Source: an uncultured delta proteobacterium
GTDB taxonomy: Bacteria; Desulfobacterota; Desulfobaccia; Desulfobaccales; 0-14-0-80-60-11
DNA: 64,000 nucleotides
Reading direction: 5' to 3'
Assembly: GCA_963812015.1 (NCBI GenBank)
Contig: CAWETI010000003.1
Location: forward strand, 1,152,001-1,216,000
Positions 1 through 64,000 of this stretch are shown one piece after another. The number at the start of each line of letters is the position of its first letter. The stretch's first letter is position 1. Both the position numbers and the translations under genes were made by a program. The notes under the pieces were generated by a model, which saw only the letters and a program-made list of their open reading frames with translations, was not told where the DNA came from and made no database searches.

Positions 1-860
1 TTCCGCTCCCACGTGCCCGATTTGACCTGGTGCTCCCACCCCCATGACATGGTGAGCGTTTGCGAGCAGATCGCCCGATTGCTGCCGCGCCGCATGGTTT
101 AACTAAGCTGGATTTCTGCAGGGCTCCTTGCCGGCCCCTTTGGGGGCTGCATCCGTTTTCTCTCCCTCCTGGCCTGAAATTCTGCCCCATCGTCCGGCTA
201 ATTCCCCGGGCTGCACCCCTCAAAGACCACGCCATCCCCATCCCCTCAAAGACCGGCAATTAATCAGCGAGCTTTGCCGACAGGGGGGCCAACCCCGGCG
301 ATACCCCGGGGAAATCCGCCCCTCACTCACCCCGGCCATCATTTCCCTGCCCGGTTTCCTGGCCTGCGGGAGGCCCAGCCCTTGCTCCGGCATCTTATGA
401 TTGTATGGGGTCGACAGATTTTTTATGAGGCAGGCTTGATGGAAGTCTAAAGTTTTTGAAATAACCTGCCGATATCCCTGACGGGTCCACAAGTTAAGGA
501 GCGCAAGGCAAACCTCTGCCGGGGGCAGAGGAGCCGCCGCGGGACCCGGTTGGGGTGACCACGAAAGATGAAAAATGTGGGACAGACGCATGCTGTCAGG
601 TGCAAAAGGAATTATGGCGGGCAGTGTCCCCCGTACATGAATCTTCTTCAAGGCTAAGCGCTGCCGGTGACGGTTTTGTTTCAGAGAAAGTTATTGATCT
701 AAAACTCATTAATGCAAGAAGGTTATTAGCGTTGTTCAGCATGACCAGGTGCAGAAAGTGGCAGCTTATCAACCGCCCGGTTCAGGCTGACTCAGGCCCC
801 AGGCGCTCAATGTGCGTAAAGAGCTTTTAGCTAACCTTTTAATCCGATGATGGAGGCATC

Positions 861-1541
861 ATGCATTATTCCCCGGCCTTGAGTGACCATCCAAGCTTGC
901 AGAGATTTTTGAGTCCTGAGGCGCGTCAGGTCTTCATGGGGATCTACAACAATCTCTTATTGGCGGCCGACGACACCCGGTTGAAGAGCCTGCTCATCTG
1001 TTCGTCCAACCCGGGAGAAGGGACCACTACCGCGGCCATCGGCCTGGCCCTGACGACAGCGGCGGTGCAAAGCGGGCCGGTATTGCTCATCGATGGCAAC
1101 TTTGCCAATCCCCAGGTATGTAAAGCATTTAATAAGCCGGAACTCTCCGGGTTGGGTGAGCTCATCGCCGGGACCGCGGATATCAACGGCACCATCCAGA
1201 CCACCACCGTGCCCCATTTGCGGATTATGGGAGCCGGGGCGCCCCCCCTGGATTGCGTCAGCACCCTGGAACCCCATTTTTTCAAGGACCTGCTCCAGGG
1301 ATTATCCGGGGATTATCGACTCATCATCATCGATGGGCCCTCCATTAATATGTTTCCCGAGTCAGTGCTCTATGCCGCTCAAGTCCATCGCACCTTCTTG
1401 GTGGTCCACGCCAGCGTCACCCGGGTCCAGGTGGTGGCCAATGCGCTGGATAGGCTGACCGCCGGCGGCTGCGAGCGAGTAGATCTGGTCCTTAATCGGA
1501 GGGCCTTTCCCATCCCCCCATGGATTTATAAGCGCCTATGA
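861..1541 (+). CDS. CpsD/CapB-family BY-kinase-like ATPase domain protein (degenerate Walker A)
   Basis: SSNPGEGTTT (Walker A position), LLIDGN, IIIDGP; RBS GGAGG; first gene of EPS operon. Confidence 0.85.
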   Translation: MHYSPALSDHPSLQRFLSPEARQVFMGIYNNLLLAADDTRLKSLLICSSNPGEGTTTAAIGLALTTAAVQSGPVLLIDGNFANPQVCKAFNKPELSGLGELIAGTADINGTIQTTTVPHLRIMGAGAPPLDCVSTLEPHFFKDLLQGLSGDYRLIIIDGPSINMFPESVLYAAQVHRTFLVVHASVTRVQVVANALDRLTAGGCERVDLVLNRRAFPIPPWIYKRL

Positions 1542-3286
1542 GCCAAGTGGCCGAGATCGCGGTAGTCCTGGCCGGTGGTGTAGCCACTTTTCACGGGTTT
1601 GCCCTGGCCCCCTACCCAAAAATTCTTCTGCCCCTGGCCAACCATCCTTTATTGCACTATCAGGCCCGGGTTTTAGCCGAGGCCGGGGTCAAGTGCTTGA
1701 TAGTCTGCGTAAATACCGGGATGGGGGCGCGGGTGGCCGAAACCCTGGGCTCCTTGCCTTACGCCCTGGAATATCTGGTCAAGGAGACCACGTATGGCAC
1801 CGGGGGTTCCCTGAAGGAAGTGGAGGACGCCATTGCCGGGAGCCTTTTCTGGGTTCTGGGCGGCGATGTGCTCCTGAGTGCCGACCTCCGGGAGATGCAG
1901 GCGTTTCATCAGCAACGGCAAGCCAGGGCCACCGTGGGGGTGTTGCGGGTGCGGGAAGCCCCCTGGGAGATGGAGAGAGTCGAGTTTGATGCGAAGCAGA
2001 GGGTCAAAACCATTCACCGGCTCCACCCGGCCCAGGAGAGACGGAGCATGCTGCGCCCCGCCGGCCTCTACCTGTTCCAGTCGGAGGTCCTGGATGACAT
2101 CCCCCGGGGCCGCTACTTCGATCTTAAGGAACAACTCTTTGAGCCACTTTATCAACAGGGCGCGTCCACGGGGATCTGGGAGATTCCGGGATACTGCTGC
2201 GCCATCACCAGTGTCGCCGATTTTTTTATGGTCAACCTGGATATTTTGCACGGCCGGGTGCCGATTCCAGATCAGCCAACTCACCAGAATTTTCCGGATG
2301 ATGCCGGCGAGGCCGAAATGAGCGCCTCTGCCAAGGTGTTTGCCCCGGCAGTGGTGGGCCCGGGCTCCCATATCGGCGACGAGGCGATCATTCTGGGCCC
2401 CACGGCCATCGGCTCCCACGTGGAAATTGAGCCCGACGTGGTCGTCAATGAGTGCGTGATCCTGAATAATGCCCACATCTGCCGGGGGGCTTACCTCTAC
2501 CACTGTGTCATCAGCGACGGCGCCGTCATCAGCAGTCGGACGAGCTTGCATGAAATGGTGGTCATGCAGACTCTGTCGAGCCCCCCTGAGCAAACCCTGT
2601 GCTCTCTTAGGGAACCAGGCCGCCGCCTCCCCGGGTATGGGGCGGGACCCCGGGAATGGCAAACCGCTCCCGGGCCTGGCTATCTCAAGGTCAAACGTTG
2701 CCTGGACGTGGTCCTGGCCACCTTGGGGGTCAGCCTCGCCGCCCCCCTCATGCTGGCCATTGCCTGGCTCATCAAGCAGGATTCCCCCGGGGGGATCATT
2801 TTCAGGCAGGAACGGTGCAGCCAGGGAGGGCGGCCCTTCATCATGTATAAGTTTCGGTCCATGGTCGAAAACTCCGAGGATCTGAAGCTGGAACTTCTGG
2901 ACCGGAACGAAGTTAACGGGCCTATGTTCAAAATCACCGATGATCCTCGGATAACCCGGCTGGGAAAAGTCCTTCGGGACACCTACCTGGATGAACTGCC
3001 CCAACTCTGGAACGTCTTAAAAGGGGATATGAGCCTGGTGGGGCCCCGGCCGCTGTCCATGGATGAAATGCGCTACAACCCCCAATGGCGGGATGCCCGG
3101 TTTGCCGTGCGCCCCGGCATGACCGGCCTCTGGCAGGTGGAGGCTCATGCCAAGACCTACTTTAATGAATGGATCGTCAATGATCTTGAGTATGTGCAGC
3201 ATTGTTCCCTGGAACTTGATCTGAAAATTTTGTTCAAAACCCTGCAGAAGATGGTCAATAAGCTTTTGCGCTTCGACAGGAAGTAG
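1538..3286 (+). CDS. Fusion: NDP-sugar nucleotidyltransferase-like domain + left-handed beta-helix + priming polyprenyl glycosylphosphotransferase (Bac_transf)
   Basis: VLAGG..[15 protein letters not shown], hexapeptide repeats, then [42 protein letters not shown]. Confidence 0.9.
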   Translation: [582 protein letters not shown]

Positions 3287-3295
3287 AGGGTTGCT

Positions 3296-4327
3296 ATGAA
3301 GAAACGGCGCGCTTTTTGGGTAACTTGGCTGCTCCTTGCCACCATGGCCTGCGGGCCCGGGGGCAAAGGGACTGGAGTTCGGCAAGTATCTTTCCCGGAG
3401 ATGCAACCACCTCCACCGGGCCCGGTGGCCCTTATGCCCTACCGGATTATGCGTGGGGATACCTTGAACGTCACTTTCCCCCTGAATCCGGAGCTGGACC
3501 TTAAACCGGTGTTGGTACGTTCGGACGGCAAAATCGTCTTGAACCTGGCGGGCGAGGTCAATGCCTTTGGCATGACCGTTCCGGAATTGCAGCAGGCCAT
3601 CGGCAAGCAATACCAGGAGTTCATTGGCAAGACCGGGTACAGCAAGGTGTTGAAGCCCAACGACTACCTCGATCTCAAGTTCGTCTACAATCCCGAGCTG
3701 AACATCGGCGTCCGTATCCAGTCCGACGGCAAGGTCTCCCTGCCCCTGGTGGGGGAGGTCAAAGCCGCCGATCTGACCCCGGAGCAGTTGCGCCAGAAGC
3801 TTATCAAGGTGTATTCCCGGGATATCCGCAAACCCGATATCGCCGTCCTGACGGGCACTAACCCCACCGCCTTTCCCATGGATATCGCCGCCAAAAACAT
3901 CTTTACCCAGGGCAATTTCATCAACGTGGCCGTGGTCAAGAGCGGCGGCCAGTGGGTCTTTGTGGCCGGCCAGGTGGGGGCTCCCAAGGCCATTCCCTGG
4001 GAGGGCCACCTGACCGTCCTCCAAGCCATTGCTGCGGCTGGCGGCAAGACGGATAAAGCTGATCTGTCCCGGGTGGTCATCCTCAGGCGCGGGCCCTTCG
4101 AGACCGCGACATGGATCCAGACTGATCTGGCCTCGCCCCTGGAAGGCATGGATCTCAAGAACGACGTGGACTTGACGGGCGGAGATGTCGTGGTGGTGCC
4201 CATGAGCGGCATCGCCAAGCTGGGGGTGTTCGTCCAGCAGGTCCTGCGTGATTTGAACCCGATGTATGGCACGTACACCATCACTTTAGGCAGTGCCAGC
4301 GGCGCGTTTGCCGCCCCCATACCGTAA
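3296..4327 (+). CDS. Polysaccharide export lipoprotein (Wza/OPX family) with two Poly_export domains and SLBB
   Basis: Lipobox-like LATMAC; two GDxL..PEL...DGK...GEV.A...T..L repeats; VAGQV..LTVLQAIAAAGG. Confidence 0.88.
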   Translation: MKKRRAFWVTWLLLATMACGPGGKGTGVRQVSFPEMQPPPPGPVALMPYRIMRGDTLNVTFPLNPELDLKPVLVRSDGKIVLNLAGEVNAFGMTVPELQQAIGKQYQEFIGKTGYSKVLKPNDYLDLKFVYNPELNIGVRIQSDGKVSLPLVGEVKAADLTPEQLRQKLIKVYSRDIRKPDIAVLTGTNPTAFPMDIAAKNIFTQGNFINVAVVKSGGQWVFVAGQVGAPKAIPWEGHLTVLQAIAAAGGKTDKADLSRVVILRRGPFETATWIQTDLASPLEGMDLKNDVDLTGGDVVVVPMSGIAKLGVFVQQVLRDLNPMYGTYTITLGSASGAFAAPIP

Positions 4328-4333
4328 GAGGGT

Positions 4334-4930
4334 GTGATGTGGTTCCGGGTCCTCCTGGCTGGTTGCTTCATGATGAGCTTGCTGGTGCCCTCCGTGAGGG
4401 CGGATGAGTTTGGTTTGGAGCCCAAAGGCTATTTTGACGCCCTGCCCTCCGGCATCGACAATGTGGCCCTGGCGGATTTTGGCCAGGACATCATCATCGG
4501 CGGGGACTATGGCCTGGGAAATGTCACCCCGGTGGAGGAAGTCTTCCGGGGCCAGGAACGGGTAGTGCGCATCTTCCGTTCCCCGAAGTTGCCCATCTCC
4601 CACCAGCGACCGGCCCAAATGCAGGTCCTGCTGGGGAATGTCCGTGGTCTGTACGTGTGGATTGAAACGCCGCCGGTCCAAGGAGAATGGAGCCTCTCCA
4701 TCGACCTGGTCTATGCCGATGGCACCCGAAGGAATATTTTCGGCAAACAGATGAAGCCCGGGGTGCCTAGTTTTCTGTTCGTGGAACCTTACACCCGGTT
4801 GGATTGTCATCTGTCCACCAAAACCACGGCATTGAAACTCAACCGGAGGTTTATCTTAACCCTTAGCCCGGTCATGTATGCGGTCTGGCCCGACTTTCTG
4901 CCCGCGCCCTATCGGACGATTTTCGACTGA
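4334..4930 (+). CDS. Hypothetical secreted protein in EPS operon
   Basis: Signal-peptide-like N-terminus ending VRA; tight spacing between wza-like and gumC-like genes. Confidence 0.7.
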   Translation: MMWFRVLLAGCFMMSLLVPSVRADEFGLEPKGYFDALPSGIDNVALADFGQDIIIGGDYGLGNVTPVEEVFRGQERVVRIFRSPKLPISHQRPAQMQVLLGNVRGLYVWIETPPVQGEWSLSIDLVYADGTRRNIFGKQMKPGVPSFLFVEPYTRLDCHLSTKTTALKLNRRFILTLSPVMYAVWPDFLPAPYRTIFD

Positions 4931-4973
4931 GCCGGAGTGGCGCCCACGGGCGGGTAGCCTGAAGGAGACGTTG

Positions 4974-6440
4974 ATGAAAATGCAAACTTCCGGACGTATT
5001 CTGCTCCACGGCCTGTTCCGCCGGTGGCAGCTAATCGTCTATCTCAACCTGGCTATCCTGGGGACTATCCTGGTGGGCAGCTGGCTATGGCCTCCCAGCT
5101 ATCAGGCTTCCAGCAGTATCGTCATTTTGGGGCGAGCCTATAGTGATCTGTTAACCCCGGCCAAAGGCGCCGGCCCCACCACCTTGATCATGAATCCCAA
5201 AGAGGAAATCAACTCGGAGATCGAAATCATCCGCAGCCGTCCCGTCCTGGAACGTGTGGTTCGGGATCTCCATCTCGATCAACCCCGGAAAATCCCGGAG
5301 GAGGGGGTCGCCGGGGCCCTGCGGAACGCTACCCGGGCCACCTTTAGGGGCTGTCGTTGGGTTTTGACCACAATCGGCGTGCTCCGGAAGTATACACCCA
5401 GCCAGCGCTTCGAGGCCGCGGTGGACCGGTTGCGCAAACGTCTGATCGTCGAGCCCGCCATCGACTCCCAGATCATCTGGATCAGGTATAAGGACCCTGA
5501 CCCGGCAATGGTCGCCAAGGTGGTGAATCGGGTCGCCGAAGAGTATCAGAAGCAGCATCTGGCCATCAATATCAACCGGGCCGAGAGTTCCTTCTACGGG
5601 GAACAGATCGAAAAGGTGCAGAGTGATCTGAGGGGACTCCAGGAGCAGCTTTTGCAGCTTAAGGAAAAGGGCGGCATTGTGTCGTTTGCCGAGCAGAGCC
5701 GAGCCATGCTGAAGAAGTTGGAGACCCTGGATAATTCCAAGACCAATGTCCAGAAGGAGATCATCCGCATCCGGTCTAAAGTGGAAAAGATTGAGGACCT
5801 GCGGCGGGCCAAGCCCAACCTGCTCATCCCCCTGCCGGAACTGGCCCAGGACCCGCAAGTCTCTGACCTGGAAAACAAGTTGGTAAATCTCGACTTCCAG
5901 GTCCAAACCGTGTTGCAGCGCTATACCGCTGAGAGCCGCCAGTACCAGACCATCAGGGAACAGATCGGCCACCTGCATCAACAGATCCGTAAACAGGTGA
6001 GCATTCTGCTGGAACGCGAACTGGGGAAACTCCGGGAACTCCAGGCCGAGGAACAGGCCATCGATCAGACCATGCAAGATATGAAAGCTGAGCTGGAGCA
6101 ACTCCCTGCAGCCGAGATGCACCTGGGCAATCTGGAACAGGATATCGACACCAAGCAGGCGATCTTGGCCGTGATGCTCAGGAAATACCAGGACAGCCTG
6201 CTGGCCCAGAATACCGACCAGCGCCTGGAAAATGCCAAGATCCTCAGTCTGGCGGCGGTGCCGCTGAGACCGGCATTTCCCATTCTCTGGCTCAACCTGG
6301 TCCTGGGCCTGGTGTTCTCTCTGGTGGTAAGTTTAAGTCTCGCCTTCTTCCTGGAATATTGGGACGATTCCCTCAAGATCCCGGAAGATGTGGAGCGCTA
6401 TCTGGGCCGCTCGGTCTTCGCCTCTATCCCGGAACTCTAA
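4974..6440 (+). CDS. GumC/Wzz-family polysaccharide co-polymerase (no kinase domain)
   Basis: RBS GAAGGAG before ATG 4974; N-terminal TM, SEIEIIRSRPVLERVV, long coiled coil, Pro-rich + C-terminal TM, DDSLKIPEDVERYLG. Confidence 0.88.
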   Translation: MKMQTSGRILLHGLFRRWQLIVYLNLAILGTILVGSWLWPPSYQASSSIVILGRAYSDLLTPAKGAGPTTLIMNPKEEINSEIEIIRSRPVLERVVRDLHLDQPRKIPEEGVAGALRNATRATFRGCRWVLTTIGVLRKYTPSQRFEAAVDRLRKRLIVEPAIDSQIIWIRYKDPDPAMVAKVVNRVAEEYQKQHLAININRAESSFYGEQIEKVQSDLRGLQEQLLQLKEKGGIVSFAEQSRAMLKKLETLDNSKTNVQKEIIRIRSKVEKIEDLRRAKPNLLIPLPELAQDPQVSDLENKLVNLDFQVQTVLQRYTAESRQYQTIREQIGHLHQQIRKQVSILLERELGKLRELQAEEQAIDQTMQDMKAELEQLPAAEMHLGNLEQDIDTKQAILAVMLRKYQDSLLAQNTDQRLENAKILSLAAVPLRPAFPILWLNLVLGLVFSLVVSLSLAFFLEYWDDSLKIPEDVERYLGRSVFASIPEL

Positions 6441-6441
6441 G

Positions 6442-7914
6442 ATGAACACGACCTGGACGGGAAGAAAACCCTGGCACCACGACCTCAGCCGCTGGTGGCT
6501 TCTGTTTGGGGTGCTCGTTGGGGTTCTCTTCCTGTTGGGGATGCAACTCAAGCTGAAATGGTTCGCCTTTCTCTTCCTGGGCTCCATGGTTCTTATGGCG
6601 TCTCTGGCGGCGCCAAACAAAAAGGACTACTGTCTGGCCCTCTTTGTCCTGGCCCTGCCGGTCTGGATCGGTAAGCACTTCGATTATCATCCATCTCCCT
6701 ACGGAATCTCCACCTTCGGGTTTCCCATCCATCTCAGTCTCCTGCCCCTCACGGCCCTCTATGTGATCTGGGCCGTGGGTCGGGTGGTGCCCCAGGAGCC
6801 CGCCCCCCTGTATACCCGGGGATTGTTGCCCTTGGCCGGGGTTTTCGGGGCGGCGGCCGTTTCGGCCCTCATGGCCCAGGATAAGCTCTTTGCGGCCTTC
6901 GACCTCTTTGCCCTGTCCACCTCCATGCTGATTTATATCTATGTCGCCAGCGAAATCCGGCAACGGCGCGAATTACACCTGGTTCTGACGCTCTTGATTT
7001 TTTCCGCCGCCCTCCAGGGAGGAATCGCCCTGGCCCAGTATCTCACCGGCTCCAGCCTGGGGCTCGATTTTGCTGGCGTTGGCAGGACATTATACGGTTT
7101 TGCAGGCCTGGAAGTGGTCTCCCGGGTGGGAGGACTCATCGGCCACCCTAACAACCTGGCCTTGTTCTTCGATCTGATGCTTCCTTTAAGTTTGAGCCTC
7201 CTGTTCTGCCCCTGGCGCGGACACACCAGGTTCTTCCTGGCCGTGGCCGTATTCCTCCAGGTGGTGGGACTGGGGGTGACGTTTTCACGGGGCGGCATCA
7301 TCGCCTCGAGCCTGGCCCTCATCTCCCTGGCGGTCTTCCATGGGGCCCGGCGCTTCGGCCTGGTGCGCGCCTTGTTTCTCACGCTGGTAGGGGCGTTGCT
7401 TATAACGGTGTTCCTAGCGATAGTGCCCAATCCCTTTGAGAAAGGTTTGACCCGCACTGAACAGACCGCCCATGGGCGGTGGCCGTTGGCCGAAATTGCC
7501 CTCAACATGATTCAGCACCATCCCCTGTTCGGAGTGGGGTTAAACAACTTCACTCATGCTTCCCGCAGGTATGATTTCACCCAGGAACAGATCGTTTCCG
7601 CCTGGAACGCCCCGGTTCACAACCTCTTTTTGTTTATGGCCGGCGAGATCGGCCTGGTGGGTCTGATCTGTTTCCTGGTCTTCCTCGCAAAAGTGATGGC
7701 TGGTCTGATTCCCGCCATGCGCTCCCCTGATCCGTTTATCCTCAGCGTGGGGGCGGGCCTCTTTTTCGGTCTGATGGCTTTTCTCATCCATGCCCAAGTG
7801 GATTACAGTATATGGACCCAAAACCGCCCATTATGGTTCTTGCTGGGTCTGGCCATGTGCGTGGGGCGTTTTGCCAGGACGGCGCCGCCGACTTCGCCTC
7901 AAGGGTTTCGGTAA
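6442..7914 (+). CDS. O-antigen ligase/Wzy-like polymerase membrane protein
   Basis: Polytopic; GHPNNLA, TFSRGG, HPLFGVGLNNF, HNLFL..GEIGLVG motifs. Confidence 0.85.
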   Translation: MNTTWTGRKPWHHDLSRWWLLFGVLVGVLFLLGMQLKLKWFAFLFLGSMVLMASLAAPNKKDYCLALFVLALPVWIGKHFDYHPSPYGISTFGFPIHLSLLPLTALYVIWAVGRVVPQEPAPLYTRGLLPLAGVFGAAAVSALMAQDKLFAAFDLFALSTSMLIYIYVASEIRQRRELHLVLTLLIFSAALQGGIALAQYLTGSSLGLDFAGVGRTLYGFAGLEVVSRVGGLIGHPNNLALFFDLMLPLSLSLLFCPWRGHTRFFLAVAVFLQVVGLGVTFSRGGIIASSLALISLAVFHGARRFGLVRALFLTLVGALLITVFLAIVPNPFEKGLTRTEQTAHGRWPLAEIALNMIQHHPLFGVGLNNFTHASRRYDFTQEQIVSAWNAPVHNLFLFMAGEIGLVGLICFLVFLAKVMAGLIPAMRSPDPFILSVGAGLFFGLMAFLIHAQVDYSIWTQNRPLWFLLGLAMCVGRFARTAPPTSPQGFR

Positions 7915-8028
7915 GGCCCTCGATGTCAGGCTGGGAATGCCATGAACCGGTATCATCCCCTCTCGCCAACCATCAGCATCGCCAGGTCAGCAGCCGGCGA
8001 GGCGCTGAGGTTTGAAAATGAGCCCATC

Positions 8029-9477
8029 ATGACCACTCCGAGGTTCGTCCGTAACAGTGCCCTGCTGGTCACGGTCGAGATCATGAGCAAAGCTCTCGGG
8101 GTGATTTTCTTTGCCGTGATCGCCCGCTTTTTGGGAGCCGGGGAGGTAGGGCTTTACGCCTTTGCCCTGGCCGTAGCCAATTTTGTCATGATCCCTGCCA
8201 AGTTTGGCTTCGAAAATCTGGTCCAGAGGCAGGTGGGGCGCGAGCCTGCCTGGACCCGCCGCTATCTCAGAGACCTCAGCGTCGTCAAGGGGCTCATCTC
8301 CCTGGGAGTTCTGGGTCTCTACGGCATCGTCTTAGTAGTTGCCGGCCGCAAAGACCTTTCGGTTCTGCTGCTGGCGGCCGGGTTCACCTTGATGTTCTCC
8401 TTCATGGAATTTCTGAACGCTTTCTTCCGGGCCAATCAAAGACCGGAATTCGAACTGGCGGTGCGCCTCCTGTTCTCGGTGAGCAACCTCTTGCTGGGGC
8501 TCCTGGTGCTCTATGTTGGTTGGCGTTTGCCGGGGGTGTTGTTGGTCCAGCTGCTTAATGTGACGGTGGCGGGGATACTGGGAGCCGTCATCCTGGTCCG
8601 TATTGCCCCCCCGGGGAGTTTTTGCCGGAGTTGGCGAGATCTTTGGGGTTACGTGAGCGCGGCCACGCCCTTTGCCGGCATCCTGATGTCTCTCTATTTC
8701 AGTAATCAAATCGGGATCATCATCCTGAAGCTGTTCACGCCGACCACGGAAGTGGGATATTTTGCCGCAGCTTTGAGGCTCTTTGATAACCTGACCTTGA
8801 TCCCCGCGGCCATCATGGGAGCCTTCCTGCCCATTATGAGCCAGCTTTTTGTCAAGTCGGTGGGGGGCTTCGTGCGCACCCTGCGCTTCACCTTGAAATA
8901 CCTGTTCATCCTGTCGGTTCCCCTGGCGGTCATCCTGGCAGTTCTGGCCCGCCCCATCGTGGGGTTTCTCTATGGCATATCTTTCCTGCCCTCGGCTCCA
9001 GCGCTGCAGATTCTCTCTCTGCCCCTCTTATTCAGCTTCTGGAACTATGCCTGTACCAATGTGCTCATTGCCCGGAACGAGGAGCGGTCTCTGCTGTGGC
9101 TGACCTGGCTCACTGCCGGTATCCACATCACCGCCAATTTTCTCTTGATTGCGGCATTCTCCTACCTCGGCGCCTGCTGGGCCATCCTGACCACCCAAGG
9201 AATCTTTGGATTTATCCTCTATGGTTTGCAAATACGGCGATACCTCCGGGTCGGTATCTTGATGAAACTCATGGCCGCCCCCGTTCTCTGCGGGGCCATC
9301 ATGGGATTGACGGTTTTTCTGCTGAGGGACTGGAATTTATTACTAGCCGTTGCCATCGGGATGCTGGTCTATGGCGGCGGGGTGCTGGCTTTGGGAGCCG
9401 TGAGCCGGGAAGAGATGGATCGCTTACATACTATAGTGGCCAGCGGTCCACCTGAAATTCCCGAGGTCACCGGATAG
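8029..9477 (+). CDS. Wzx-family flippase
   Basis: Polytopic MOP-type: IARFLG..EVGLY, VGYFAAA; start could be upstream at 7942. Confidence 0.88.
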   Translation: MTTPRFVRNSALLVTVEIMSKALGVIFFAVIARFLGAGEVGLYAFALAVANFVMIPAKFGFENLVQRQVGREPAWTRRYLRDLSVVKGLISLGVLGLYGIVLVVAGRKDLSVLLLAAGFTLMFSFMEFLNAFFRANQRPEFELAVRLLFSVSNLLLGLLVLYVGWRLPGVLLVQLLNVTVAGILGAVILVRIAPPGSFCRSWRDLWGYVSAATPFAGILMSLYFSNQIGIIILKLFTPTTEVGYFAAALRLFDNLTLIPAAIMGAFLPIMSQLFVKSVGGFVRTLRFTLKYLFILSVPLAVILAVLARPIVGFLYGISFLPSAPALQILSLPLLFSFWNYACTNVLIARNEERSLLWLTWLTAGIHITANFLLIAAFSYLGACWAILTTQGIFGFILYGLQIRRYLRVGILMKLMAAPVLCGAIMGLTVFLLRDWNLLLAVAIGMLVYGGGVLALGAVSREEMDRLHTIVASGPPEIPEVTG

Positions 9478-9728
9478 CGGTTTTTTTAAAGCTCTGATCA
9501 GGACGATTCCTGATCCAAGGACAGGTGATGGTGAGTTTAAAGCCGCTTTCTCCAGAAAGGGGTGTAGAGATCCGGCACATCTGCCTGATGAGTCATGATG
9601 GGAAAGGTATCGGGTTGCTCCTGGTCGGCCTGGATTCCGGGAGTAAAGCGAGTAAAAATGAGCTCGCGCCATAATCATCGCGGCGCTGGGAAGGACAGTG
9701 CCGCGTCTTACGGGTAAAGGATGGTGCC

Positions 9729-10397
9729 ATGAGGACCTTAAAAAAAGAATTCCTGATAGCTGTTTTAACCATGATTTTCTTGGGGATGCTGAGTGCACTA
9801 CCTGTGGCCGGAGACAAAAAGGCCCGGAAACCATCTCAGGAACCGAAAAACTTTGACCTGTATATCATCCAGGGTCCCAAGACCCTTCACCTGCAGCAGG
9901 GTGACCTCACCTTTAAAACCGCCCTCTTTCTGGGGTCCGACAAATCAGGGCTCTATGGAATTCCCAGTCCACCCCAAAACCGGCTGGATATCAAGCCCAT
10001 TGAAATAATGGTATTTGATCCCGACACCGCCGGCGCGACCATGCGGCTGTCTAAACTGGCGCACATCGAAACGGCTCCGGCCCACTCCTTTGATCTCAAG
10101 GCAGTCAAGGTCGGGCCCGCCAATTTCGATAAAGTCTATCGAGTAAAATATGATGATTTATTGCCCATAAACTTATGGTGTGTCGACAGGAATATCCCGT
10201 TGCGGCTAACCCCGGTGGTCAAAAAACCGGGGTGGTATCGCGCCGTGCCGGAACAAGAGCTGGAAGCTGGGGTGTATGCGATCAATTTTGGCTACGCCGA
10301 TGGTCCACGGCTGTATACCGGAGACCTGGTGTTCTATCCTTTCGTCCTTGACAGTAGGCCCGAGCTCAACCCTGCCGACTGCATCCCGGAGCGCTGA
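9729..10397 (+). CDS. Hypothetical secreted protein
   Basis: Signal-peptide-like N-terminus; 222-aa ORF with RBS-like AAGGA. Confidence 0.7.
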   Translation: MRTLKKEFLIAVLTMIFLGMLSALPVAGDKKARKPSQEPKNFDLYIIQGPKTLHLQQGDLTFKTALFLGSDKSGLYGIPSPPQNRLDIKPIEIMVFDPDTAGATMRLSKLAHIETAPAHSFDLKAVKVGPANFDKVYRVKYDDLLPINLWCVDRNIPLRLTPVVKKPGWYRAVPEQELEAGVYAINFGYADGPRLYTGDLVFYPFVLDSRPELNPADCIPER

Positions 10398-10527
10398 GCC
10401 AATCGCGGTGGTGCTTCTCAGGATGTGTGGGTGGTGGCCGGCCCGCCACCTGGACACCCATATTCCCCCACCCCGGCCCCGCGTTCGGATGCTTTCGTGT
10501 GGCTTGGTCGGAAAAGCGATGCAGCAA

Positions 10528-11550
10528 TTATTTCCGGGGCGTTTTTCCAATGAAATTATTCAGAACTTGTTGACTTAACATTTCACCGATTTTCTGATGA
10601 ACCAGAGCTGAAGGGTGCCAATCATATTTACTGGCATGATACTCTTTGACGGTAAATAAAGGCGTTATGGTTGAAGTATCAAAATAGTTAATGCTATCAT
10701 TTATCAAATTATTTATTAGTCCGATATATTTGCTCCCGGGGCTCTCCCCCGAAGGCAAAGTCAAGACCAGGTAGCTATATCCATATTCTTGGGCTATACT
10801 TTTTACTTCCCTGATATATTTATAAGAACCAGCAACCTTTAGTGTAAGTTTTTCGTTAAGGGATTCATCATCTTTGTCGTGCTCCACAATAATTCTGGAC
10901 AAAGTATCACGGATCACATAACTCAAATGAATTTTTCTGAGGATGAGCTTAATGGTGGGAAACCTGTTGATAACTTGAGAAGCGCCAGTATGAGTGTTAT
11001 ACTCCCATTTGTCTACCTGGGGGGTGTGGTCCGGGTCGAAATCACCGATCATGATGCCCATGACCACCAGGTCGGGGTCGATTTCCGGCACCCGGTGCTT
11101 TACGGTGGCGGTCATTTCTTTGACACTATATGATGGAATCGCAAAATTGAATACCGCCACCCGGCAGTGATCTTGCAACTCATTCAAGGACTTTTCCACG
11201 ATTTCCGGATAGGTCGCGCCCGTGGGCACCCCCACTCCAAAAGTGACTGCATTACCCACAAAGGCAATACGATATTCATCCGCCGGCTTGTTGCCATAAG
11301 TTCTGGCCGAGACCGGACTGCGCAAGCCCAGGGCGTCGGTATGAATCCAGATGTTGCCCTGGGCCCGGACCTGCGTCAGGTTTGGTTGCATAACATACGG
11401 AATCTCCGGGATTTTTTTGTAAGGCATATAAATGGGGTCATAAAAATACATTCCGGCATATCCCCACCCTCGCACCAATATTTCCAAACAGACAAAAATT
11501 GCCAAAAGCAAATAAAAAGAATAGAAAAAGACGCTGATAAATTTTCGCAT
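10528..11550 (-). CDS. Membrane-anchored SGNH/GDSL-like protein lacking the block-I serine
   Basis: N-terminal TM ending LEILVR, LGLRS, RIAFVGNAVTFG (GDS position), DWHPS; AT-rich 3' half. Confidence 0.75.
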   Translation of the reverse strand: MRKFISVFFYSFYLLLAIFVCLEILVRGWGYAGMYFYDPIYMPYKKIPEIPYVMQPNLTQVRAQGNIWIHTDALGLRSPVSARTYGNKPADEYRIAFVGNAVTFGVGVPTGATYPEIVEKSLNELQDHCRVAVFNFAIPSYSVKEMTATVKHRVPEIDPDLVVMGIMIGDFDPDHTPQVDKWEYNTHTGASQVINRFPTIKLILRKIHLSYVIRDTLSRIIVEHDKDDESLNEKLTLKVAGSYKYIREVKSIAQEYGYSYLVLTLPSGESPGSKYIGLINNLINDSINYFDTSTITPLFTVKEYHASKYDWHPSALVHQKIGEMLSQQVLNNFIGKTPRK

Positions 11551-11618
11551 GGATTGATCCCTGGAATACCGTTAAAACTCTTCTCCCTTCGCCGTCAACG
11601 ACAACATTTCATATCCAC

Positions 11619-13588
11619 TTACGGTTGGGCCTGGAACTCCATTACCGTCAGGGAATGAGCCCCAAAGGTGTAGGAGAAACTGACCCCGGCGTCGGTGATT
11701 TGGCCGGGCCGCGGCGCCACCGTGGTGGAAAGATTTTCATTATGATCCCTGAGGCAATTGCCGGAAAGCGTCCACACCTGGGCGCCGGTTTGGGGAGTAA
11801 AGCCCTGGAACCGGATGGCAGTGGGAATCCCAGCCGTCAGTGACCGGTTGATCACCATAAGGGAGAGACGCCGTTGCCCCGGGGAACTGAAAGCCACCGC
11901 GTGCAGGAGGGGAACGGCAGAATGGGATTTTACATTGAAGACTCGGTCCACAGCAAAGGTGGGAGAACTGACGCGAGTTTCCACTATGGCAGGCTCCAGA
12001 TGATTCATGATCAGCGCCAGGGCATGGTAATGAGGGCGGATGGTTCTGGTTCCCGTCTTCCAGTTATAGCCTATGGCGGCAGTGGGATTGCTGCCATGGA
12101 GATTCCAGGCCGAGGCCAGGGTGATGCCCAGTTCGGAGCTGGCCTGGATGAGGCCCAGGAGGAGGTCGGCATCGTAGATAGCCCGGCCAAGATTGGCATA
12201 ATCCCGGCAATCTTGGGAAGCCGCCGGCCAGATGCCATACTCCGTGATGGCAATGCCGATGGGTTTTCCGGGCAAGGAGTCGGCCGCAATCACCTTCCTG
12301 ATTTACCGGAGATCGAGCATGGCCTGATGCGCTCCGGCCATCATCGCCATAAACCAGGGTTCACTGCGATAGAGGGCCCGGTCCTGGCCGCCGGCGGGGT
12401 AGTAGGGGTGAATGATGAGGAAATCCAGGTATTCTTTGGCATGCTTGACCACCGTGGGGTTCCAGGCATCCGTCGCATCAGCGTCGCCCCGGCCCTGGGG
12501 GGCCGTCAGGCCCACCGCGCCCACTTGAATCCGGGGATCGACGCCTTTCATCGCCTCGGCAAAAGCGACAAAGTCCCGGGCGTATTGTTGGGCGGCGGTG
12601 AAGCCGATTTCGTTCCGGTCATAGACCTCGTTGCCCACCTCCCAATAGGTCACGCCAAAGGGTTGGGGATATCCCAGGGCCGCCCGCTTCTGGGCCCAGA
12701 AGCCCACGGTCTGCCAATCATGGCCCTCGCCGTCCACCCCCAGGGGCCGGGGGTCATCGGGGTGGCCGTTGACAAAGGCAACCCAGGCGGCGGCCCGTTT
12801 GACTCTTTGGTCGAGGGAAACCCGGGTGGAGAGCTTGCCCGCCATCTCCAGGCCGGTGCTGTAATTCACGGTAAAAAGCGCTTTGGCCTTGAGGGAATGC
12901 ACCAATTTCAGATGCTCGATGGTGCCGTAATTGTTGGAGAACCATGGGGATTGCCCGATTCTCGCTTCCGGGCGCACCGGGGTGCCGGCAGGATGATGGC
13001 TTTGCACCCCGAAGACCCCTTCCAGACGGTTGCCATCCTGGCGGATAAAGTGAAACAGATCGCCGAACTGACCGTCGTGGGTGTCCACCAGCCGGGCTTG
13101 GGTCACGGTTTGCCAGTCGGGGACGCCTTCCAGGGAGATACTGGCGGAGTTGGGGCCCACCGGGGCCGTGGTCTTAAGGCCGATGCCGTCTTCCCAAAGG
13201 TAGAGGTCGGAGGTGCTGCCGCCGGGAAAGCGCACGATGGTGGGAGCGATGGATTTGATCAGGGGACTGGCGGCGGGATCAATAGCGTCGATCCTGGAGC
13301 TCCACAGGGCATTGCCGGCAAAGAGCAGGTTCTGCCCGAACAGCAGCGGGTTGACGGTATTGTTGGTGACCGCCCATTCACCACAATCCTGGCTTCCTCA
13401 GCCTGGGAACAAGCCGGGGTCCCGCTCGCCAGGATCAACGCGCCAAGGAGCAGCAAGCAACGGCAGACGCAATCAAACCGGCCCCGCCGCCGGGGGGAGA
13501 GGATGAAAGTTGGGTTTCCGGCCGTCGGCTTGGCCGCCCTCCCGGTCAACTCCGACCATTCCCTGGCAGCCTGGCGGAGAGGGGTCAC
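11619..13588 (-). pseudogene. Disrupted GH51-like (clan GH-A) secreted glycoside hydrolase
   Basis: NPLLFGQN, RFPGG, YWEVGNE, ITEYG, C-terminal beta-sandwich; frameshift near 13370 and in-frame TAA at 12305-12303. Confidence 0.8.
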
Positions 13589-14778
13589 ACCCGTCCTCTT
13601 TGGCGGCTTTCCCAGGCCAGGTGCAGGACCTGAGCCAGGTGCGCCCCCTGGATCTCCCAGGTCCAGTGGTGGAGGATAGTCTGCCGGGCCCTGGCGCCCA
13701 GTCGGCGCCGCAATTCTTCATCGGCGATCAATTCCAGGAGCTTATTGAACATGGTCTGGTGATCTCCCGGCTCATACAGCATGCCATTGCAGCCGTCGCA
13801 GACGACTTCCTTGATCTGCCCCAGGGCCGGGAAGAGGACGGCTTTGCCGGCCGCCATATATTCCAGTAATTTCATGGAGGAGCCGTAGAAGAGGTAATCT
13901 TCTTTGTAAGGGCTGATGGCAATGTCTACGAGACTGAGGAGGCGGGGGACGAGATGGTGGGGCATGCTGCCGGTAAACCTGAAATGGGGGCCGAGGCCGG
14001 CAGATTCCGCCCCCCATCGGATGGCGTCGTCCACCCGGCCTTGGCCCACGAAGAGAAAGACCACCCGGTTATGAGCTGCGACGATGCCGGCGGTCAGGTT
14101 GAGAAAGCGCTCCACTTCGCTGAAAAATTCGAAAGAGCCGATGAAGCCGACCACCACCCGGTCATTGAGGCCCAAACTCGCCAAAAATTCCGGGTCAGGC
14201 TCCCGGGGCTTAAAGGCAAGGTGATCCACGCCGTTGGGCACGACATGGAGTTTGGCTGCCGGAACCTCATAGCGCATCAAGTAGCCTTTCAAAACCTCCG
14301 AGATGCAGGTTACCTGGTCGGCCCCCCGCACATTGATGCCCTCCAGCCCGCGGCTCAGCCAGGGGTAGCGGTAGTATTGGGGATAGAAGAGGCGATATTC
14401 ATACTCCAGCGGCGCCTCGGCGAACAGGACCAGGGGCAGGCGCCGGCGACGGGTGGCCGCCAAAGCCGAGAAGTTGGCAAAAGAGCTCACCGCCAGCACC
14501 ACGTCGGGGCGGAAACTATCCAGCAGCTTCAGTTCCTCCCGGATAAGGGCAAGATTACGCCAAATCAGACGGGGGACATGCCCGAAACGGCGCAACCACC
14601 GGACCTTTTTTAGGCCAAGGTAATTTCGGTGCTCTCCCGGCTGCTTGGCGGTGCGAAACTGCACATCCACCCGGTGGCCGAGCTGGGTCAGCGCCGCGGC
14701 GATGGCCCGAATCTGGGTGGCTGCGCCGATGGCCGAACCTTCGAGGTCGTAATGGTAGTTAAAGTAGGAGACTTTCAT
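13585..14778 (-). CDS. GT4 glycosyltransferase
   Basis: VVPNGVD, VGFIGS, MKLLEYMAAGKAV; start overlaps the upstream stop (TGATG). Confidence 0.9.
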   Translation of the reverse strand: MKVSYFNYHYDLEGSAIGAATQIRAIAAALTQLGHRVDVQFRTAKQPGEHRNYLGLKKVRWLRRFGHVPRLIWRNLALIREELKLLDSFRPDVVLAVSSFANFSALAATRRRRLPLVLFAEAPLEYEYRLFYPQYYRYPWLSRGLEGINVRGADQVTCISEVLKGYLMRYEVPAAKLHVVPNGVDHLAFKPREPDPEFLASLGLNDRVVVGFIGSFEFFSEVERFLNLTAGIVAAHNRVVFLFVGQGRVDDAIRWGAESAGLGPHFRFTGSMPHHLVPRLLSLVDIAISPYKEDYLFYGSSMKLLEYMAAGKAVLFPALGQIKEVVCDGCNGMLYEPGDHQTMFNKLLELIADEELRRRLGARARQTILHHWTWEIQGAHLAQVLHLAWESRQRGRV

Positions 14779-15557
14779 CAGCCGGTCGATGGTTCCCGCT
14801 GGGATTGGGGTCGGCGCGTTCGCCCCCAGAGGCACTGGGCCAGGACCCGCAAGCCAAAGAGGGGCAGACCCACCAGGTAGCGCCGCCAGGTGCCGGGCTC
14901 CTGCCACAGGCGATACAGCCACTCAAACCCTTTCTGTCGCCAGCGGGGGGAAAGACGCGCCAGTTCGCCGCTGATGATTTTGAACATGCCGCCGCAGGTC
15001 AGGACCAGGTTCACCTCCAACCGGTGCCGGCAGGTGGAGGCCCAGAGGACCTGACGGGGGTCTCCCATCCCCACCCAGAGAATGTCAGGGCGGGTGGCGT
15101 TGATCTCGGCAATCAGATGCTCATCCTGAAAATCAAAGTATCCATGATGAGTGCCGACCACGTTTAAACCATGATATTGGCGCTGGGCCTGACTGGCGGC
15201 CCGTTCCGCCAGGCCGGGCTCCCCACCCAGGAGGAAGAACCGATACCCCCGGGCCACGGCCGCCTCGCACAATCGGGGCCAGATGTCGGTGGTAGTCAGC
15301 TTTTCCGGCAGATGGCCTCCCAGAAACCGGGAGGCCAGGACCAGGGAGGCGCCGTCGGCGTACAACAGGTCGGCCTGGCGCAAGGCTTTGAGAAACTCGG
15401 GGTAATGGTAACTGAGGTTGATGACATGGGCATTGACGCCATACGCCACCGCGCAGCCCGGGGCTGCGATCAATGCCTCGATCCGGGCCAGCAAGGTGTC
15501 CATGGTGTAGATGCCCACGGGCACTCCGGTGATATTGATGGTTTCTTCGGCCTTCAC
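14778..15557 (-). CDS. WecB/TagA/CpsF-family glycosyltransferase (GT26)
   Basis: ADGAS, FFLLGG, GTHHGYF, LWVGMGDPRQ, GFEWLYRLWQEP; GTG start after GGGAG. Confidence 0.9.
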   Translation of the reverse strand: MKAEETINITGVPVGIYTMDTLLARIEALIAAPGCAVAYGVNAHVINLSYHYPEFLKALRQADLLYADGASLVLASRFLGGHLPEKLTTTDIWPRLCEAAVARGYRFFLLGGEPGLAERAASQAQRQYHGLNVVGTHHGYFDFQDEHLIAEINATRPDILWVGMGDPRQVLWASTCRHRLEVNLVLTCGGMFKIISGELARLSPRWRQKGFEWLYRLWQEPGTWRRYLVGLPLFGLRVLAQCLWGRTRRPQSQREPSTG

Positions 15558-15559
15558 GC

Positions 15560-16435
15560 TCAATTCTCCCCCGCTGGCAGACGATTGCCGTGGGTGAGCC
15601 GGTAGAGTTGCTCCCGTCGCAGGTACTTTATCAGCTCCGGATCGGTGAGGCGCTGGATGTCCGGATTGAAGTAACTGATAAAAAAACCCCAGATGAAGGC
15701 TAATCCCCCCACAAGCCAGGGCCGTTCGGCCATGCGATAGATGCCCCGGGCGATGGCAAAGAGGGGGTGGCTGCCGATGGCATAAGCGCACCGACCCCAG
15801 ATAATCCGCCCCTGGAGAGCGCCGAAGCTGGATCCTTGCATCCGGTGATGAATGAACACGATCCGGGTATCGCTGAGGGTGAGCCAGCCATGGCGGCGGG
15901 CGTCGGTTTCATCGATGACGTCCCAGCCGTAGACCGGTTGCAGGCCACCGATGGCGCGGAAGCAGTCCCGGCGGTAAAATTTGGCATTGCCTGGAACGTG
16001 GTAGGAGGTATAGCGTTCGGATACGAGCTTGCCTTGCACCAGCAGCCAAGAAGTACCGCTGGCCATGCCCACCCTGGGATCGTCAAAGTGAGCCATGATG
16101 CCCGCGAAGATTGCAGGGCCAAACTCTATATCGCAATCCAGCTTGGCGATGACGTCGAAGGGTTCATCTCCCAGATAAGCCAGGCCGGCGTTAAAGGCGT
16201 TGACCACCCCGGGGCCCAGTTGCCGGGGGCCGTCCCGCCGGCGCCGGACAAGCCTGATCCAGGGGTGCGCAATGGTGTAGTCCGCGACGATCTCCGCGGT
16301 CCGGTCCCGGCTGCCGTCGTCGACGATGATCCAGAGGTCGGGACGGTAGGTCTGTTTGACGACGGAGTCCAGGGTAAACCGCACAAACTGCTCTTCATCG
16401 CGACAGGGACTGATAATTACCAGGCGGGGCTTCAT
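15560..16435 (-). CDS. GT2 glycosyltransferase
   Basis: ISPCRDEE, IVDDGSRDRT, KLDCD, GWD. Confidence 0.9.
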   Translation of the reverse strand: MKPRLVIISPCRDEEQFVRFTLDSVVKQTYRPDLWIIVDDGSRDRTAEIVADYTIAHPWIRLVRRRRDGPRQLGPGVVNAFNAGLAYLGDEPFDVIAKLDCDIEFGPAIFAGIMAHFDDPRVGMASGTSWLLVQGKLVSERYTSYHVPGNAKFYRRDCFRAIGGLQPVYGWDVIDETDARRHGWLTLSDTRIVFIHHRMQGSSFGALQGRIIWGRCAYAIGSHPLFAIARGIYRMAERPWLVGGLAFIWGFFISYFNPDIQRLTDPELIKYLRREQLYRLTHGNRLPAGEN

Positions 16436-18333
16436 GACGGCCCCTCCCCCCGGCCGCGCACCCGCCGCCACCAGATGGCAAACACCAGCAAGGCCCAAAG
16501 CTGCCGGCCAAAATCCCGCCGGCCGCGTATATGGGCGTCGGCCATTTCCTGGACCGTGGCCAGGTTGAAGTACCCCGTGGCGGCCAGGGTTTCCATCAGG
16601 CGATGTTCCCGGGCGTAGTCCACCAAATGCTGCTGGAGCCAGAATTCCACGGGAGGATTAAAACCCCGTTTCGGCCGGTTCAGAATCGTCGGGGGCAGCC
16701 AGGGTGCCAGCGCCTCCCGGAGCAGGTATTTGGTGTGCATCCCCTTTACCTTGAGGTCGATGGGGACGGAAAGGGCAAATTCCACCAGGGTGTGGTCCAG
16801 CAAAGGCACCCGGACTTCCAGGGAACAGGCCATGCTCATGCGGTCCACCTTGACCAGCAGGCTATCCGGCAGAAAGACCGAGAGGTCGGCCAGATTGGCC
16901 TGGGCGATGGGGTCGAGCTCCGGATAGGCTGCGGGGATGGCCCAGAAGTGGGAGAGATAAGGGAGGTGGGCAACCTGGCGCTGAAAATCCGATGAAAACA
17001 GGCGCTCTTGCTCCTGGGGGGTGAAAAACGCCACCTTGCGGGTATATCCCTCGAACAGCGGAAAGACCGAGGTTGCGGCGATGCGCTCCAGCCGGTGTTC
17101 CAGGTAACCCAGGCGGGGAGAGCCTCCGGTGGGCAGATGCCGGGTGGCCGCCGCCAGGCCGAGGCGGCACCACAGGGGCAGCACGCTCAACCACCGGTTC
17201 ATTTGCATGCCTTGATAGTGGGTGTAGCCCCCAAAGAGTTCGTCGCCTCCCTCGCCGCTCAAGGCCACGGTGACCTGTCGCCGGGTGGCTTGGGAGAGGA
17301 GATAGGTGGGGATGATGGTGGCGTCGGCCAGGGGTTCGTCCAGGTGCCACAGGAGTTTGGGCAGCAGCTCGGTGGCTTCAGCAAAAATCCGAAAGGTTTC
17401 ATGCCTGGTGCCCAGGTGCCGGCTGACCAGTCGAGCGAAACGGGTCTCGTCATACTTGGGCACCTCGAAACCCACGTTAAAGGTGGGAATTTCCTTGCGG
17501 CCCAAGCGGGCCATGGCGGCGGTGACCGCGCTGGAATCAAGTCCGCCGGAGAGAAAGACCCCCAGGGGCACATCCGCCACCAGTTGGAGGCGCACCGCTT
17601 CTTGGAGGCGCTGGCGCAGTTCCTGGCACCAATCCTCCAGAGTGCGCTGGGGGCCTAACGTTACCGCCGGGCGCCAGTAGGTCCGGGTCTTGATCTCACC
17701 GTCGGCCACGGTGAGCACCTCGCCAGGCGCAAGCTTTTGGATATTTTGATAAATGGTGCCCGAACCCGGGATGAAATGGTGGGAGAAGTATTCAAACACG
17801 CCCTGATCGCTCACCCTTGGATCAAAACCGGGGAGCAGAAGGAGGCTCTTGATTTCCGAGGCAAAGGCCAGGGTGTCGGCCATCCGGGTGTAGAAGAGGG
17901 GTTTGATCCCCAGGCGGTCCCGGGCCAGGAGGAGCTTGCGCCGGCGACTGTCCCAGATGGCAAAGGCGAACATGCCGTTTAAGTGGTGCACCACGTCATC
18001 GCCCCAGGCTTCGAACCCGTGGACGATGACCTCGGTGTCGGAGGAGGTGCGAAAGGTATGGCCCTGTTGCCGGAGATCAGCCCGGAGCTTCAAGAAGTTA
18101 TAGATCTCGCCGTTGAAGACCACCGTCACCGTCTGGTCTTCGTTGGACATGGGCTGGCGCCCGCCGGTCAGATCGATGATGCTCAGGCGCCGGAATCCTA
18201 ATCCCAGGCCGTTTTCCTCAAAGAAGCCCTCATCATCGGGCCCGCGGTGGCGCAATACCGCGGTCATGCGCCGCAACAACCCCGGATCGACGGGGGCTTT
18301 ATTTAATTGCAAAATGCCGCAAATGCCGCACAT
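16432..18333 (-). CDS. asnB: Asparagine synthase (glutamine-hydrolysing)-family amidotransferase, probably acting on the polysaccharide
   Basis: MCGICG, HRGPD, RLSIID, FNGEIYN, LSGGLDSS, SGEGGDELFGGY, KVDRMSM..SLEVRVP. Confidence 0.93.
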   Translation of the reverse strand: MCGICGILQLNKAPVDPGLLRRMTAVLRHRGPDDEGFFEENGLGLGFRRLSIIDLTGGRQPMSNEDQTVTVVFNGEIYNFLKLRADLRQQGHTFRTSSDTEVIVHGFEAWGDDVVHHLNGMFAFAIWDSRRRKLLLARDRLGIKPLFYTRMADTLAFASEIKSLLLLPGFDPRVSDQGVFEYFSHHFIPGSGTIYQNIQKLAPGEVLTVADGEIKTRTYWRPAVTLGPQRTLEDWCQELRQRLQEAVRLQLVADVPLGVFLSGGLDSSAVTAAMARLGRKEIPTFNVGFEVPKYDETRFARLVSRHLGTRHETFRIFAEATELLPKLLWHLDEPLADATIIPTYLLSQATRRQVTVALSGEGGDELFGGYTHYQGMQMNRWLSVLPLWCRLGLAAATRHLPTGGSPRLGYLEHRLERIAATSVFPLFEGYTRKVAFFTPQEQERLFSSDFQRQVAHLPYLSHFWAIPAAYPELDPIAQANLADLSVFLPDSLLVKVDRMSMACSLEVRVPLLDHTLVEFALSVPIDLKVKGMHTKYLLREALAPWLPPTILNRPKRGFNPPVEFWLQQHLVDYAREHRLMETLAATGYFNLATVQEMADAHIRGRRDFGRQLWALLVFAIWWRRVRGRGEGPS

Positions 18334-19576
18334 AATTTTTTTTCTGATGGGCCTCGATGGCGGCCTCAAACAGGCCGCGCAGTTGTCGGGCGCTGGTCTC
18401 GCCGTTGAATTGGGCCACCACCCGGTCGCGTCCGGCCCGGGCCAGGCGCCGGGCCATATTCTGATCCCGGAGCACTCGCGCCAGGGCCTCGGCCAGGGCG
18501 GGGGCATCGTCCGGGGCTATCAGCAAACCCGTCTCGCCATCCACCACCAGCTCAGGGATTCCAGAAACCCGGGTGGCCACCACCGGGATTTCCATGGCCA
18601 TGGCTTCGGTCAACACATTGGGAAGACCGTCGGCATCCTGGTTGCGGACACAGGAAGGCATGGCCAGCACGTCGGCCCGCCGGAAATAAGGCATCAAGGC
18701 CGCCGGTTGGAGTTTCCCCTTGAGTATTACTCGGTCAGAAACCCCCAAAGCATTAACCAGATGCCTGAGGCGGCCGGCTTCGGGACCATCCCCGATGATG
18801 AGACATCGGCAAGCCAGGCCCTGGTCGCGCAGCCGGGCACAGGCTTCCACCAGGACGTGAAACCCCTTGGTTTCCACCAGGCGGCCCACTGCGATAATGC
18901 AGGGGGGTATCCCCTGGGGATGGGGATGGGGGCAAAATCTGGCGGTATCCAGACCGCTCCTGACCACCTCCAGATGCTCCAGGTGGGCTTTGGGATAATG
19001 TTCTTCGAGGTAACGGCGGTTGTATCGGCTTTCGCAGGCGACAAACGCCGCCGCGGCCAGCTTGGCCGGCAGCAACAGCTTGTCGATGAAGATGTCATAA
19101 GCGTGGGCGGTGAAACTGAAGGAGATGCCGGCGAGGGCGGCGGCCATCAGCGCCACGCTGGCCGGGGCGTTGGCAAAATGGGCGTGGAGATGTTGGATGC
19201 CGGCCCGGCGCAGGCGCCAGGCGGCAAAGGGGGCCACCATAAAGTAAGACAGACAGCGGCCGCGAGCCCGCCAAGGCTCGTCGGCGGCGAGGACGTAAGC
19301 GCCGAGGCAGTGAAAGTAGCGCCCGGGAAACCGCAGGGCGAACCACAGGTGGGTCAGCCAGAATAGGGGATTTTTGGGTTGAATGAGGACTTCCACTTCC
19401 CGGGCCAGATCAGGAGCCTCCGGATGGCATACCCCGGCCTCCGGAGGATGGAGGCTGAAGACTTTAACATCGAGTCCCAGTTGACGTAGCGCCACGATCT
19501 CCCGCACCACGAAGGTCTCGGAAATCACCGGGAGAATCCGGCCGAGATACGCCAGGCGATAGGGGCTGCGCCTCAT
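18299..19576 (-). CDS. GT4 glycosyltransferase (WcaL-like)
   Basis: SETFVVRE, HLHAHFA, FTAHAYDI, VGRLVETKG, DGLPNVLTEAMA. Confidence 0.9.
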   Translation of the reverse strand: MRRSPYRLAYLGRILPVISETFVVREIVALRQLGLDVKVFSLHPPEAGVCHPEAPDLAREVEVLIQPKNPLFWLTHLWFALRFPGRYFHCLGAYVLAADEPWRARGRCLSYFMVAPFAAWRLRRAGIQHLHAHFANAPASVALMAAALAGISFSFTAHAYDIFIDKLLLPAKLAAAAFVACESRYNRRYLEEHYPKAHLEHLEVVRSGLDTARFCPHPHPQGIPPCIIAVGRLVETKGFHVLVEACARLRDQGLACRCLIIGDGPEAGRLRHLVNALGVSDRVILKGKLQPAALMPYFRRADVLAMPSCVRNQDADGLPNVLTEAMAMEIPVVATRVSGIPELVVDGETGLLIAPDDAPALAEALARVLRDQNMARRLARAGRDRVVAQFNGETSARQLRGLFEAAIEAHQKKNYVRHLRHFAIK

Positions 19577-19953
19577 GAGCCGGGCCGCCGGTGGCAGGGC
19601 GCCGGGCCGAGCCCCGTGGCTGAGGCGGCGCGCTGGTGGTCGCAGGCCCGGGCCGGCTTCAAGGGATCTTGCCGCACCATGTTCATGGCTCATTAATCGG
19701 CTCGCCGGGGCAAAAAATTAAAATTTTTCTTAGGGAAATTCCGGTTGGATTTATTTATTTTTGGCAAAATCCCGATGCCAAAGAGAGGGGGGGTGGGGCG
19801 GCCCCCCATGAGGCCGGCATCGCCTGAAGGAGCTCATGATGGTCAAGGCAATTATCGATAAGCTCATTATTAGTTTTGGCTTTGCCGCACCGGTCAGCGT
19901 AAAATATTGTTGATGGGTGCAGCTCAAGAAAGTGGGAGAGGAACGGCGCGGTC

Positions 19954-20421
19954 ATGGTTAACCGCCAGCGGGTCCGGCCCCTGAATCAGGCTCGCCCCGG
20001 CCCGGGGCCGGTGGTTTACTGGATGAGCCGGGACCAGCGGGTCCGGGCCGTGGTGAGCGATTTTTCGCCCCTGCGCCTGATGCGGGGCTGGAAGACCGCG
20101 GTGGCGGAGAAGATTGGAGTTGCCCTGGAGGAAGTGGACGCCCACAACCTGGTGCCATGCTGGGCGGCCTCCCCCAAGGCGGAATACGGCGCCTACACCT
20201 TGAGGCCCAAGCTGAAGCGGCTACTGCCGGAGTTTCTGGAGGATTTTCCGCCGCTCTCGCCTCACCCGGTGGTCTCGCAGCAGGAGAGACCGGAAATTGC
20301 CTGGGAGAAACTCCCCGCCACCCTGGATATAGATGCCACCGTGCCGGAAGTGACCTGGCTCGCGCCGGGAGAGCGCCAGGCCCGGGCCCACCTGCGTCCT
20401 TCTCCAGATCAGAGTGGATAA
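19954..20421 (+). pseudogene. Class II CPD photolyase remnant (internal deletion, C-terminal domain absent)
   Basis: GPVVYWMSRDQRV joined directly to VVSDFSPLR, EVDAHNLVPCW, EYGAYTLRPKL; ends near PGERQARAHL. Confidence 0.82.
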
Positions 20422-20541
20422 GTACATCGTGGTGACCCGGTTCCAAGAGGTCAGGGAGCTCCAGATACCTTGATGAACCCGGTTCGGTCGCCCCGAGGTC
20501 GCCTGGCTCCGATGTCCTGCCCCGGAGGCGCCCCGGTCTGC

Positions 20542-20569
20542 TTGACAACGGCAATCATTGGTCTATGAT
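20542..20569 (+). promoter_or_regulatory. Sigma70-like promoter
   Basis: TTGACA-N16-TATGAT upstream of the lipoprotein gene. Confidence 0.5.
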
Positions 20570-20734
20570 TAACCACCGCTTTTTGCCGGCATGGGGGGTT
20601 AAAAAGGGAGAAATCCCGGATTGGCGGTGGCGTAGTTGGCCCCCTTACAGGTATGGCGCGGTCGTTTTTCTGGCTGAAGCCTGGCCCCGGTTACGGGAAG
20701 CCGGGGAAAAAAGGCTGAGATTAAGAAGGAGGAC

Positions 20735-21166
20735 ATGATGGCGAACTGGAGCAAGGCCAGGTCTTACGCGGCAATCTGGGTAATTTTTTTCACCATGATG
20801 ATTTATGGTTGTGGCGGGGCCTATCCCGGGGGCGGGGGGCAGACCACCGACTCAGTCGTAATCGACGAATACATGCTGACCACGGCCGGTTTCCAGAAGT
20901 TTAAGCCGAACATGGAAACCCCCAGGACCCAGTCGCTCTTGGACGCCCTGCCCAGCGGGCAGATTACCACCTTCAGGGCCAATGGCACAGCCTATCACGC
21001 CTATCCGGATAAGTTTTCCAACATCCTCTATGTGGGGGACCAGGCCGCCTACGAAAAGTACGTCTCCCTGGCCCAGGGGAAAAAGGTTTGCCAGCGGGTG
21101 GACGCGCCGGACTCGTCGGGATTCTGGGGTTGTTTTCAGGAGATGCAGCAGAAGGCCACAAAGTAG
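20735..21166 (+). CDS. Hypothetical lipoprotein
   Basis: RBS AGGAGG; hydrophobic signal ending IYGC. Confidence 0.75.
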   Translation: MMANWSKARSYAAIWVIFFTMMIYGCGGAYPGGGGQTTDSVVIDEYMLTTAGFQKFKPNMETPRTQSLLDALPSGQITTFRANGTAYHAYPDKFSNILYVGDQAAYEKYVSLAQGKKVCQRVDAPDSSGFWGCFQEMQQKATK

Positions 21167-21182
21167 GCCGCGGTGAAGCCGG

Positions 21183-23237
21183 CTAAAGCTTGCAGATGCC
21201 GTGGATGGAATCGCAAGTCTGAGCATAGAGCCGTTCGATCCAGTCTTCCTGCCGCAGGTAAGGCGTAGGGGCCGCCCCCGCGGCCGTCCGCTTCCGGGCC
21301 AGCCGGCGCAGGATGCGATGGGCCGTGGCAATATAGGTGGCATGGCTCCAGGTCAGGGGAGACACGGAGATTGACTCCCCGGTCAGGGGATTGATCTGCT
21401 CCGGCAGCACCCCTGAAGGCAAGGCGTGGGCGGCCACCCAGGCCAGGAGGTCCATGGCCTGATCCAATTCGCCATCGTCGCCGTTCTTCTCCACCAGGTA
21501 ATCCGCCAGCCACAGGGTGCAGATGAACCAGGGGTTGCCCGGGACTTCCCGGCTGACCCGGTGATAGTCGTCGTTTTCATAACGGGCCAGGCCGCCGATG
21601 GGGGTGTTGACCCATAATTTCTCCCGCAGGGCCGTCATGGTGGCGACCAGACGGGGGTCATCGGCATGGTAGAGGCCGAAGGCAAACAGGCCCCAGAGGC
21701 TGGCGTCGCAGGCGCCGTCCACTTCCCACGGCCCCCCGTGATTGCGGTGGATCATGCGGCAGAACCGGTCGAGCTCCGGGCGCCAGAGATGGGCGGAGGC
21801 GGCATCCCGAATCTCCGCGGCGACTTTTTGATAATAGGCCGCTCGTTCGTCCTCGCCGAAAACCTTGCAGAACAGGGAAGCCGCGGTTAGCCCGCCGAAC
21901 ACCGCGCCCACCGTAAAGCTCAAGATCCCCCGACGTTCTTCCCAGAGATCATAAGAAGGGGCCGGCAGACCGGTCTCGGCATCCCGGTACTGACACATGA
22001 AATCCGCGGTCTTCTTTACCAGGGGCCGGTACAGGGGCTTGATGAAGTCCAGGTCGCGGTATAAGACGAAGTGCTGCCACAAGGCCCAGACCACCAGGGC
22101 GGTGGAGTCCTCCTGGATGGGCAGTTGGGCCTGGCCCTCGTGGTACCAGGGATGCCAGGAGGAGGCCAGGGTGCCGTCGGGATTGAACTTGTGCAGCAGA
22201 CAGCCCTCCGGCTGGAGGAGCCCGGAAATGAACCGGAAGAAATTCCGGGCGGCGGTGGGATGGCCGGCCTGGTCCAGGGCGTAGGCCGCCAGGGCGCCGT
22301 CCCGGGGCCAGACGTAGGAGTAGGTGTCCCGGTTGAAATAGACCACGTCGGAATCGTTGGCCGCCAGAATGCCGCCTTGCCAATCGATCTGGGTCCGCAT
22401 AATGAGGAGGCTGCGGCGGTACAGGGCCGCCACCGCCTCCGGCAGGTGCTCCAGCCCCGGGGATTCCTTTTGGATCCAGAGGCGCCAGTAATCGGCGGTG
22501 CGTTTGAGGTGGCCTTTGGGATGCTTGTGCTTGACCAGGCCATCCAGGCGCAAAACGTCTTCCCAACTCTGGCCGGCGGCCAGCCAATAGTAAGCCTGCC
22601 CCGATTCAAAGGGGGGCAGGGTGAGGGTCAGGCCGATGACCGAATCCACCGATCCCTGGGCGATGGGGTTGCCGGAAAGGAGACCGTCCTCCGCGTCCTT
22701 GAAGGTGCCTTCCCAGCCCTCGTAGCCCTTTTGACCCACGGCAAACTGGCTCAGCCCGCCCCCGTCCACGGTGAAACCGCCGGCCAGGAAATAGCGGGCC
22801 CCTTTATAGTGGACCACGGCGCCGGTCTTGGGGTCGTAGCCGGCGGTATCCCCCAGTTCGTTGCCGGAGATAGCCAGGTCAAGGGTGAAGAACAGGCGAA
22901 TTTCCCGGGGCTGAGGGGAGACGTTGGTTACCACGACTTCCCGGAGATAGAGGTCTTCGTGAAAATCCACCGCGTCGTGGCACGCCAGGGCCAGCCCCAG
23001 GCCAGGATGGGTGAGCTTGACGTCGGTCACCAGAGTGTCCGGCAGATAGCCCAACTCAATCTCCCAATCCGGTCCCACCCAGGCGAACCGGCCGTCCACC
23101 CACACCCCCATGCGGCAGAACTTGCCCCCCACGTGATTTTCGAGACCCACATGGGGAAAATAAAGCTCCCGGATGGCGTAGTGCCGGTCAAAACAGATGA
23201 GCAGCTTGCCGTTGCCCAGGGGGATGTCTCGCGGCAT
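21183..23237 (-). CDS. Glycoside hydrolase family 15 (glucoamylase-like)
   Basis: MPRD..GNG, YSYVWPRDG, YDLWEE, LPEQ, PLTWSHA. Confidence 0.92.
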   Translation of the reverse strand: MPRDIPLGNGKLLICFDRHYAIRELYFPHVGLENHVGGKFCRMGVWVDGRFAWVGPDWEIELGYLPDTLVTDVKLTHPGLGLALACHDAVDFHEDLYLREVVVTNVSPQPREIRLFFTLDLAISGNELGDTAGYDPKTGAVVHYKGARYFLAGGFTVDGGGLSQFAVGQKGYEGWEGTFKDAEDGLLSGNPIAQGSVDSVIGLTLTLPPFESGQAYYWLAAGQSWEDVLRLDGLVKHKHPKGHLKRTADYWRLWIQKESPGLEHLPEAVAALYRRSLLIMRTQIDWQGGILAANDSDVVYFNRDTYSYVWPRDGALAAYALDQAGHPTAARNFFRFISGLLQPEGCLLHKFNPDGTLASSWHPWYHEGQAQLPIQEDSTALVVWALWQHFVLYRDLDFIKPLYRPLVKKTADFMCQYRDAETGLPAPSYDLWEERRGILSFTVGAVFGGLTAASLFCKVFGEDERAAYYQKVAAEIRDAASAHLWRPELDRFCRMIHRNHGGPWEVDGACDASLWGLFAFGLYHADDPRLVATMTALREKLWVNTPIGGLARYENDDYHRVSREVPGNPWFICTLWLADYLVEKNGDDGELDQAMDLLAWVAAHALPSGVLPEQINPLTGESISVSPLTWSHATYIATAHRILRRLARKRTAAGAAPTPYLRQEDWIERLYAQTCDSIHGICKL

Positions 23238-23398
23238 GGGTCCTTTCCTTGGCAGCATCCTGCCATACCTGAATAAATTACCGCCTCATGGCGTTAGGGC
23301 ACCATTTTATCGGAAATAGCTGCATTAGTCTGCTATTTTCAAACGGCAAAGGCCAATGTTCCATGCCCGCTGGGGGATCACCACGAAGGCCTGACCAT

Positions 23399-23423
23399 GT
23401 GGGACAGCCGCCCTCGGCTGTCC
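23399..23423 (+). repeat. REP-like palindrome
   Basis: GTGG-GACAGCCG-CCCT-CGGCTGTC-C, intergenic. Confidence 0.6.
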
Positions 23424-23558
23424 ATGGGCGTGATGAGAAAAGCGGCGGGTTTTTCCCTGCCGCCGGGAATCAGGCAAAGGTGGCAATCGGGGTTATGAGG
23501 CATTATTGTTGAGGTATAAGTACGCTAAGCATGGAGGGAATGAGGGCAGGAGGGGCGT

Positions 23559-24401
23559 ATGGACTTCCACGAACCGAGAATCCTGGGGCGCACCGGTCTG
23601 AAGGTGGGCCGGCTCGGGGTGGCCGGCGGCTACGGGGCCCCGGCCGCGGCCTTTGAAGAGGCCTTTGAGCGGGGCTGCAACTATTTTTACTGGGGGTCGC
23701 TGCGCCGGGCCGGGATGGCCCAGGCCATTAAAAATCTCTGCGGCCGGGGGAAGCGGGAGGAGCTGGTCATCGTCATCCAGAGCTACGCCCGCTCGCCCGC
23801 GCTGATGGAAATTTTTGGTGAGTGGGCCTTAAAGGGCCTGGATATTGAAGCCGCCGACGTCCTGCTCCTGGGCTGGCACAACCGGCGGCCCCCGGCGCGC
23901 CTCCTGGACCGAGCCCTGGCCCTGAAGGAGCAGGGGAGATTCCGGTTTCTGGGCCTGTCGGGCCACAACCGGAAGCTGTTCCCGGAGCTGGCCCAAGAAG
24001 GCATCTTTGACGTTTTTCATGTGCGCTACAACGCCGCCCATCGGGGCGCGGAGACGGAGACCTTCCCCGCCTTACAGGATTTGCCTCCCGAGGTGCGACC
24101 CGGGCTGGTGACTTATACCGCTACCCGGTGGGGGCAACTGCTGAAGGACAAGCGCATGCCTCCCGGGGAGCCGGCGCCCTCCGCGGCGGATTGCTACCGC
24201 TTCGTCCTGTCCCACCCGGCGGTGGACGTGTGTATGACCGGACCGAAGAACCTGGCCCAGATGCAGGAGGCCCTCCGGGCCCTGGACCTGGGCCCCCTGC
24301 ATGAGACGGAGTTGGCCCGCCTGAGACGGGTGGGGGATCACCTGAGAGGCTATGGTCGTGTCCCGGGAGTTTCTTGCAAATTCCGGCTCCCATTCCCCTA
24401 A
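23559..24401 (+). CDS. Aldo/keto reductase family protein
   Basis: RILGRTGLKV, GCNYF, FLGLSGHNR, YRFVLSHPAVDV..GP. Confidence 0.85.
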   Translation: MDFHEPRILGRTGLKVGRLGVAGGYGAPAAAFEEAFERGCNYFYWGSLRRAGMAQAIKNLCGRGKREELVIVIQSYARSPALMEIFGEWALKGLDIEAADVLLLGWHNRRPPARLLDRALALKEQGRFRFLGLSGHNRKLFPELAQEGIFDVFHVRYNAAHRGAETETFPALQDLPPEVRPGLVTYTATRWGQLLKDKRMPPGEPAPSAADCYRFVLSHPAVDVCMTGPKNLAQMQEALRALDLGPLHETELARLRRVGDHLRGYGRVPGVSCKFRLPFP

Positions 24402-24407
24402 ACCGTT

Positions 24408-24435
24408 ATAGGGGCGGTTAGCGAACCGCTCCTAC
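24408..24435 (-). repeat. REP-like palindrome
   Basis: Minus strand GTAG-GAGCGGTT-CGCT-AACCGCCC-CTAT just after the AKR stop. Confidence 0.6.
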
Positions 24436-24552
24436 CGAAAACATCCCCAAGAAGTAGGAATATTTTTGGACGATATACCTGGGACGCAACATTAACGACC
24501 GGGGCCAATCCCCCGACTTGCCATTCGCGGCCAGTTTGGTTAGGATGAGGCC

Positions 24553-24810
24553 ATGAGCACCGCGTTCAGCTTTTTTCTGAGGCTGTTCCTCTGCTTCGTG
24601 GCGGCCAGATTTCTCCTTCAGGCCATCGGGGTGGAGGGGCGAAGTTACCTGGTTAGCTTGACCATCCTCTTTTTAGTCAATGTTTACTGGTTCAGTTACC
24701 TGGTGTTCCGGGACCGGAGCGCGCCCCCGGCCGCAACCGCCCCCGGCCCTGCTGACCCCGGGTCCGAGACGGGGGAGCCTCCTGGGAATAAGGCGCAGCC
24801 CGGGGCCTGA
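24553..24810 (+). CDS. Small two-TM membrane protein
   Basis: Two hydrophobic segments and a Pro-rich tail; preceded by TTGCCA-N17-TAGGAT. Confidence 0.65.
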   Translation: MSTAFSFFLRLFLCFVAARFLLQAIGVEGRSYLVSLTILFLVNVYWFSYLVFRDRSAPPAATAPGPADPGSETGEPPGNKAQPGA

Positions 24811-24998
24811 GCCGCCCCAGCACCTGTCTGAATGCCGGTTCGTTGAGGCGGATCAGCCCCACCCGGCAGGAGAGAGGAGCGGCGCGGTTCCCGGAGAAAT
24901 TTCCTGCCGGGACGCCACCCCGAAAAAATAAAGCCGACAAAGAAATCATGCTATCCCGAAAGGTTAGGTGCAGAGGCGCATTGGCGGTGATTTTTTCC

Positions 24999-25028
24999 TT
25001 GACACCGATTTTGTGAATGTTTTAACAT
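24999..25028 (+). promoter_or_regulatory. dsr operon promoter with overlapping Rex-like operator
   Basis: TTGACA (24999) N18 TAACAT (25023); TTGTGAA-TGTT-TTAACAT at 25011-25028 versus Rex consensus TTGTGAA-N4-TTCACAA. Confidence 0.65.
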
Positions 25029-25072
25029 TCAAATGCTCTCATCCGTTTTTTTTGGTGAAACGAAATCCTTCG

Positions 25073-25582
25073 ATGCAATTAACCACGCACTTATCTCAGA
25101 ACAAATCCGCCATCCTGGGTCGCTGGCTCAACATGCTTTATGGGAGCTATCCGCCTGAGACGGCTATTTTTTTGCGCCGGGAAAAGGACCGCTTCGACAA
25201 TCCCATGGGCTACCGGATCTCCGAGGGGCTGGAAGGGTTGTATGAGGCCCTCCTCCAAGAGACGGAACGGGACCAGGTCCTGAATTCCCTCGATGAAATC
25301 ATCCGCATCCGAGCGCTCCAGGATTATGCCCCCTCCAAGGCTCTGGCCTTCGTCTTTTTATTGAAGAACGCCATTCGCGAGGAGGTGGGCGAGGAAATCC
25401 GGAAAGAAGACCTGGCCGGGGAACTCCTGGACCTGGAGGCCAGGATCGACGGCCTGGCTTTGCTGGCCTTCGACGTCTACACCAAGCGCCGGGAGAAGCT
25501 CCAGGATCTCCGGGTCGACGAGATGAAGCGCCGAATCAGCGGAGTTATGCGCAAGGCAGGCATCGGTGGCGACAGCCTGTAG
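25073..25582 (+). CDS. dsrT: DsrT (RsbRD N-terminal domain protein)
   Basis: SYP....FL..EKDRFDNPMG, LDEIIRIRALQD..PS.A..FVFLLK; directly upstream of dsrM. Confidence 0.9.
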   Translation: MQLTTHLSQNKSAILGRWLNMLYGSYPPETAIFLRREKDRFDNPMGYRISEGLEGLYEALLQETERDQVLNSLDEIIRIRALQDYAPSKALAFVFLLKNAIREEVGEEIRKEDLAGELLDLEARIDGLALLAFDVYTKRREKLQDLRVDEMKRRISGVMRKAGIGGDSL

Positions 25583-25626
25583 CAGGTATTGGCAGCAAAC
25601 GGTTAACTGAAACGAGGTGACAGTAC

Positions 25627-26661
25627 ATGGATTTTTTTAAGCGTCATTTCTTTGTGGCCTTGTCTGCGGTCCTGGGACTGATCATTATCGCCTACGTGGG
25701 AGCCAGGGGCAATGTGCAGATCGTCTTTGGGGTGGTCGTGCCCTATCTGGCCGCGCTCATCTTCGTGGAGGGCGTGATCTACCGGGTCATCCAGTGGGCC
25801 CGGTCGCCGGTACCCTTCCGGATTCCCACCACCGCCGCGCAGAACCGTTCCCTGCCCTGGATCGAGCGGAACCTGGGGGAGAAGCTGGATAATCCCGCCG
25901 ACACTCCCCATCTCATCGGCCGCATGGCCCTGGAAGTGTTGGCCTTCCGGAGCCTGTTCCGGAACCTGCGGACGGAACTGGTGAAGGACCCGGACAACCC
26001 CGAAGGTGCCCGGCTCATTCACTGGTCCTACAAGTGGCTGTGGCTGGGAGCCATCGCTTTCCACTACGCCTTTCTGGTGGTCATTCTGCGCCACCTCCGG
26101 TTCTTCACCGAACCGGTGTTATTCCCCATCAACCTGCTCTCCGAGGTGGACGGCTTCTTCCAGTTCTTCACGCCGGCAGTGTATTTGAGCGGCGTCGTCC
26201 TCGTGGTGGCCGTGGCTTACCTTTTGTTCCGCCGGATCACCAATCCGACCCTGCGCTACATCTCCCTGGCGGCGGATTACTTTCCACTGCTCCTGATCCT
26301 GGCCATCGGGCTCACCGGGATCCTCATGCGGTATTACTTCAAGACGGACGTGGTGGCGGTGAAGGAGTTGGCCATCGGCCTGGTGACCTTGCATCCCCAG
26401 ATACCGGCGAACATCAGTTCCCTCTTTTACGTCCACCTCTTTTTAGTCTGCGTGCTCTTTGCCTATTTCCCCTTTAGCAAGCTGATGCACGCTCCGGGGG
26501 TGTTCATGAGTCCCACCCGGAACCTGACCTGCAACAACCGTTGGGTCCTGCACGTCAACCCCTGGAACTATCCCGTCAAGTTCCATTCGTATGCGGAATA
26601 TGAAGATAAGTTTAGGGAACCCATGATCGAAGCGGGGATCCCGGTCGAAAAGGAGCAATGA
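25627..26661 (+). CDS. dsrM: DsrM, NarI-like cytochrome b subunit
   Basis: WARSPVPFRIPTT, LEVLAFRSLFRN, FHYAF..RHLRFF, YFPFSKLMH..GVFMSPTRN. Confidence 0.96.
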   Translation: MDFFKRHFFVALSAVLGLIIIAYVGARGNVQIVFGVVVPYLAALIFVEGVIYRVIQWARSPVPFRIPTTAAQNRSLPWIERNLGEKLDNPADTPHLIGRMALEVLAFRSLFRNLRTELVKDPDNPEGARLIHWSYKWLWLGAIAFHYAFLVVILRHLRFFTEPVLFPINLLSEVDGFFQFFTPAVYLSGVVLVVAVAYLLFRRITNPTLRYISLAADYFPLLLILAIGLTGILMRYYFKTDVVAVKELAIGLVTLHPQIPANISSLFYVHLFLVCVLFAYFPFSKLMHAPGVFMSPTRNLTCNNRWVLHVNPWNYPVKFHSYAEYEDKFREPMIEAGIPVEKEQ

Positions 26662-26665
26662 GTTT

Positions 26666-28303
26666 ATGGCCAAGGTTCCGACACCAGCAGATCTGCTCAC
26701 TGGGTTAAGCTACAAGCCGCCGGAGAAAGGCTGGATGGACGTCAAGCCGGACTTTCGGCCGGGCACCTATTGTAATTCGGCCAATCCCAAGTGGATGGAA
26801 TGGCTCAGCTACCCCTTCCCCCGCGCCTGGTCGGTGACCGACGAGGATTGGCAGTTGCCTAAGGATTGGAAGGAAATCATCTTGCAGGGGATGGAAGACC
26901 GGCTGAAACGCTTCCGGTCCCTCAAGGTCTTTTTCGATATCTGCGTCCGCTGCGGGGCCTGCGCCGACAAGTGCCACTTCTTCCTGGGCACGGGCGATCC
27001 CAAGAACATGCCGGTCCTCCGGGCCGAGCTCTTACGGTCGGTGTACCGGCGCTACTTCAAGACGATCGGCCGGGCCCTGGGCGAAATCGCCGGCGCCCGG
27101 GACCTCACCGAAGACGTCATCAAGGAGTGGTTCTTCTACCTGCACCAGTGCACCATCTGCCGGCGGTGTTCGCTGTTCTGCCCCTACGGCATCGACATGG
27201 CGGAGATGACCATCCTGGGCCGGGAGCTGCTGGCCTCGGTGGGCGTAAACATCGACTGGGCCATGGCTTCGGTGGCCCAGTGCTACGACAAAGGCAGCCA
27301 CATCGGCGCCACCCCTCAGGCCTTCAAGGACATGGTCGACTTCCTGGCCGAGGAAAACGAGCGGGTCACCGGCATTAGCACCATCCCATCCATTAACCGC
27401 AAGGGCGCCGAGGTCCTCTTTGTCATGCCCTCCGGCGACTACTTCGCCGACCCCGGCACCTTCACCATGATGGGCTACATGCTGTTGTTCGAACATATCG
27501 GCCTGGACTACACGCTCAGCACCTACGCCGCCGAAGGCGGCAACTTCGGCTGGTTCATCTCCCACGAGATGGGGAAAAGGCTCAACGCCAAGATCTATCA
27601 CGAGGCCAAGCGCCTGGGAGTAAAATGGATTTTGGGCGGCGAGTGCGGCCACATGTGGCGGGTGTGCAACCAGTACATGCCTACCTGGTGGGGCCCGGTG
27701 GACTTCCTGGAGGAGCCGGTATCCCCCATCACCGGCACTAAGTTCGAGAACGCCACGGTCCACAAGATGGTGCACATCTCGGAATTCACCGCCGACCTGA
27801 TCCACCACGGCAAGTTGAACCTGGATCCCCAGAGAAACGCCCACATCAAACTGACCTTTCATGACTCCTGCAACACCGCTCGGGGCATGGGGATCTTGGA
27901 AGAGCCGCGCTACATCATTAACAACGTTCTGCCCGAGGGGAACTTCGTAGAGATGCCCCCCAACACTATCCGGGAGAAGGCCTTCTGCTGCGGCAGTTCC
28001 AGCGGCATCAACGCCAACGAGAACATGGAGCTCCGCATGCAGGGCGGCTTCCCCCGGGCCAACGCCGTGCGCTACGTGCATGACAAATACGGGGTGAACC
28101 ACCTGGGCTGCATCTGCGCCCTGGACCGGGCCACCCTCCCCACCCTGCTGCAGTACTGGGTGCCGGAAGTGGAGATCACGGGCATCAGCGAACTGGTGGG
28201 CAATGCCCTGGTATTCCCGGACGAGATCGAGCGCACCACCGACCTCCGCGACCGCGACCTGGTAGGCTTCGGCGAGGAGGAGGGCGGGGAGGAAGAGGAA
28301 TAA
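26666..28303 (+). CDS. dsrK: DsrK, Fe-S catalytic subunit
   Basis: CVRCGACADKC, CTICRRCSLFCP, GECGH, HDSC, CCG. Confidence 0.96.
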   Translation: MAKVPTPADLLTGLSYKPPEKGWMDVKPDFRPGTYCNSANPKWMEWLSYPFPRAWSVTDEDWQLPKDWKEIILQGMEDRLKRFRSLKVFFDICVRCGACADKCHFFLGTGDPKNMPVLRAELLRSVYRRYFKTIGRALGEIAGARDLTEDVIKEWFFYLHQCTICRRCSLFCPYGIDMAEMTILGRELLASVGVNIDWAMASVAQCYDKGSHIGATPQAFKDMVDFLAEENERVTGISTIPSINRKGAEVLFVMPSGDYFADPGTFTMMGYMLLFEHIGLDYTLSTYAAEGGNFGWFISHEMGKRLNAKIYHEAKRLGVKWILGGECGHMWRVCNQYMPTWWGPVDFLEEPVSPITGTKFENATVHKMVHISEFTADLIHHGKLNLDPQRNAHIKLTFHDSCNTARGMGILEEPRYIINNVLPEGNFVEMPPNTIREKAFCCGSSSGINANENMELRMQGGFPRANAVRYVHDKYGVNHLGCICALDRATLPTLLQYWVPEVEITGISELVGNALVFPDEIERTTDLRDRDLVGFGEEEGGEEEE

Positions 28304-28304
28304 C

Positions 28305-28802
28305 ATGGCCGACTACAAGAACGAATTTGGGGTTTTTGGAGAGCGTCCGAAGGTCGAAAAAAAGCTCTTCGACCGCAATAAGGTCATTGCCGGCGTGGTG
28401 ATCTTCCTGGTGATGATTACCATTCCGCTGTGGCAAAACCTGGGGAAAACCGTGGCGCCGCCGGCCCCCAAGCTGGATACGCCGGCCATTCAGAAACTGG
28501 CCGAGAAAGATAAAAAGTGCGTGATGCCCACGGAATGGATGCGGGCCAACCACATGCAGATGCTCGTGGATTGGCGGGAAAACGTGGTCCGCACCAAAGA
28601 GCAGCAGGTTACCACCAGCCGGGGGAGAGAATTTGTCGCTCCCGATGGGAAACAATACCTTGCCAGCCTTACCAATACCTGCTTGGAATGTCACTCCAAC
28701 AAAGCTCAATTTTGCGATCAATGTCACAACTATGTGTCGGTAGCGCCTAATTGTTTTGGGTGCCACCTGGAAACGGGCAAGAAGCTGGCGGAGGCGAAGT
28801 GA
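28305..28802 (+). CDS. dsrJ: DsrJ triheme cytochrome c
   Basis: CV..MRANHM, CLECH, CDQCH, CFGCH. Confidence 0.95.
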   Translation: MADYKNEFGVFGERPKVEKKLFDRNKVIAGVVIFLVMITIPLWQNLGKTVAPPAPKLDTPAIQKLAEKDKKCVMPTEWMRANHMQMLVDWRENVVRTKEQQVTTSRGREFVAPDGKQYLASLTNTCLECHSNKAQFCDQCHNYVSVAPNCFGCHLETGKKLAEAK

Positions 28803-29614
28803 TGGGTATCGACAGAAGAGAATTTATCAGGATAGCCGGACTCTCCACCCTCTTGGGTCTGGGAGGTAAAGGAGCCTTTGAATTATTGGCCCCCGGCCGG
28901 GTAGAGGCCGAGATCATCCCGGCCCCGGGTTCGATGCAAGCCAAACGCTGGGCCATGGTGATCAACCAAAAGAAACTGGATGATGCCACCGCCCAGCAGT
29001 GTATCGATGCCTGCCACCGGGTCCACAATGTCCCGAATTTCACCAATCCCCCGGATGACAAGCTGAAACTTAACCCCGAGGTGGCCAACCGCTACCAGAT
29101 CAAGTGGCTCTGGACCGAGCATTTTCACAACGCCTTCCCCGGGGAGGAGCAGCCGCACCTGGCCGAAAAGGTGGAGCACATGAACTTCTTCGTGCTCTGC
29201 AACCATTGTGCGAATCCTCCTTGCGTGCGGGTGTGTCCCACCAAGGCCACCTTCCAGCGGGAAGACGGCATCGTCATGATGGACATGCACCGCTGCATCG
29301 GCTGCCGCTTTTGCATGGCCGGTTGCCCCTATGGCTCCCGGAGTTTCAACTGGCGTGATCCTCGTCCTTACGTCAAAGAGGTCTTCCCCGGCTATCCCAC
29401 CCGGGAGATCGGGGTGGTGGAAAAGTGCACCTTCTGCGCCGAACGGTTGGCCCAGGGCATGATGCCGGCCTGCGTGGAAGCGTCCGGTGGAGCCATGATC
29501 TTTGGAGACCTGGAGGATGAAAAATCCCAGGTGCGGGAGTACCTCCGGACGTACTTTACCATCCGGCGGAAGGCCCATCTCGGTACGAACCCGCAAGTTT
29601 ACTATATCGTGTGA
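28802..29614 (+). CDS. dsrO: DsrO periplasmic Fe-S protein
   Basis: Tat signal DRREFI; CNHCANPPCVRVCP, CIGCRFCMAGCP, EKCTFC. Confidence 0.95.
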   Translation: MGIDRREFIRIAGLSTLLGLGGKGAFELLAPGRVEAEIIPAPGSMQAKRWAMVINQKKLDDATAQQCIDACHRVHNVPNFTNPPDDKLKLNPEVANRYQIKWLWTEHFHNAFPGEEQPHLAEKVEHMNFFVLCNHCANPPCVRVCPTKATFQREDGIVMMDMHRCIGCRFCMAGCPYGSRSFNWRDPRPYVKEVFPGYPTREIGVVEKCTFCAERLAQGMMPACVEASGGAMIFGDLEDEKSQVREYLRTYFTIRRKAHLGTNPQVYYIV

Positions 29615-29622
29615 GGTAGGTC

Positions 29623-30780
29623 ATGCTTGAAAAGGCGCTGGTCGGTACGAAACGGTACTACGGATTGCTGGCGATCCTGGCGGGCATCTTCGCGCTGGGG
29701 TTTCTCTTTTATTTAAAGCAGTTACATGTTGGTTTGGGGATCACCGGCATGGGCCGGGACGTGTCCTGGGGGTTCTACATCTCCCAGTTCACCTATCTGG
29801 TCGGCGTGGCGGCCTCGGCGGTCATGGTGGTCCTGCCCTATTACCTCCACAACTACAAGGCCTTCGGCCGGGTGACTATCCTGGGCGAATTCCTGGCGGT
29901 GGCCGCGGTGTCCATGTGCGTCACGTTCGTGCTGGTGGACATGGGGCGGCCCGACCGGGTCTTCAATGTCTTCAAGTATCCCACTCCCGGCTCGGTTATG
30001 TTCTGGGATATCATCGTCCTGAACGGTTATCTTATACTCAATATCCTGATCGGCTGGAACGTCCTGGAATGCGAGCGTCATTCGATAGCGCCGCCCAAAT
30101 GGGTCAAGTTCCTGAGTTATGTTTCCATCCCCTGGGCCGTGAGTATTCACACGGTGACCGCGTTCCTGTATGCCGGTCTGCCCGGGCGGGGCTACTGGCT
30201 TACCGCCATCCTGGCGCCCCGGTTCCTGTCTTCGGCCTTTGCCGCAGGCCCGGCGCTGCTTATTCTCCTGTGCCTGCTGGTCCGGAAGTACTCCAAGTTT
30301 GATCCCGGCAAAGAGCAGATTCAGTCCCTGGCCAAAGTCGTCACCTATGCCACTCTGATCAACGTGTTCTTCTTCTTCTGTGAAGTCTTTACGGTGTTCT
30401 ACAGTCAGCTCCCCGACCACATGGCCCATTTCAAATACCTGTTTGTCGGGCTCGACGGCAAGGGCCAACTGGTGCCGTTGATGTGGTTTTCCATCGTGGG
30501 CATGACGGTTGCGGGTCTTTTTTTGGTGAACCCCAAACTCAGAAAAAATGAAACCACCCTGGCGGCTCTCTGCGGTCTGGTCATTATTACCACCTGGCTC
30601 GACAAGGGGCTGGGTCTCATGACCGGCGGTTTTGTGCCCAATACCCTGGAGCATGTCACCGAGTACTGGCCCACCACGCCCGAAGCCATTATCGCCCTGG
30701 GCGTCTGGGCCATGGGGTTCTTGGTCCTTACCTTGCTCTACAAGGTAGCCGTGTCCATCAAGGAAGAAATCAAGGCCTAG
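29623..30780 (+). CDS. dsrP: DsrP, NrfD-family membrane subunit
   Basis: DVSWGFYISQFTYLVGVAASAVM, DMGRPDR, SIPWAVSIHTVTAFL. Confidence 0.96.
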   Translation: MLEKALVGTKRYYGLLAILAGIFALGFLFYLKQLHVGLGITGMGRDVSWGFYISQFTYLVGVAASAVMVVLPYYLHNYKAFGRVTILGEFLAVAAVSMCVTFVLVDMGRPDRVFNVFKYPTPGSVMFWDIIVLNGYLILNILIGWNVLECERHSIAPPKWVKFLSYVSIPWAVSIHTVTAFLYAGLPGRGYWLTAILAPRFLSSAFAAGPALLILLCLLVRKYSKFDPGKEQIQSLAKVVTYATLINVFFFFCEVFTVFYSQLPDHMAHFKYLFVGLDGKGQLVPLMWFSIVGMTVAGLFLVNPKLRKNETTLAALCGLVIITTWLDKGLGLMTGGFVPNTLEHVTEYWPTTPEAIIALGVWAMGFLVLTLLYKVAVSIKEEIKA

Positions 30781-30819
30781 GTATATCTGACTTTTTTTGC
30801 TCAAGGGAGGTAAAACGTC

Positions 30820-31008
30820 ATGGGTTGGCGAGTCGAAGTGGATACCGATAAGTGCACCGGCGACGAGGAGTGCGTCAACGTTTGTCCCGTAGGCGTGTTC
30901 GAGATGCAGGATGAGAAAGCCGTCCCGGTGAATGAGGACGAGTGTCTAGGTTGCGAAAGTTGTGTTGAAGTCTGCCCCTCGAGCGCCATTACCCTAACCG
31001 AAACCTAG
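30820..31008 (+). CDS. Dicluster ferredoxin with CxxDxxC variant
   Basis: CTGDEECVNVCP and CLGCESCVEVCP; RBS GGGAGG. Confidence 0.93.
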   Translation: MGWRVEVDTDKCTGDEECVNVCPVGVFEMQDEKAVPVNEDECLGCESCVEVCPSSAITLTET

Positions 31009-31026
31009 TCTTAGCTGGCAGGCTCC

Positions 31027-31060
31027 AAGACGTCGACCTGGCCCAGATCGGCGTCTTTTT
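31027..31060 (+). terminator. Putative intrinsic terminator between the ferredoxin genes
   Basis: AAGACGTCGACCTG / CAGATCGGCGTCTT stem followed by a T-run. Confidence 0.55.
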
Positions 31061-31098
31061 GTCTTTACTCATACATAATATAAAGGGAGGTGAGTATC

Positions 31099-31287
31099 AT
31101 GGGCTGGGAAGTTGATATCGATGCCGATAAGTGCACCGGCGACGAGGAGTGCGTCAATATTTGTCCCGTAGGCGTGATCGAGATGCAGGGGGATAAAGCC
31201 GTGGCGGTTAATCTCGACGAGTGTCTGGGTTGCGAAAGTTGTGTTGAGGCCTGCCCCTCGGGCGCCATCACCGTAACCGAAACCTGA
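31099..31287 (+). CDS. Second dicluster ferredoxin paralogue (CxxDxxC)
   Basis: CTGDEECVNICP and CLGCESCVEACP; RBS GGGAGG. Confidence 0.93.
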   Translation: MGWEVDIDADKCTGDEECVNICPVGVIEMQGDKAVAVNLDECLGCESCVEACPSGAITVTET

Positions 31288-31314
31288 ATCGATTATTTTG
31301 CTCTTAATAAGCGG

Positions 31315-31348
31315 AAAACGCCGGCCTGACTTCAGACCGGCGTTTTTT
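31315..31348 (+). terminator. Intrinsic terminator, possibly bidirectional
   Basis: AAAACGCCGG...CCGGCGTTTTTT. Confidence 0.75.
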
Positions 31349-31530
31349 ATGGGGCGCTTGACAAAAAGGGGAGGGGGAGGGGTTGCCATCCCGCCTGCCT
31401 CGCCCTCAATTCCCCCTCAAGGCTGCGGTCGCCCCACCCCTTGGGGGGACGTGGCAACCCCGGGTTACCCCAGGGGGATTCAGGAAAATCGCGTGAGAGC
31501 CGTGCCCCCGATCACGCTAGCCAACCCGTT

Positions 31531-31995
31531 TCACTTCGTATAGAGATTGACCAGGTGGACCGGAACCGGGGAGTTGGCCATCACTTTTTTGGCCACGCTG
31601 CCGAAATCGGCGCTCTTCTGGTCGAGCGCGTCATGGCCGCGGCCGTGGCTGGTCAAGACCACCATGTCGGCCTTGGTTTCCTTGGCCACCTTCAGGATTT
31701 CAGTGGCGGCATCGCCCTGCACCAGTTTCACTTCGATATTGGGACAGGCTTTTAATTCCGTTTGACACACCGACTCCAAATGTTTTTTGGCCTGCTTTAA
31801 TTCCCAACTCTGAAAATGTTCTAATTGCTCCGCACTGGGATCGCCATAGGCCCTGAAATAAGACAGCAAATCCACCCCGACAAAGAGAAGGATGACTTTG
31901 GCCTGATACTTCTGGGCGAGTGAAGACACGTGCTTGGCGGCCTTGATCGAATTCTTGGACAAATCTGTGGGCCACAGGATGGTGCGTACTTCCAT
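31531..31995 (-). CDS. Universal stress protein
   Basis: ILWPTDLS, GDAATEI, DMVVLTSHGRG, FGSVAKKV..SPVPV. Confidence 0.92.
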   Translation of the reverse strand: MEVRTILWPTDLSKNSIKAAKHVSSLAQKYQAKVILLFVGVDLLSYFRAYGDPSAEQLEHFQSWELKQAKKHLESVCQTELKACPNIEVKLVQGDAATEILKVAKETKADMVVLTSHGRGHDALDQKSADFGSVAKKVMANSPVPVHLVNLYTK

Positions 31996-32165
31996 CGAAG
32001 ACCTCCCTATTACGGTAAATGTGCCAATAATATAAGCATATCACCCCCGCTTGAAAAGGGTTTTTCTCCGATTTGCACCCTTTTTTCTGCTGAGGGTGAG
32101 GATTTCTCATGCGGCGCGCCGGAACGGGCGTCGCCCGCCCCGGCGCCCAAGAGCCGCACCGGGCC

Positions 32166-33950
32166 TTAACTGATCATCCGTTTGCGCAGACGGATGGATT
32201 GGGGGGTGACTTCCACCAGTTCATCGTCGTTGATGAACTCCATGGCCTGCTCCAGGGTGAACTGGCGGGCCGGCACCAGGCGCAGGGCCTCGTCGGTGCC
32301 GGAGGCCCGCATGTTGGTGAGTTTCTTCTCCTTGCTGATGTTCACCACCATGTCATCCGGGCGGGTGTTTTCGCCGACGATCAACCCGCGGTAGGCGGGG
32401 TCATTGGGCTTCACAAAGATGGTGCCCCGGGGCTGTAAATGGAAGATGGCATACGGCACGGCCCGGCCGGGGCGGTCTGCGACCAGGACGCCGTTGATCC
32501 GGCCGGCGATCTCCCCGGCATAGGGGGTGGTGCCCACCAGGAGAGCGTTCAGCAGCCCCGTGCCCCGGGTATCGTTCAAGAACTGGCCCCGGAAGCCGAT
32601 GAGGCCCCGGGAGGGGATTTCAAACTCCAGGCGGACCCGGCCGGAGCCATGGTTGACCATTTTCATCAGCCGGCCCCGGCGGCTGCTCAGCTTTTCCGTG
32701 ACGATGCCCACGAATTCCTCGGGAATATCCACCACCGCCAGTTCCAGGGGTTCTCTGGTCTCCCCGTCGACTTCCTGGGTCAAGACCTTGGGCTTGGAGA
32801 GAGACAGCTCAAACCCCTCCCGGCGCATCATCTCGATGAGCACCGCCAGTTGCAGCTCTCCCCGGGCACTCACCCGGAAGGCGTCCCGGGTCTGCGCCGG
32901 CTCCACCCGGATGCTCACGTTGTAGAGCACTTCCTTATCCAGGCGCTCCTTGATGTGCCGGGAAGTCAACAGGCGCCCTTCTTTGCCGGCCAGGGGCGAA
33001 GTGTTGACGGAGAAGATCATGGAAATGGTGGGCTCTTCCACGGTGATCACCGGCAAGGCCCGGGGGTCGAGGGGGTCGCCCAGGGTGTCCCCGATGAAGG
33101 CTTGGGGGATCCCGGCCACCGCGGCGATATCACCCGCCGCGAGGACCTCCCGGGAGGTCCGCTCCAGGCCGTCATAGCTGTAAACCTGGGTGAGATTGGT
33201 CTTGCCGGTGACCTGGCCCTTTTTCAAGAGGGCCACTTCTTGCCCCTGGCGCAACTCCCCGTTGACGATTTTCCCCACCGCGATCAAACCCACGTAGTCG
33301 CTGTAATCCAGGTTGGTAACCAGAAATTGCAGGGGGGCCTCCGGGTCGTAGGCGGGGGCGGGGATAGCCGTCAGCATCGTCTCAAACAGGGGCACCAGGT
33401 CCTGCCCCTGGCCTTCGGGGTCGGTGAGGGCGATGCCGGCCTTGGCGTTGGTGTAGATCACCGGGAATTCCAACTGCGCCTCGGTGGCATCCAGGTCGAT
33501 GAACAGATCATAGATTTCGTTTAAAACTTCCTGGATGCGGCGGTCGGGGCGGTCGATTTTATTGATGACCACGATGACCGGCAGGCCCTGCTCCAAGGCC
33601 TTGCCCAGGACAAACCGGGTCTGGGGCAGGGGCCCTTCCGTGGCGTCCACCAGGAGTAGAACGCCGTCCACCATGTTCAGGGTGCGCTCCACCTCGCCGC
33701 CAAAATCGGCGTGTCCCGGGGTGTCCACGATGTTGATCTTGACGCCCCTATAGATAATGGACATGTTCTTGGCCATGATGGTGATGCCCTTTTCCCGCTC
33801 CAGGTCCATGCTGTCCATGACCCGCTCCACCACCTGCTCGTTCTCCCGGAAGATGCCGCTCTGCCAGAGCATGGCATCCGCCAGGGTGGTCTTGCCGTGA
33901 TCCACGTGGGCGATGATGGCCAGATTGCGTAAATCTTCGCGAACTTGCAT
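32166..33950 (-). CDS. typA: Translational GTPase TypA/BipA
   Basis: [59 protein letters not shown]. Confidence 0.97.
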
Positions 33951-33978
33951 AAACTCTCCGATAAGTGCAAAAAGACTA

Positions 33979-34496
33979 TTGAGGGAGGGTGCTAGGGGCC
34001 GAGGGCCCCTAGCACCTCCCTCAAACTCCCTCCCCCAACCCCCATAAGGGAGGTGGAAAGAAGGCGTAGGGGCACGGCGGGCCTTGCCCGCGGTGTAGGG
34101 TGCGTTTTCCGCACCATATCAAAGCACCGGCGGGACGCCGGCGCCACCGATGATCCAGGAGTTTCACATGAGATGACAGCGATTCCGGGCCGGACAGGTG
34201 CCCCGTCCGGTGGCTCTTGGCTGGCTGTGGTCCGCGGCAAATTCCCGGCAGCAATTTATTAAACTTTAATTATAACGGCTATGGGGTTATTGTGCAAGGT
34301 CTCAGTGATATCGGGGTCAGAGGGAAAATCAAAGCGGAGCATGACGAACCTGAGCGTTCCCAAGCGGGAGCCTGGAACCGATTTCATGGTCGGGACGGGG
34401 CGCGACTTTAGGCTATGAACCCCCCCCGGCGCCCCGTTAATTGTAGGTATGATCTTATGCCGTTTTCTGGTCGGGGCGCACCCAGGTGTGCGCCCC
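33979..34496. repeat. Cluster of REP-like palindromes of different sequence classes
   Basis: Long inverted repeat 33979-34024; GTAG/GTGG-led hairpins at 34066-34089, 34095-34115, 34124-34147 (minus), 34470-34496. Confidence 0.6.
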
Positions 34497-34504
34497 AGGC
34501 GGGT

Positions 34505-35179
34505 TCATGCCGCCGGCAGGCCTAGTTCCGTCTTGAAGGTATCCAGGCCGATCTCATCGATGATCCGGCCCAGGCGCTTCTTTTGGTTCCGGTCTTTGTA
34601 CCAGTCCAGCAGTCGCTCGGACAGGGCGATGGCCTCGACATCCGTCAGGTCGGCGGCGATGAGGTCCGCCAGGCGGGGTTTGAGGCCCGAGGCGAACCCG
34701 CCCGCCAGCACCCGCCAGCCCTTGGCCGCGCCCACCAGCCCCAGGTCCTTGATGGCGGACTCGGCACAGTTGTTGGGGCAGCCCGAGACCCCGATCTTGA
34801 ACTTGAAGGGCAGGGGCATGCCGTGATACTTCTCATCGAGGTGGAGCCCCACCCCCACCGCGTCTTGCATGCCGATCCGGCAGAAGGTGGTGCCGGGGCA
34901 GATCTTGATGGACCGCACACAGAGACCGATGGCCGCCCCGGGCACGAGCCCCAGTTCCTGCCAGACCTGGTCCAGGTCTTCGGGCTTCAGTCCCACCAGG
35001 GCAAAGCGTTGCGCCGAAGTAAGTTTGATGGCCTTGACGCCATATTTTTCCGCCACGTCGGCTATCCGGCGCAGCAGGTTGAAATCGGTGATAATCCCGC
35101 CAGGAATATGGGGCGCGATGGCGTAGCTTTCTTTGTCCCGCTGGATAATTGCCCCCTTTTCCAGTAAATCATCAGCCAT
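34505..35179 (-). CDS. Small monomeric siroheme sulfite/nitrite reductase (low-molecular-weight assimilatory type, alSir-like)
   Basis: KGAIIQRDKESYAI, KLTSAQR, CPGTTFC, KIGVSGCPNNC; 224 aa. Confidence 0.85.
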   Translation of the reverse strand: MADDLLEKGAIIQRDKESYAIAPHIPGGIITDFNLLRRIADVAEKYGVKAIKLTSAQRFALVGLKPEDLDQVWQELGLVPGAAIGLCVRSIKICPGTTFCRIGMQDAVGVGLHLDEKYHGMPLPFKFKIGVSGCPNNCAESAIKDLGLVGAAKGWRVLAGGFASGLKPRLADLIAADLTDVEAIALSERLLDWYKDRNQKKRLGRIIDEIGLDTFKTELGLPAA

Positions 35180-35212
35180 GTACTGCCTCCTATCAGAAAA
35201 TATCAAATACCG

Positions 35213-35231
35213 GATAATAATAATTCTTATC
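35213..35231. promoter_or_regulatory. Fur-family operator
   Basis: GATAATAATAATTCTTATC matches 16/19 of GATAATGATAATCATTATC, about 34 nt upstream of the reductase start. Confidence 0.6.
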
Positions 35232-35451
35232 AAAAAACTTTCAAGGCCTAAGACCGGAAATTGTCCTCATTTTCCCGGAAAGCACCTGGTTATTGGTTAG
35301 TTACTTTTTGCCGGGCAGCCGCAGCCTGGGCTGGCGCCTTCCCCGTGTCCGGCCGGATCAGCGATTTTTGCGGCCATACCCACCTGGCGCCGGATCGCTG
35401 AGGTCCATGGACATCATTTCCCCGGGGCGCGCTGGAACAAGGCAAATCTCC

Positions 35452-35492
35452 TTGAAAACCTCAGCTACCTCAGGTACATTAATCCTGAGGTA
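35452..35492 (+). promoter_or_regulatory. Sigma70-like promoter of the glycan locus with flanking palindrome
   Basis: TTGAAA-N17-TACATT; TACCTCAGG-N9-CCTGAGGTA straddles the -10. Confidence 0.55.
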
Positions 35493-35691
35493 TGGTTGGT
35501 TCACTTTTTTTCCAAGATTGCGCCAATCTAAGTCCAGGCAACCGGGCGGACCGGTGGCTGATCGTGATGGCCCACTCCCGATAGTGGGGCGGCTGCCGCG
35601 AGTACGCGCATGGTCGCCGGTCTCCAGACTGCGGTGCGGCGGCCCGCGGACCTTTTTAGTTCAGAACGTCCTTCGAAGAGGAGAAAATAGA

Positions 35692-36235
35692 ATGAACAAG
35701 GATGTTGCCTTTGCCACCGACCTCGTCCAAATAGAACCCTGGCCGATTACGAGGCACGCGCTGGTAATTGCCGAGGTGGGGATCAATCATAATGGCGATG
35801 TCAAAATTGCCAAGCAGTTAATTGACCTGGCCAAATAAGCCGGCTGTGATGCGGTCAAATTCCAAAAAAGGACTATCGACATCGTTTACACCAAGGAATT
35901 TCTGGATTCTCCAAGGGAGAGTCCCTGGGGGGCGACGCAGCGGCAACAGAAGGAAGGCCTTGAATTCGGCAAGGTTGAATTCGATGAAGATGAAATTGAT
36001 GCATACTGTCGAGCGGTCGGCATCGATTGGTTTGCCTCGGCCCGGGATGTCCCCAGCCAGCTTTTTCTCCGCCAATATAAGCTCAAATATAACAAGATTG
36101 CCTCGCCGATGGTCACCCACCTGGATCTCTTGAGGGCAGTGACGGAAGAGGGTACACTCACCTTCATCTCCACGGGGATGAGCACCTATGACGAGATTGA
36201 CGTCGCGGTGAAACTTTCAGAAGGCACGACTGCGC
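35692..36235 (+). pseudogene. NeuB-family synthase pseudogene
   Basis: IAEVGINHNGD..AK*AGCDAVKFQKR..ISTGMS; in-frame TAA 35836-35838, frameshift near 36211, then truncated. Confidence 0.85.
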
Positions 36236-36447
36236 CGGACGCGAACGTATATTGCGCTTGATCAACCTCTCTATGCAAGGGTTCGACGCAGCCGTAAAAG
36301 AATATTTGTCCGAGCATACTGTAACAGATGAATTTTATAGTAGTAAAAAATGGTGAAATGCATGAGGGTTGTCATTTCTGGCGTGTTTGTCCGTTAAAAC
36401 CCACGAAGTGATGTGTATCTATCTTCATTAGTATCCGGGGGCAATGA

Positions 36448-37668
36448 ATGACCGACATTACAAACCCTATCAAATATTTAGGCAATGAACTCAAGTATAT
36501 AAAAAAAGTTTTGGAGGGTGAATCGTGGTCAGCAACAGGTGGCAGCTGGACAATAGCTTTAGAGCGTGCCTTTGCTAAAAAGATCGGCACGAAGTATGCG
36601 GTTGCCTTCAATTCAGGCACGTCTACGCTCCATGCGGCCCTTGAAGCAGTCGGCGTTGGGGCAGGTGATGAAGTCATATCGCCGGCAATAACGGTCATCA
36701 TGGATACCACTGCTACTATGCACGCCAATGCTGTTCCAGTATTCGCTGATGTCAATCCGAAAACTTTTACCATGGATCCTGAGGATTTGGCCCGAAAAAT
36801 CACTCCAAAGACCAAAGCGATTATAACCGTCGCCATTTACGGCCTATCACCCGATATGGACCCCATCATGGAGATTGCCAAGCAGTACCATATACCAGTC
36901 ATCGAGGACAACGCCCAAGCCGTACTGAGTTATTACAAGGGACGCATGCTCGGAACCATTGGCGATGTGGCAAGTTTCAGCTTTGAGAATACGAAACACA
37001 TCTCCTGTGGCGAAGGCGGTATGATTGTTACCGACAAAGAGGCCTACGCTGAAATGGTGCGTAAGATAGGCGGACACGGTTTCAAGAACCTAAAAGCCGA
37101 CGAGGGCCGTATCAGGCTAAACCAAGATGTATTCCAGAACCCTCACTACAAGCGCCATGATGTGCTGGGCTGGAATTATCGGCTTTCCGAGTTCAACGCA
37201 GCCATCGCCTTGGCGCAGCTTGAGCGCGTTGAGGAGTTAGTCGATCTGCGCATAAAATCGGCCAACCTTTTCATCGATGCTATGAAGACCTGTGATTACC
37301 TGGTTCCCCAAGAGATTCCCGATGGATACGTGAACTCCTACTATACCCTCGGCGTTGTTTACGAAGGTCAGGACAGTATCGGGGTATCCTGGGAAGAATT
37401 TAGGAAGGCCTATATCGAAGCAGGAGGAGACGGCATTTACGGTGGCTGGAGCGTGCCCTATCTCGAACCAATGATGGTAACGCGCCAATTTGCGAAGCGG
37501 TGCCCTTGCATATACGAGAATGTCAGCTATCCCCGGGGCTTGTGCCCCGTGGCTGAGAGAATTCAGCCGAAGATCATGCAGTTCAAGACGAACTACCGCG
37601 ATGTGGAGCTTGCCGAGAGGAAGGCTGATATTCTGAGGAAGGTCATCAAGAGATTCGCGGCGCGGTAA
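36448..37668 (+). CDS. DegT/DnrJ/EryC1/StrS PLP aminotransferase
   Basis: NSGTSTLH, IEDNAQA, SFENTKHISCGEGG, GWNYRL. Confidence 0.93.
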   Translation: MTDITNPIKYLGNELKYIKKVLEGESWSATGGSWTIALERAFAKKIGTKYAVAFNSGTSTLHAALEAVGVGAGDEVISPAITVIMDTTATMHANAVPVFADVNPKTFTMDPEDLARKITPKTKAIITVAIYGLSPDMDPIMEIAKQYHIPVIEDNAQAVLSYYKGRMLGTIGDVASFSFENTKHISCGEGGMIVTDKEAYAEMVRKIGGHGFKNLKADEGRIRLNQDVFQNPHYKRHDVLGWNYRLSEFNAAIALAQLERVEELVDLRIKSANLFIDAMKTCDYLVPQEIPDGYVNSYYTLGVVYEGQDSIGVSWEEFRKAYIEAGGDGIYGGWSVPYLEPMMVTRQFAKRCPCIYENVSYPRGLCPVAERIQPKIMQFKTNYRDVELAERKADILRKVIKRFAAR

Positions 37669-37690
37669 TGAATAGTAGAGGGAGGTGGTT

Positions 37691-38752
37691 GTGTTCGATA
37701 TCGGTTTTTTCATGAGCTGTAATGAGCTGAAGAAGAAGCTCGCGCGAGGAGAAATAAAGGATAGGCAGTACATCATTGCCAGTCTCGACGAATTCCGAAG
37801 CAAGAAACCTGTTGTGTACAATATTGAGACGACCAATGCCTGCAACATGAAGTGTAAGATGTGTCCTCGTACGACGATGATGACGCGCAAGGTTGCAACG
37901 ATGGACAGCGTACTTTTCAGAGATATTGTAGACCAGATCGAACCCCATTCCCCTGAGCTTTGGAGCGAGTGGGAGTCATTCGTCCAGCAGGAATATGGCA
38001 TCCCGAAAAGCGCCATGAGCGAGAACCATTTTTTTCTCTACATTATCCCCCGGGTCATACAACTTCACGGCTATGGTGATCCGCTCCTCGATAAAGACAT
38101 GGCCGAGTACGTAGGCCTCCTGACGAGCCGTGGAATACCATCTTACTTCAGTTGTAATCCGGCTAATATCAACGTCGAAAAGACAACCGAGATATTCAAA
38201 AACGGTCTCGACTATATTAAATATTCCATTGAGAGTGTCGAGGACGAAAGCCATAAGCAGATAAGGGGCGCGGCATCTAACTTCACCGAAAGCTATAGGA
38301 AGATCGTACAACTTCTAGAAATCAAGAAAAAGATGAACTACAAGACTACAATAATCATTACAATGATAGATCTTAATCGAAAGACACAAAAAGAAGAGTT
38401 TATGTTGTTGAGTAAGGCTTTCGAGGGCCTCGATGTATATATCTACCTTAAGAGTGAGGACCAGCAGTGGTACCGGCAGGATTTCCACGGCACGAAATCT
38501 ATCCACTGGTCCGAGTTCTGCAAGCATCCCTGGATGTCCATGACAATTAAGTCCAACGGTGAAGCAGCCATGTGCATGGAGGACTTCGACAACGAGATAA
38601 TCCTGGGTGACGCCCGAAAGGAAACACTCTATAACATATGGAACGGCGATAAGTACAAGCGTTTCAGGCTCGACCATATTAATCTGACCAAGGCGATCAA
38701 GTGCAGTGAACGGTGTGACATGAAAATGGTTGGAGATTTCCTGCCGCGCTAA
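37691..38752 (+). CDS. Radical SAM protein with SPASM/Twitch domain (paralogue 1)
   Basis: CNMKCKMC, LHGYGDPLLD, CKHPW..NGE..C..D, CSERC; GTG after GGAGG. Confidence 0.9.
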   Translation: MFDIGFFMSCNELKKKLARGEIKDRQYIIASLDEFRSKKPVVYNIETTNACNMKCKMCPRTTMMTRKVATMDSVLFRDIVDQIEPHSPELWSEWESFVQQEYGIPKSAMSENHFFLYIIPRVIQLHGYGDPLLDKDMAEYVGLLTSRGIPSYFSCNPANINVEKTTEIFKNGLDYIKYSIESVEDESHKQIRGAASNFTESYRKIVQLLEIKKKMNYKTTIIITMIDLNRKTQKEEFMLLSKAFEGLDVYIYLKSEDQQWYRQDFHGTKSIHWSEFCKHPWMSMTIKSNGEAAMCMEDFDNEIILGDARKETLYNIWNGDKYKRFRLDHINLTKAIKCSERCDMKMVGDFLPR

Positions 38753-38783
38753 AGGGCAAAATCTTTTTCGGAAGGAGTTTTGA

Positions 38784-39656
38784 ATGAAAACCATCAAGAT
38801 CGATGGCCAGCTCGTTGGTGAAAATCAGCCAATTTACATGATCGCCGAAATAGGCCTCAACCATAATGGTGATATCCAGATAGCAAAAAAGCTCATCGAT
38901 GCGGTCTTCGCAACGAACTGGAACTGCGCCAAATTTCAGAAGCGTACACCTTCGATATGTGTTCCCGAAAGTCAGAAGAACCTGATGCGAGATACGCCCT
39001 GGGGAAGAATAACTTACCTCGAATACCGATACAAGGTGGAATTCGAGAAGGAGCATTATGACTATATAGACAGATACTGTAAGGAAAAACCCATCGCCTG
39101 GACGGCGTCCGTCTGGGATTTGAAGAGTTTGGAATTCATTATGGGTTATGACGTGCCCTTCATCAAGATACCATCAGCCAAACTGACGGAACATGCGTGT
39201 CTTATAGAGGCTTCAAAAACTGGTAAACCCATCGTTTTATCAACCGGCATGAGCACCGTCCCGGAGATCGATACGGCCGTTGATCTGCTCGAAAAACATG
39301 CCGGGGGAGGCTACGTGTTGATGCACACCAATTCCGTTTATCCCGCGCCGCCTGAGGAGCTAAACTTGCGGGTCATAAACTTCCTAAAGGAGCGGTACGG
39401 CTGCGTCGTCGGTTACAGCGGCCATGAGGAAGACGTGGAGCCCTCGGTAATCGCAGCTTCGCTTGGAGCAAGCCTGATTGAAAGGCACGTGACGCTCGAT
39501 CACCACATGTGGGGCTCCGACCATTTCGCAAGCCTCGAAGTGCATGGCATGAGCCTGCTGCTTAAGAGGATAAAGAATATCAATGTTATCCTTGGCGACG
39601 GCGTCAAGAAGCTCACGGAAAAAGAAAAAGAAGTCAGAAAAAAACTTAAGGGATAG
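38784..39656 (+). CDS. NeuB-family nonulosonate synthase, short form without SAF domain
   Basis: IAEIGLNHNGD, KFQKR, LSTGMS, MHTNSVYP, GYSGHE, IERHVTLD. Confidence 0.92.
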   Translation: MKTIKIDGQLVGENQPIYMIAEIGLNHNGDIQIAKKLIDAVFATNWNCAKFQKRTPSICVPESQKNLMRDTPWGRITYLEYRYKVEFEKEHYDYIDRYCKEKPIAWTASVWDLKSLEFIMGYDVPFIKIPSAKLTEHACLIEASKTGKPIVLSTGMSTVPEIDTAVDLLEKHAGGGYVLMHTNSVYPAPPEELNLRVINFLKERYGCVVGYSGHEEDVEPSVIAASLGASLIERHVTLDHHMWGSDHFASLEVHGMSLLLKRIKNINVILGDGVKKLTEKEKEVRKKLKG

Positions 39657-39663
39657 TAATCCT

Positions 39664-40425
39664 ATGAAAAGCGCCATTTTTATAACTGTCAGGTCCGATT
39701 CGAGCCGACTACCCCAAAAGGCTCTTCTCCCTATACTTGGCAAACCCACGATAGAAATGGTTATATTGCGAGCGAAGCTCGTCAGGAATGCCGATACCGT
39801 CATCGTCTGCACCACAGAAAGATCTATAGACGATGGAATAGTAAAGATAGCCTCTCGTTGCGGTGTCCAGCATTTCCGAGGTAGCCTTGAAGACAAGCTG
39901 GATCGTTGGCTTGGTGCAACGAGGCAATTCAACATCGACTTTTTCGTTACATTGGATGGAGACGACTTGCTCTGCGATCCCGAACTGATGGAGGCAGGAA
40001 TTGAGCAACTCAAGACAACGGACGTAGATTTCCTAGAGGCCCCTGAAGGTCTCATCTGTGGTTCTTTTACCTATGGCATCCGGTCATCGGCGCTTGAAAA
40101 GGTCTGTACCATAAAAGGCACCAGCGATACGGAGATGATGTGGGTCTATTTTAAAGATACCCGCCTGTTCAATGTAGCGACGCTCGCCGTGCAGGACCCC
40201 ATCTTTTTCGACCCTGATATCCGCCTGACTCTCGATTATGAGGAGGATTTAGCATTTTTCCAAGCCATTTTCCAACATTACCAATGCATCAATAACGATA
40301 CCCCTTTGAGAGTCATCGTGCCATTCCTGAAAAAACATCCCGAAATTGTGCAGTTTAACGCTTTCAGGCGCCAAGATTGGACAACGAATCAAAAATTAAA
40401 AGCGAAACTCATTTTGAAAGATTGA
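39664..40425 (+). CDS. Cytidylyltransferase-family protein (SpsF-like)
   Basis: VRSDSSRLPQK, FRGSLED, LDGDD, IRLTLDYEEDL. Confidence 0.88.
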   Translation: MKSAIFITVRSDSSRLPQKALLPILGKPTIEMVILRAKLVRNADTVIVCTTERSIDDGIVKIASRCGVQHFRGSLEDKLDRWLGATRQFNIDFFVTLDGDDLLCDPELMEAGIEQLKTTDVDFLEAPEGLICGSFTYGIRSSALEKVCTIKGTSDTEMMWVYFKDTRLFNVATLAVQDPIFFDPDIRLTLDYEEDLAFFQAIFQHYQCINNDTPLRVIVPFLKKHPEIVQFNAFRRQDWTTNQKLKAKLILKD

Positions 40426-40569
40426 GTAACGTTTTAGAAATTCTACAATTGCATAAATAATGAGCACCTATCATAAACGTTTTTTTGGAAAACTCAAGCT
40501 ATGGTGGCATAGTATGAGCAAAATCTTGTTTGTTTATCCTTACAAAGAAGGATATCCTATTATGCCATG

Positions 40570-41301
40570 AAGCCGGCGGGGTTCCGGTGCTTTGGGATAT
40601 CCAAAGCACCGCGGTGGCTGAATGGGCCCGGGAGATTGCGACGCAATATGGGGTGGATTGCCGGGGCATGGCCGTTGACATCACCTCCCCCGAGGCGGTC
40701 AAAAGCGGTTTTGACCAGATGTTGTCCCGGTTTAACCGGGCCGACATTCTGATCAACAATGCGGCTAATGACCCAAAAGTCACCACAACCGCCGATCTTG
40801 CCTGGAGTCGCCTGGAGAACTTCTCCCTGGACCGCTTGCCTGCAAGATATGGCGGTGGGCTTAACGGGGGCTTTTCTGTGCAGCCAGACGGTGGGTTCCT
40901 CCATGGCCAGGTAGGGCGGTGGAGTCATCTTGAATGTCGCCTCTGATCTTGGGGTGATTGCCCCGGATCAACGCCTCTATCGTGAGGAAGGGGTGGCGGC
41001 GGATCGGCAACCGGTCAAACCGGTGACCTATTCGGTGATCAAGCACGGTTTAATCGGCCTGACCAAGTATCTGGCCACCTATTGGGCCGAGAACAACGTC
41101 CGGATGAACTCCCTTTCCCCCTGGGACATTCATACTAATCAGCCTGAAGCTTTCGTCAAGGAACTAACCGGCCTCATCCCTCTGGGCCGCATGGCTTCTT
41201 GCGATGATTACAGGGCGGCGGCACTTTTTCTGGTCTCAGACGCCTCCTCTTATATTACCGAGGCGAATTTGATCGTGGATGGCGGCAGGACTTGTTGGTA
41301 G
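40570..41301 (+). pseudogene. PtmA-like SDR pseudogene
   Basis: DILINNAA, NVASDLG, YSVIKHG, DGGRTCW; N-terminal Rossmann motif absent, frameshift near 40839, in-frame TAG 40911-40913. Confidence 0.8.
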
Positions 41302-41309
41302 GTATCTAA

Positions 41310-42818
41310 TTGAGCAATTACCGTACGTTCATCAAGAATAATTTAATTGTTCTATCTGGACATTTGCTGATTTACGCCCAGGGCGTTATTCTAATGCCTA
41401 TTATCATAAAAACTATAGGAATAAAAGTTTATGGTGGTTATAGTATCTTGATTACTAGTGTCGGCTTTCTGATGGCCATTGCTTCTTTCGGAGTTGGCTT
41501 TCGACGAAATAGATTTCTTCCCTCAGCTCAGGACGCACAAGAGCGTCGAGATCTATTTTATCCGCCATTTTATATTAATTTAGCATGTCTCATGCTATTA
41601 TCATTAGGATTAATCATTTCGTACCCAATTTTGGATAGATTATTCTTTAAAGGAGATTTATTATTTTTAATATGGCTTGTCGTTCCATATTATTTATTTA
41701 ATTCACTCTATGGGCAAACCACAGGCTATTTTAGATATACTCATAGGATAAATTATTTTAATTATTCTACATTAGCCTATGCTTGTCTTAATATCACTAT
41801 GATTTTATTATTAAGTTCCTTAGCCTATAAATTGACACTAAACGTTCTATTCATTATTCAAATTTTTTCATCCATCTTAGTAGCACTCCCGTTGACCATC
41901 AAAATGATTCAAGAGATCGGTCTCAGATTTGCCATACCCAATATACAAGATCTATTCGATGATATTAAATTGGGTTTCCCTTTGGTCTTAGCTTATTTTG
42001 TTGATTTCATTCTTAATTCCAGTGATAAGTTTGTGATTACCGCCTATATATCGATAACTGCGGTGGGTTACTATAATGCAGCCTACGCATTGGGTTCTTT
42101 TATAATTGTAATCCCCACAATCTCAGGTGTGGTTTTGCCACCGCTTATCTCTAAGGCAGTTGATACGGGCAACGAAGTCGAAGCCCGCACCATGATCAAT
42201 TATACGGTAAAAGGGTTCTTACTGGTGGGAATTCCATTTGTAGTGGGAAGCGCGGTAATGAGTAGGCCATTATTAATGTTATTAACAAATGCTGAAGTCG
42301 CTAATAAAGCTTTTTTTATAACTCCAATAGTATCTTTAGGGATCATTTTTTATGGCCTATGTGTCATCCTGTCAAACGTACTGCTTGTAAGAATGAAAAC
42401 AGCGATAATATTTAAAATACATATTGTCTCGGCAATATTAAATATTAGTCTAAATTTATTAATAATTTACTTTATAAGAAACATATTAGTTGCAGCTATA
42501 ACAACATGTATAAGTTATCTCATATCATTTGTTATTATGAAATATGTGGTAGATAATGACTGGTTCATTGATTATGATCTTAAAGCAATTATGAAATCTA
42601 TTGTGGCCTCTTTATGCATGGGGACTCTCTTATTTTATATATCCTCATGCCTCGGAACTGGCACTCTTCCAATATCTTATGTTATGGGTGAAGTAATTGT
42701 TGGGATGATAATATATTGCCTGGCTATTTTGCTTTTTAGGACCTTTTCTTCCAAAGAGTTAATTTACCTGAAAAAACTTGTGGTTAACCTGGATTATGCC
42801 AGAGAAAAAGGTGGATAA
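41310..42818 (+). CDS. Wzx-family flippase, AT-rich, C-terminus altered by IS insertion
   Basis: Polytopic, SDKFVI, VGYYNAAY; last codons are supplied by the IS left end. Confidence 0.85.
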   Translation: MSNYRTFIKNNLIVLSGHLLIYAQGVILMPIIIKTIGIKVYGGYSILITSVGFLMAIASFGVGFRRNRFLPSAQDAQERRDLFYPPFYINLACLMLLSLGLIISYPILDRLFFKGDLLFLIWLVVPYYLFNSLYGQTTGYFRYTHRINYFNYSTLAYACLNITMILLLSSLAYKLTLNVLFIIQIFSSILVALPLTIKMIQEIGLRFAIPNIQDLFDDIKLGFPLVLAYFVDFILNSSDKFVITAYISITAVGYYNAAYALGSFIIVIPTISGVVLPPLISKAVDTGNEVEARTMINYTVKGFLLVGIPFVVGSAVMSRPLLMLLTNAEVANKAFFITPIVSLGIIFYGLCVILSNVLLVRMKTAIIFKIHIVSAILNISLNLLIIYFIRNILVAAITTCISYLISFVIMKYVVDNDWFIDYDLKAIMKSIVASLCMGTLLFYISSCLGTGTLPISYVMGEVIVGMIIYCLAILLFRTFSSKELIYLKKLVVNLDYAREKGG

Positions 42819-44409
42819 TAGTATAAGTATATGATATAAGGAAGATATGTTAGTAAATCGGGTGTCTAAAAATGCTCGATAGTGGTGGAAGCAGGAAAGA
42901 GGTGATTCCGCCGGATTTTAACCGAGCCATCAGGATAGATTGCTATGGCGCCAAGATCACCTCAGACGGTGGTTTTCTCCTGATGGGAGAGATAGATGAC
43001 CATTTCAAAATCATCGCCCCCATGGGAGATTGCTTGGAGGACCTAAGGTAACCTGCTCATACGAAAAATTCATTAGTCCAAATGATTCGTCAAAGGGTCT
43101 ACCTCATTGCCACCTGCTATGAAGATTTGTAACGATGCCGATTTTCTTCGTACAGACCCTGCCCTTAGGCTGGCTCCTGGCAAGGATCATCAGGCTGGGG
43201 TCGGCCAGCCCTTGCTGTCCATGCTGGGAGAATAACATCCTGGGGAACGAGGCTTGGCTGCAGGCCTTTGAGGATGCCCTGACCCGTTCCACGGGTACCC
43301 CGTTAAAGAAAAAGAACAAAAAGCGGCTGATTAGCGGCCTGGATTCCACTGAGGACCCGGCCCAAGGCAAGCAGGATTGGGTTGCCTTCAACGGCCATTT
43401 TGCCAAGAACTGGTTCCATCCGCTTTTTGGCTCTATCAGCGAGCGCGATTGTCTGAGGGCAATGCTGAGACCGGGGAACGTCCATTCCGCCGACGGCACT
43501 CTTCCACTTCACTACCTTGGTGGACCGTTACCGTCTCTGGTTTCAGCTCTTTTGGCTGCGTAGCGATGCTGCCTTTGCCAACCCGGAAACCTACGAGTAT
43601 TGCGAAGAACACCGTATGACGTATTTCATTCGGTTGCCGTCAAATAAAAACCTGGATAAACTGGTGGCGCCTCATTTCGGTAGTCCGGTCAGCCGACCGC
43701 CCCAGAGCGTATTCAGGTCAAGATCGTTGAGCTCCACTACTAGGCCAAGAGTTGGAGCCGGCCTCGGCGGGTAGTGGCCAAGATCGAGTGGCATCGGTGC
43801 GGGCTTTTCCCCAGGATCGGCTTTGTGATCACCAACTCCAGGCTACAAGGTGACCAAGATCTATAACGGCCGGGCCGAGATAGAAAACCGGATCAAGGAA
43901 GGGAAGAACAGCTTGCGGTGGGGCAAAACCAGTTGCCAAAGGTTCGAGCCCAACCAGGCGAGGCTACAGATGGGGGTTCTGGCCTACAAACTTCTGCATA
44001 TGATCCGGCAGTTCTATGTTTGGGGTGAAGAATTGAAACGGTCCATGGAGTGTCTAATCAAGCGATTAATCAAAGTGGGCGCCAGGGTTTCTTATCTTGC
44101 CCGGAGATGGTATGTGCATATAGCCTCTGCCTTTCCTCTGGCTTTCGACTACCGATCAGTACTGGCCTAGGGTTCTTAAGGTCCACTGCATTGAGGTATC
44201 CGGGTTCTAAGGGAGGGTATGCCCCAAAAATTCTGTAAAAATTACAAGGTTTGACTTATTGGTTGACAAATTAATGGAGATTTGTGCGATCAGCGTTGTC
44301 GTTTGACAATTTGAGTACACAATAGGAAACTTCTCGGGGTTAAGCTCGGGAGGAGAGTTTCCAAAAACCATTTTTTGACCGCGTGCCCGAAGTTGCCGCA
44401 TAATCTCGG
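42788..44409 (+). mobile_element. IS1380-family insertion sequence with degenerate transposase
   Basis: Ends CCTGGATTATGC and GCATAATCTCGG (10/12 inverted match); GTTAA direct repeat on both sides; fragments ITSDGG, DPALRLA, LDSTED, LRPGNVHSA, YNGRAEIENRIKEGK. Confidence 0.88.
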
Positions 44410-44429
44410 GTTAAAGGGGATACATAATT

Positions 44430-46343
44430 TTGGGAAGCGATAAGACCGTTCTGCTGGTGTGCCGTAGCATCAGCGAAATTTGCCTGCTTAAGGGGTTCCA
44501 GCCGCAACCTGACTGCCGTTATATTGTGGGCTCGGATGATTTAAGAGTGCATCTGGAGATTGGAAAATATTCTTGGGTAGCAGAGGTCTGTTATTTAGAA
44601 AAAATGGAATCTTTATTCGCGGTGGCGGCTGACGTGATTAAATATCTTGAATTGATCAATCAGTGGCTGGCCTCCCTCGGAAATAATCCTGAAGGAGTTC
44701 CCGAGGAACTGCTCTTCTGGCTTCGAGTTTGTGAAGGAGGTGTGACCACCCAACGGATACAAGATTTGCTGCTATTGATCCGCTCTTACGAATATCTGAT
44801 AGATACCTTTAATATTAGCTCTGTTATCATTTTGAGCCATCCTCAAAAAGAGTGGGAAGATGATGTATTAACCAAGGTAGGGCAAAGTAAGGGAGCGGAG
44901 GTTCGAATCATTGGACACCTCAGCCTCAGTATTTTGAAGGGAAAATTGCTCTCAATGATGAAATTACTTGCCAGAGAACCTTATTATATTTTGTCTATTC
45001 TGCGTGACAAGTTTTGGAGGGGCGTGAGATTTCATAAACCTCAAATTTCTGGTAAAGAAATAGTTATACAAATGTGCATTCCCCACGATAAATTTGTGGA
45101 ACATACTATCCTCTCAATGAAAGCGTTAAAAAACCAGGGTTATGATCCGGTGGCATTGCTTTGGAGGGCATCGAAGGCAGCGGTCAAATTCAAGCAGGAA
45201 GGACTTTGGGTTGAAAAGCTGGAAACTTTTGTCCCGATGACATGCATCTATGATGCCCCTTGGCGGGTATGGTTAACTTGGCGCCAGGCCAGGCTCCGGC
45301 GCCATGAGTTTTTGGCACATTCGGGGTTGCAATACCGCAACATCCCCCTGGGTCCCTTGTTATGGCCCTCCGTAGTCTCCTTTTTCTGGGAAGAATTGCC
45401 CCAGAGATACAGGCTCCGGCAAGCAGCCAAGCAATATTTCACCAGCCATTCCCCCCTAGCAATACGACTATGGGGCGGAGGAACCCTGGCAGAAGGGCGT
45501 ATTGTCTCAATAAGTTTAAATGATAAGCAACGGCCCCTGGTTTTTTTATGGTTGGGGGCTCTTATGGAAGATCCTTATTATGAGGTTCCGCCGACTGATC
45601 TTTTTTTAGTTGACGGGGATTACCAAGTTAACTACCTTAATGAACGTGGCATACCTGCCCAGCGCATAGTAACGGTGGGTTTATCCAGGTATGATTATCT
45701 TCCTACTTTCAGAAAAGAGTACAGTCCAAGTCAATCAAAAACATATCTGAACATTCCACAAGTTTATCAATATTATATTCTTTTTGATCCAAACTATACG
45801 CTAAGAGGTTATCTCACGCTACAAGAACAGTCCCTGGTCACTGAAGCGCTGTTAAGGTTTACCCGGGAACAATCGTCGCTCGCCTTGATGATCAAACCTC
45901 ACCCAGCCCATAGTCCCGGTTGGCTGGAGGAACTGGTTAAAGACTTTTCCTTGCCTAATGTGTATGTTATCGAAAAGGAAATGTTGCCTTACCACGCCTT
46001 AAATGCTGCAGATTTAGTTATCACCAAAGTTTCGACCCTGGCGCTGGATGCCATGTTGTTTGGAAAACCCGTAATTTCAATTCTCCTGGATGGCGAAGAG
46101 CGGTTTAGGGTATATGGTGACGCGGTGGAGCGGGCGAATAGTCTTGAGGCCTTAAATAAGATACTTACCATGATGATCAGTGATACCGGTAAGAGAGCGG
46201 ATTGGGTGAAAAATCAGCGTAAAAACCAGGAGTATTTTTTGAAGAATTATTTCGGAAATATTATTTTTGATTCGGCCAAGATGGGAGCTGAAGCTTTGGA
46301 TAAATTTATCAGTAATAATCAAGAGTTATCCAGCAAAATCTGA
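44430..46343 (+). CDS. Putative surface-carbohydrate glycosyltransferase (GT-B, HP motif)
   Basis: C-terminal VTVGLSRYD, IKPHP, ADLVITKVSTLALDAMLFGKPV. Confidence 0.7.
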   Translation: MGSDKTVLLVCRSISEICLLKGFQPQPDCRYIVGSDDLRVHLEIGKYSWVAEVCYLEKMESLFAVAADVIKYLELINQWLASLGNNPEGVPEELLFWLRVCEGGVTTQRIQDLLLLIRSYEYLIDTFNISSVIILSHPQKEWEDDVLTKVGQSKGAEVRIIGHLSLSILKGKLLSMMKLLAREPYYILSILRDKFWRGVRFHKPQISGKEIVIQMCIPHDKFVEHTILSMKALKNQGYDPVALLWRASKAAVKFKQEGLWVEKLETFVPMTCIYDAPWRVWLTWRQARLRRHEFLAHSGLQYRNIPLGPLLWPSVVSFFWEELPQRYRLRQAAKQYFTSHSPLAIRLWGGGTLAEGRIVSISLNDKQRPLVFLWLGALMEDPYYEVPPTDLFLVDGDYQVNYLNERGIPAQRIVTVGLSRYDYLPTFRKEYSPSQSKTYLNIPQVYQYYILFDPNYTLRGYLTLQEQSLVTEALLRFTREQSSLALMIKPHPAHSPGWLEELVKDFSLPNVYVIEKEMLPYHALNAADLVITKVSTLALDAMLFGKPVISILLDGEERFRVYGDAVERANSLEALNKILTMMISDTGKRADWVKNQRKNQEYFLKNYFGNIIFDSAKMGAEALDKFISNNQELSSKI

Positions 46344-46376
46344 TGGCTATTGGGCAAATTAGAATATATGATATAA

Positions 46377-46407
46377 AATAAGATTGTAATAAGATTGTAA
46401 TAAGATT
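46377..46407. repeat. 11-bp tandem repeat
   Basis: AATAAGATTGT x2 plus AATAAGATT. Confidence 0.7.
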
Positions 46408-46523
46408 AATTCCCCCTGTGTGAGTTGCTGGAGAGGCGACGGTTACGAGTTCAAATTGGCGATTTACCGGGTACTAAAAAGCTTTCACCTCGATTTTAAA
46501 GGTTTCTGGTTCTGTTTCTCATG

Positions 46524-46705
46524 TTTGGCCACGCCCAGGGCCGCCAAGTGGGAACGATTCGCTTGTACATAGGCCTTGGCACCGGTAAGTTCCTTGGCCT
46601 GGGATTGGGCTAACGTTGGCAGGACCCGTCGGGCAAGTAACCCGGGGTGGCCAAAGACCTGCACGATAAACCCGGAGCCAGCGTCCTGAACCGCGTGGCT
46701 TTTTT
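46524..46705 (+). ncRNA. Candidate structured leader RNA with terminator-like hairpin (unclassified)
   Basis: TTTGGCCAC/GTGGCCAAA closing stem, internal hairpins, then AGCCA..TGGCT followed by a T-run. Confidence 0.4.
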
Positions 46706-46779
46706 GTAGTCATAAAACCTCTTCTTCGGGGTCTTGCGGTAAAATATGGTGGTATTCTGTTATTTCTGAGGCTAGATTT

Positions 46780-47874
46780 ATGTATGACACCAATTTCTTC
46801 ATGAGTACGTTTAAGCTGAAAAAGGAAATCATCAGCCGGAAGGCAGCTTCCCGGGATTATGAGGAAATCTACCAGATTTTTAATCAGAACCTTACCCCTT
46901 CCCCCTTCGTTTTTAATATTGAGACCACCAACTTTTGCAACATGACGTGCATTATGTGTCAGCGAACTAATGAGCTAGAGCGCCCGCTGATGCACATGGA
47001 CATGCAGACCTTTAAGAATATCATAGAGCAATTAAAGCCTCGCACTTCTGATGATTACCAACGGTGGCAGAAATTCGTGCGGAAAAATTTGTTCGACAGC
47101 AGTGGCCCTTCGGAGAACAACTTTTATTATCAAGTTATTTCTAGGTCGATAACTTTGCACGGGTTCGGAGAGCCGCTGCTGGACCCCATGCTGCCAGAAC
47201 GGGTGGCCCTCATGACGCAGAGGCAAATTCCTTCTTATTTTTCCTGCAATCCCAATAACATCCGCCTCGATTTCATTAAGGAACTATTTCAGGCCAAAAT
47301 CGGCTATATAAAGTTCGCGATGGATAGTCTGGATGATGCCCGGGCTCGGGAAATTCGCGGCAGGAAGGCCGACTTTACCAGAGCCTATGAGCTGATCGAG
47401 GAGGTTCTAGAGCTTAAAAAAGCTGTGCGAGCCGAAACGGTCATTGTTATGACTATGCTAGATTTTATTGGCGCAAACGGTCTCGATTCGGAGCCGAAGC
47501 GGTTCATGGATTTGTGGCAGGGAAAAGACGTCTATGCCTATGTAAAGAGTCTGGATAATAGATGGCTTCTTAAGCGTAAAGGGGAACATGAGAAAGCCAA
47601 AGGGAAAGATAAAAGCCATTACGGCAAGCAATATTGTGAGTTCCCCTGGACCTCCATAACCATTCTCGCCGACGGCTCGGTGGTGCCCTGTACCCAGGAC
47701 ATCAATGGCCTCTGGACCTTTGGTAATGTGAATGAAAAACCTTTAGCCAATATTTGGCGAAGCCCCAAGTACCAGGAGTTCAGGCGAATGCATGTCATGG
47801 GAAATTTTTTCCCCGACTTCATGTGCCATTCCAAATGTGACCTGAACCTGGCTTGCTACTTTCTGGGAAAATGA
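46780..47874 (+). CDS. Radical SAM protein with SPASM/Twitch domain (paralogue 2)
   Basis: CNMTCIMC, LHGFGEPLLD, IPSYFSCNP, CEFPW..DGSVVPCTQD, CHSKC. Confidence 0.9.
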   Translation: MYDTNFFMSTFKLKKEIISRKAASRDYEEIYQIFNQNLTPSPFVFNIETTNFCNMTCIMCQRTNELERPLMHMDMQTFKNIIEQLKPRTSDDYQRWQKFVRKNLFDSSGPSENNFYYQVISRSITLHGFGEPLLDPMLPERVALMTQRQIPSYFSCNPNNIRLDFIKELFQAKIGYIKFAMDSLDDARAREIRGRKADFTRAYELIEEVLELKKAVRAETVIVMTMLDFIGANGLDSEPKRFMDLWQGKDVYAYVKSLDNRWLLKRKGEHEKAKGKDKSHYGKQYCEFPWTSITILADGSVVPCTQDINGLWTFGNVNEKPLANIWRSPKYQEFRRMHVMGNFFPDFMCHSKCDLNLACYFLGK

Positions 47875-48677
47875 TGGACCTTAAAGACACCTACTTCAGT
47901 CTGGAAGGAAAGGTCGTGGCATTGACCGGAGGCAGCGGCCTCATCGCCATGAGGGCAGTCAGACATCTCCCCCTTTACGGGGCCAGTCTAGTACTGGGAG
48001 TGCGAAACGTGGGCCGTTTTGAAGAGAAGCTCCGGGAGATTCACTATCCCCAAGAAACCTTCCGGCCCTCATGCTTTCATATGGACCTGGGAGAGCAAGC
48101 CACGGTGAAGAGTTTTTTCCACCAAGTAAAGGAGGAGTTCCAGCACCTGGACGTCCTTATCAACAACGCCTTTCCCAGGACCGAGGACTGGCTGGTCAAG
48201 TTCGAAGAGGTGGAGGCCGAGTCCTTATACAAGAACCTGTGTGATCATGCCGGCGGATACTTTTTATGCTGTCAGGAAGCGGCAAAAATTATGATGGAAC
48301 AAAAAACCGGGGTCATCCTGAACCTGGGATCAATCTACGGCGAAGTGGGGCCGCATTTTTCCATTTACGAGGGTACCAAGATGACCAGTCCTGCGGCCTA
48401 TTCCCTTATTAAGGGCGGCGTCCATGCCTTCACCCGTTATCTGGCCGCTTATCTCGGGCCCTACGGCATCCGGGTCAACTGCCTGAGCCCCGGTGGCATA
48501 AAAGATGAAAGCCAACAACCACCGACGTTTATTAAAAATTACATCCAGCAGACTCCCTTGGGCCGAATGGCCGACCCCGAAGACATGATTGGTCCCCTGA
48601 TCTTTCTCATTTCGGAAGCCTCCAGATACGTTACCGGACAGGTATTGTTTGCTGATGGGGGATGGACCTGCTGGTAA
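47871..48677 (+). CDS. PtmA-like SDR oxidoreductase
   Basis: TGGSGLI, LINNA, SIYG, YSLIKGG, DGGWT; ATGA overlap with radical SAM stop. Confidence 0.9.
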   Translation: MMDLKDTYFSLEGKVVALTGGSGLIAMRAVRHLPLYGASLVLGVRNVGRFEEKLREIHYPQETFRPSCFHMDLGEQATVKSFFHQVKEEFQHLDVLINNAFPRTEDWLVKFEEVEAESLYKNLCDHAGGYFLCCQEAAKIMMEQKTGVILNLGSIYGEVGPHFSIYEGTKMTSPAAYSLIKGGVHAFTRYLAAYLGPYGIRVNCLSPGGIKDESQQPPTFIKNYIQQTPLGRMADPEDMIGPLIFLISEASRYVTGQVLFADGGWTCW

Positions 48678-48722
48678 CCCGTCTCATTATCCTCTTGTTT
48701 AATACCCAGGCACGATAGAGAG

Positions 48723-49766
48723 ATGTACATGGGAAATCATATCGTCATTGCTGGCCGTTTAGTGGGAAATGAATACCCTCCCCTGGTTATTGCCGAAATT
48801 GGCATAAATCATGAGGGAAGTTTAGACAAAGCCGTCCGGATGGTAGAAGACGCCCATAGGGCCGGGTGCGAATGTGTCAAACTCCAGTGTCACATCTTGG
48901 ACGAAGAGATGATCGAAAACGATGTGGTTCCGGCCAATGCCAGTGAATCCATCTGGAATATGATGAACCGGTGTTCTCTTTCCGAAAAAGAAGAGGAAGG
49001 GCTCAAAGAGCTAGTGGAAACCAAGGGGATGATTTTTCTCAGCACCCCGTTTTCACGTGGCGCGGCTGATAGACTAAATAAAATGGGGGTTTCGGCTTTC
49101 AAGATCGGTTCCGGGGAGTGCAACAACTATCCTTTGATTCAACACATCGCGGATTTCGGCAAGCCGATAATTCTCAGCACGGGAATGAACGACCTCAGAT
49201 CCATTGCCGTGGCGGTGGATATTTTAGAGAGAAGTCGAATCTCTTACGCCCTGCTGCATTGCACTTCCTTATATCCGACGCCTTATGAAAAGGTCCGCTT
49301 AGGGGGCATGGTTGAACTGGCGCAGCGCTTCCCTCACGCAGTTATCGGCTTGAGTGACCACTCTTTGGGGAACTATACTTGTTTTGCTGCCGTGGCGATG
49401 GGCGCTGCCATAGTGGAAAAACATTTCACCTCCGAGCGGAACTGGCCAGGCCCCGACATTCCCATTTCCATTACCCCCGGGGAATTGGCGGATTTGGTGC
49501 GAGGCACTGCGGCCATTCACCGGGCTTTGGGAGGCAGCAAGGAAATTTTGGCGGAGGAGGGGCCCACTATCAAGTTTGCCTATGCATCGGTGGTCACTAT
49601 CAAGCCCGTCAAACAAGGGGAGCTGTTAACCGTGAATAATATTTGGGTAAAGCGACCCGGGACCGGAGAAATTTTAGCCCCGGATTTTTGTAAGGTGCTA
49701 GGACGCCGAGCCAGGTGCGACCTGCCGGTGAATATCCAAATAAAATACGAAGACGTGGACCTATGA
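48723..49766 (+). CDS. neuB: N-acylneuraminate (nonulosonate) synthase with SAF domain
   Basis: IAEIGINHEG, KIGSGECNNYPL, LHCTSLYP, GLSDHS, EKHFT, WVKRPGTG. Confidence 0.92.
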   Translation: MYMGNHIVIAGRLVGNEYPPLVIAEIGINHEGSLDKAVRMVEDAHRAGCECVKLQCHILDEEMIENDVVPANASESIWNMMNRCSLSEKEEEGLKELVETKGMIFLSTPFSRGAADRLNKMGVSAFKIGSGECNNYPLIQHIADFGKPIILSTGMNDLRSIAVAVDILERSRISYALLHCTSLYPTPYEKVRLGGMVELAQRFPHAVIGLSDHSLGNYTCFAAVAMGAAIVEKHFTSERNWPGPDIPISITPGELADLVRGTAAIHRALGGSKEILAEEGPTIKFAYASVVTIKPVKQGELLTVNNIWVKRPGTGEILAPDFCKVLGRRARCDLPVNIQIKYEDVDL

Positions 49767-50914
49767 AGCAGAAAACGATATGCGTTTATACCTGTAATCG
49801 CTCGGAATACAGCAGGCTAAAATCGGTCATGAAGGCTATTGAGGCTCACCTCGGCCTGGATCTGAAGATTGTGGTCGGTGGGTCACAGTTACTGGAACGA
49901 TACGGCATGACCGTAATTGATATCGAAAATGACGGGTTTGTCATCAATGAGAAAATTCAGAACGTGGTGGAAGGCTCAACGCCGGAGGCCATGGCCAAGT
50001 CCGCCGGTTTAGCCATCATAGAGCTTACCACCTGTTTTTCTCGGATCCAACCGGATGTTCTCCTGGTAGTCGGCGACCGGTATGACATGCTGCCCGCGGT
50101 GGTGGCAGCCTCTTTCTTGAATATTCCCATTGCACATATTCAGGGTGGGGAAAAAACCGGTTCCATAGATGAATCCATCCGGCATGTGGTGACCAAATTC
50201 GCGCATCTGCATTTCCCCGCAACCGAAAAAAGTAAAGACCTCATCATTCAAATGGACGAGAAGCCCCACAGGGTCTTTGTAACTGGCTGCCCCTCCATTG
50301 ATAACATCCTGCAAATAGCTTCCATGGACCGAAAAGTGCTCTTTGAGACTCCACCCATTCCTTCTAAATTGGAGCTCAGGTCCCCGTCGGCGGATCAAGA
50401 TTATATCCTGTTGATCCAGCATCCGAATACTACCGAATATGACCAGTGTTACGACCAGATGATCGCCACGCTGACGGCCATCCATAAAATAAGGCTCCAG
50501 ACCTTGTTGATTTACCCCAATCTAGATGCCGGGTCGGATAGGATGGTGGCCGCGATTCGCAGGTTTATGTTGAAACAGGAATGTGATTACCTTTTCTGTT
50601 TTAAACATGTCCCCATGGACACCTTCATTAATCTTTTACGTTATGCTTCATGTATTGTTGGCAATTCCAGCAGTGGAATTAGAGAATCATGCTATTTCGG
50701 CACGCCTTGTGTAAATATTGGCAGCAGACAAAATAAACGGGAACATGGGAGCAACGTTATCAATACGGGCCATGATTCTGATGAGATCTACCGGGCCATT
50801 AAGAAGCAACTAGAAATCAAGAGGTACCCTGTTGAACACATCTATGGTGATGGCAATGCCGGACCCTTGATTGCTGATATTCTTTACCGGACCGATATAA
50901 ATATTCAAAAATGA
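49763..50914 (+). CDS. neuC: Hydrolysing NDP-N-acetylglucosamine 2-epimerase
   Basis: RSEY, GDRYD, AHIQGGE, DESIRH, GNSSSG, YGDG. Confidence 0.9.
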   Translation: MKQKTICVYTCNRSEYSRLKSVMKAIEAHLGLDLKIVVGGSQLLERYGMTVIDIENDGFVINEKIQNVVEGSTPEAMAKSAGLAIIELTTCFSRIQPDVLLVVGDRYDMLPAVVAASFLNIPIAHIQGGEKTGSIDESIRHVVTKFAHLHFPATEKSKDLIIQMDEKPHRVFVTGCPSIDNILQIASMDRKVLFETPPIPSKLELRSPSADQDYILLIQHPNTTEYDQCYDQMIATLTAIHKIRLQTLLIYPNLDAGSDRMVAAIRRFMLKQECDYLFCFKHVPMDTFINLLRYASCIVGNSSSGIRESCYFGTPCVNIGSRQNKREHGSNVINTGHDSDEIYRAIKKQLEIKRYPVEHIYGDGNAGPLIADILYRTDINIQK

Positions 50915-50929
50915 CCAATGAGGCCACGG

Positions 50930-51193
50930 TATATGTATAGATATGGATTTGCAGGATATGTCAAAGCTGAGAAATGATACGATATCGTTATAAAGAAAGA
51001 TCAACCCCAGGATTTTTATCGGGCGATATTTGAGTGCGCCAGAAGTGAGGGGTTAGAATGCATTATTTCCTTATATGATATGGAATCAGTGGCTTTTCTT
51101 AAAGAGATGCAGGCGGCGGCCATTAAGATCCCTTCCTCCAATATCAATCTAGAACTATTGATTCAAGCGGCCTACAAAGATCTACTTGTTTAA
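50930..51193 (+). pseudogene. Internal fragment of a further NeuB-family gene
   Basis: *YDIVIKK..FYRAIFECARSEGLECIISLYDMESVAFL..AIKIPSSNIN; colinear with the central part of the 56838 NeuB. Confidence 0.6.
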
Positions 51194-51428
51194 TTTTGAT
51201 GATACCGTATTCTCTTATCTTCCCCTGGTCTATGCGAATGGATTCATCGCAAGAAATTTATTATTTACTATGATTGTTTTTTTACAGAAGCACCACAAAG
51301 AATGTTTTAGCCACACAGGGCGATGACCATGCCTTTGATGAAGTTGAGCTTAATCAGTTCCTTTACCTGGAGTCCCAGGCCCGCTATTATGCAAAAACGT
51401 CGAATGATTCTTTAAGTAATTGGAAACC

Positions 51429-52604
51429 ATGAAGCGGAAAATTGTTTTTACCAGCCGGGATCCGGGAGCAGCAGGTCAACTGCTGCCAATCATCGAGCAG
51501 GTTAAGAAAGACGACTGGCTCATTCCCTATGTGGTGGCTTCGGGCGCGGCCCTGAAGTTTTTTACGTCAGCAGGGCACCATTGCATTCCCTTTGAGGAGG
51601 AAGTGGCCAGTGGTTACGACCAGAATGATTACCCAGTGCAACCGGCCAATGCTCGTGTCCGGGGGCTCGTCGACCAGGCCAGGGGGTTCCTGAACGCGTT
51701 GGACCCGGTTATTTTGGTTACCGGCCAGTCGTCGATGGGGTTTGGGGTAGACGAAATATTCATGTACGTAGCCAGGACCTTCAAACCGCATATTACCACT
51801 TTTACTTTTTTTGATTTTTGGGGCGGCTTTAATTCCTTAGGCGGGACACATGCGCACCACCTTCTGGTAATGGATGAGTTCGCGGCCAAGCTGACGGCCC
51901 CAGGGCGCCAATGCCAGATTCATGTCGTAGGCTCACCCAAACACGAAGTCAGCAGTCGTGTAAATGTTGCGGAGATTCGGAGGCAGGGCCGCATCGATCT
52001 AGGCCTGGACCATGAGACCCTGGCGATAAGCTTCTTTGCCCAAACTTCTAAGATTGCCGGCTATGTGGATAATTTTGCGTGTCTGATTGCAGCCCTGAGC
52101 GACATGAAGAGGAAGAATTTCAAGTTCTTCATTAAGGCTCATCCAAAGGAGATTGTAGAAACCGATAAGTTATTGGAATACGCCAGAAGCAAAGGAGTGG
52201 CGGCCCTCGTTTTTGCTGATCCCGCGGATAATCTGAAACTCATGGCTGCTTCTGATATCATTATACTGTGCACCTCCTTGATCTGCCTCGACCATGCGTA
52301 TCTGTCAAGTTCAGCCGCCACCCCCATCGGCTGTGTTCTCTATTTGGCCGTGGGGGAGGAAATCAAGGCTTATATGAGAGAAAACTACGGATTTGTGAGA
52401 AATCCCCTGGTGCAAATGGGAGTGGGATACGTGGCTGAGACCGCAACAGACTTGGAGCGCCAGCTTGCCGACATCGGGTCCAACAGTGAGATGATCGACA
52501 AGTATTTTAAGGAATCACAAAAGCTGAAGGGAGGTAAGGCGGTGCGGAATGTGGTTAATCTCTTGTACCAATATGCCTCCGGGGAGAGTGTATGGCCGAA
52601 CTAG
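51429..52604 (+). CDS. Putative glycosyltransferase (GT-B, HP motif)
   Basis: SRDPGAA, DFW, VVGSP, IKAHPKE, SDIIILCTS. Confidence 0.65.
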   Translation: MKRKIVFTSRDPGAAGQLLPIIEQVKKDDWLIPYVVASGAALKFFTSAGHHCIPFEEEVASGYDQNDYPVQPANARVRGLVDQARGFLNALDPVILVTGQSSMGFGVDEIFMYVARTFKPHITTFTFFDFWGGFNSLGGTHAHHLLVMDEFAAKLTAPGRQCQIHVVGSPKHEVSSRVNVAEIRRQGRIDLGLDHETLAISFFAQTSKIAGYVDNFACLIAALSDMKRKNFKFFIKAHPKEIVETDKLLEYARSKGVAALVFADPADNLKLMAASDIIILCTSLICLDHAYLSSSAATPIGCVLYLAVGEEIKAYMRENYGFVRNPLVQMGVGYVAETATDLERQLADIGSNSEMIDKYFKESQKLKGGKAVRNVVNLLYQYASGESVWPN

Positions 52605-53806
52605 AAGCCTTCTATGGTCTTCCCCGGACCGTAGTCTTTTGCAGCAAATGCGTAATTTCCAACCAGCGGCCCAGCTCGGTGGTGGAGTTTAAAAGCAAGG
52701 CTGGGGATCCTAAGCCTACCATCGAATTTGATAAGGAAGGGGTCTGCAGCGCTTGCCGCTTTGCCGAAAAAAAAGAGAAGATCATTGATTGGACCCAACG
52801 GGAAGCGGAGCTGAAGGAACTCTGCGCCAAACACCGCAGCAAAGACGGCCGGTATGATTGTATCGTCCCCGGCAGCGGTGGTAAGGATAGCACTTTTGCG
52901 GCTCATATCTTAAAATACCAGTACGGCATGAATCCACTCACCGTAACCTGGGCCCCACATAAGTATACGAAAGTGGGTTGGAAAAATTTTCAAAACTGGA
53001 TGCACGCGGGTTTCGATAACATCCTGGTCACTCCCAATGGAAAAGTACACCGGCTCTTGACCAGACTGGCGTTCGAAATTTTATGCCACCCATTTCAACC
53101 CTTTATTATCGGCCAGAAGCTTATTGCACCGCGGTTTTCTGGGATGTTCGGCATCCCGTTAATCTTTTATGGCGAAAATCAGGCGGAATACGGGAACAAT
53201 ATTGAGGAGAATGATCGTCCGACCATGGATCCGGCTTTTTTCATGGCGGAGCCTAACCTGGACACTATGGTTCTGGGTGGGGTTCCGGCCCTTCAATTGA
53301 TGGAAGAATACGAGGTGAGCCGCAACGATTTGAACCCTTACCTGTCCATCGACCCGCAACGGCTCAGGGAGGTGGGGACCGAGGTCCACTATTTGAGCTA
53401 TTATTTAAGGTGGGATCCCCAGGAGTGTTATTATTACGCCGCGGAGCACACCGGTTTTCAGGCCAATACGGAGCGCACCGAGGGTTCCTATTCCAAGTAT
53501 TCCTCCATCGACGATCGCATAGACCCCTTGCATTACTACACTACGTATATTAAATTCGGCATCGGCCGGGCCACTTATGACGCGGCCCAGGAAATCAGAA
53601 ACCAGAAGATTACCCGGGAGGAGGGGGTGGCTCTGGTGCACCGTTTCGATCACGAGTTTCCCAGCAATTACTTCCAGGAGATCCTTGAATATATGGGGAT
53701 CACCGAAGCAAGATTCTGGGAAGTCATTGATCGGGCACGTTCCCCTCACCTCTGGAAAAAAGAGCATGGTTCATGGGTGCTGAGGCACAGGGTGCAAAAT
53801 TTATGA
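52592..53806 (+). CDS. N-acetyl sugar amidotransferase (PseA/WbuX family)
   Basis: CSKC..RP, CSAC, YDCIVPGSGGKDS, KFGIGRAT. Confidence 0.92.
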   Translation: MAELEAFYGLPRTVVFCSKCVISNQRPSSVVEFKSKAGDPKPTIEFDKEGVCSACRFAEKKEKIIDWTQREAELKELCAKHRSKDGRYDCIVPGSGGKDSTFAAHILKYQYGMNPLTVTWAPHKYTKVGWKNFQNWMHAGFDNILVTPNGKVHRLLTRLAFEILCHPFQPFIIGQKLIAPRFSGMFGIPLIFYGENQAEYGNNIEENDRPTMDPAFFMAEPNLDTMVLGGVPALQLMEEYEVSRNDLNPYLSIDPQRLREVGTEVHYLSYYLRWDPQECYYYAAEHTGFQANTERTEGSYSKYSSIDDRIDPLHYYTTYIKFGIGRATYDAAQEIRNQKITREEGVALVHRFDHEFPSNYFQEILEYMGITEARFWEVIDRARSPHLWKKEHGSWVLRHRVQNL

Positions 53807-53887
53807 CAAAAATATTTCCCTCCATGCCTGGTCCCGCAAGGCAACTTGCCGATTCGAGCCAAATCCACTAACAAGAAGGTCCAAAGG

Positions 53888-54586
53888 GTGTCAAAGATTT
53901 GTGGCATCATCCCCGCTCGCGGCGGGTCAAAGCGTCTGCCCAAGAAAAACCTGCTGCCTTTGGCCGGGGTGCCATTGATTGGGCATACTATTCTGGCTGC
54001 ACAAGCGTGTCCCGGAATCACGGAATGCATTGTCAGCACCGAGGATGCTGAGATCAAGCGGGTCAGTCTGGCTTATGGCGCCAGGGTTATTGACCGGCCG
54101 GCCCATTTGGCCACTGATGAGGCCCAGACCCATGAAGTGGTGGCGCATGTCCTGGAAGAGCTCCGGGCCGAAGGGCAACTGCCTGACTATTTGGTTCTGC
54201 TGCAGCCGACCTCGCCCTTACGCCAAGCTGCCCACATTCAGGCTTGTCTGGATGCATTTTTTGCGTCCACAGCAGTCAGCGCCATTAGCGTGAGCAAAGA
54301 GGAACATCACCCGTATAAAGACTTCCTCGTGCAAGGTGGCTTGTTGCAGCCGCTCTTCGAAGGTCAGAATCCGGAACTGGTCCGACAGAAATTACCTGAG
54401 GTATATCGCCAGAACGGGGCAATTTATCTCCTGTCGTCGGAGCTGTTTCTCTCCAAGCTGGTGTTTTTCAACCCTCCCGCCTTGGCCTTCATCATGAACC
54501 AGGAAGACAGTATCGACATCGACATCGAGGTCGACCTCTTATTGGCAGAATTAATCATGGCGAGGCGAAATAAGGGAGCTGCCTGA
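53888..54586 (+). CDS. neuA: Acylneuraminate cytidylyltransferase
   Basis: IPARGGSKRLPKKN, LLQPTSPLR, QNGAIY, SIDID. Confidence 0.9.
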   Translation: MSKICGIIPARGGSKRLPKKNLLPLAGVPLIGHTILAAQACPGITECIVSTEDAEIKRVSLAYGARVIDRPAHLATDEAQTHEVVAHVLEELRAEGQLPDYLVLLQPTSPLRQAAHIQACLDAFFASTAVSAISVSKEEHHPYKDFLVQGGLLQPLFEGQNPELVRQKLPEVYRQNGAIYLLSSELFLSKLVFFNPPALAFIMNQEDSIDIDIEVDLLLAELIMARRNKGAA

Positions 54587-54602
54587 TCTCTGATAAATTA
54601 TT

Positions 54603-55364
54603 ATGAGTAATGTTAGGTTGATCGCGAGGCTCGATATTAAAGGCCCCAATCTGATTAAAGGCATCCAGCTCGAAGGTCTTCGAGTGTTGGGCGACCCCAA
54701 TGATTTTGCCCGGCGTTATTATGAAGACGGGGCCGACGAAATCATTTATCTGGATGTGGTGGCAAGCCTTTATGGGCGTGACAATTTAATGAAGGTTATT
54801 TCCCACACGACCCAGGCCGTGTTTATTCCCTTAACCGTAGGCGGCGGGGTGAGGTCTATCGATGATGTTAAGGAGTTGCTGCGGGCCGGGGCCGACAAGG
54901 TGGCCATTAATACCGCGGCGGTGAAGGACCCCGGGTTAATTACCAGGGTGGCCCACCGTTTTGGGTCGCAGTGTATGGTCCTTTCCATCGAAGCCAAACG
55001 CGTGGGCTCCGGGAAGTGGGAGGCCTACACCGACAACGGCCGGGAACGGACGTGGTTGGACGCGGTTACGTGGGCCCAACAAGGGGTTGGCCTGGGGGCG
55101 GGAGAGATTCTCTTGACCTCAGTGGACCGGGAAGGCACTAGGAAGGGCTTTGATGTGGAGTTGGTCCGGGCCGTGTCCGAAACCGTGGACGTACCCGTCA
55201 TCGCCAGCGGCGGCATGGGAAGCATCCAACATTTACTTGAGGTGGTTAGGGTGGGGAAGGCGGATGCGGTGGCCATGGCCGACATCATCCACTACCGCCG
55301 CCAAACATTGCTCCAAATCAGGCAGGCCGCCCTGGCGGCCGGCTTGTCGGTGCGAGAGTTATGA
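54603..55364 (+). CDS. Glycan-locus HisF paralogue (WbuZ-like)
   Basis: IARLDIK, PLTVGGG, GADKVAINT, TSVDREGT, PVIASGG. Confidence 0.9.
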   Translation: MSNVRLIARLDIKGPNLIKGIQLEGLRVLGDPNDFARRYYEDGADEIIYLDVVASLYGRDNLMKVISHTTQAVFIPLTVGGGVRSIDDVKELLRAGADKVAINTAAVKDPGLITRVAHRFGSQCMVLSIEAKRVGSGKWEAYTDNGRERTWLDAVTWAQQGVGLGAGEILLTSVDREGTRKGFDVELVRAVSETVDVPVIASGGMGSIQHLLEVVRVGKADAVAMADIIHYRRQTLLQIRQAALAAGLSVREL

Positions 55365-56005
55365 AGCGATTTGTCTCGGTGGTTGATTATGGCATGGGGA
55401 ATCTGCGCAGTGTTCATATGGCCTTAAAACACTGTGGCGGCGAAGTCCAGATCACTGATTCGCCGAACCAGATTCGCTCGGCGGACCGCTTGGTCCTCCC
55501 AGGGGTTGGAGCCTTCGCGGACGGCATGGCCGAATTGCAGCTAAGGGGACTGGTGGCAGCCATTCAAGAATATGCCCAAAGGGGCCACCCCTTTCTGGGT
55601 ATTTGCTTGGGCATGCAGATGATGTTTGATGGTAGTGAAGAGTTTCAGGATACCACCGGGTTGGGCCTAATCCCCGGCAAGGTTGTGGCGATTCCGCCCA
55701 CTGCGGCAGACGGCCTCCCCCACAAGATTCCCCATATGGGCTGGAACAAGTTACTCATCCCGGTGGCCGGGGCCCAATGGGATAAAACCATTCTTGATGG
55801 CATTAAGCCCGGGGTTGAGGTATACTTTGTCCATTCATACACTAGCGTCCCTGACCGCGTCGCAGACCGCCTGGCGGATTCCGACTATTATGGGCGGATA
55901 ATTTCCGCCGCGGTGCGGTCCGATAATTTATCTGGCTGTCAGTTTCATCCGGAAAAAAGCGGGGAAGTGGGGCTGCACATTATTCGAAATTTCCTGGCGC
56001 TTTGA
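55361..56005 (+). CDS. Glycan-locus HisH glutamine amidotransferase paralogue (WbuY-like)
   Basis: DYGMGNL, PGVGAF, GICLGMQ, YFVHSY, QFHPEKS. Confidence 0.9.
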   Translation: MKRFVSVVDYGMGNLRSVHMALKHCGGEVQITDSPNQIRSADRLVLPGVGAFADGMAELQLRGLVAAIQEYAQRGHPFLGICLGMQMMFDGSEEFQDTTGLGLIPGKVVAIPPTAADGLPHKIPHMGWNKLLIPVAGAQWDKTILDGIKPGVEVYFVHSYTSVPDRVADRLADSDYYGRIISAAVRSDNLSGCQFHPEKSGEVGLHIIRNFLAL

Positions 56006-56016
56006 GGAATGATGGG

Positions 56017-56754
56017 ATGGATACAAGAAAAGATCACCTGATTAATGCAGCTTATCGTAACCAGGCGCATTATATCACTGAGGGATGGAGCCAGAAGCCG
56101 AAGGAAATTTTCAAGAAGCTGGTCTCTCTGATCCAAAGGCAGTCGGGCCACGAAAACGCCAGGGTGCTTGATGTGGGTTGTGCCACCGGAGAATTGATCT
56201 ACTATTTGAAATCTTGTTTTGGTGGGATGGAGCTAACCGGAGTCGATATTTTTCCAGAGCTTATTGAAGAAGCGCAACATCTGGCACCTTTTGCGCATTT
56301 TCAAATGGCTTCGGTTACGGATTTACCGGAAGATCTTACCGACCGCTACGATATTGTGCTGGCCATGGGAGTTTTGGGGATTTTCGATATTAAAGAAGCG
56401 CCGCGATTTTTTGGAAATCTCTTGCGATGCACCCACAAAGGAGGGAGGATTTACGTTTCCAGCCACTTCAACGATCATCCCGCGGATGTCATGATTCGCC
56501 ACCGTAAGCGCATGAATGGACAATTAAGAGATTGGGAAAAGGGCTGGAATATCTATTCCAAGGAAACTATTGGAGAAATCCTCCAGGGACAGTGCAAGAC
56601 CCACCAATTCCATGAGTTTCACCTACCGATCCCCTTAGCACCAAAACCTGACCCGGTGCGGTCCTGGACTATCCGAACTGAGCACAACCCTTATCAATTG
56701 GTAAATGGCTTAAAATTGATGATCGATCTGAGTATACTGGAAATAGTGGTCTGA
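56017..56754 (+). CDS. Class I SAM-dependent methyltransferase
   Basis: VLDVGCATG, GVDI, YDIV; RBS GAGGA. Confidence 0.88.
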   Translation: MDTRKDHLINAAYRNQAHYITEGWSQKPKEIFKKLVSLIQRQSGHENARVLDVGCATGELIYYLKSCFGGMELTGVDIFPELIEEAQHLAPFAHFQMASVTDLPEDLTDRYDIVLAMGVLGIFDIKEAPRFFGNLLRCTHKGGRIYVSSHFNDHPADVMIRHRKRMNGQLRDWEKGWNIYSKETIGEILQGQCKTHQFHEFHLPIPLAPKPDPVRSWTIRTEHNPYQLVNGLKLMIDLSILEIVV

Positions 56755-56836
56755 AAACTTATCTGACTGCCAGTTTCATCCGGGAAGAAGCGGGGCTATT
56801 GGCTTGAAACTTTTAAAAAATTTCCTGGAACTGTAA
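56747..56836 (+). pseudogene. Relic 3' end of a second hisH allele
   Basis: SENLSDCQFHPGRSGAIGLKLLKNFLEL* versus SDNLSGCQFHPEKSGEVGLHIIRNFLAL*. Confidence 0.8.
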
Positions 56837-56837
56837 T

Positions 56838-57896
56838 ATGCGTGGGGAAATAGAGCCGGTTAATCTGGGCGGGGTGATGGTGGGCGATGCATACCCCACG
56901 GTATTTATGGCAGAAATCGGCGCTTTTTTTGATCAGGACGTCGATCTGGCCCTCAGCTACTTATATGCCAGCGCAGCAGCCGGAGCGGCGGTCTTCAAAA
57001 CCGAAATCCTCTTAAATCCTGATATCTGCCTGGCGGGTACGGGTACGACCTACACTTACACTCACTCTCGAGGCACGGCTGCCGAAGAGTTGCGGTCGAT
57101 CATCGAACGGAAAATCGTGCCTGTAGAAGGTTACAAGAGGTTGTTTAGGGAATGCCACGAGTTAAACCTGCCCTTTGTGTGCAGCGTATTCGATACTGAA
57201 GGCATTGACCTGGTGGTTCAGGAAAACGGGGTTGGCATTAAGATTGCGCGTGACAATATCGATAATATCGGTTTGATTCGCTATGCTGCCGCCACCGGAT
57301 TGGTTCTCTTTTTCGACGCGGGAAACGTTACGTTAGATGAACTTGCCCTGGCCGTGAGGACTGCCCGGGAATCCGGCACCGGCGGCATCATCATCAATCA
57401 CCACCCTGCGGCTAATCCGGCTCCCCCGGAAGTTCACCACCTTCGGGTTATCGAGACCTACAAAAAAATGTTTAAGGTCCCCATCGGGCTTGCCTGCCAT
57501 TACCGTGGCAATGAGATCATGTATGCGGCCGTCGGGGCTGGGGTGAACCTCATCGAAAAAGGCATTGATGCTGATCCGGATCGACTTGATCTGGATCTAA
57601 TTTCCGCTGCCAGCCTGGCAGAGTTACCTGATATCGTCCAACAGGTCCGTAATTGCTGGCTGGCCCTGGGGCAGGATACCCCCCAGATCAAGGAGCCCAG
57701 AAAGACCGCCTTCCGGAAATGCCTCATCGCCAAAAAGGACATCGTAAGGGGGGAAAAGCTAACCATCGAAAACCTCGGTTTTGCCTTGCCCCCGCTGGGC
57801 ATCCCTCCAAACTTTTGGGATCTTATCGTTGACAAGGAAGCAGCAAGAGATATCGCCAAGAACAAGGTTCTGGTCTGGGAGGATATCAAAATGTAG
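56838..57896 (+). CDS. Divergent NeuB-family protein with SAF domain
   Basis: MAEIG, SVFD, IKIA, HLRVI..PIG..H, IEK, SAF-like C-terminus; several canonical motifs altered. Confidence 0.8.
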   Translation: MRGEIEPVNLGGVMVGDAYPTVFMAEIGAFFDQDVDLALSYLYASAAAGAAVFKTEILLNPDICLAGTGTTYTYTHSRGTAAEELRSIIERKIVPVEGYKRLFRECHELNLPFVCSVFDTEGIDLVVQENGVGIKIARDNIDNIGLIRYAAATGLVLFFDAGNVTLDELALAVRTARESGTGGIIINHHPAANPAPPEVHHLRVIETYKKMFKVPIGLACHYRGNEIMYAAVGAGVNLIEKGIDADPDRLDLDLISAASLAELPDIVQQVRNCWLALGQDTPQIKEPRKTAFRKCLIAKKDIVRGEKLTIENLGFALPPLGIPPNFWDLIVDKEAARDIAKNKVLVWEDIKM

Positions 57897-58017
57897 TTCT
57901 CTGCTTATTTTCTAAGCCGTCTTGAAATCTTTGTGGGGCAAAATGCCCATCCTTGATGGGTAATTTGTTAAAGATCATAGCATTTCCAAAATTATCTGAC
58001 CTAATAATTATGTAGGG

Positions 58018-58350
58018 GTGCAGTTTTTATTAAAATATGATGATTTTGCCCAAATGAGAACAATAAGCCCAGTCAATGTTTACCCAGGAAGTCCATTATA
58101 TTACTATGCCATTGAAAAAGGATTGCTTAAGGATTGTCAGGATTTCTATGAAAACAAGCACATTAACTCAGACTTGCTAACGGTTAATTTTACTGAATTG
58201 TCTGATCAGGAGTTTCATGAGGCTCTCCATCATGCAAATTCAAGGTTAATCGAGAACTATCATAAAGCTAAACTAAGTTATTATTTAAAGCAAACCGATA
58301 ACCTGTACTTTAACACTGACGCTAGCTTTCGAGGCTATAGGCAGTACTGA
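58018..58350 (+). pseudogene. C-terminal remnant of a radical SAM protein (B12-binding type likely)
   Basis: Begins mid-domain; PVNVYPGSPLYYYAIEKGLL resembles the PYPGT/SxLY motif; no CxxxCxxC upstream. Confidence 0.6.
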
Positions 58351-58372
58351 ACTTGCTTTAGCGGATTTCTTT

Positions 58373-59404
58373 ATGAAATTAAGACAGGCGGAATTGGCCT
58401 GGCCTGGTGGAGATACCCCGGGAAAACTCAGGTTCAAAGGGAAAGTCGCCGATTATGCGGCGGAGATCATAATTAAGGCACTGCGCGGGGTCTTTCCCGA
58501 CACGCAAATCGATGACCATCAAATTACTGCCTTACAGCCCACCTCAGATATTCCTGGACGGTATCGATTTTCCTGCAAAAGCGGTGATTGGTTTGTCAGA
58601 ATATCTGCCCGCTTGGGCCATCCTGAACTGGAAAAAAGTGTCATCGATCATCTGTCGGCCTCCGGATTAACGGTGAACCCCATCGTAGCGTTCCAGCTAG
58701 TTGAGCTGGATGGGCAGCAATTCCGCCTGGATGTGCGTCCATTTTTGCGGGGCAGACATTTTAACGGCTCTTTAGATGATATTGCTCGGGTCGCCTGCCA
58801 CCTCAGGATGGTTCATCGGGCTCTGGCGAATTTTGAAGGGGCCGGACAAATCCATCAGATAGCCAGCCATCAGTATGAAGGGCTTGCCGGAATTAAAGAT
58901 CGTATGGCCCATTGCCTGGCAAGAGGAAACTTTGACTTCTTCGCTGAGCATGCCGAGTGGGCCAGGGAGCAGGCAAGGTGGCTCAGGGACCTGGTTGAAA
59001 TGTTCGACCCCCGGCTGCAGTTCAGCCCATTGGCCCAGTGCATACACGGAGAAGTTCATCCTGGCAATGTCATCTTTTCCCAAGAAGGCGAGGTCGTGCT
59101 GGTCGATTTCGAGGAGAGTGTGCATCATTTCACCTCACCCTTATGGGACCTGACCTTTTTGGTGCAACGCTTTTGTCTCGGGGATGACCCGGAGGAGGCA
59201 CTCCTTCGAGAGAGGCTATCGGTGGTTGCTGAGCAGTATGGCACGTCCTTACAAGGGCTGTCTTTGATGATGCGACAGATCGCCTGGTATTCCGTGGCTA
59301 TGCTGCTGCATTATCGGCTTAATCATGTCGTCTCGCCCAGGTCTGAATGGGACAAATTTGTTAGGCTCGAACGCCAGGCCCGGACCTTAGAACATATTTT
59401 ATGA
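58373..59404 (+). CDS. APH/choline-kinase-fold phosphotransferase
   Basis: CIHGEVHPGNV, LVDFE, WDL. Confidence 0.8.
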   Translation: MKLRQAELAWPGGDTPGKLRFKGKVADYAAEIIIKALRGVFPDTQIDDHQITALQPTSDIPGRYRFSCKSGDWFVRISARLGHPELEKSVIDHLSASGLTVNPIVAFQLVELDGQQFRLDVRPFLRGRHFNGSLDDIARVACHLRMVHRALANFEGAGQIHQIASHQYEGLAGIKDRMAHCLARGNFDFFAEHAEWAREQARWLRDLVEMFDPRLQFSPLAQCIHGEVHPGNVIFSQEGEVVLVDFEESVHHFTSPLWDLTFLVQRFCLGDDPEEALLRERLSVVAEQYGTSLQGLSLMMRQIAWYSVAMLLHYRLNHVVSPRSEWDKFVRLERQARTLEHIL

Positions 59405-59635
59405 GCCACCATAAAAAAATCCTGTTCTCCACCCGTGATCCGGGGGCAGCATGAAAAACCTAAGCTGGTTCTGAAAGAGCACCCGAAGTCACGCCGAGTG
59501 AGGAATCAGCATGTTGAAAAGGCGGAGGACATGGCTGTCGACATTGATGAACCCGAGTACTGGGAGCACCTATCAAGTCTTATTGCCCGCTGGCATTACG
59601 CCGAAGAGCGCGCTTGGTCTCAGCTGGCGCCATGA
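59401..59635 (+). pseudogene. Internally deleted paralogue of the 51429 gene
   Basis: MSHHKKILFSTRDPGAA* then KLVLKEHPK; compare KRKIVFTSRDPGAA and KFFIKAHPK. Confidence 0.65.
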
Positions 59636-59674
59636 TCAGCCGCGAGGCGCTCAGTACCACCATGAGGCGATTAC

Positions 59675-60508
59675 ATGAATACATCCTTGCTGACAGAATG
59701 GCTGCCGCCAATCGTCTACCGGTCACTGCGCGGTTTAAATTATGAATTGAAGTTCCTGTTGTTTGCGCATAAGGAACTGTTGCATAAAAATCTGAAACTT
59801 AAGGGGGTGGCAAAGGGGAAACGTGCCTTTCTCCTTGCCACCGGCCCGAGTATCAAACAGGAAAACCTCAAACTTCTGGCGGGCGAGGATTGTTTCAGTA
59901 TCAGCAACTTTTTCCTGCATGGTGATATCCAGTTGATAAATCCGGTTTTCCAAGGATTTGCCCCTTATCATAAAGAAATGATCCTGGAAACTTATATCGA
60001 AAACCTCCAGCAGGCGGACCAGGCCCTGCCGCCCCGGACGAAGATCGTGCTCGGCCACCAGACCTACGATATGGTGCAACAATTCGGGCTTTTCCCCGGG
60101 CGTGAGGTGTTTTATCTTTATCTGGCGCCATGCGCAAGTGGGCGACAGATCAATCTCCTGCGGCCGGTAGTCGGCCTCCAGACGGGGTCTATTCTGCTGT
60201 TGCCGCTCATGATCTATATGGGATACGAGCGCATATATCTGCTCGGCTGTGACAACAATAGGATCAGGGATTACAACAAAACTAATTCCAATTTCTACCC
60301 CCCTGAATTAGATATACGCAAAGATTTCAAGAGCATTTGGATTCATGGCATTGAAGCAGAATTTGGGGGATATTTGATAATGTTCGACCAATATAAATAC
60401 TACCAAAATATTATTAAGGGAATATCAACAAGCATCATAAACTTGTCTGTGGATTCCTGGCTTGAAATGTTTCCCTTTGATAGACTTGAAAATATTATAC
60501 ACTCATAA
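59675..60508 (+). CDS. Maf/DUF115-like or GT42-like candidate nonulosonate transferase
   Basis: GKRAFLLATGPSIK, YMGYERIYLLGCD, IINLS. Confidence 0.72.
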   Translation: MNTSLLTEWLPPIVYRSLRGLNYELKFLLFAHKELLHKNLKLKGVAKGKRAFLLATGPSIKQENLKLLAGEDCFSISNFFLHGDIQLINPVFQGFAPYHKEMILETYIENLQQADQALPPRTKIVLGHQTYDMVQQFGLFPGREVFYLYLAPCASGRQINLLRPVVGLQTGSILLLPLMIYMGYERIYLLGCDNNRIRDYNKTNSNFYPPELDIRKDFKSIWIHGIEAEFGGYLIMFDQYKYYQNIIKGISTSIINLSVDSWLEMFPFDRLENIIHS

Positions 60509-60738
60509 TTCGCACCGAGTAATTGATCCTGCTCCCCTTACACTTGTTGTCGGTCATGGCATTACCTCCGTGCGCGCGGATTCTGGTGATCTGGCTTGAC
60601 ACACCCGTGTGCCATGACCTTCTGTTTAACGCACCTCTTTTTGCAGAGCCTTCTGTACATTGCCTTAAGCTAATTATTGCACTGAATAATAACAAATGTT
60701 ACGGGGCAGTCCTGACATGGGTCCCAGCGTAGACTGCT

Positions 60739-61842
60739 CTACCGCCAGTTTAGGCAACAGAAGCTGTTGAGAACATCGATCACCCGCGCCACATCCTCTT
60801 CCGTGTGGTAGCTTGAAATGGGCAGACTGAGCGTCGTGGCGTGAACTTCGTCCGCCAGGGGAAATGCCGCGGCATCAAACATACCTTGCAGAGCTTTTTG
60901 CCGGTGGGGCGCCACGGGGTAGTGAATTTCCGTCAAAATGTCATGGGCCTCCAGATAATGCTTTACTTCATCCCGGCGCGGATGACGGATGTTATAAATG
61001 TGATACACATCGAAGAAGTCATCCTGGATACAGGGTTTAATGAAGTCGCCCCGCAAGCCCTGATGATAGAGCGTTGCCAGTCGCCTCTTGTGGTCATTGA
61101 TGCGGTTAAGTGCAGGGAGCTTTACCGATAGCAATGCCGCCTGCATTTCATCCAAGCGTGAATTCATGCCAACTAGGTCGTTATAATACTTCTTGGCCGA
61201 GCCATAATTGCGCAGGGCACTGATCTTCGCAGCGCAATCTTGATCATTCGTCACCACCGCACCGGCATCTCCCAAGGCTCCCAGGTTCTTGGTGGGATAA
61301 AAGCTGAAGGCCGCACAGTCACCAAAGGTCCCAGCCTTCTGGTCCTTCAGGCGGGCGCCGTGAGCCTGGGCGCAGTCTTCAAAAATCTTCAGCCCCCGCC
61401 GACGACTAATCTCGGCGATACGCTCCATCTCACAAACCTTGCCGTAAAGATGGACCACCATGATGGCGACGGTCGCATTAGTAATACGTTCTTCAATCTT
61501 ATCCGGGTCAATGTTGTAAGTGTGGATGTCAGGCTCCACCGGTACCGGTTTCAATCCAGCCTGCAGAATGGCCAGGATGGTGGCAATATAGGTGTTGGAG
61601 GGGACGAGGACCTCACTTCCCGCGGGGAAATCAAAGGCTTTGAGTGAAAGGATCAGGGCATCAAGCCCCGAAGCCACACCAACACAGTGTGACGCCCCGC
61701 AATAGTCGGCAAACTCACGCTCGAAGCGATCCACGTTCTGGCCCAAGATATACCAGCCGCTCTCCAGCGTCTCCTTGAATACTCGTCTAAACTCGTGGAA
61801 AAACGGCTCATTGACCTTGCGCAGGTTTTCGTATTCAATCAT
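60739..61842 (-). CDS. DegT/DnrJ-family aminotransferase (FdtB/QdtB-like)
   Basis: [41 protein letters not shown]. Confidence 0.93.
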
Positions 61843-62899
61843 GGCTTCTCGGTTGTCTCAACCAGTTGTCGACATGTATTTTCATAATCAAGAGACTGTA
61901 CTTATAACGTAACCAGGCAAAAACCAGAGTGGTGTGCAGTTTATCATTTCCACCTCCTTCTCTAAATGCATGGCGGAGACTGACAGTTTCGGGGCCTAAT
62001 TCCATAATGGAACGGCAAATAGCACGGGCGCCTAAATTCCCATGGACCACATTCCTTCTTCCTAACTTGGCGGCGTAGGCATGAATGTGATTGTCACAGA
62101 TAGTCAAAAGGTGTTTGGTCAGATCGCTGGATAGGGATGGGTGTCGCAACACCTTGCCGCTCCGCCGCACCAGTTCCTGACCCGCTTCATGGTACTTATC
62201 CAATTCCACGTTAGTGCAGCCCCACGCACCGTCGTGAATCCGGTAGAGAACCAGCGGTGCGTCACTATAAATAATTTTTTCGAACCGTGCACACCGCACC
62301 AGGAATATGTACTCGCCATAGAGCCCGACCGCCGAGGCACACAATTCTTCCACACCGCCCACTACGCTCCGGAGCTTAGAAGTATCAAACAAGCCATAAG
62401 GCGAGATTATCTTCAGCCGACCAGCAAAGTATCTGTGAAGGAACTCCCGGCCGGTGAGCACCCACACGGAGCTCTGGGAAATGAATTCGGGTTGTGGTGC
62501 ATCCGTCCCCCGAAATACCCTGTACGAGGAAAAAAAAACCGGGGGAAATCCGGTTTCTACCAGGAGGTCGTGGGCTGTCCGCAGAAAGCCAAGTTCATAG
62601 AGGTCATCATCAGCTATCCACGTGAAATAGCGCCCTGAAGCCATAGCGAGCAGCGCATTCATATTCCCCACTTCCTGCAAGTTATGGGGATGGTTGACGA
62701 AGCGGATACGCGGGTCTGATATACCGAACAGCTCGCCACTCAGAATGTCAGCTTGATAATCATTACCGACAATCACCTCGAAGTCGGCAAAAGTCTGGGC
62801 AAGGATTGAGGTGAGTGTCTGCCGCAAAAGATCGTGCCGGTTATAGGTTGTTACACCTATACTAAAAAACGGCTGTGGTCCATGATCCTTTTCTACCAC
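61835..62899 (-). CDS. GT2 glycosyltransferase
   Basis: [24 protein letters not shown]. Confidence 0.88.
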
Positions 62900-63828
62900 C
62901 TGCGGACACCCTTCAGAAGCGCCACCGATTCGGCCACCCGTTGGTGCAGGTCACCCGTAAACTGAAAGCCGAGATTGCTGAATTTCCGACATGATACCGT
63001 GTAAGACAGTTGGTTCATAATCTTGGAATCCACGTAACTGACTTGAACATCCGGCACGAATTTGGATATGGCGGCCACGACCTCCCGCACCGTTGCATTC
63101 ATGGTAAGGACGTTGTAAGTCTCTCCGGGAAACAGGTCGCGTTCAATAATAAAATGGAAGGCCCGGACGGCATCCTCCAGGTCGAGGTAGGGCCGGTTCT
63201 GATCCATGGCTGAGGACCACACTGTGAGAGGAGCTCCCATACAGGCCTGCCAGATGAACTTGTTGACCGCCGTGTGAAAGCGCATCCCTGGTGAAGCACC
63301 GAAAATGGTGCCGAAACGACAAGTTACAAACTTAAGGCCTACTGCGTCCCGCATCTCCTGTAGCAGCAGTTCGGCTTTCAGTTTACTTTCAGCATAGGGA
63401 CTCTGGGGCCTCAGATAGTCAAGGGGAAGCGCTTCGTCCACTTCGTCCTCCTGGACCCCATACACGCTGGTGGTGGAGATAAAGAGAAGCCTGCTGCCAC
63501 TCGCGGTACAAGCACGAGCTACCCGTTCGGTGCCCTGAAAGTTTATACGCTCGACCTCCTGGGCGCTCTCTACGCTGGCCTCGGCATTGGTTCGGGCAGC
63601 CAAGTGGATCACCACATCCATGCCTTGCAGCAGTTCCTCCAGATCGGCGGTCAGGATATCCGCATCGATAAAGCGGAACGGAATCCCATCGGGCAGGTTA
63701 AAAAGCGACGGATAACGCTGAGTCGACAGGTTGTCAACCAGATAAACGTTATTATACCAGCCTGTAGGAATGGAATGGATCAAGCGTGAGCCGATGTGGC
63801 CGAGCGCTCCAGTGATAAGCAGATTCAT
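62893..63828 (-). CDS. NAD-dependent epimerase/dehydratase (extended SDR)
   Basis: ITGALGHIG, VIHLAA, STTSVYG, YAESK. Confidence 0.92.
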   Translation of the reverse strand: MNLLITGALGHIGSRLIHSIPTGWYNNVYLVDNLSTQRYPSLFNLPDGIPFRFIDADILTADLEELLQGMDVVIHLAARTNAEASVESAQEVERINFQGTERVARACTASGSRLLFISTTSVYGVQEDEVDEALPLDYLRPQSPYAESKLKAELLLQEMRDAVGLKFVTCRFGTIFGASPGMRFHTAVNKFIWQACMGAPLTVWSSAMDQNRPYLDLEDAVRAFHFIIERDLFPGETYNVLTMNATVREVVAAISKFVPDVQVSYVDSKIMNQLSYTVSCRKFSNLGFQFTGDLHQRVAESVALLKGVRRW

Positions 63829-64000
63829 GATTATGTCCTTCTGCGTATGAAAATCTGCATATTTCTTAATCCTTGACGCAACGGAGGTATCCCCCCGGAT
63901 TGCACGTGAAGAGGAGCTTGTTATCGATCCGCATGTCAACCTCAAAACGGTCATTATGCTTCAGGAATTCATCCAATGCGGTCTTAGGGCTGTTCCCCGG

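What the first reader, a model, noticed from the sequence alone, without database searches (positions are those of the whole stretch)
36448..49766. Duplicated radical SAM + NeuB + SDR module: candidate uncharacterised nonulosonate tailoring pathway
Seen: two paralogous radical SAM/SPASM genes (37691, 46780) share the N-terminus (FD/YD..FFMS..LKK), SENHFF/SENNFY, LHG.G.PLLD and IPSYFSCNP. Each sits with a NeuB and a PtmA-like SDR. The first is directly after a DegT aminotransferase, with a cytidylyltransferase two genes downstream. Established: the canonical Neu/Leg/Pse pathways need no radical SAM enzyme; BtrN (Twitch radical SAM alcohol dehydrogenase) works with the DegT-family BtrR to replace OH with NH2; KdnAB aminate Kdo at C8 by oxidation and transamination. 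Inference: these enzymes oxidise a sugar or nonulosonate carbinol anaerobically, followed by transamination (copy 1, where the SDR has decayed) or SDR re-reduction/epimerisation (copy 2, where the SDR is intact and overlaps the radical SAM stop), giving an unusual amino- or epi-nonulosonate.
Basis: partly seen in the sequence, partly recalled or inferred. Interest (0 to 1): 0.8.

Follow-up and report, generated by a model that had tools for sequence, protein, structure and literature searches.

The report
Radical enzyme remodels sialic-acid-like sugars
Two distantly related iron-sulfur radical enzymes sit in this bacterium's surface-sugar gene cluster, and their unstudied, widespread family sits beside a sialic-acid-type synthase plus either an aminotransferase or a reductase, so it likely makes a keto group on the sugar's tail (probably by removing water, possibly by simple oxidation), which would give amino or deoxy sugars not yet described.

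Summary
Both genes are intact Twitch-type radical SAM enzymes (36% identical), but they are not a recent duplication: they lie on opposite sides of the deepest split in the family tree, and each cassette occurs alone in relatives. NeuB lies within 4 kb in 68 of 68 well-flanked homologous loci. The partner is an aminotransferase only (17), a reductase only (47), both (3) or neither (1), and it switches at least 14 times on the tree, so the enzyme likely makes a carbonyl. SDR2 matches the ElaC C8-ketoreductase residue register, which points to C8. In a same-genus genome and four viral contigs an SDR stands beside the aminotransferase with no radical enzyme. All three pairings exist (RS+DegT, SDR+DegT, RS+SDR), and 119 of 122 nearest NeuBs are types inferred to give 9-hydroxy sugars. 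The decayed SDR is probably not copy 1's lost partner. My paper searches found no description. This scan noted the family before on other DNA (e1-1582230, e1-3783239, e1-2970006, e1-4905234); the partner-swap evidence was not in those notes as shown to me.

The parts
35692..36260 (+). Decayed SAF-less NeuB (in-frame stop at 35836-35838, 3' part lost)
   Evidence: sequence matched by an X1 contig with 0 differences
36448..37668 (+). DegT-family PLP aminotransferase of a clade ('DegT*') found with the radical SAM enzyme or with an SDR/Gfo
37691..38752 (+). Radical SAM/Twitch enzyme, copy 1: CxxxCxxC plus four C-terminal Cys in BtrN register, extra conserved Cys155
38784..39656 (+). NeuB1, SAF-less ulosonate synthase; relatives carry a KDN-9-phosphate-phosphatase-like HAD (best match, below cut-off)
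39664..40425 (+). CMP-ulosonate cytidylyltransferase CT1
40530..41301 (+). Frameshifted SDR pseudogene of the PtmA/ElaC-like group; probably not a core part of module 1
41310..42818 (+). Wzx-type flippase (GC 0.34)
42880..44170 (+). Decayed DDE_Tnp_1_4 insertion sequence between the two modules
44430..46343 (+). Putative glycosyltransferase (weak Glyphos_transf and BFO_1060-like matches); homologues sit beside both module types
46780..47874 (+). Radical SAM/Twitch enzyme, copy 2 (other deep clade)
47871..48677 (+). SDR2, intact; matches 8 of 9 tested ElaC positions in exact spacing; predicted 8-keto-ulosonate reductase
48723..49766 (+). NeuB2, SiaC-like Neu5Ac synthase with SAF domain
   Evidence: E 3.7e-118 to PDB 1xuu
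49763..50914 (+). NeuC hydrolysing UDP-GlcNAc 2-epimerase, above TIGR03568 cut-off
51420..52604 (+). 394-aa protein with no Pfam or NCBIfam match, conserved in L081
52592..56005 (+). WbuX amidotransferase (above cut-off), CT2, HisF-like and HisH-like genes: predicted acetamidino-forming set of module 2
   Evidence: same order in L081
56002..57896 (+). Class I methyltransferase and divergent NeuB3
58018..58350 (+). C-terminal remnant of a B12-binding radical SAM family that often accompanies this enzyme

Best explanation
Both genes encode Twitch-type radical SAM enzymes of a family that travels with NeuB, and each likely abstracts a hydrogen from the glycerol tail (probably C8) of a Kdn- or Neu5Ac-type sugar and probably eliminates the neighbouring hydroxyl as water, leaving a deoxy-ketone that the partner enzyme would then aminate or reduce. 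Shown: domain content, four auxiliary-cluster Cys, linkage to NeuB, and near mutual exclusion of aminotransferase and reductase partners. Inferred (about 0.8): the product is a carbonyl on the NeuB product. Inferred (about 0.6): the carbon is C8. Inferred (0.45 overall): the radical is resolved by dehydration. Module 1 (SAF-less NeuB, DegT*) would then give an 8-amino-8,9-dideoxy Kdn-like acid. Module 2 (NeuC, SiaC-like NeuB, ElaC-type SDR, WbuXYZ) would give a 9-deoxy neuraminic acid, probably 8-epi and 5-acetamidino. A regiochemical variant (H taken from C9, loss of the 8-OH, terminal aldehyde) is included in this figure. Whether the substrate is the free acid or its CMP form is open; 8 of 68 loci have a ThDP enzyme and no CMP transferase within 4 kb, which hints at the free acid.
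For: NeuB within 4 kb in 68 of 68 loci with at least 4 kb on both flanks; aminotransferase only 17, reductase only 47, both 3, neither 1; the pattern holds after de-replication at 80% (15/27/3/1 of 46) and 70% (10/18/2/1 of 31). Two unrelated aminotransferase classes (DegT, class III) and two reductase classes (SDR, Gfo) alternate, with at least 14 changes on the tree and swaps between enzymes 77-86% identical. For C8: SDR2 carries ElaC's S145, Y147, V150, I156, Y157, P165, Y168 and K172 in exact spacing (residues from PMC13656337 passages, where ElaC is modelled with an 8-keto methyl ketone); a class III aminotransferase 51% identical to the RS-linked ones sits with a Gfo in a PseI/PseG locus without RS, and an 8-amino 9-deoxy nonulosonate is known (PMC3210612). 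For dehydration: (1) RS+DegT*, SDR+DegT* and RS+SDR all occur with one short SDR family at about 50-55% identity whose motif does not sort by partner; with unchanged SDR stereo-preference, RS+SDR is futile after oxidation but productive after dehydration. (2) 119 of 122 nearest NeuBs are SAF-less, CBS-NeuB-AP2 or SiaC-like types inferred to give a 9-OH sugar (counted), while NAD-dependent pairs serve the Leg/Pse routes. (3) 368 of 370 sequences keep a Cys at 155 or 158, a possible H donor. (4) The same alpha-hydroxyalkyl radical partitions between elimination and oxidation in DesII (PMC11434129 passages); BlsE is a 1,2-diol dehydratase (reference title) and AprD4 a diol dehydratase.
Against: No biochemistry and no sugar structure. 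BtrN, a dehydrogenase, is the nearest solved relative by sequence (profile E 5.6e-18) and BlsE, DesII and AprD4 give no sequence hit at E up to 1. An SDR sits exactly in the rSAM1 slot beside a 92% identical DegT in a same-genus genome, which is read most simply as like-for-like oxidase replacement. Closely related SDRs can switch stereo-preference (recalled: tropinone reductases). The phylogenetically independent test of partner exclusion has only 5 supported pairs and is not significant (p 0.125). Counting any DegT raises 'both' to 9 of 68. L088 has no partner and L014 is ambiguous. An ElaC-like SDR beside an aldehyde dehydrogenase (L174) suggests that this SDR group is not confined to C8. 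The substrate of SAF-less NeuBs is inferred from a below-cut-off HAD match. All 10 sequences lacking Cys155 were retrieved as close copy-2 homologues, where Cys158 is common anyway. The loci are the best 80 of 445 and 80 of 563 hits, and 35 of the 80 GTDB loci are Chloroflexota.
Confidence: 0.45

Rival explanations
1. BtrN-like dehydrogenase: the radical at C8 (or another tail carbinol) is oxidised through the auxiliary cluster to a hydroxy-ketone, replacing an NAD-dependent ElaA/KdnB-type oxidase; DegT* or the class III enzyme gives an 8-amino-Kdn-type acid, and SDR or Gfo gives an 8-epimer of Kdn or Neu5Ac.
For: BtrN is the best PDB hit by sequence and by Foldseek, with the four auxiliary Cys and the His of the strand before the GGE-like motif in register. 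Of 10 DegT*-clade loci without this enzyme, 8 carry an SDR and/or Gfo, 1 another radical SAM/SPASM and 1 is truncated. The G411 swap is nested in a supported 8-row DegT clade whose other members all have RS. ElaA/ElaC and EpaA/EpaB show oxidation-reduction epimerisation at C8.
Against: It needs opposite stereo-preference within one SDR family, and Gfo enzymes acting as epimer-forming reductases, to explain RS+SDR and RS+Gfo loci. It does not explain why the enzyme almost never accompanies Leg/Pse-type synthases. In 20 of 68 loci a Gfo+SDR pair is already present, which would make an oxidase redundant.
Confidence: 0.35
2. Direct radical epimerase (HygY/NeoN type, recalled) using Cys155 as H donor, with the partners acting independently.
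For: Cys at 155 or 158 in 368 of 370 sequences; L088 has no partner.
Against: 17 of 68 loci have an aminotransferase and no detected NAD oxidoreductase within 4 kb, so the radical enzyme is the only candidate ketone source; the partners' mutual exclusion is left unexplained.
Confidence: 0.08
3. The enzyme acts upstream, on the aldose, aldose phosphate or NDP-sugar that feeds NeuB, or at a ring carbon (C4, or C5 of Kdn, giving neuraminic acid with a free amine).
For: BtrN, DesII and BlsE act on ring carbinols; ThDP loci lack a CMP transferase; the two clades are only 36% identical and need not share regiochemistry.
Against: The family serves both the NeuC/SiaC route and the SAF-less route, which share the product tail but not the precursor; C5 is blocked in Neu5Ac; the partner SDR has the CMP-ulosonate loop of ElaC; no dehydratase or nucleotidyltransferase is a conserved neighbour.
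Confidence: 0.12

Closest known systems
BtrN with BtrR/BtrS (butirosin; Twitch radical SAM dehydrogenase plus DegT aminotransferase)
   Same: Radical SAM core plus Twitch domain, four auxiliary Cys in register, best PDB hit by sequence and Foldseek; DegT partner.
   Different: 16-20% structural identity; this family has an N-terminal helical extension of about 40 residues and a two-helix insert (about 85-121) with invariant Glu111; linked to NeuB; also pairs with reductases.
BlsE (with BlsH), AprD4 (with AprD3), DesII: radical SAM lyases making deoxy-ketones (the partner enzymes are recalled)
   Same: Radical at a sugar carbinol, then a ketone handed to an aminotransferase or reductase; DesII Z 17.9 and BlsE Z 15.6 in the fold search.
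   Different: No sequence hit; fold scores tie with unrelated SPASM enzymes such as SuiB (Z 17.7); substrates are nucleoside or NDP-sugar rings in antibiotic pathways.
ElaABC, EpaAB and Aci C8-epimerisation modules of Acinetobacter (PMC13656337, PMC12053666, PMC5595891)
   Same: A CMP transferase plus a ketone-forming enzyme plus an adh_short_C2 reductase next to NeuB; SDR2 has ElaC's residue register.
   Different: They use NAD(P) enzymes (Gfo or aldo-keto reductase) on 9-deoxy Leg/Pse; here a radical SAM enzyme holds that place and the synthases are Kdn/Neu5Ac types.
KdnAB (Kdo8N); the pathway is recalled, KdnA appears as PDB 5k8b
   Same: DegT-family amination of an ulosonate tail after carbonyl formation.
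   Different: KdnB is an NAD-dependent alcohol dehydrogenase acting on Kdo; DegT1 scores no better with KdnA (171 bits) than with BtrR (170) or perosamine synthase (189).
spiro-SPASM (TIGR04321) and N_Twi_rSAM (NF033640)
   Same: Weak matches to the SPASM/Twitch part.
   Different: Scores 39-44 bits against cut-offs of 250 and 170.

Membership tests
Radical SAM, Twitch subgroup | CxxxCxxC motif and Radical_SAM domain | tested here: met
   Pfam above cut-off in both copies; three Cys invariant in 370 of 370
Radical SAM, Twitch subgroup | Short SPASM-type domain with ligands for one auxiliary cluster | tested here: met
   C277, C295, C338, C342 conserved in at least 369 of 370 and aligned to BtrN's C-terminal Cys; no further C-terminal Cys set
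Radical SAM, Twitch subgroup | Two [4Fe-4S] clusters bound and SAM cleaved | not testable with these tools
   needs reconstitution
BtrN orthologues (2-deoxy-scyllo-inosamine dehydrogenase) | High full-length similarity and aminocyclitol gene context | tested here: not met
   16% identity in the Foldseek alignment, extra insert, NeuB context in 68 of 68
BtrN-like dehydrogenase activity | Two-electron oxidation of a carbinol | tested here: inconclusive
   SDR replacement supports it; three-way pairing argues against
BlsE/AprD4-type radical diol dehydratase | Sequence membership of a described dehydratase family | tested here: not met
   no PDB sequence hit at E up to 1; the AprD4 NCBIfam model was not among the hits at E up to 1e-8
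BlsE/AprD4-type radical diol dehydratase | Loss of water from a vicinal diol | not testable with these tools
   only indirect genomic support
ElaC-type CMP-8-keto-nonulosonate reductase (SDR2) | S145/Y147, long V150-P165 loop, Y168xxxK172 | tested here: met
   8 of 9 tested positions identical in register, M164 differs; best PDB hit 6UH2, the search model used for ElaC.
PtmA equivalog NF050062 / PRK09186 (SDR2) | Score above curated cut-off | tested here: not met
   148 against 350 and 219.6 against 255
Leg/Pse pathway | 4,6-dehydratase, C4 aminotransferase, acetyltransferase and LegI/PseI synthase in the module | tested here: not met
   no dehydratase or acetyltransferase in 36448-57896; NeuBs below the PseI cut-off; DegT1 below LegC and PseC cut-offs
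Neu5Ac pathway (module 2) | Hydrolysing NeuC, SiaC-like NeuB, CMP synthetase | tested here: met
   NeuB2 scores 356 against the TIGR03569 cut-off of 399.65, so slightly under that model
Kdn-9-phosphate pathway (module 1) | Sugar-phosphate synthase plus HAD phosphatase | tested here: inconclusive
   HAD within 4 kb in 48 of 68 loci, best match KDN-9-P phosphatase at 97.5 against 180; none in this cluster, but a CT-HAD fusion lies on G000 C2 926112-927284
spiro-SPASM TIGR04321 | Score above cut-off and N-terminal transferase domain | tested here: not met

The most novel reading that the evidence does not exclude
This family is a radical diol dehydratase that deoxygenates the finished sialic-acid skeleton. 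It would be a route to 9-deoxy (legionaminic/fusaminic-like) and 8-amino-8,9-dideoxy ulosonates that bypasses the nucleotide-sugar 4,6-dehydratase used by the Leg/Pse pathways, spread over many bacterial phyla, archaea and viruses, with interchangeable partners setting the final sugar.
Probability: 0.4. Interest if true: 0.82.

Novelty: new variant of a known kind. Interest (0 to 1): 0.66.

Why it matters
The nonulosonate pathways I found described use polar enzymes only. A conserved radical SAM step (1532 and 384 clustered homologues at E up to 1e-20, overlapping sets) predicts a set of amino, deoxy or epi Kdn and Neu5Ac derivatives on environmental microbes and in viruses, and gives SAF-less NeuBs, whose products I found no report of, a testable pathway. 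The substrates are commercial and the readout is a mass shift (M-18 against M-2), so the question is directly testable. It would also add a non-antibiotic case for how Twitch enzymes choose between oxidation and elimination.

Tried and rejected
Recent tandem duplication: rejected (none of 160 loci holds two family members within its flank, but flanks are at most 10 kb and often shorter). The ~290-aa neighbours as hidden reductases: they are class I methyltransferases. L014/L021 (92% identical) as a clean partner swap: dropped, because L014 has another DegT beside the radical gene. Residues of the radical enzyme that track partner type: none found, best column overlap 0.31. A motif separating oxidase-type from reductase-type short SDRs: does not sort. 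Fold search to separate dehydrogenase from dehydratase: uninformative, DesII, SuiB, BtrN and BlsE within Z 15.6-17.9. Short SDR search in 351 genomes of one phylum found only the seed and none in viral contigs; the representative search gave family size but no context. Plasmids hold only distant (23-26%) relatives. RNA contigs from two wetland metatranscriptomes cover pieces of both modules at about 88-96% identity; these are relatives and do not show transcription of this locus. The Atlas look-up gave no result, so protein-language-model neighbours are untested. The BtrN structure paper, the BlsE paper and a Twitch review could not be read, so active-site residue mapping rests on alignments only. 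Paper searches without a description of this family: (0 papers); subscription journals are mostly not covered, and no supplements were read.

Full report
Setting. The window is G000 C3 1152001-1216000. A DsrMKJOP-like operon and typA (named from their translations, by recall) at GC 0.59 precede a lower-GC polysaccharide cluster that starts near 35700. The cluster holds four NeuB-type sequences, one of them decayed.

Observation. Both radical SAM genes are intact, 36% identical, and carry Radical_SAM and SPASM domains. No NCBIfam model is met. All quoted motifs are present. In 370 aligned homologues the three core Cys and four C-terminal Cys are essentially invariant, along with E46, R60, E111, H126, Y152, S154, K177, K254, D257 and W260. 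The four C-terminal Cys align with BtrN's. The AlphaFold model (45-row alignment, pLDDT 92.5) has BtrN as top Foldseek hit (E 5.6e-12); by VIA-align DesII, SuiB, SkfB, BtrN and BlsE lie between Z 15.6 and 17.9, so the fold does not name the reaction.

Not a duplication. In a FastTree of 134 rows (loci with a partner gene and a protein of at least 320 aa, plus the two window copies; 28 of 160 loci left out) the copies lie on opposite sides of the midpoint-rooted deepest split. Module 1 in its six closest relatives is HAD, DegT*, RS, SAF-less NeuB and CT, often with a B12 radical SAM gene and without an SDR. Module 2 occurs alone, about 80-94% identical gene by gene, in L081. A decayed insertion sequence lies between the modules. 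The family was found in 3 of 400 other genomes of the phylum and 0 of 40 relatives, of which 17 have a NeuB. It is an optional, mobile accessory of NeuB clusters.

Neighbourhood. I fetched the best 80 of 445 GTDB hits and the best 80 of 563 metagenome hits. Neighbours were labelled by BLAST to window proteins and by Pfam scans of cluster representatives. Of 160 loci, 68 have at least 4 kb on both sides. All 68 have NeuB, 56 a CMP transferase and 48 a HAD. Aminotransferase only 17, SDR or Gfo only 47, both 3, neither 1. De-replicated at 80% and 70% identity the pattern persists; counting any DegT it becomes 17/41/9/1. The state changes at least 14 times on the tree (shuffled mean 36, so kin share partners), and only 5 supported independent pairs exist: about 4 in the expected direction, none against, p 0.125. 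The exclusion is therefore clear descriptively but not established phylogenetically. GTDB loci span about 16 named phyla including two archaeal ones, with 35 of 80 Chloroflexota; 13 of 31 viral loci hold close members at 46-61% identity.

What the partners say. An enzyme that pairs with either of two aminotransferase classes or either of two reductase classes most plausibly makes a carbonyl (inference). SDR2 matches ElaC's listed residues in exact spacing at 8 of 9 positions, and by my reading of the printed sequence also Q205, F209 and Y213 with a two-residue shift. ElaC is proposed to reduce CMP-8-keto-Leg5,7Ac2 after the Gfo enzyme ElaA oxidises C8 (PMC13656337, passages; structures and docking, with no enzyme assay in the passages seen). 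EpaAB and AciB/AciE likewise tie adh_short SDRs to C8 (PMC12053666 and PMC5595891, passages). A class III aminotransferase 51% identical to the RS-linked ones sits with a Gfo in a PseI/PseG locus lacking RS (L173), and an 8-amino nonulosonate is known from Flexibacter maritimus (PMC3210612, passages). These point to C8. Against: L174 and L175 pair an SDR of this group with an aldehyde dehydrogenase, which suggests action at C9.

Which synthases. NeuB2 is a SiaC-like Neu5Ac synthase followed by NeuC. NeuB1 lacks the SAF domain; SAF-less NeuBs are an environmental group (PMC8208679, passages), and here they travel with a HAD whose best match is KDN-9-phosphate phosphatase, below cut-off. Counting from the NeuB tree (proteins under 250 aa left out), the NeuB nearest the radical gene is in the NeuB1-type clade in 107 loci, the CBS-NeuB-AP2 clade in 6, the SiaC clade in 6 and elsewhere in 3, one of which also has a SiaC-like gene. 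By contrast 7 of 20 control NeuB loci from relatives centre on a SAF-less gene. That these types give 9-hydroxy sugars is inference, firm for SiaC and weaker for the rest.

Gene replacement. Same-genus genome G411 has, at the same chromosomal site, DegT (92%), NeuB1 (91%) and CT1 (90%), but a short, low-GC SDR occupies the rSAM1 slot. That SDR is frameshifted, but so are typA and the nitrite-reductase-like gene in this assembly, so these are probably sequencing errors. Its DegT nests in a supported clade whose seven other members have RS. Four of five viral DegT* loci have intact DegT*, SDR and SAF-less NeuB with no family RS in the fetched flank. Searches of 400, 300, 200 and 250 genomes besides their centre genomes gave nine further DegT* loci: four with RS (three already in my set), three with SDR and/or Gfo, one with a different SPASM enzyme and one truncated. 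So DegT* needs a carbonyl-forming partner, and RS is one.

Oxidation or dehydration. Replacement by an SDR reads most simply as oxidation, as does kinship to BtrN, a two-cluster Twitch dehydrogenase (PMC10337720 and PMC13598754, passages). But the same short SDR family also appears as the sole partner of RS (L007, L029, L036, L038, L057, L191, L192, L194-L197), and its motif does not sort by partner. If it keeps one stereo-preference, RS plus SDR is a futile cycle after oxidation, whereas after dehydration all three pairings give a product, provided DegT* and the SDR tolerate presence or absence of the 9-OH. The same holds for Gfo, the only detected reductase in 18 of 68 loci (in the 8 ThDP loci it may instead reduce the branch ketone; PMC9306805, parts 1 and 2 of 3). 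Dehydration also explains the NeuB bias and why a radical enzyme is used where NAD enzymes suffice for oxidation. A Cys at 155 or 158 is kept in 368 of 370 sequences. DesII shows that one radical can go either way depending on geometry and leaving group (PMC11434129, passages). A stereo-switch in the SDR would rescue oxidation and has precedent (recalled). I weigh dehydration at 0.45, oxidation 0.35, another site 0.12 and direct epimerase 0.08.

Completeness in this genome. Module 1 lacks a local HAD, but a stand-alone CT-HAD fusion exists on C2. Module 2 has NeuC, NeuB2, SDR2, CT2 and WbuXYZ. SDR1 and the first NeuB are real lesions as far as run X1 shows, which may be the source sample.

Prior knowledge. 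Ten searches of the held library (listings and abstract starts) found no radical SAM enzyme in a nonulosonate pathway. The SugarBase preprint (passages and section 12 part 1) has no occurrence of 'radical SAM' and reports many unannotated nucleotide sugars. PMC9912281 (passages) lists known nonulosonates. BlsE's dehydratase activity is taken from a reference title in PMC10267522; BlsH, AprD3, HygY, NeoN, KdnB and BtrR roles are recalled. Earlier notes of this scan record the same family with a BtrN-like reading; I treated them as leads.

Verdict. A real, widespread, uncharacterised radical SAM tailoring step in Kdn/Neu5Ac-type pathways, here in two independently acquired versions. New variant of a known kind; interest 0.66.

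Noticed in passing
L008, L017, L019, L022-L024, L033-L035, L043: The same radical enzyme sits with SAF-less NeuB, HAD, a ThDP enzyme and Gfo in CDP-sugar-type clusters with no CMP transferase nearby, suggesting an ulosonate used as donor for a long-branched sugar.
   Followed up: partly
L188-L200, L242-L246 (viral contigs): Viruses carry NeuB-RS-SDR-CT and CT-DegT*-SDR-NeuB cassettes.
   Followed up: partly
window 58018-58350; full copy near G000 C3 1223052-1224452: A ~462-aa B12-binding radical SAM family accompanies the module in 19 of 160 loci (10 of 68 within 4 kb); function unknown.
   Followed up: partly
L174 and L175 (G427, G426): NeuB, ElaC-like SDR, aldehyde dehydrogenase and CT in a row: a possible route to a C9-carboxylated ulosonate.
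   Followed up: no
L173 (G419): PseI and PseG with a class III aminotransferase, Gfo and methyltransferase: candidate 8-amino-pseudaminic acid pathway.
   Followed up: partly
L168 10042-10857 and L232 8015-9019: Other radical SAM/SPASM proteins, outside this family, sit beside an aminotransferase and NeuB, possibly a convergent pairing.
   Followed up: no
window 56838-57896: NeuB3 is on a very long branch (22-23% to the other NeuBs), conserved only in L081; its role is unexplained.
   Followed up: no
window 50914-51420: Broken reading frames that look by eye like a NeuB remnant; BLASTX against my reference set found nothing at 1e-4.
   Followed up: partly
L007, L016, L021, L027, L029-L031, L037, L039, L088, L095, L160: A recurring ~290-aa class I methyltransferase beside the module, a candidate O-methyltransferase for the ulosonate.
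   Followed up: partly
G000 C2 926112-927284: Stand-alone cytidylyltransferase-HAD fusion far from any NeuB.
   Followed up: no
L167 7892-8536: An APS kinase lies where the window has the SDR pseudogene, hinting at sulfation in that strain.
   Followed up: no
window 60739 onwards, minus strand, to about 70400 in genome coordinates beyond the window: An oppositely oriented sugar operon (DegT, GT2, epimerases, methyltransferases) abuts the cluster.
   Followed up: no
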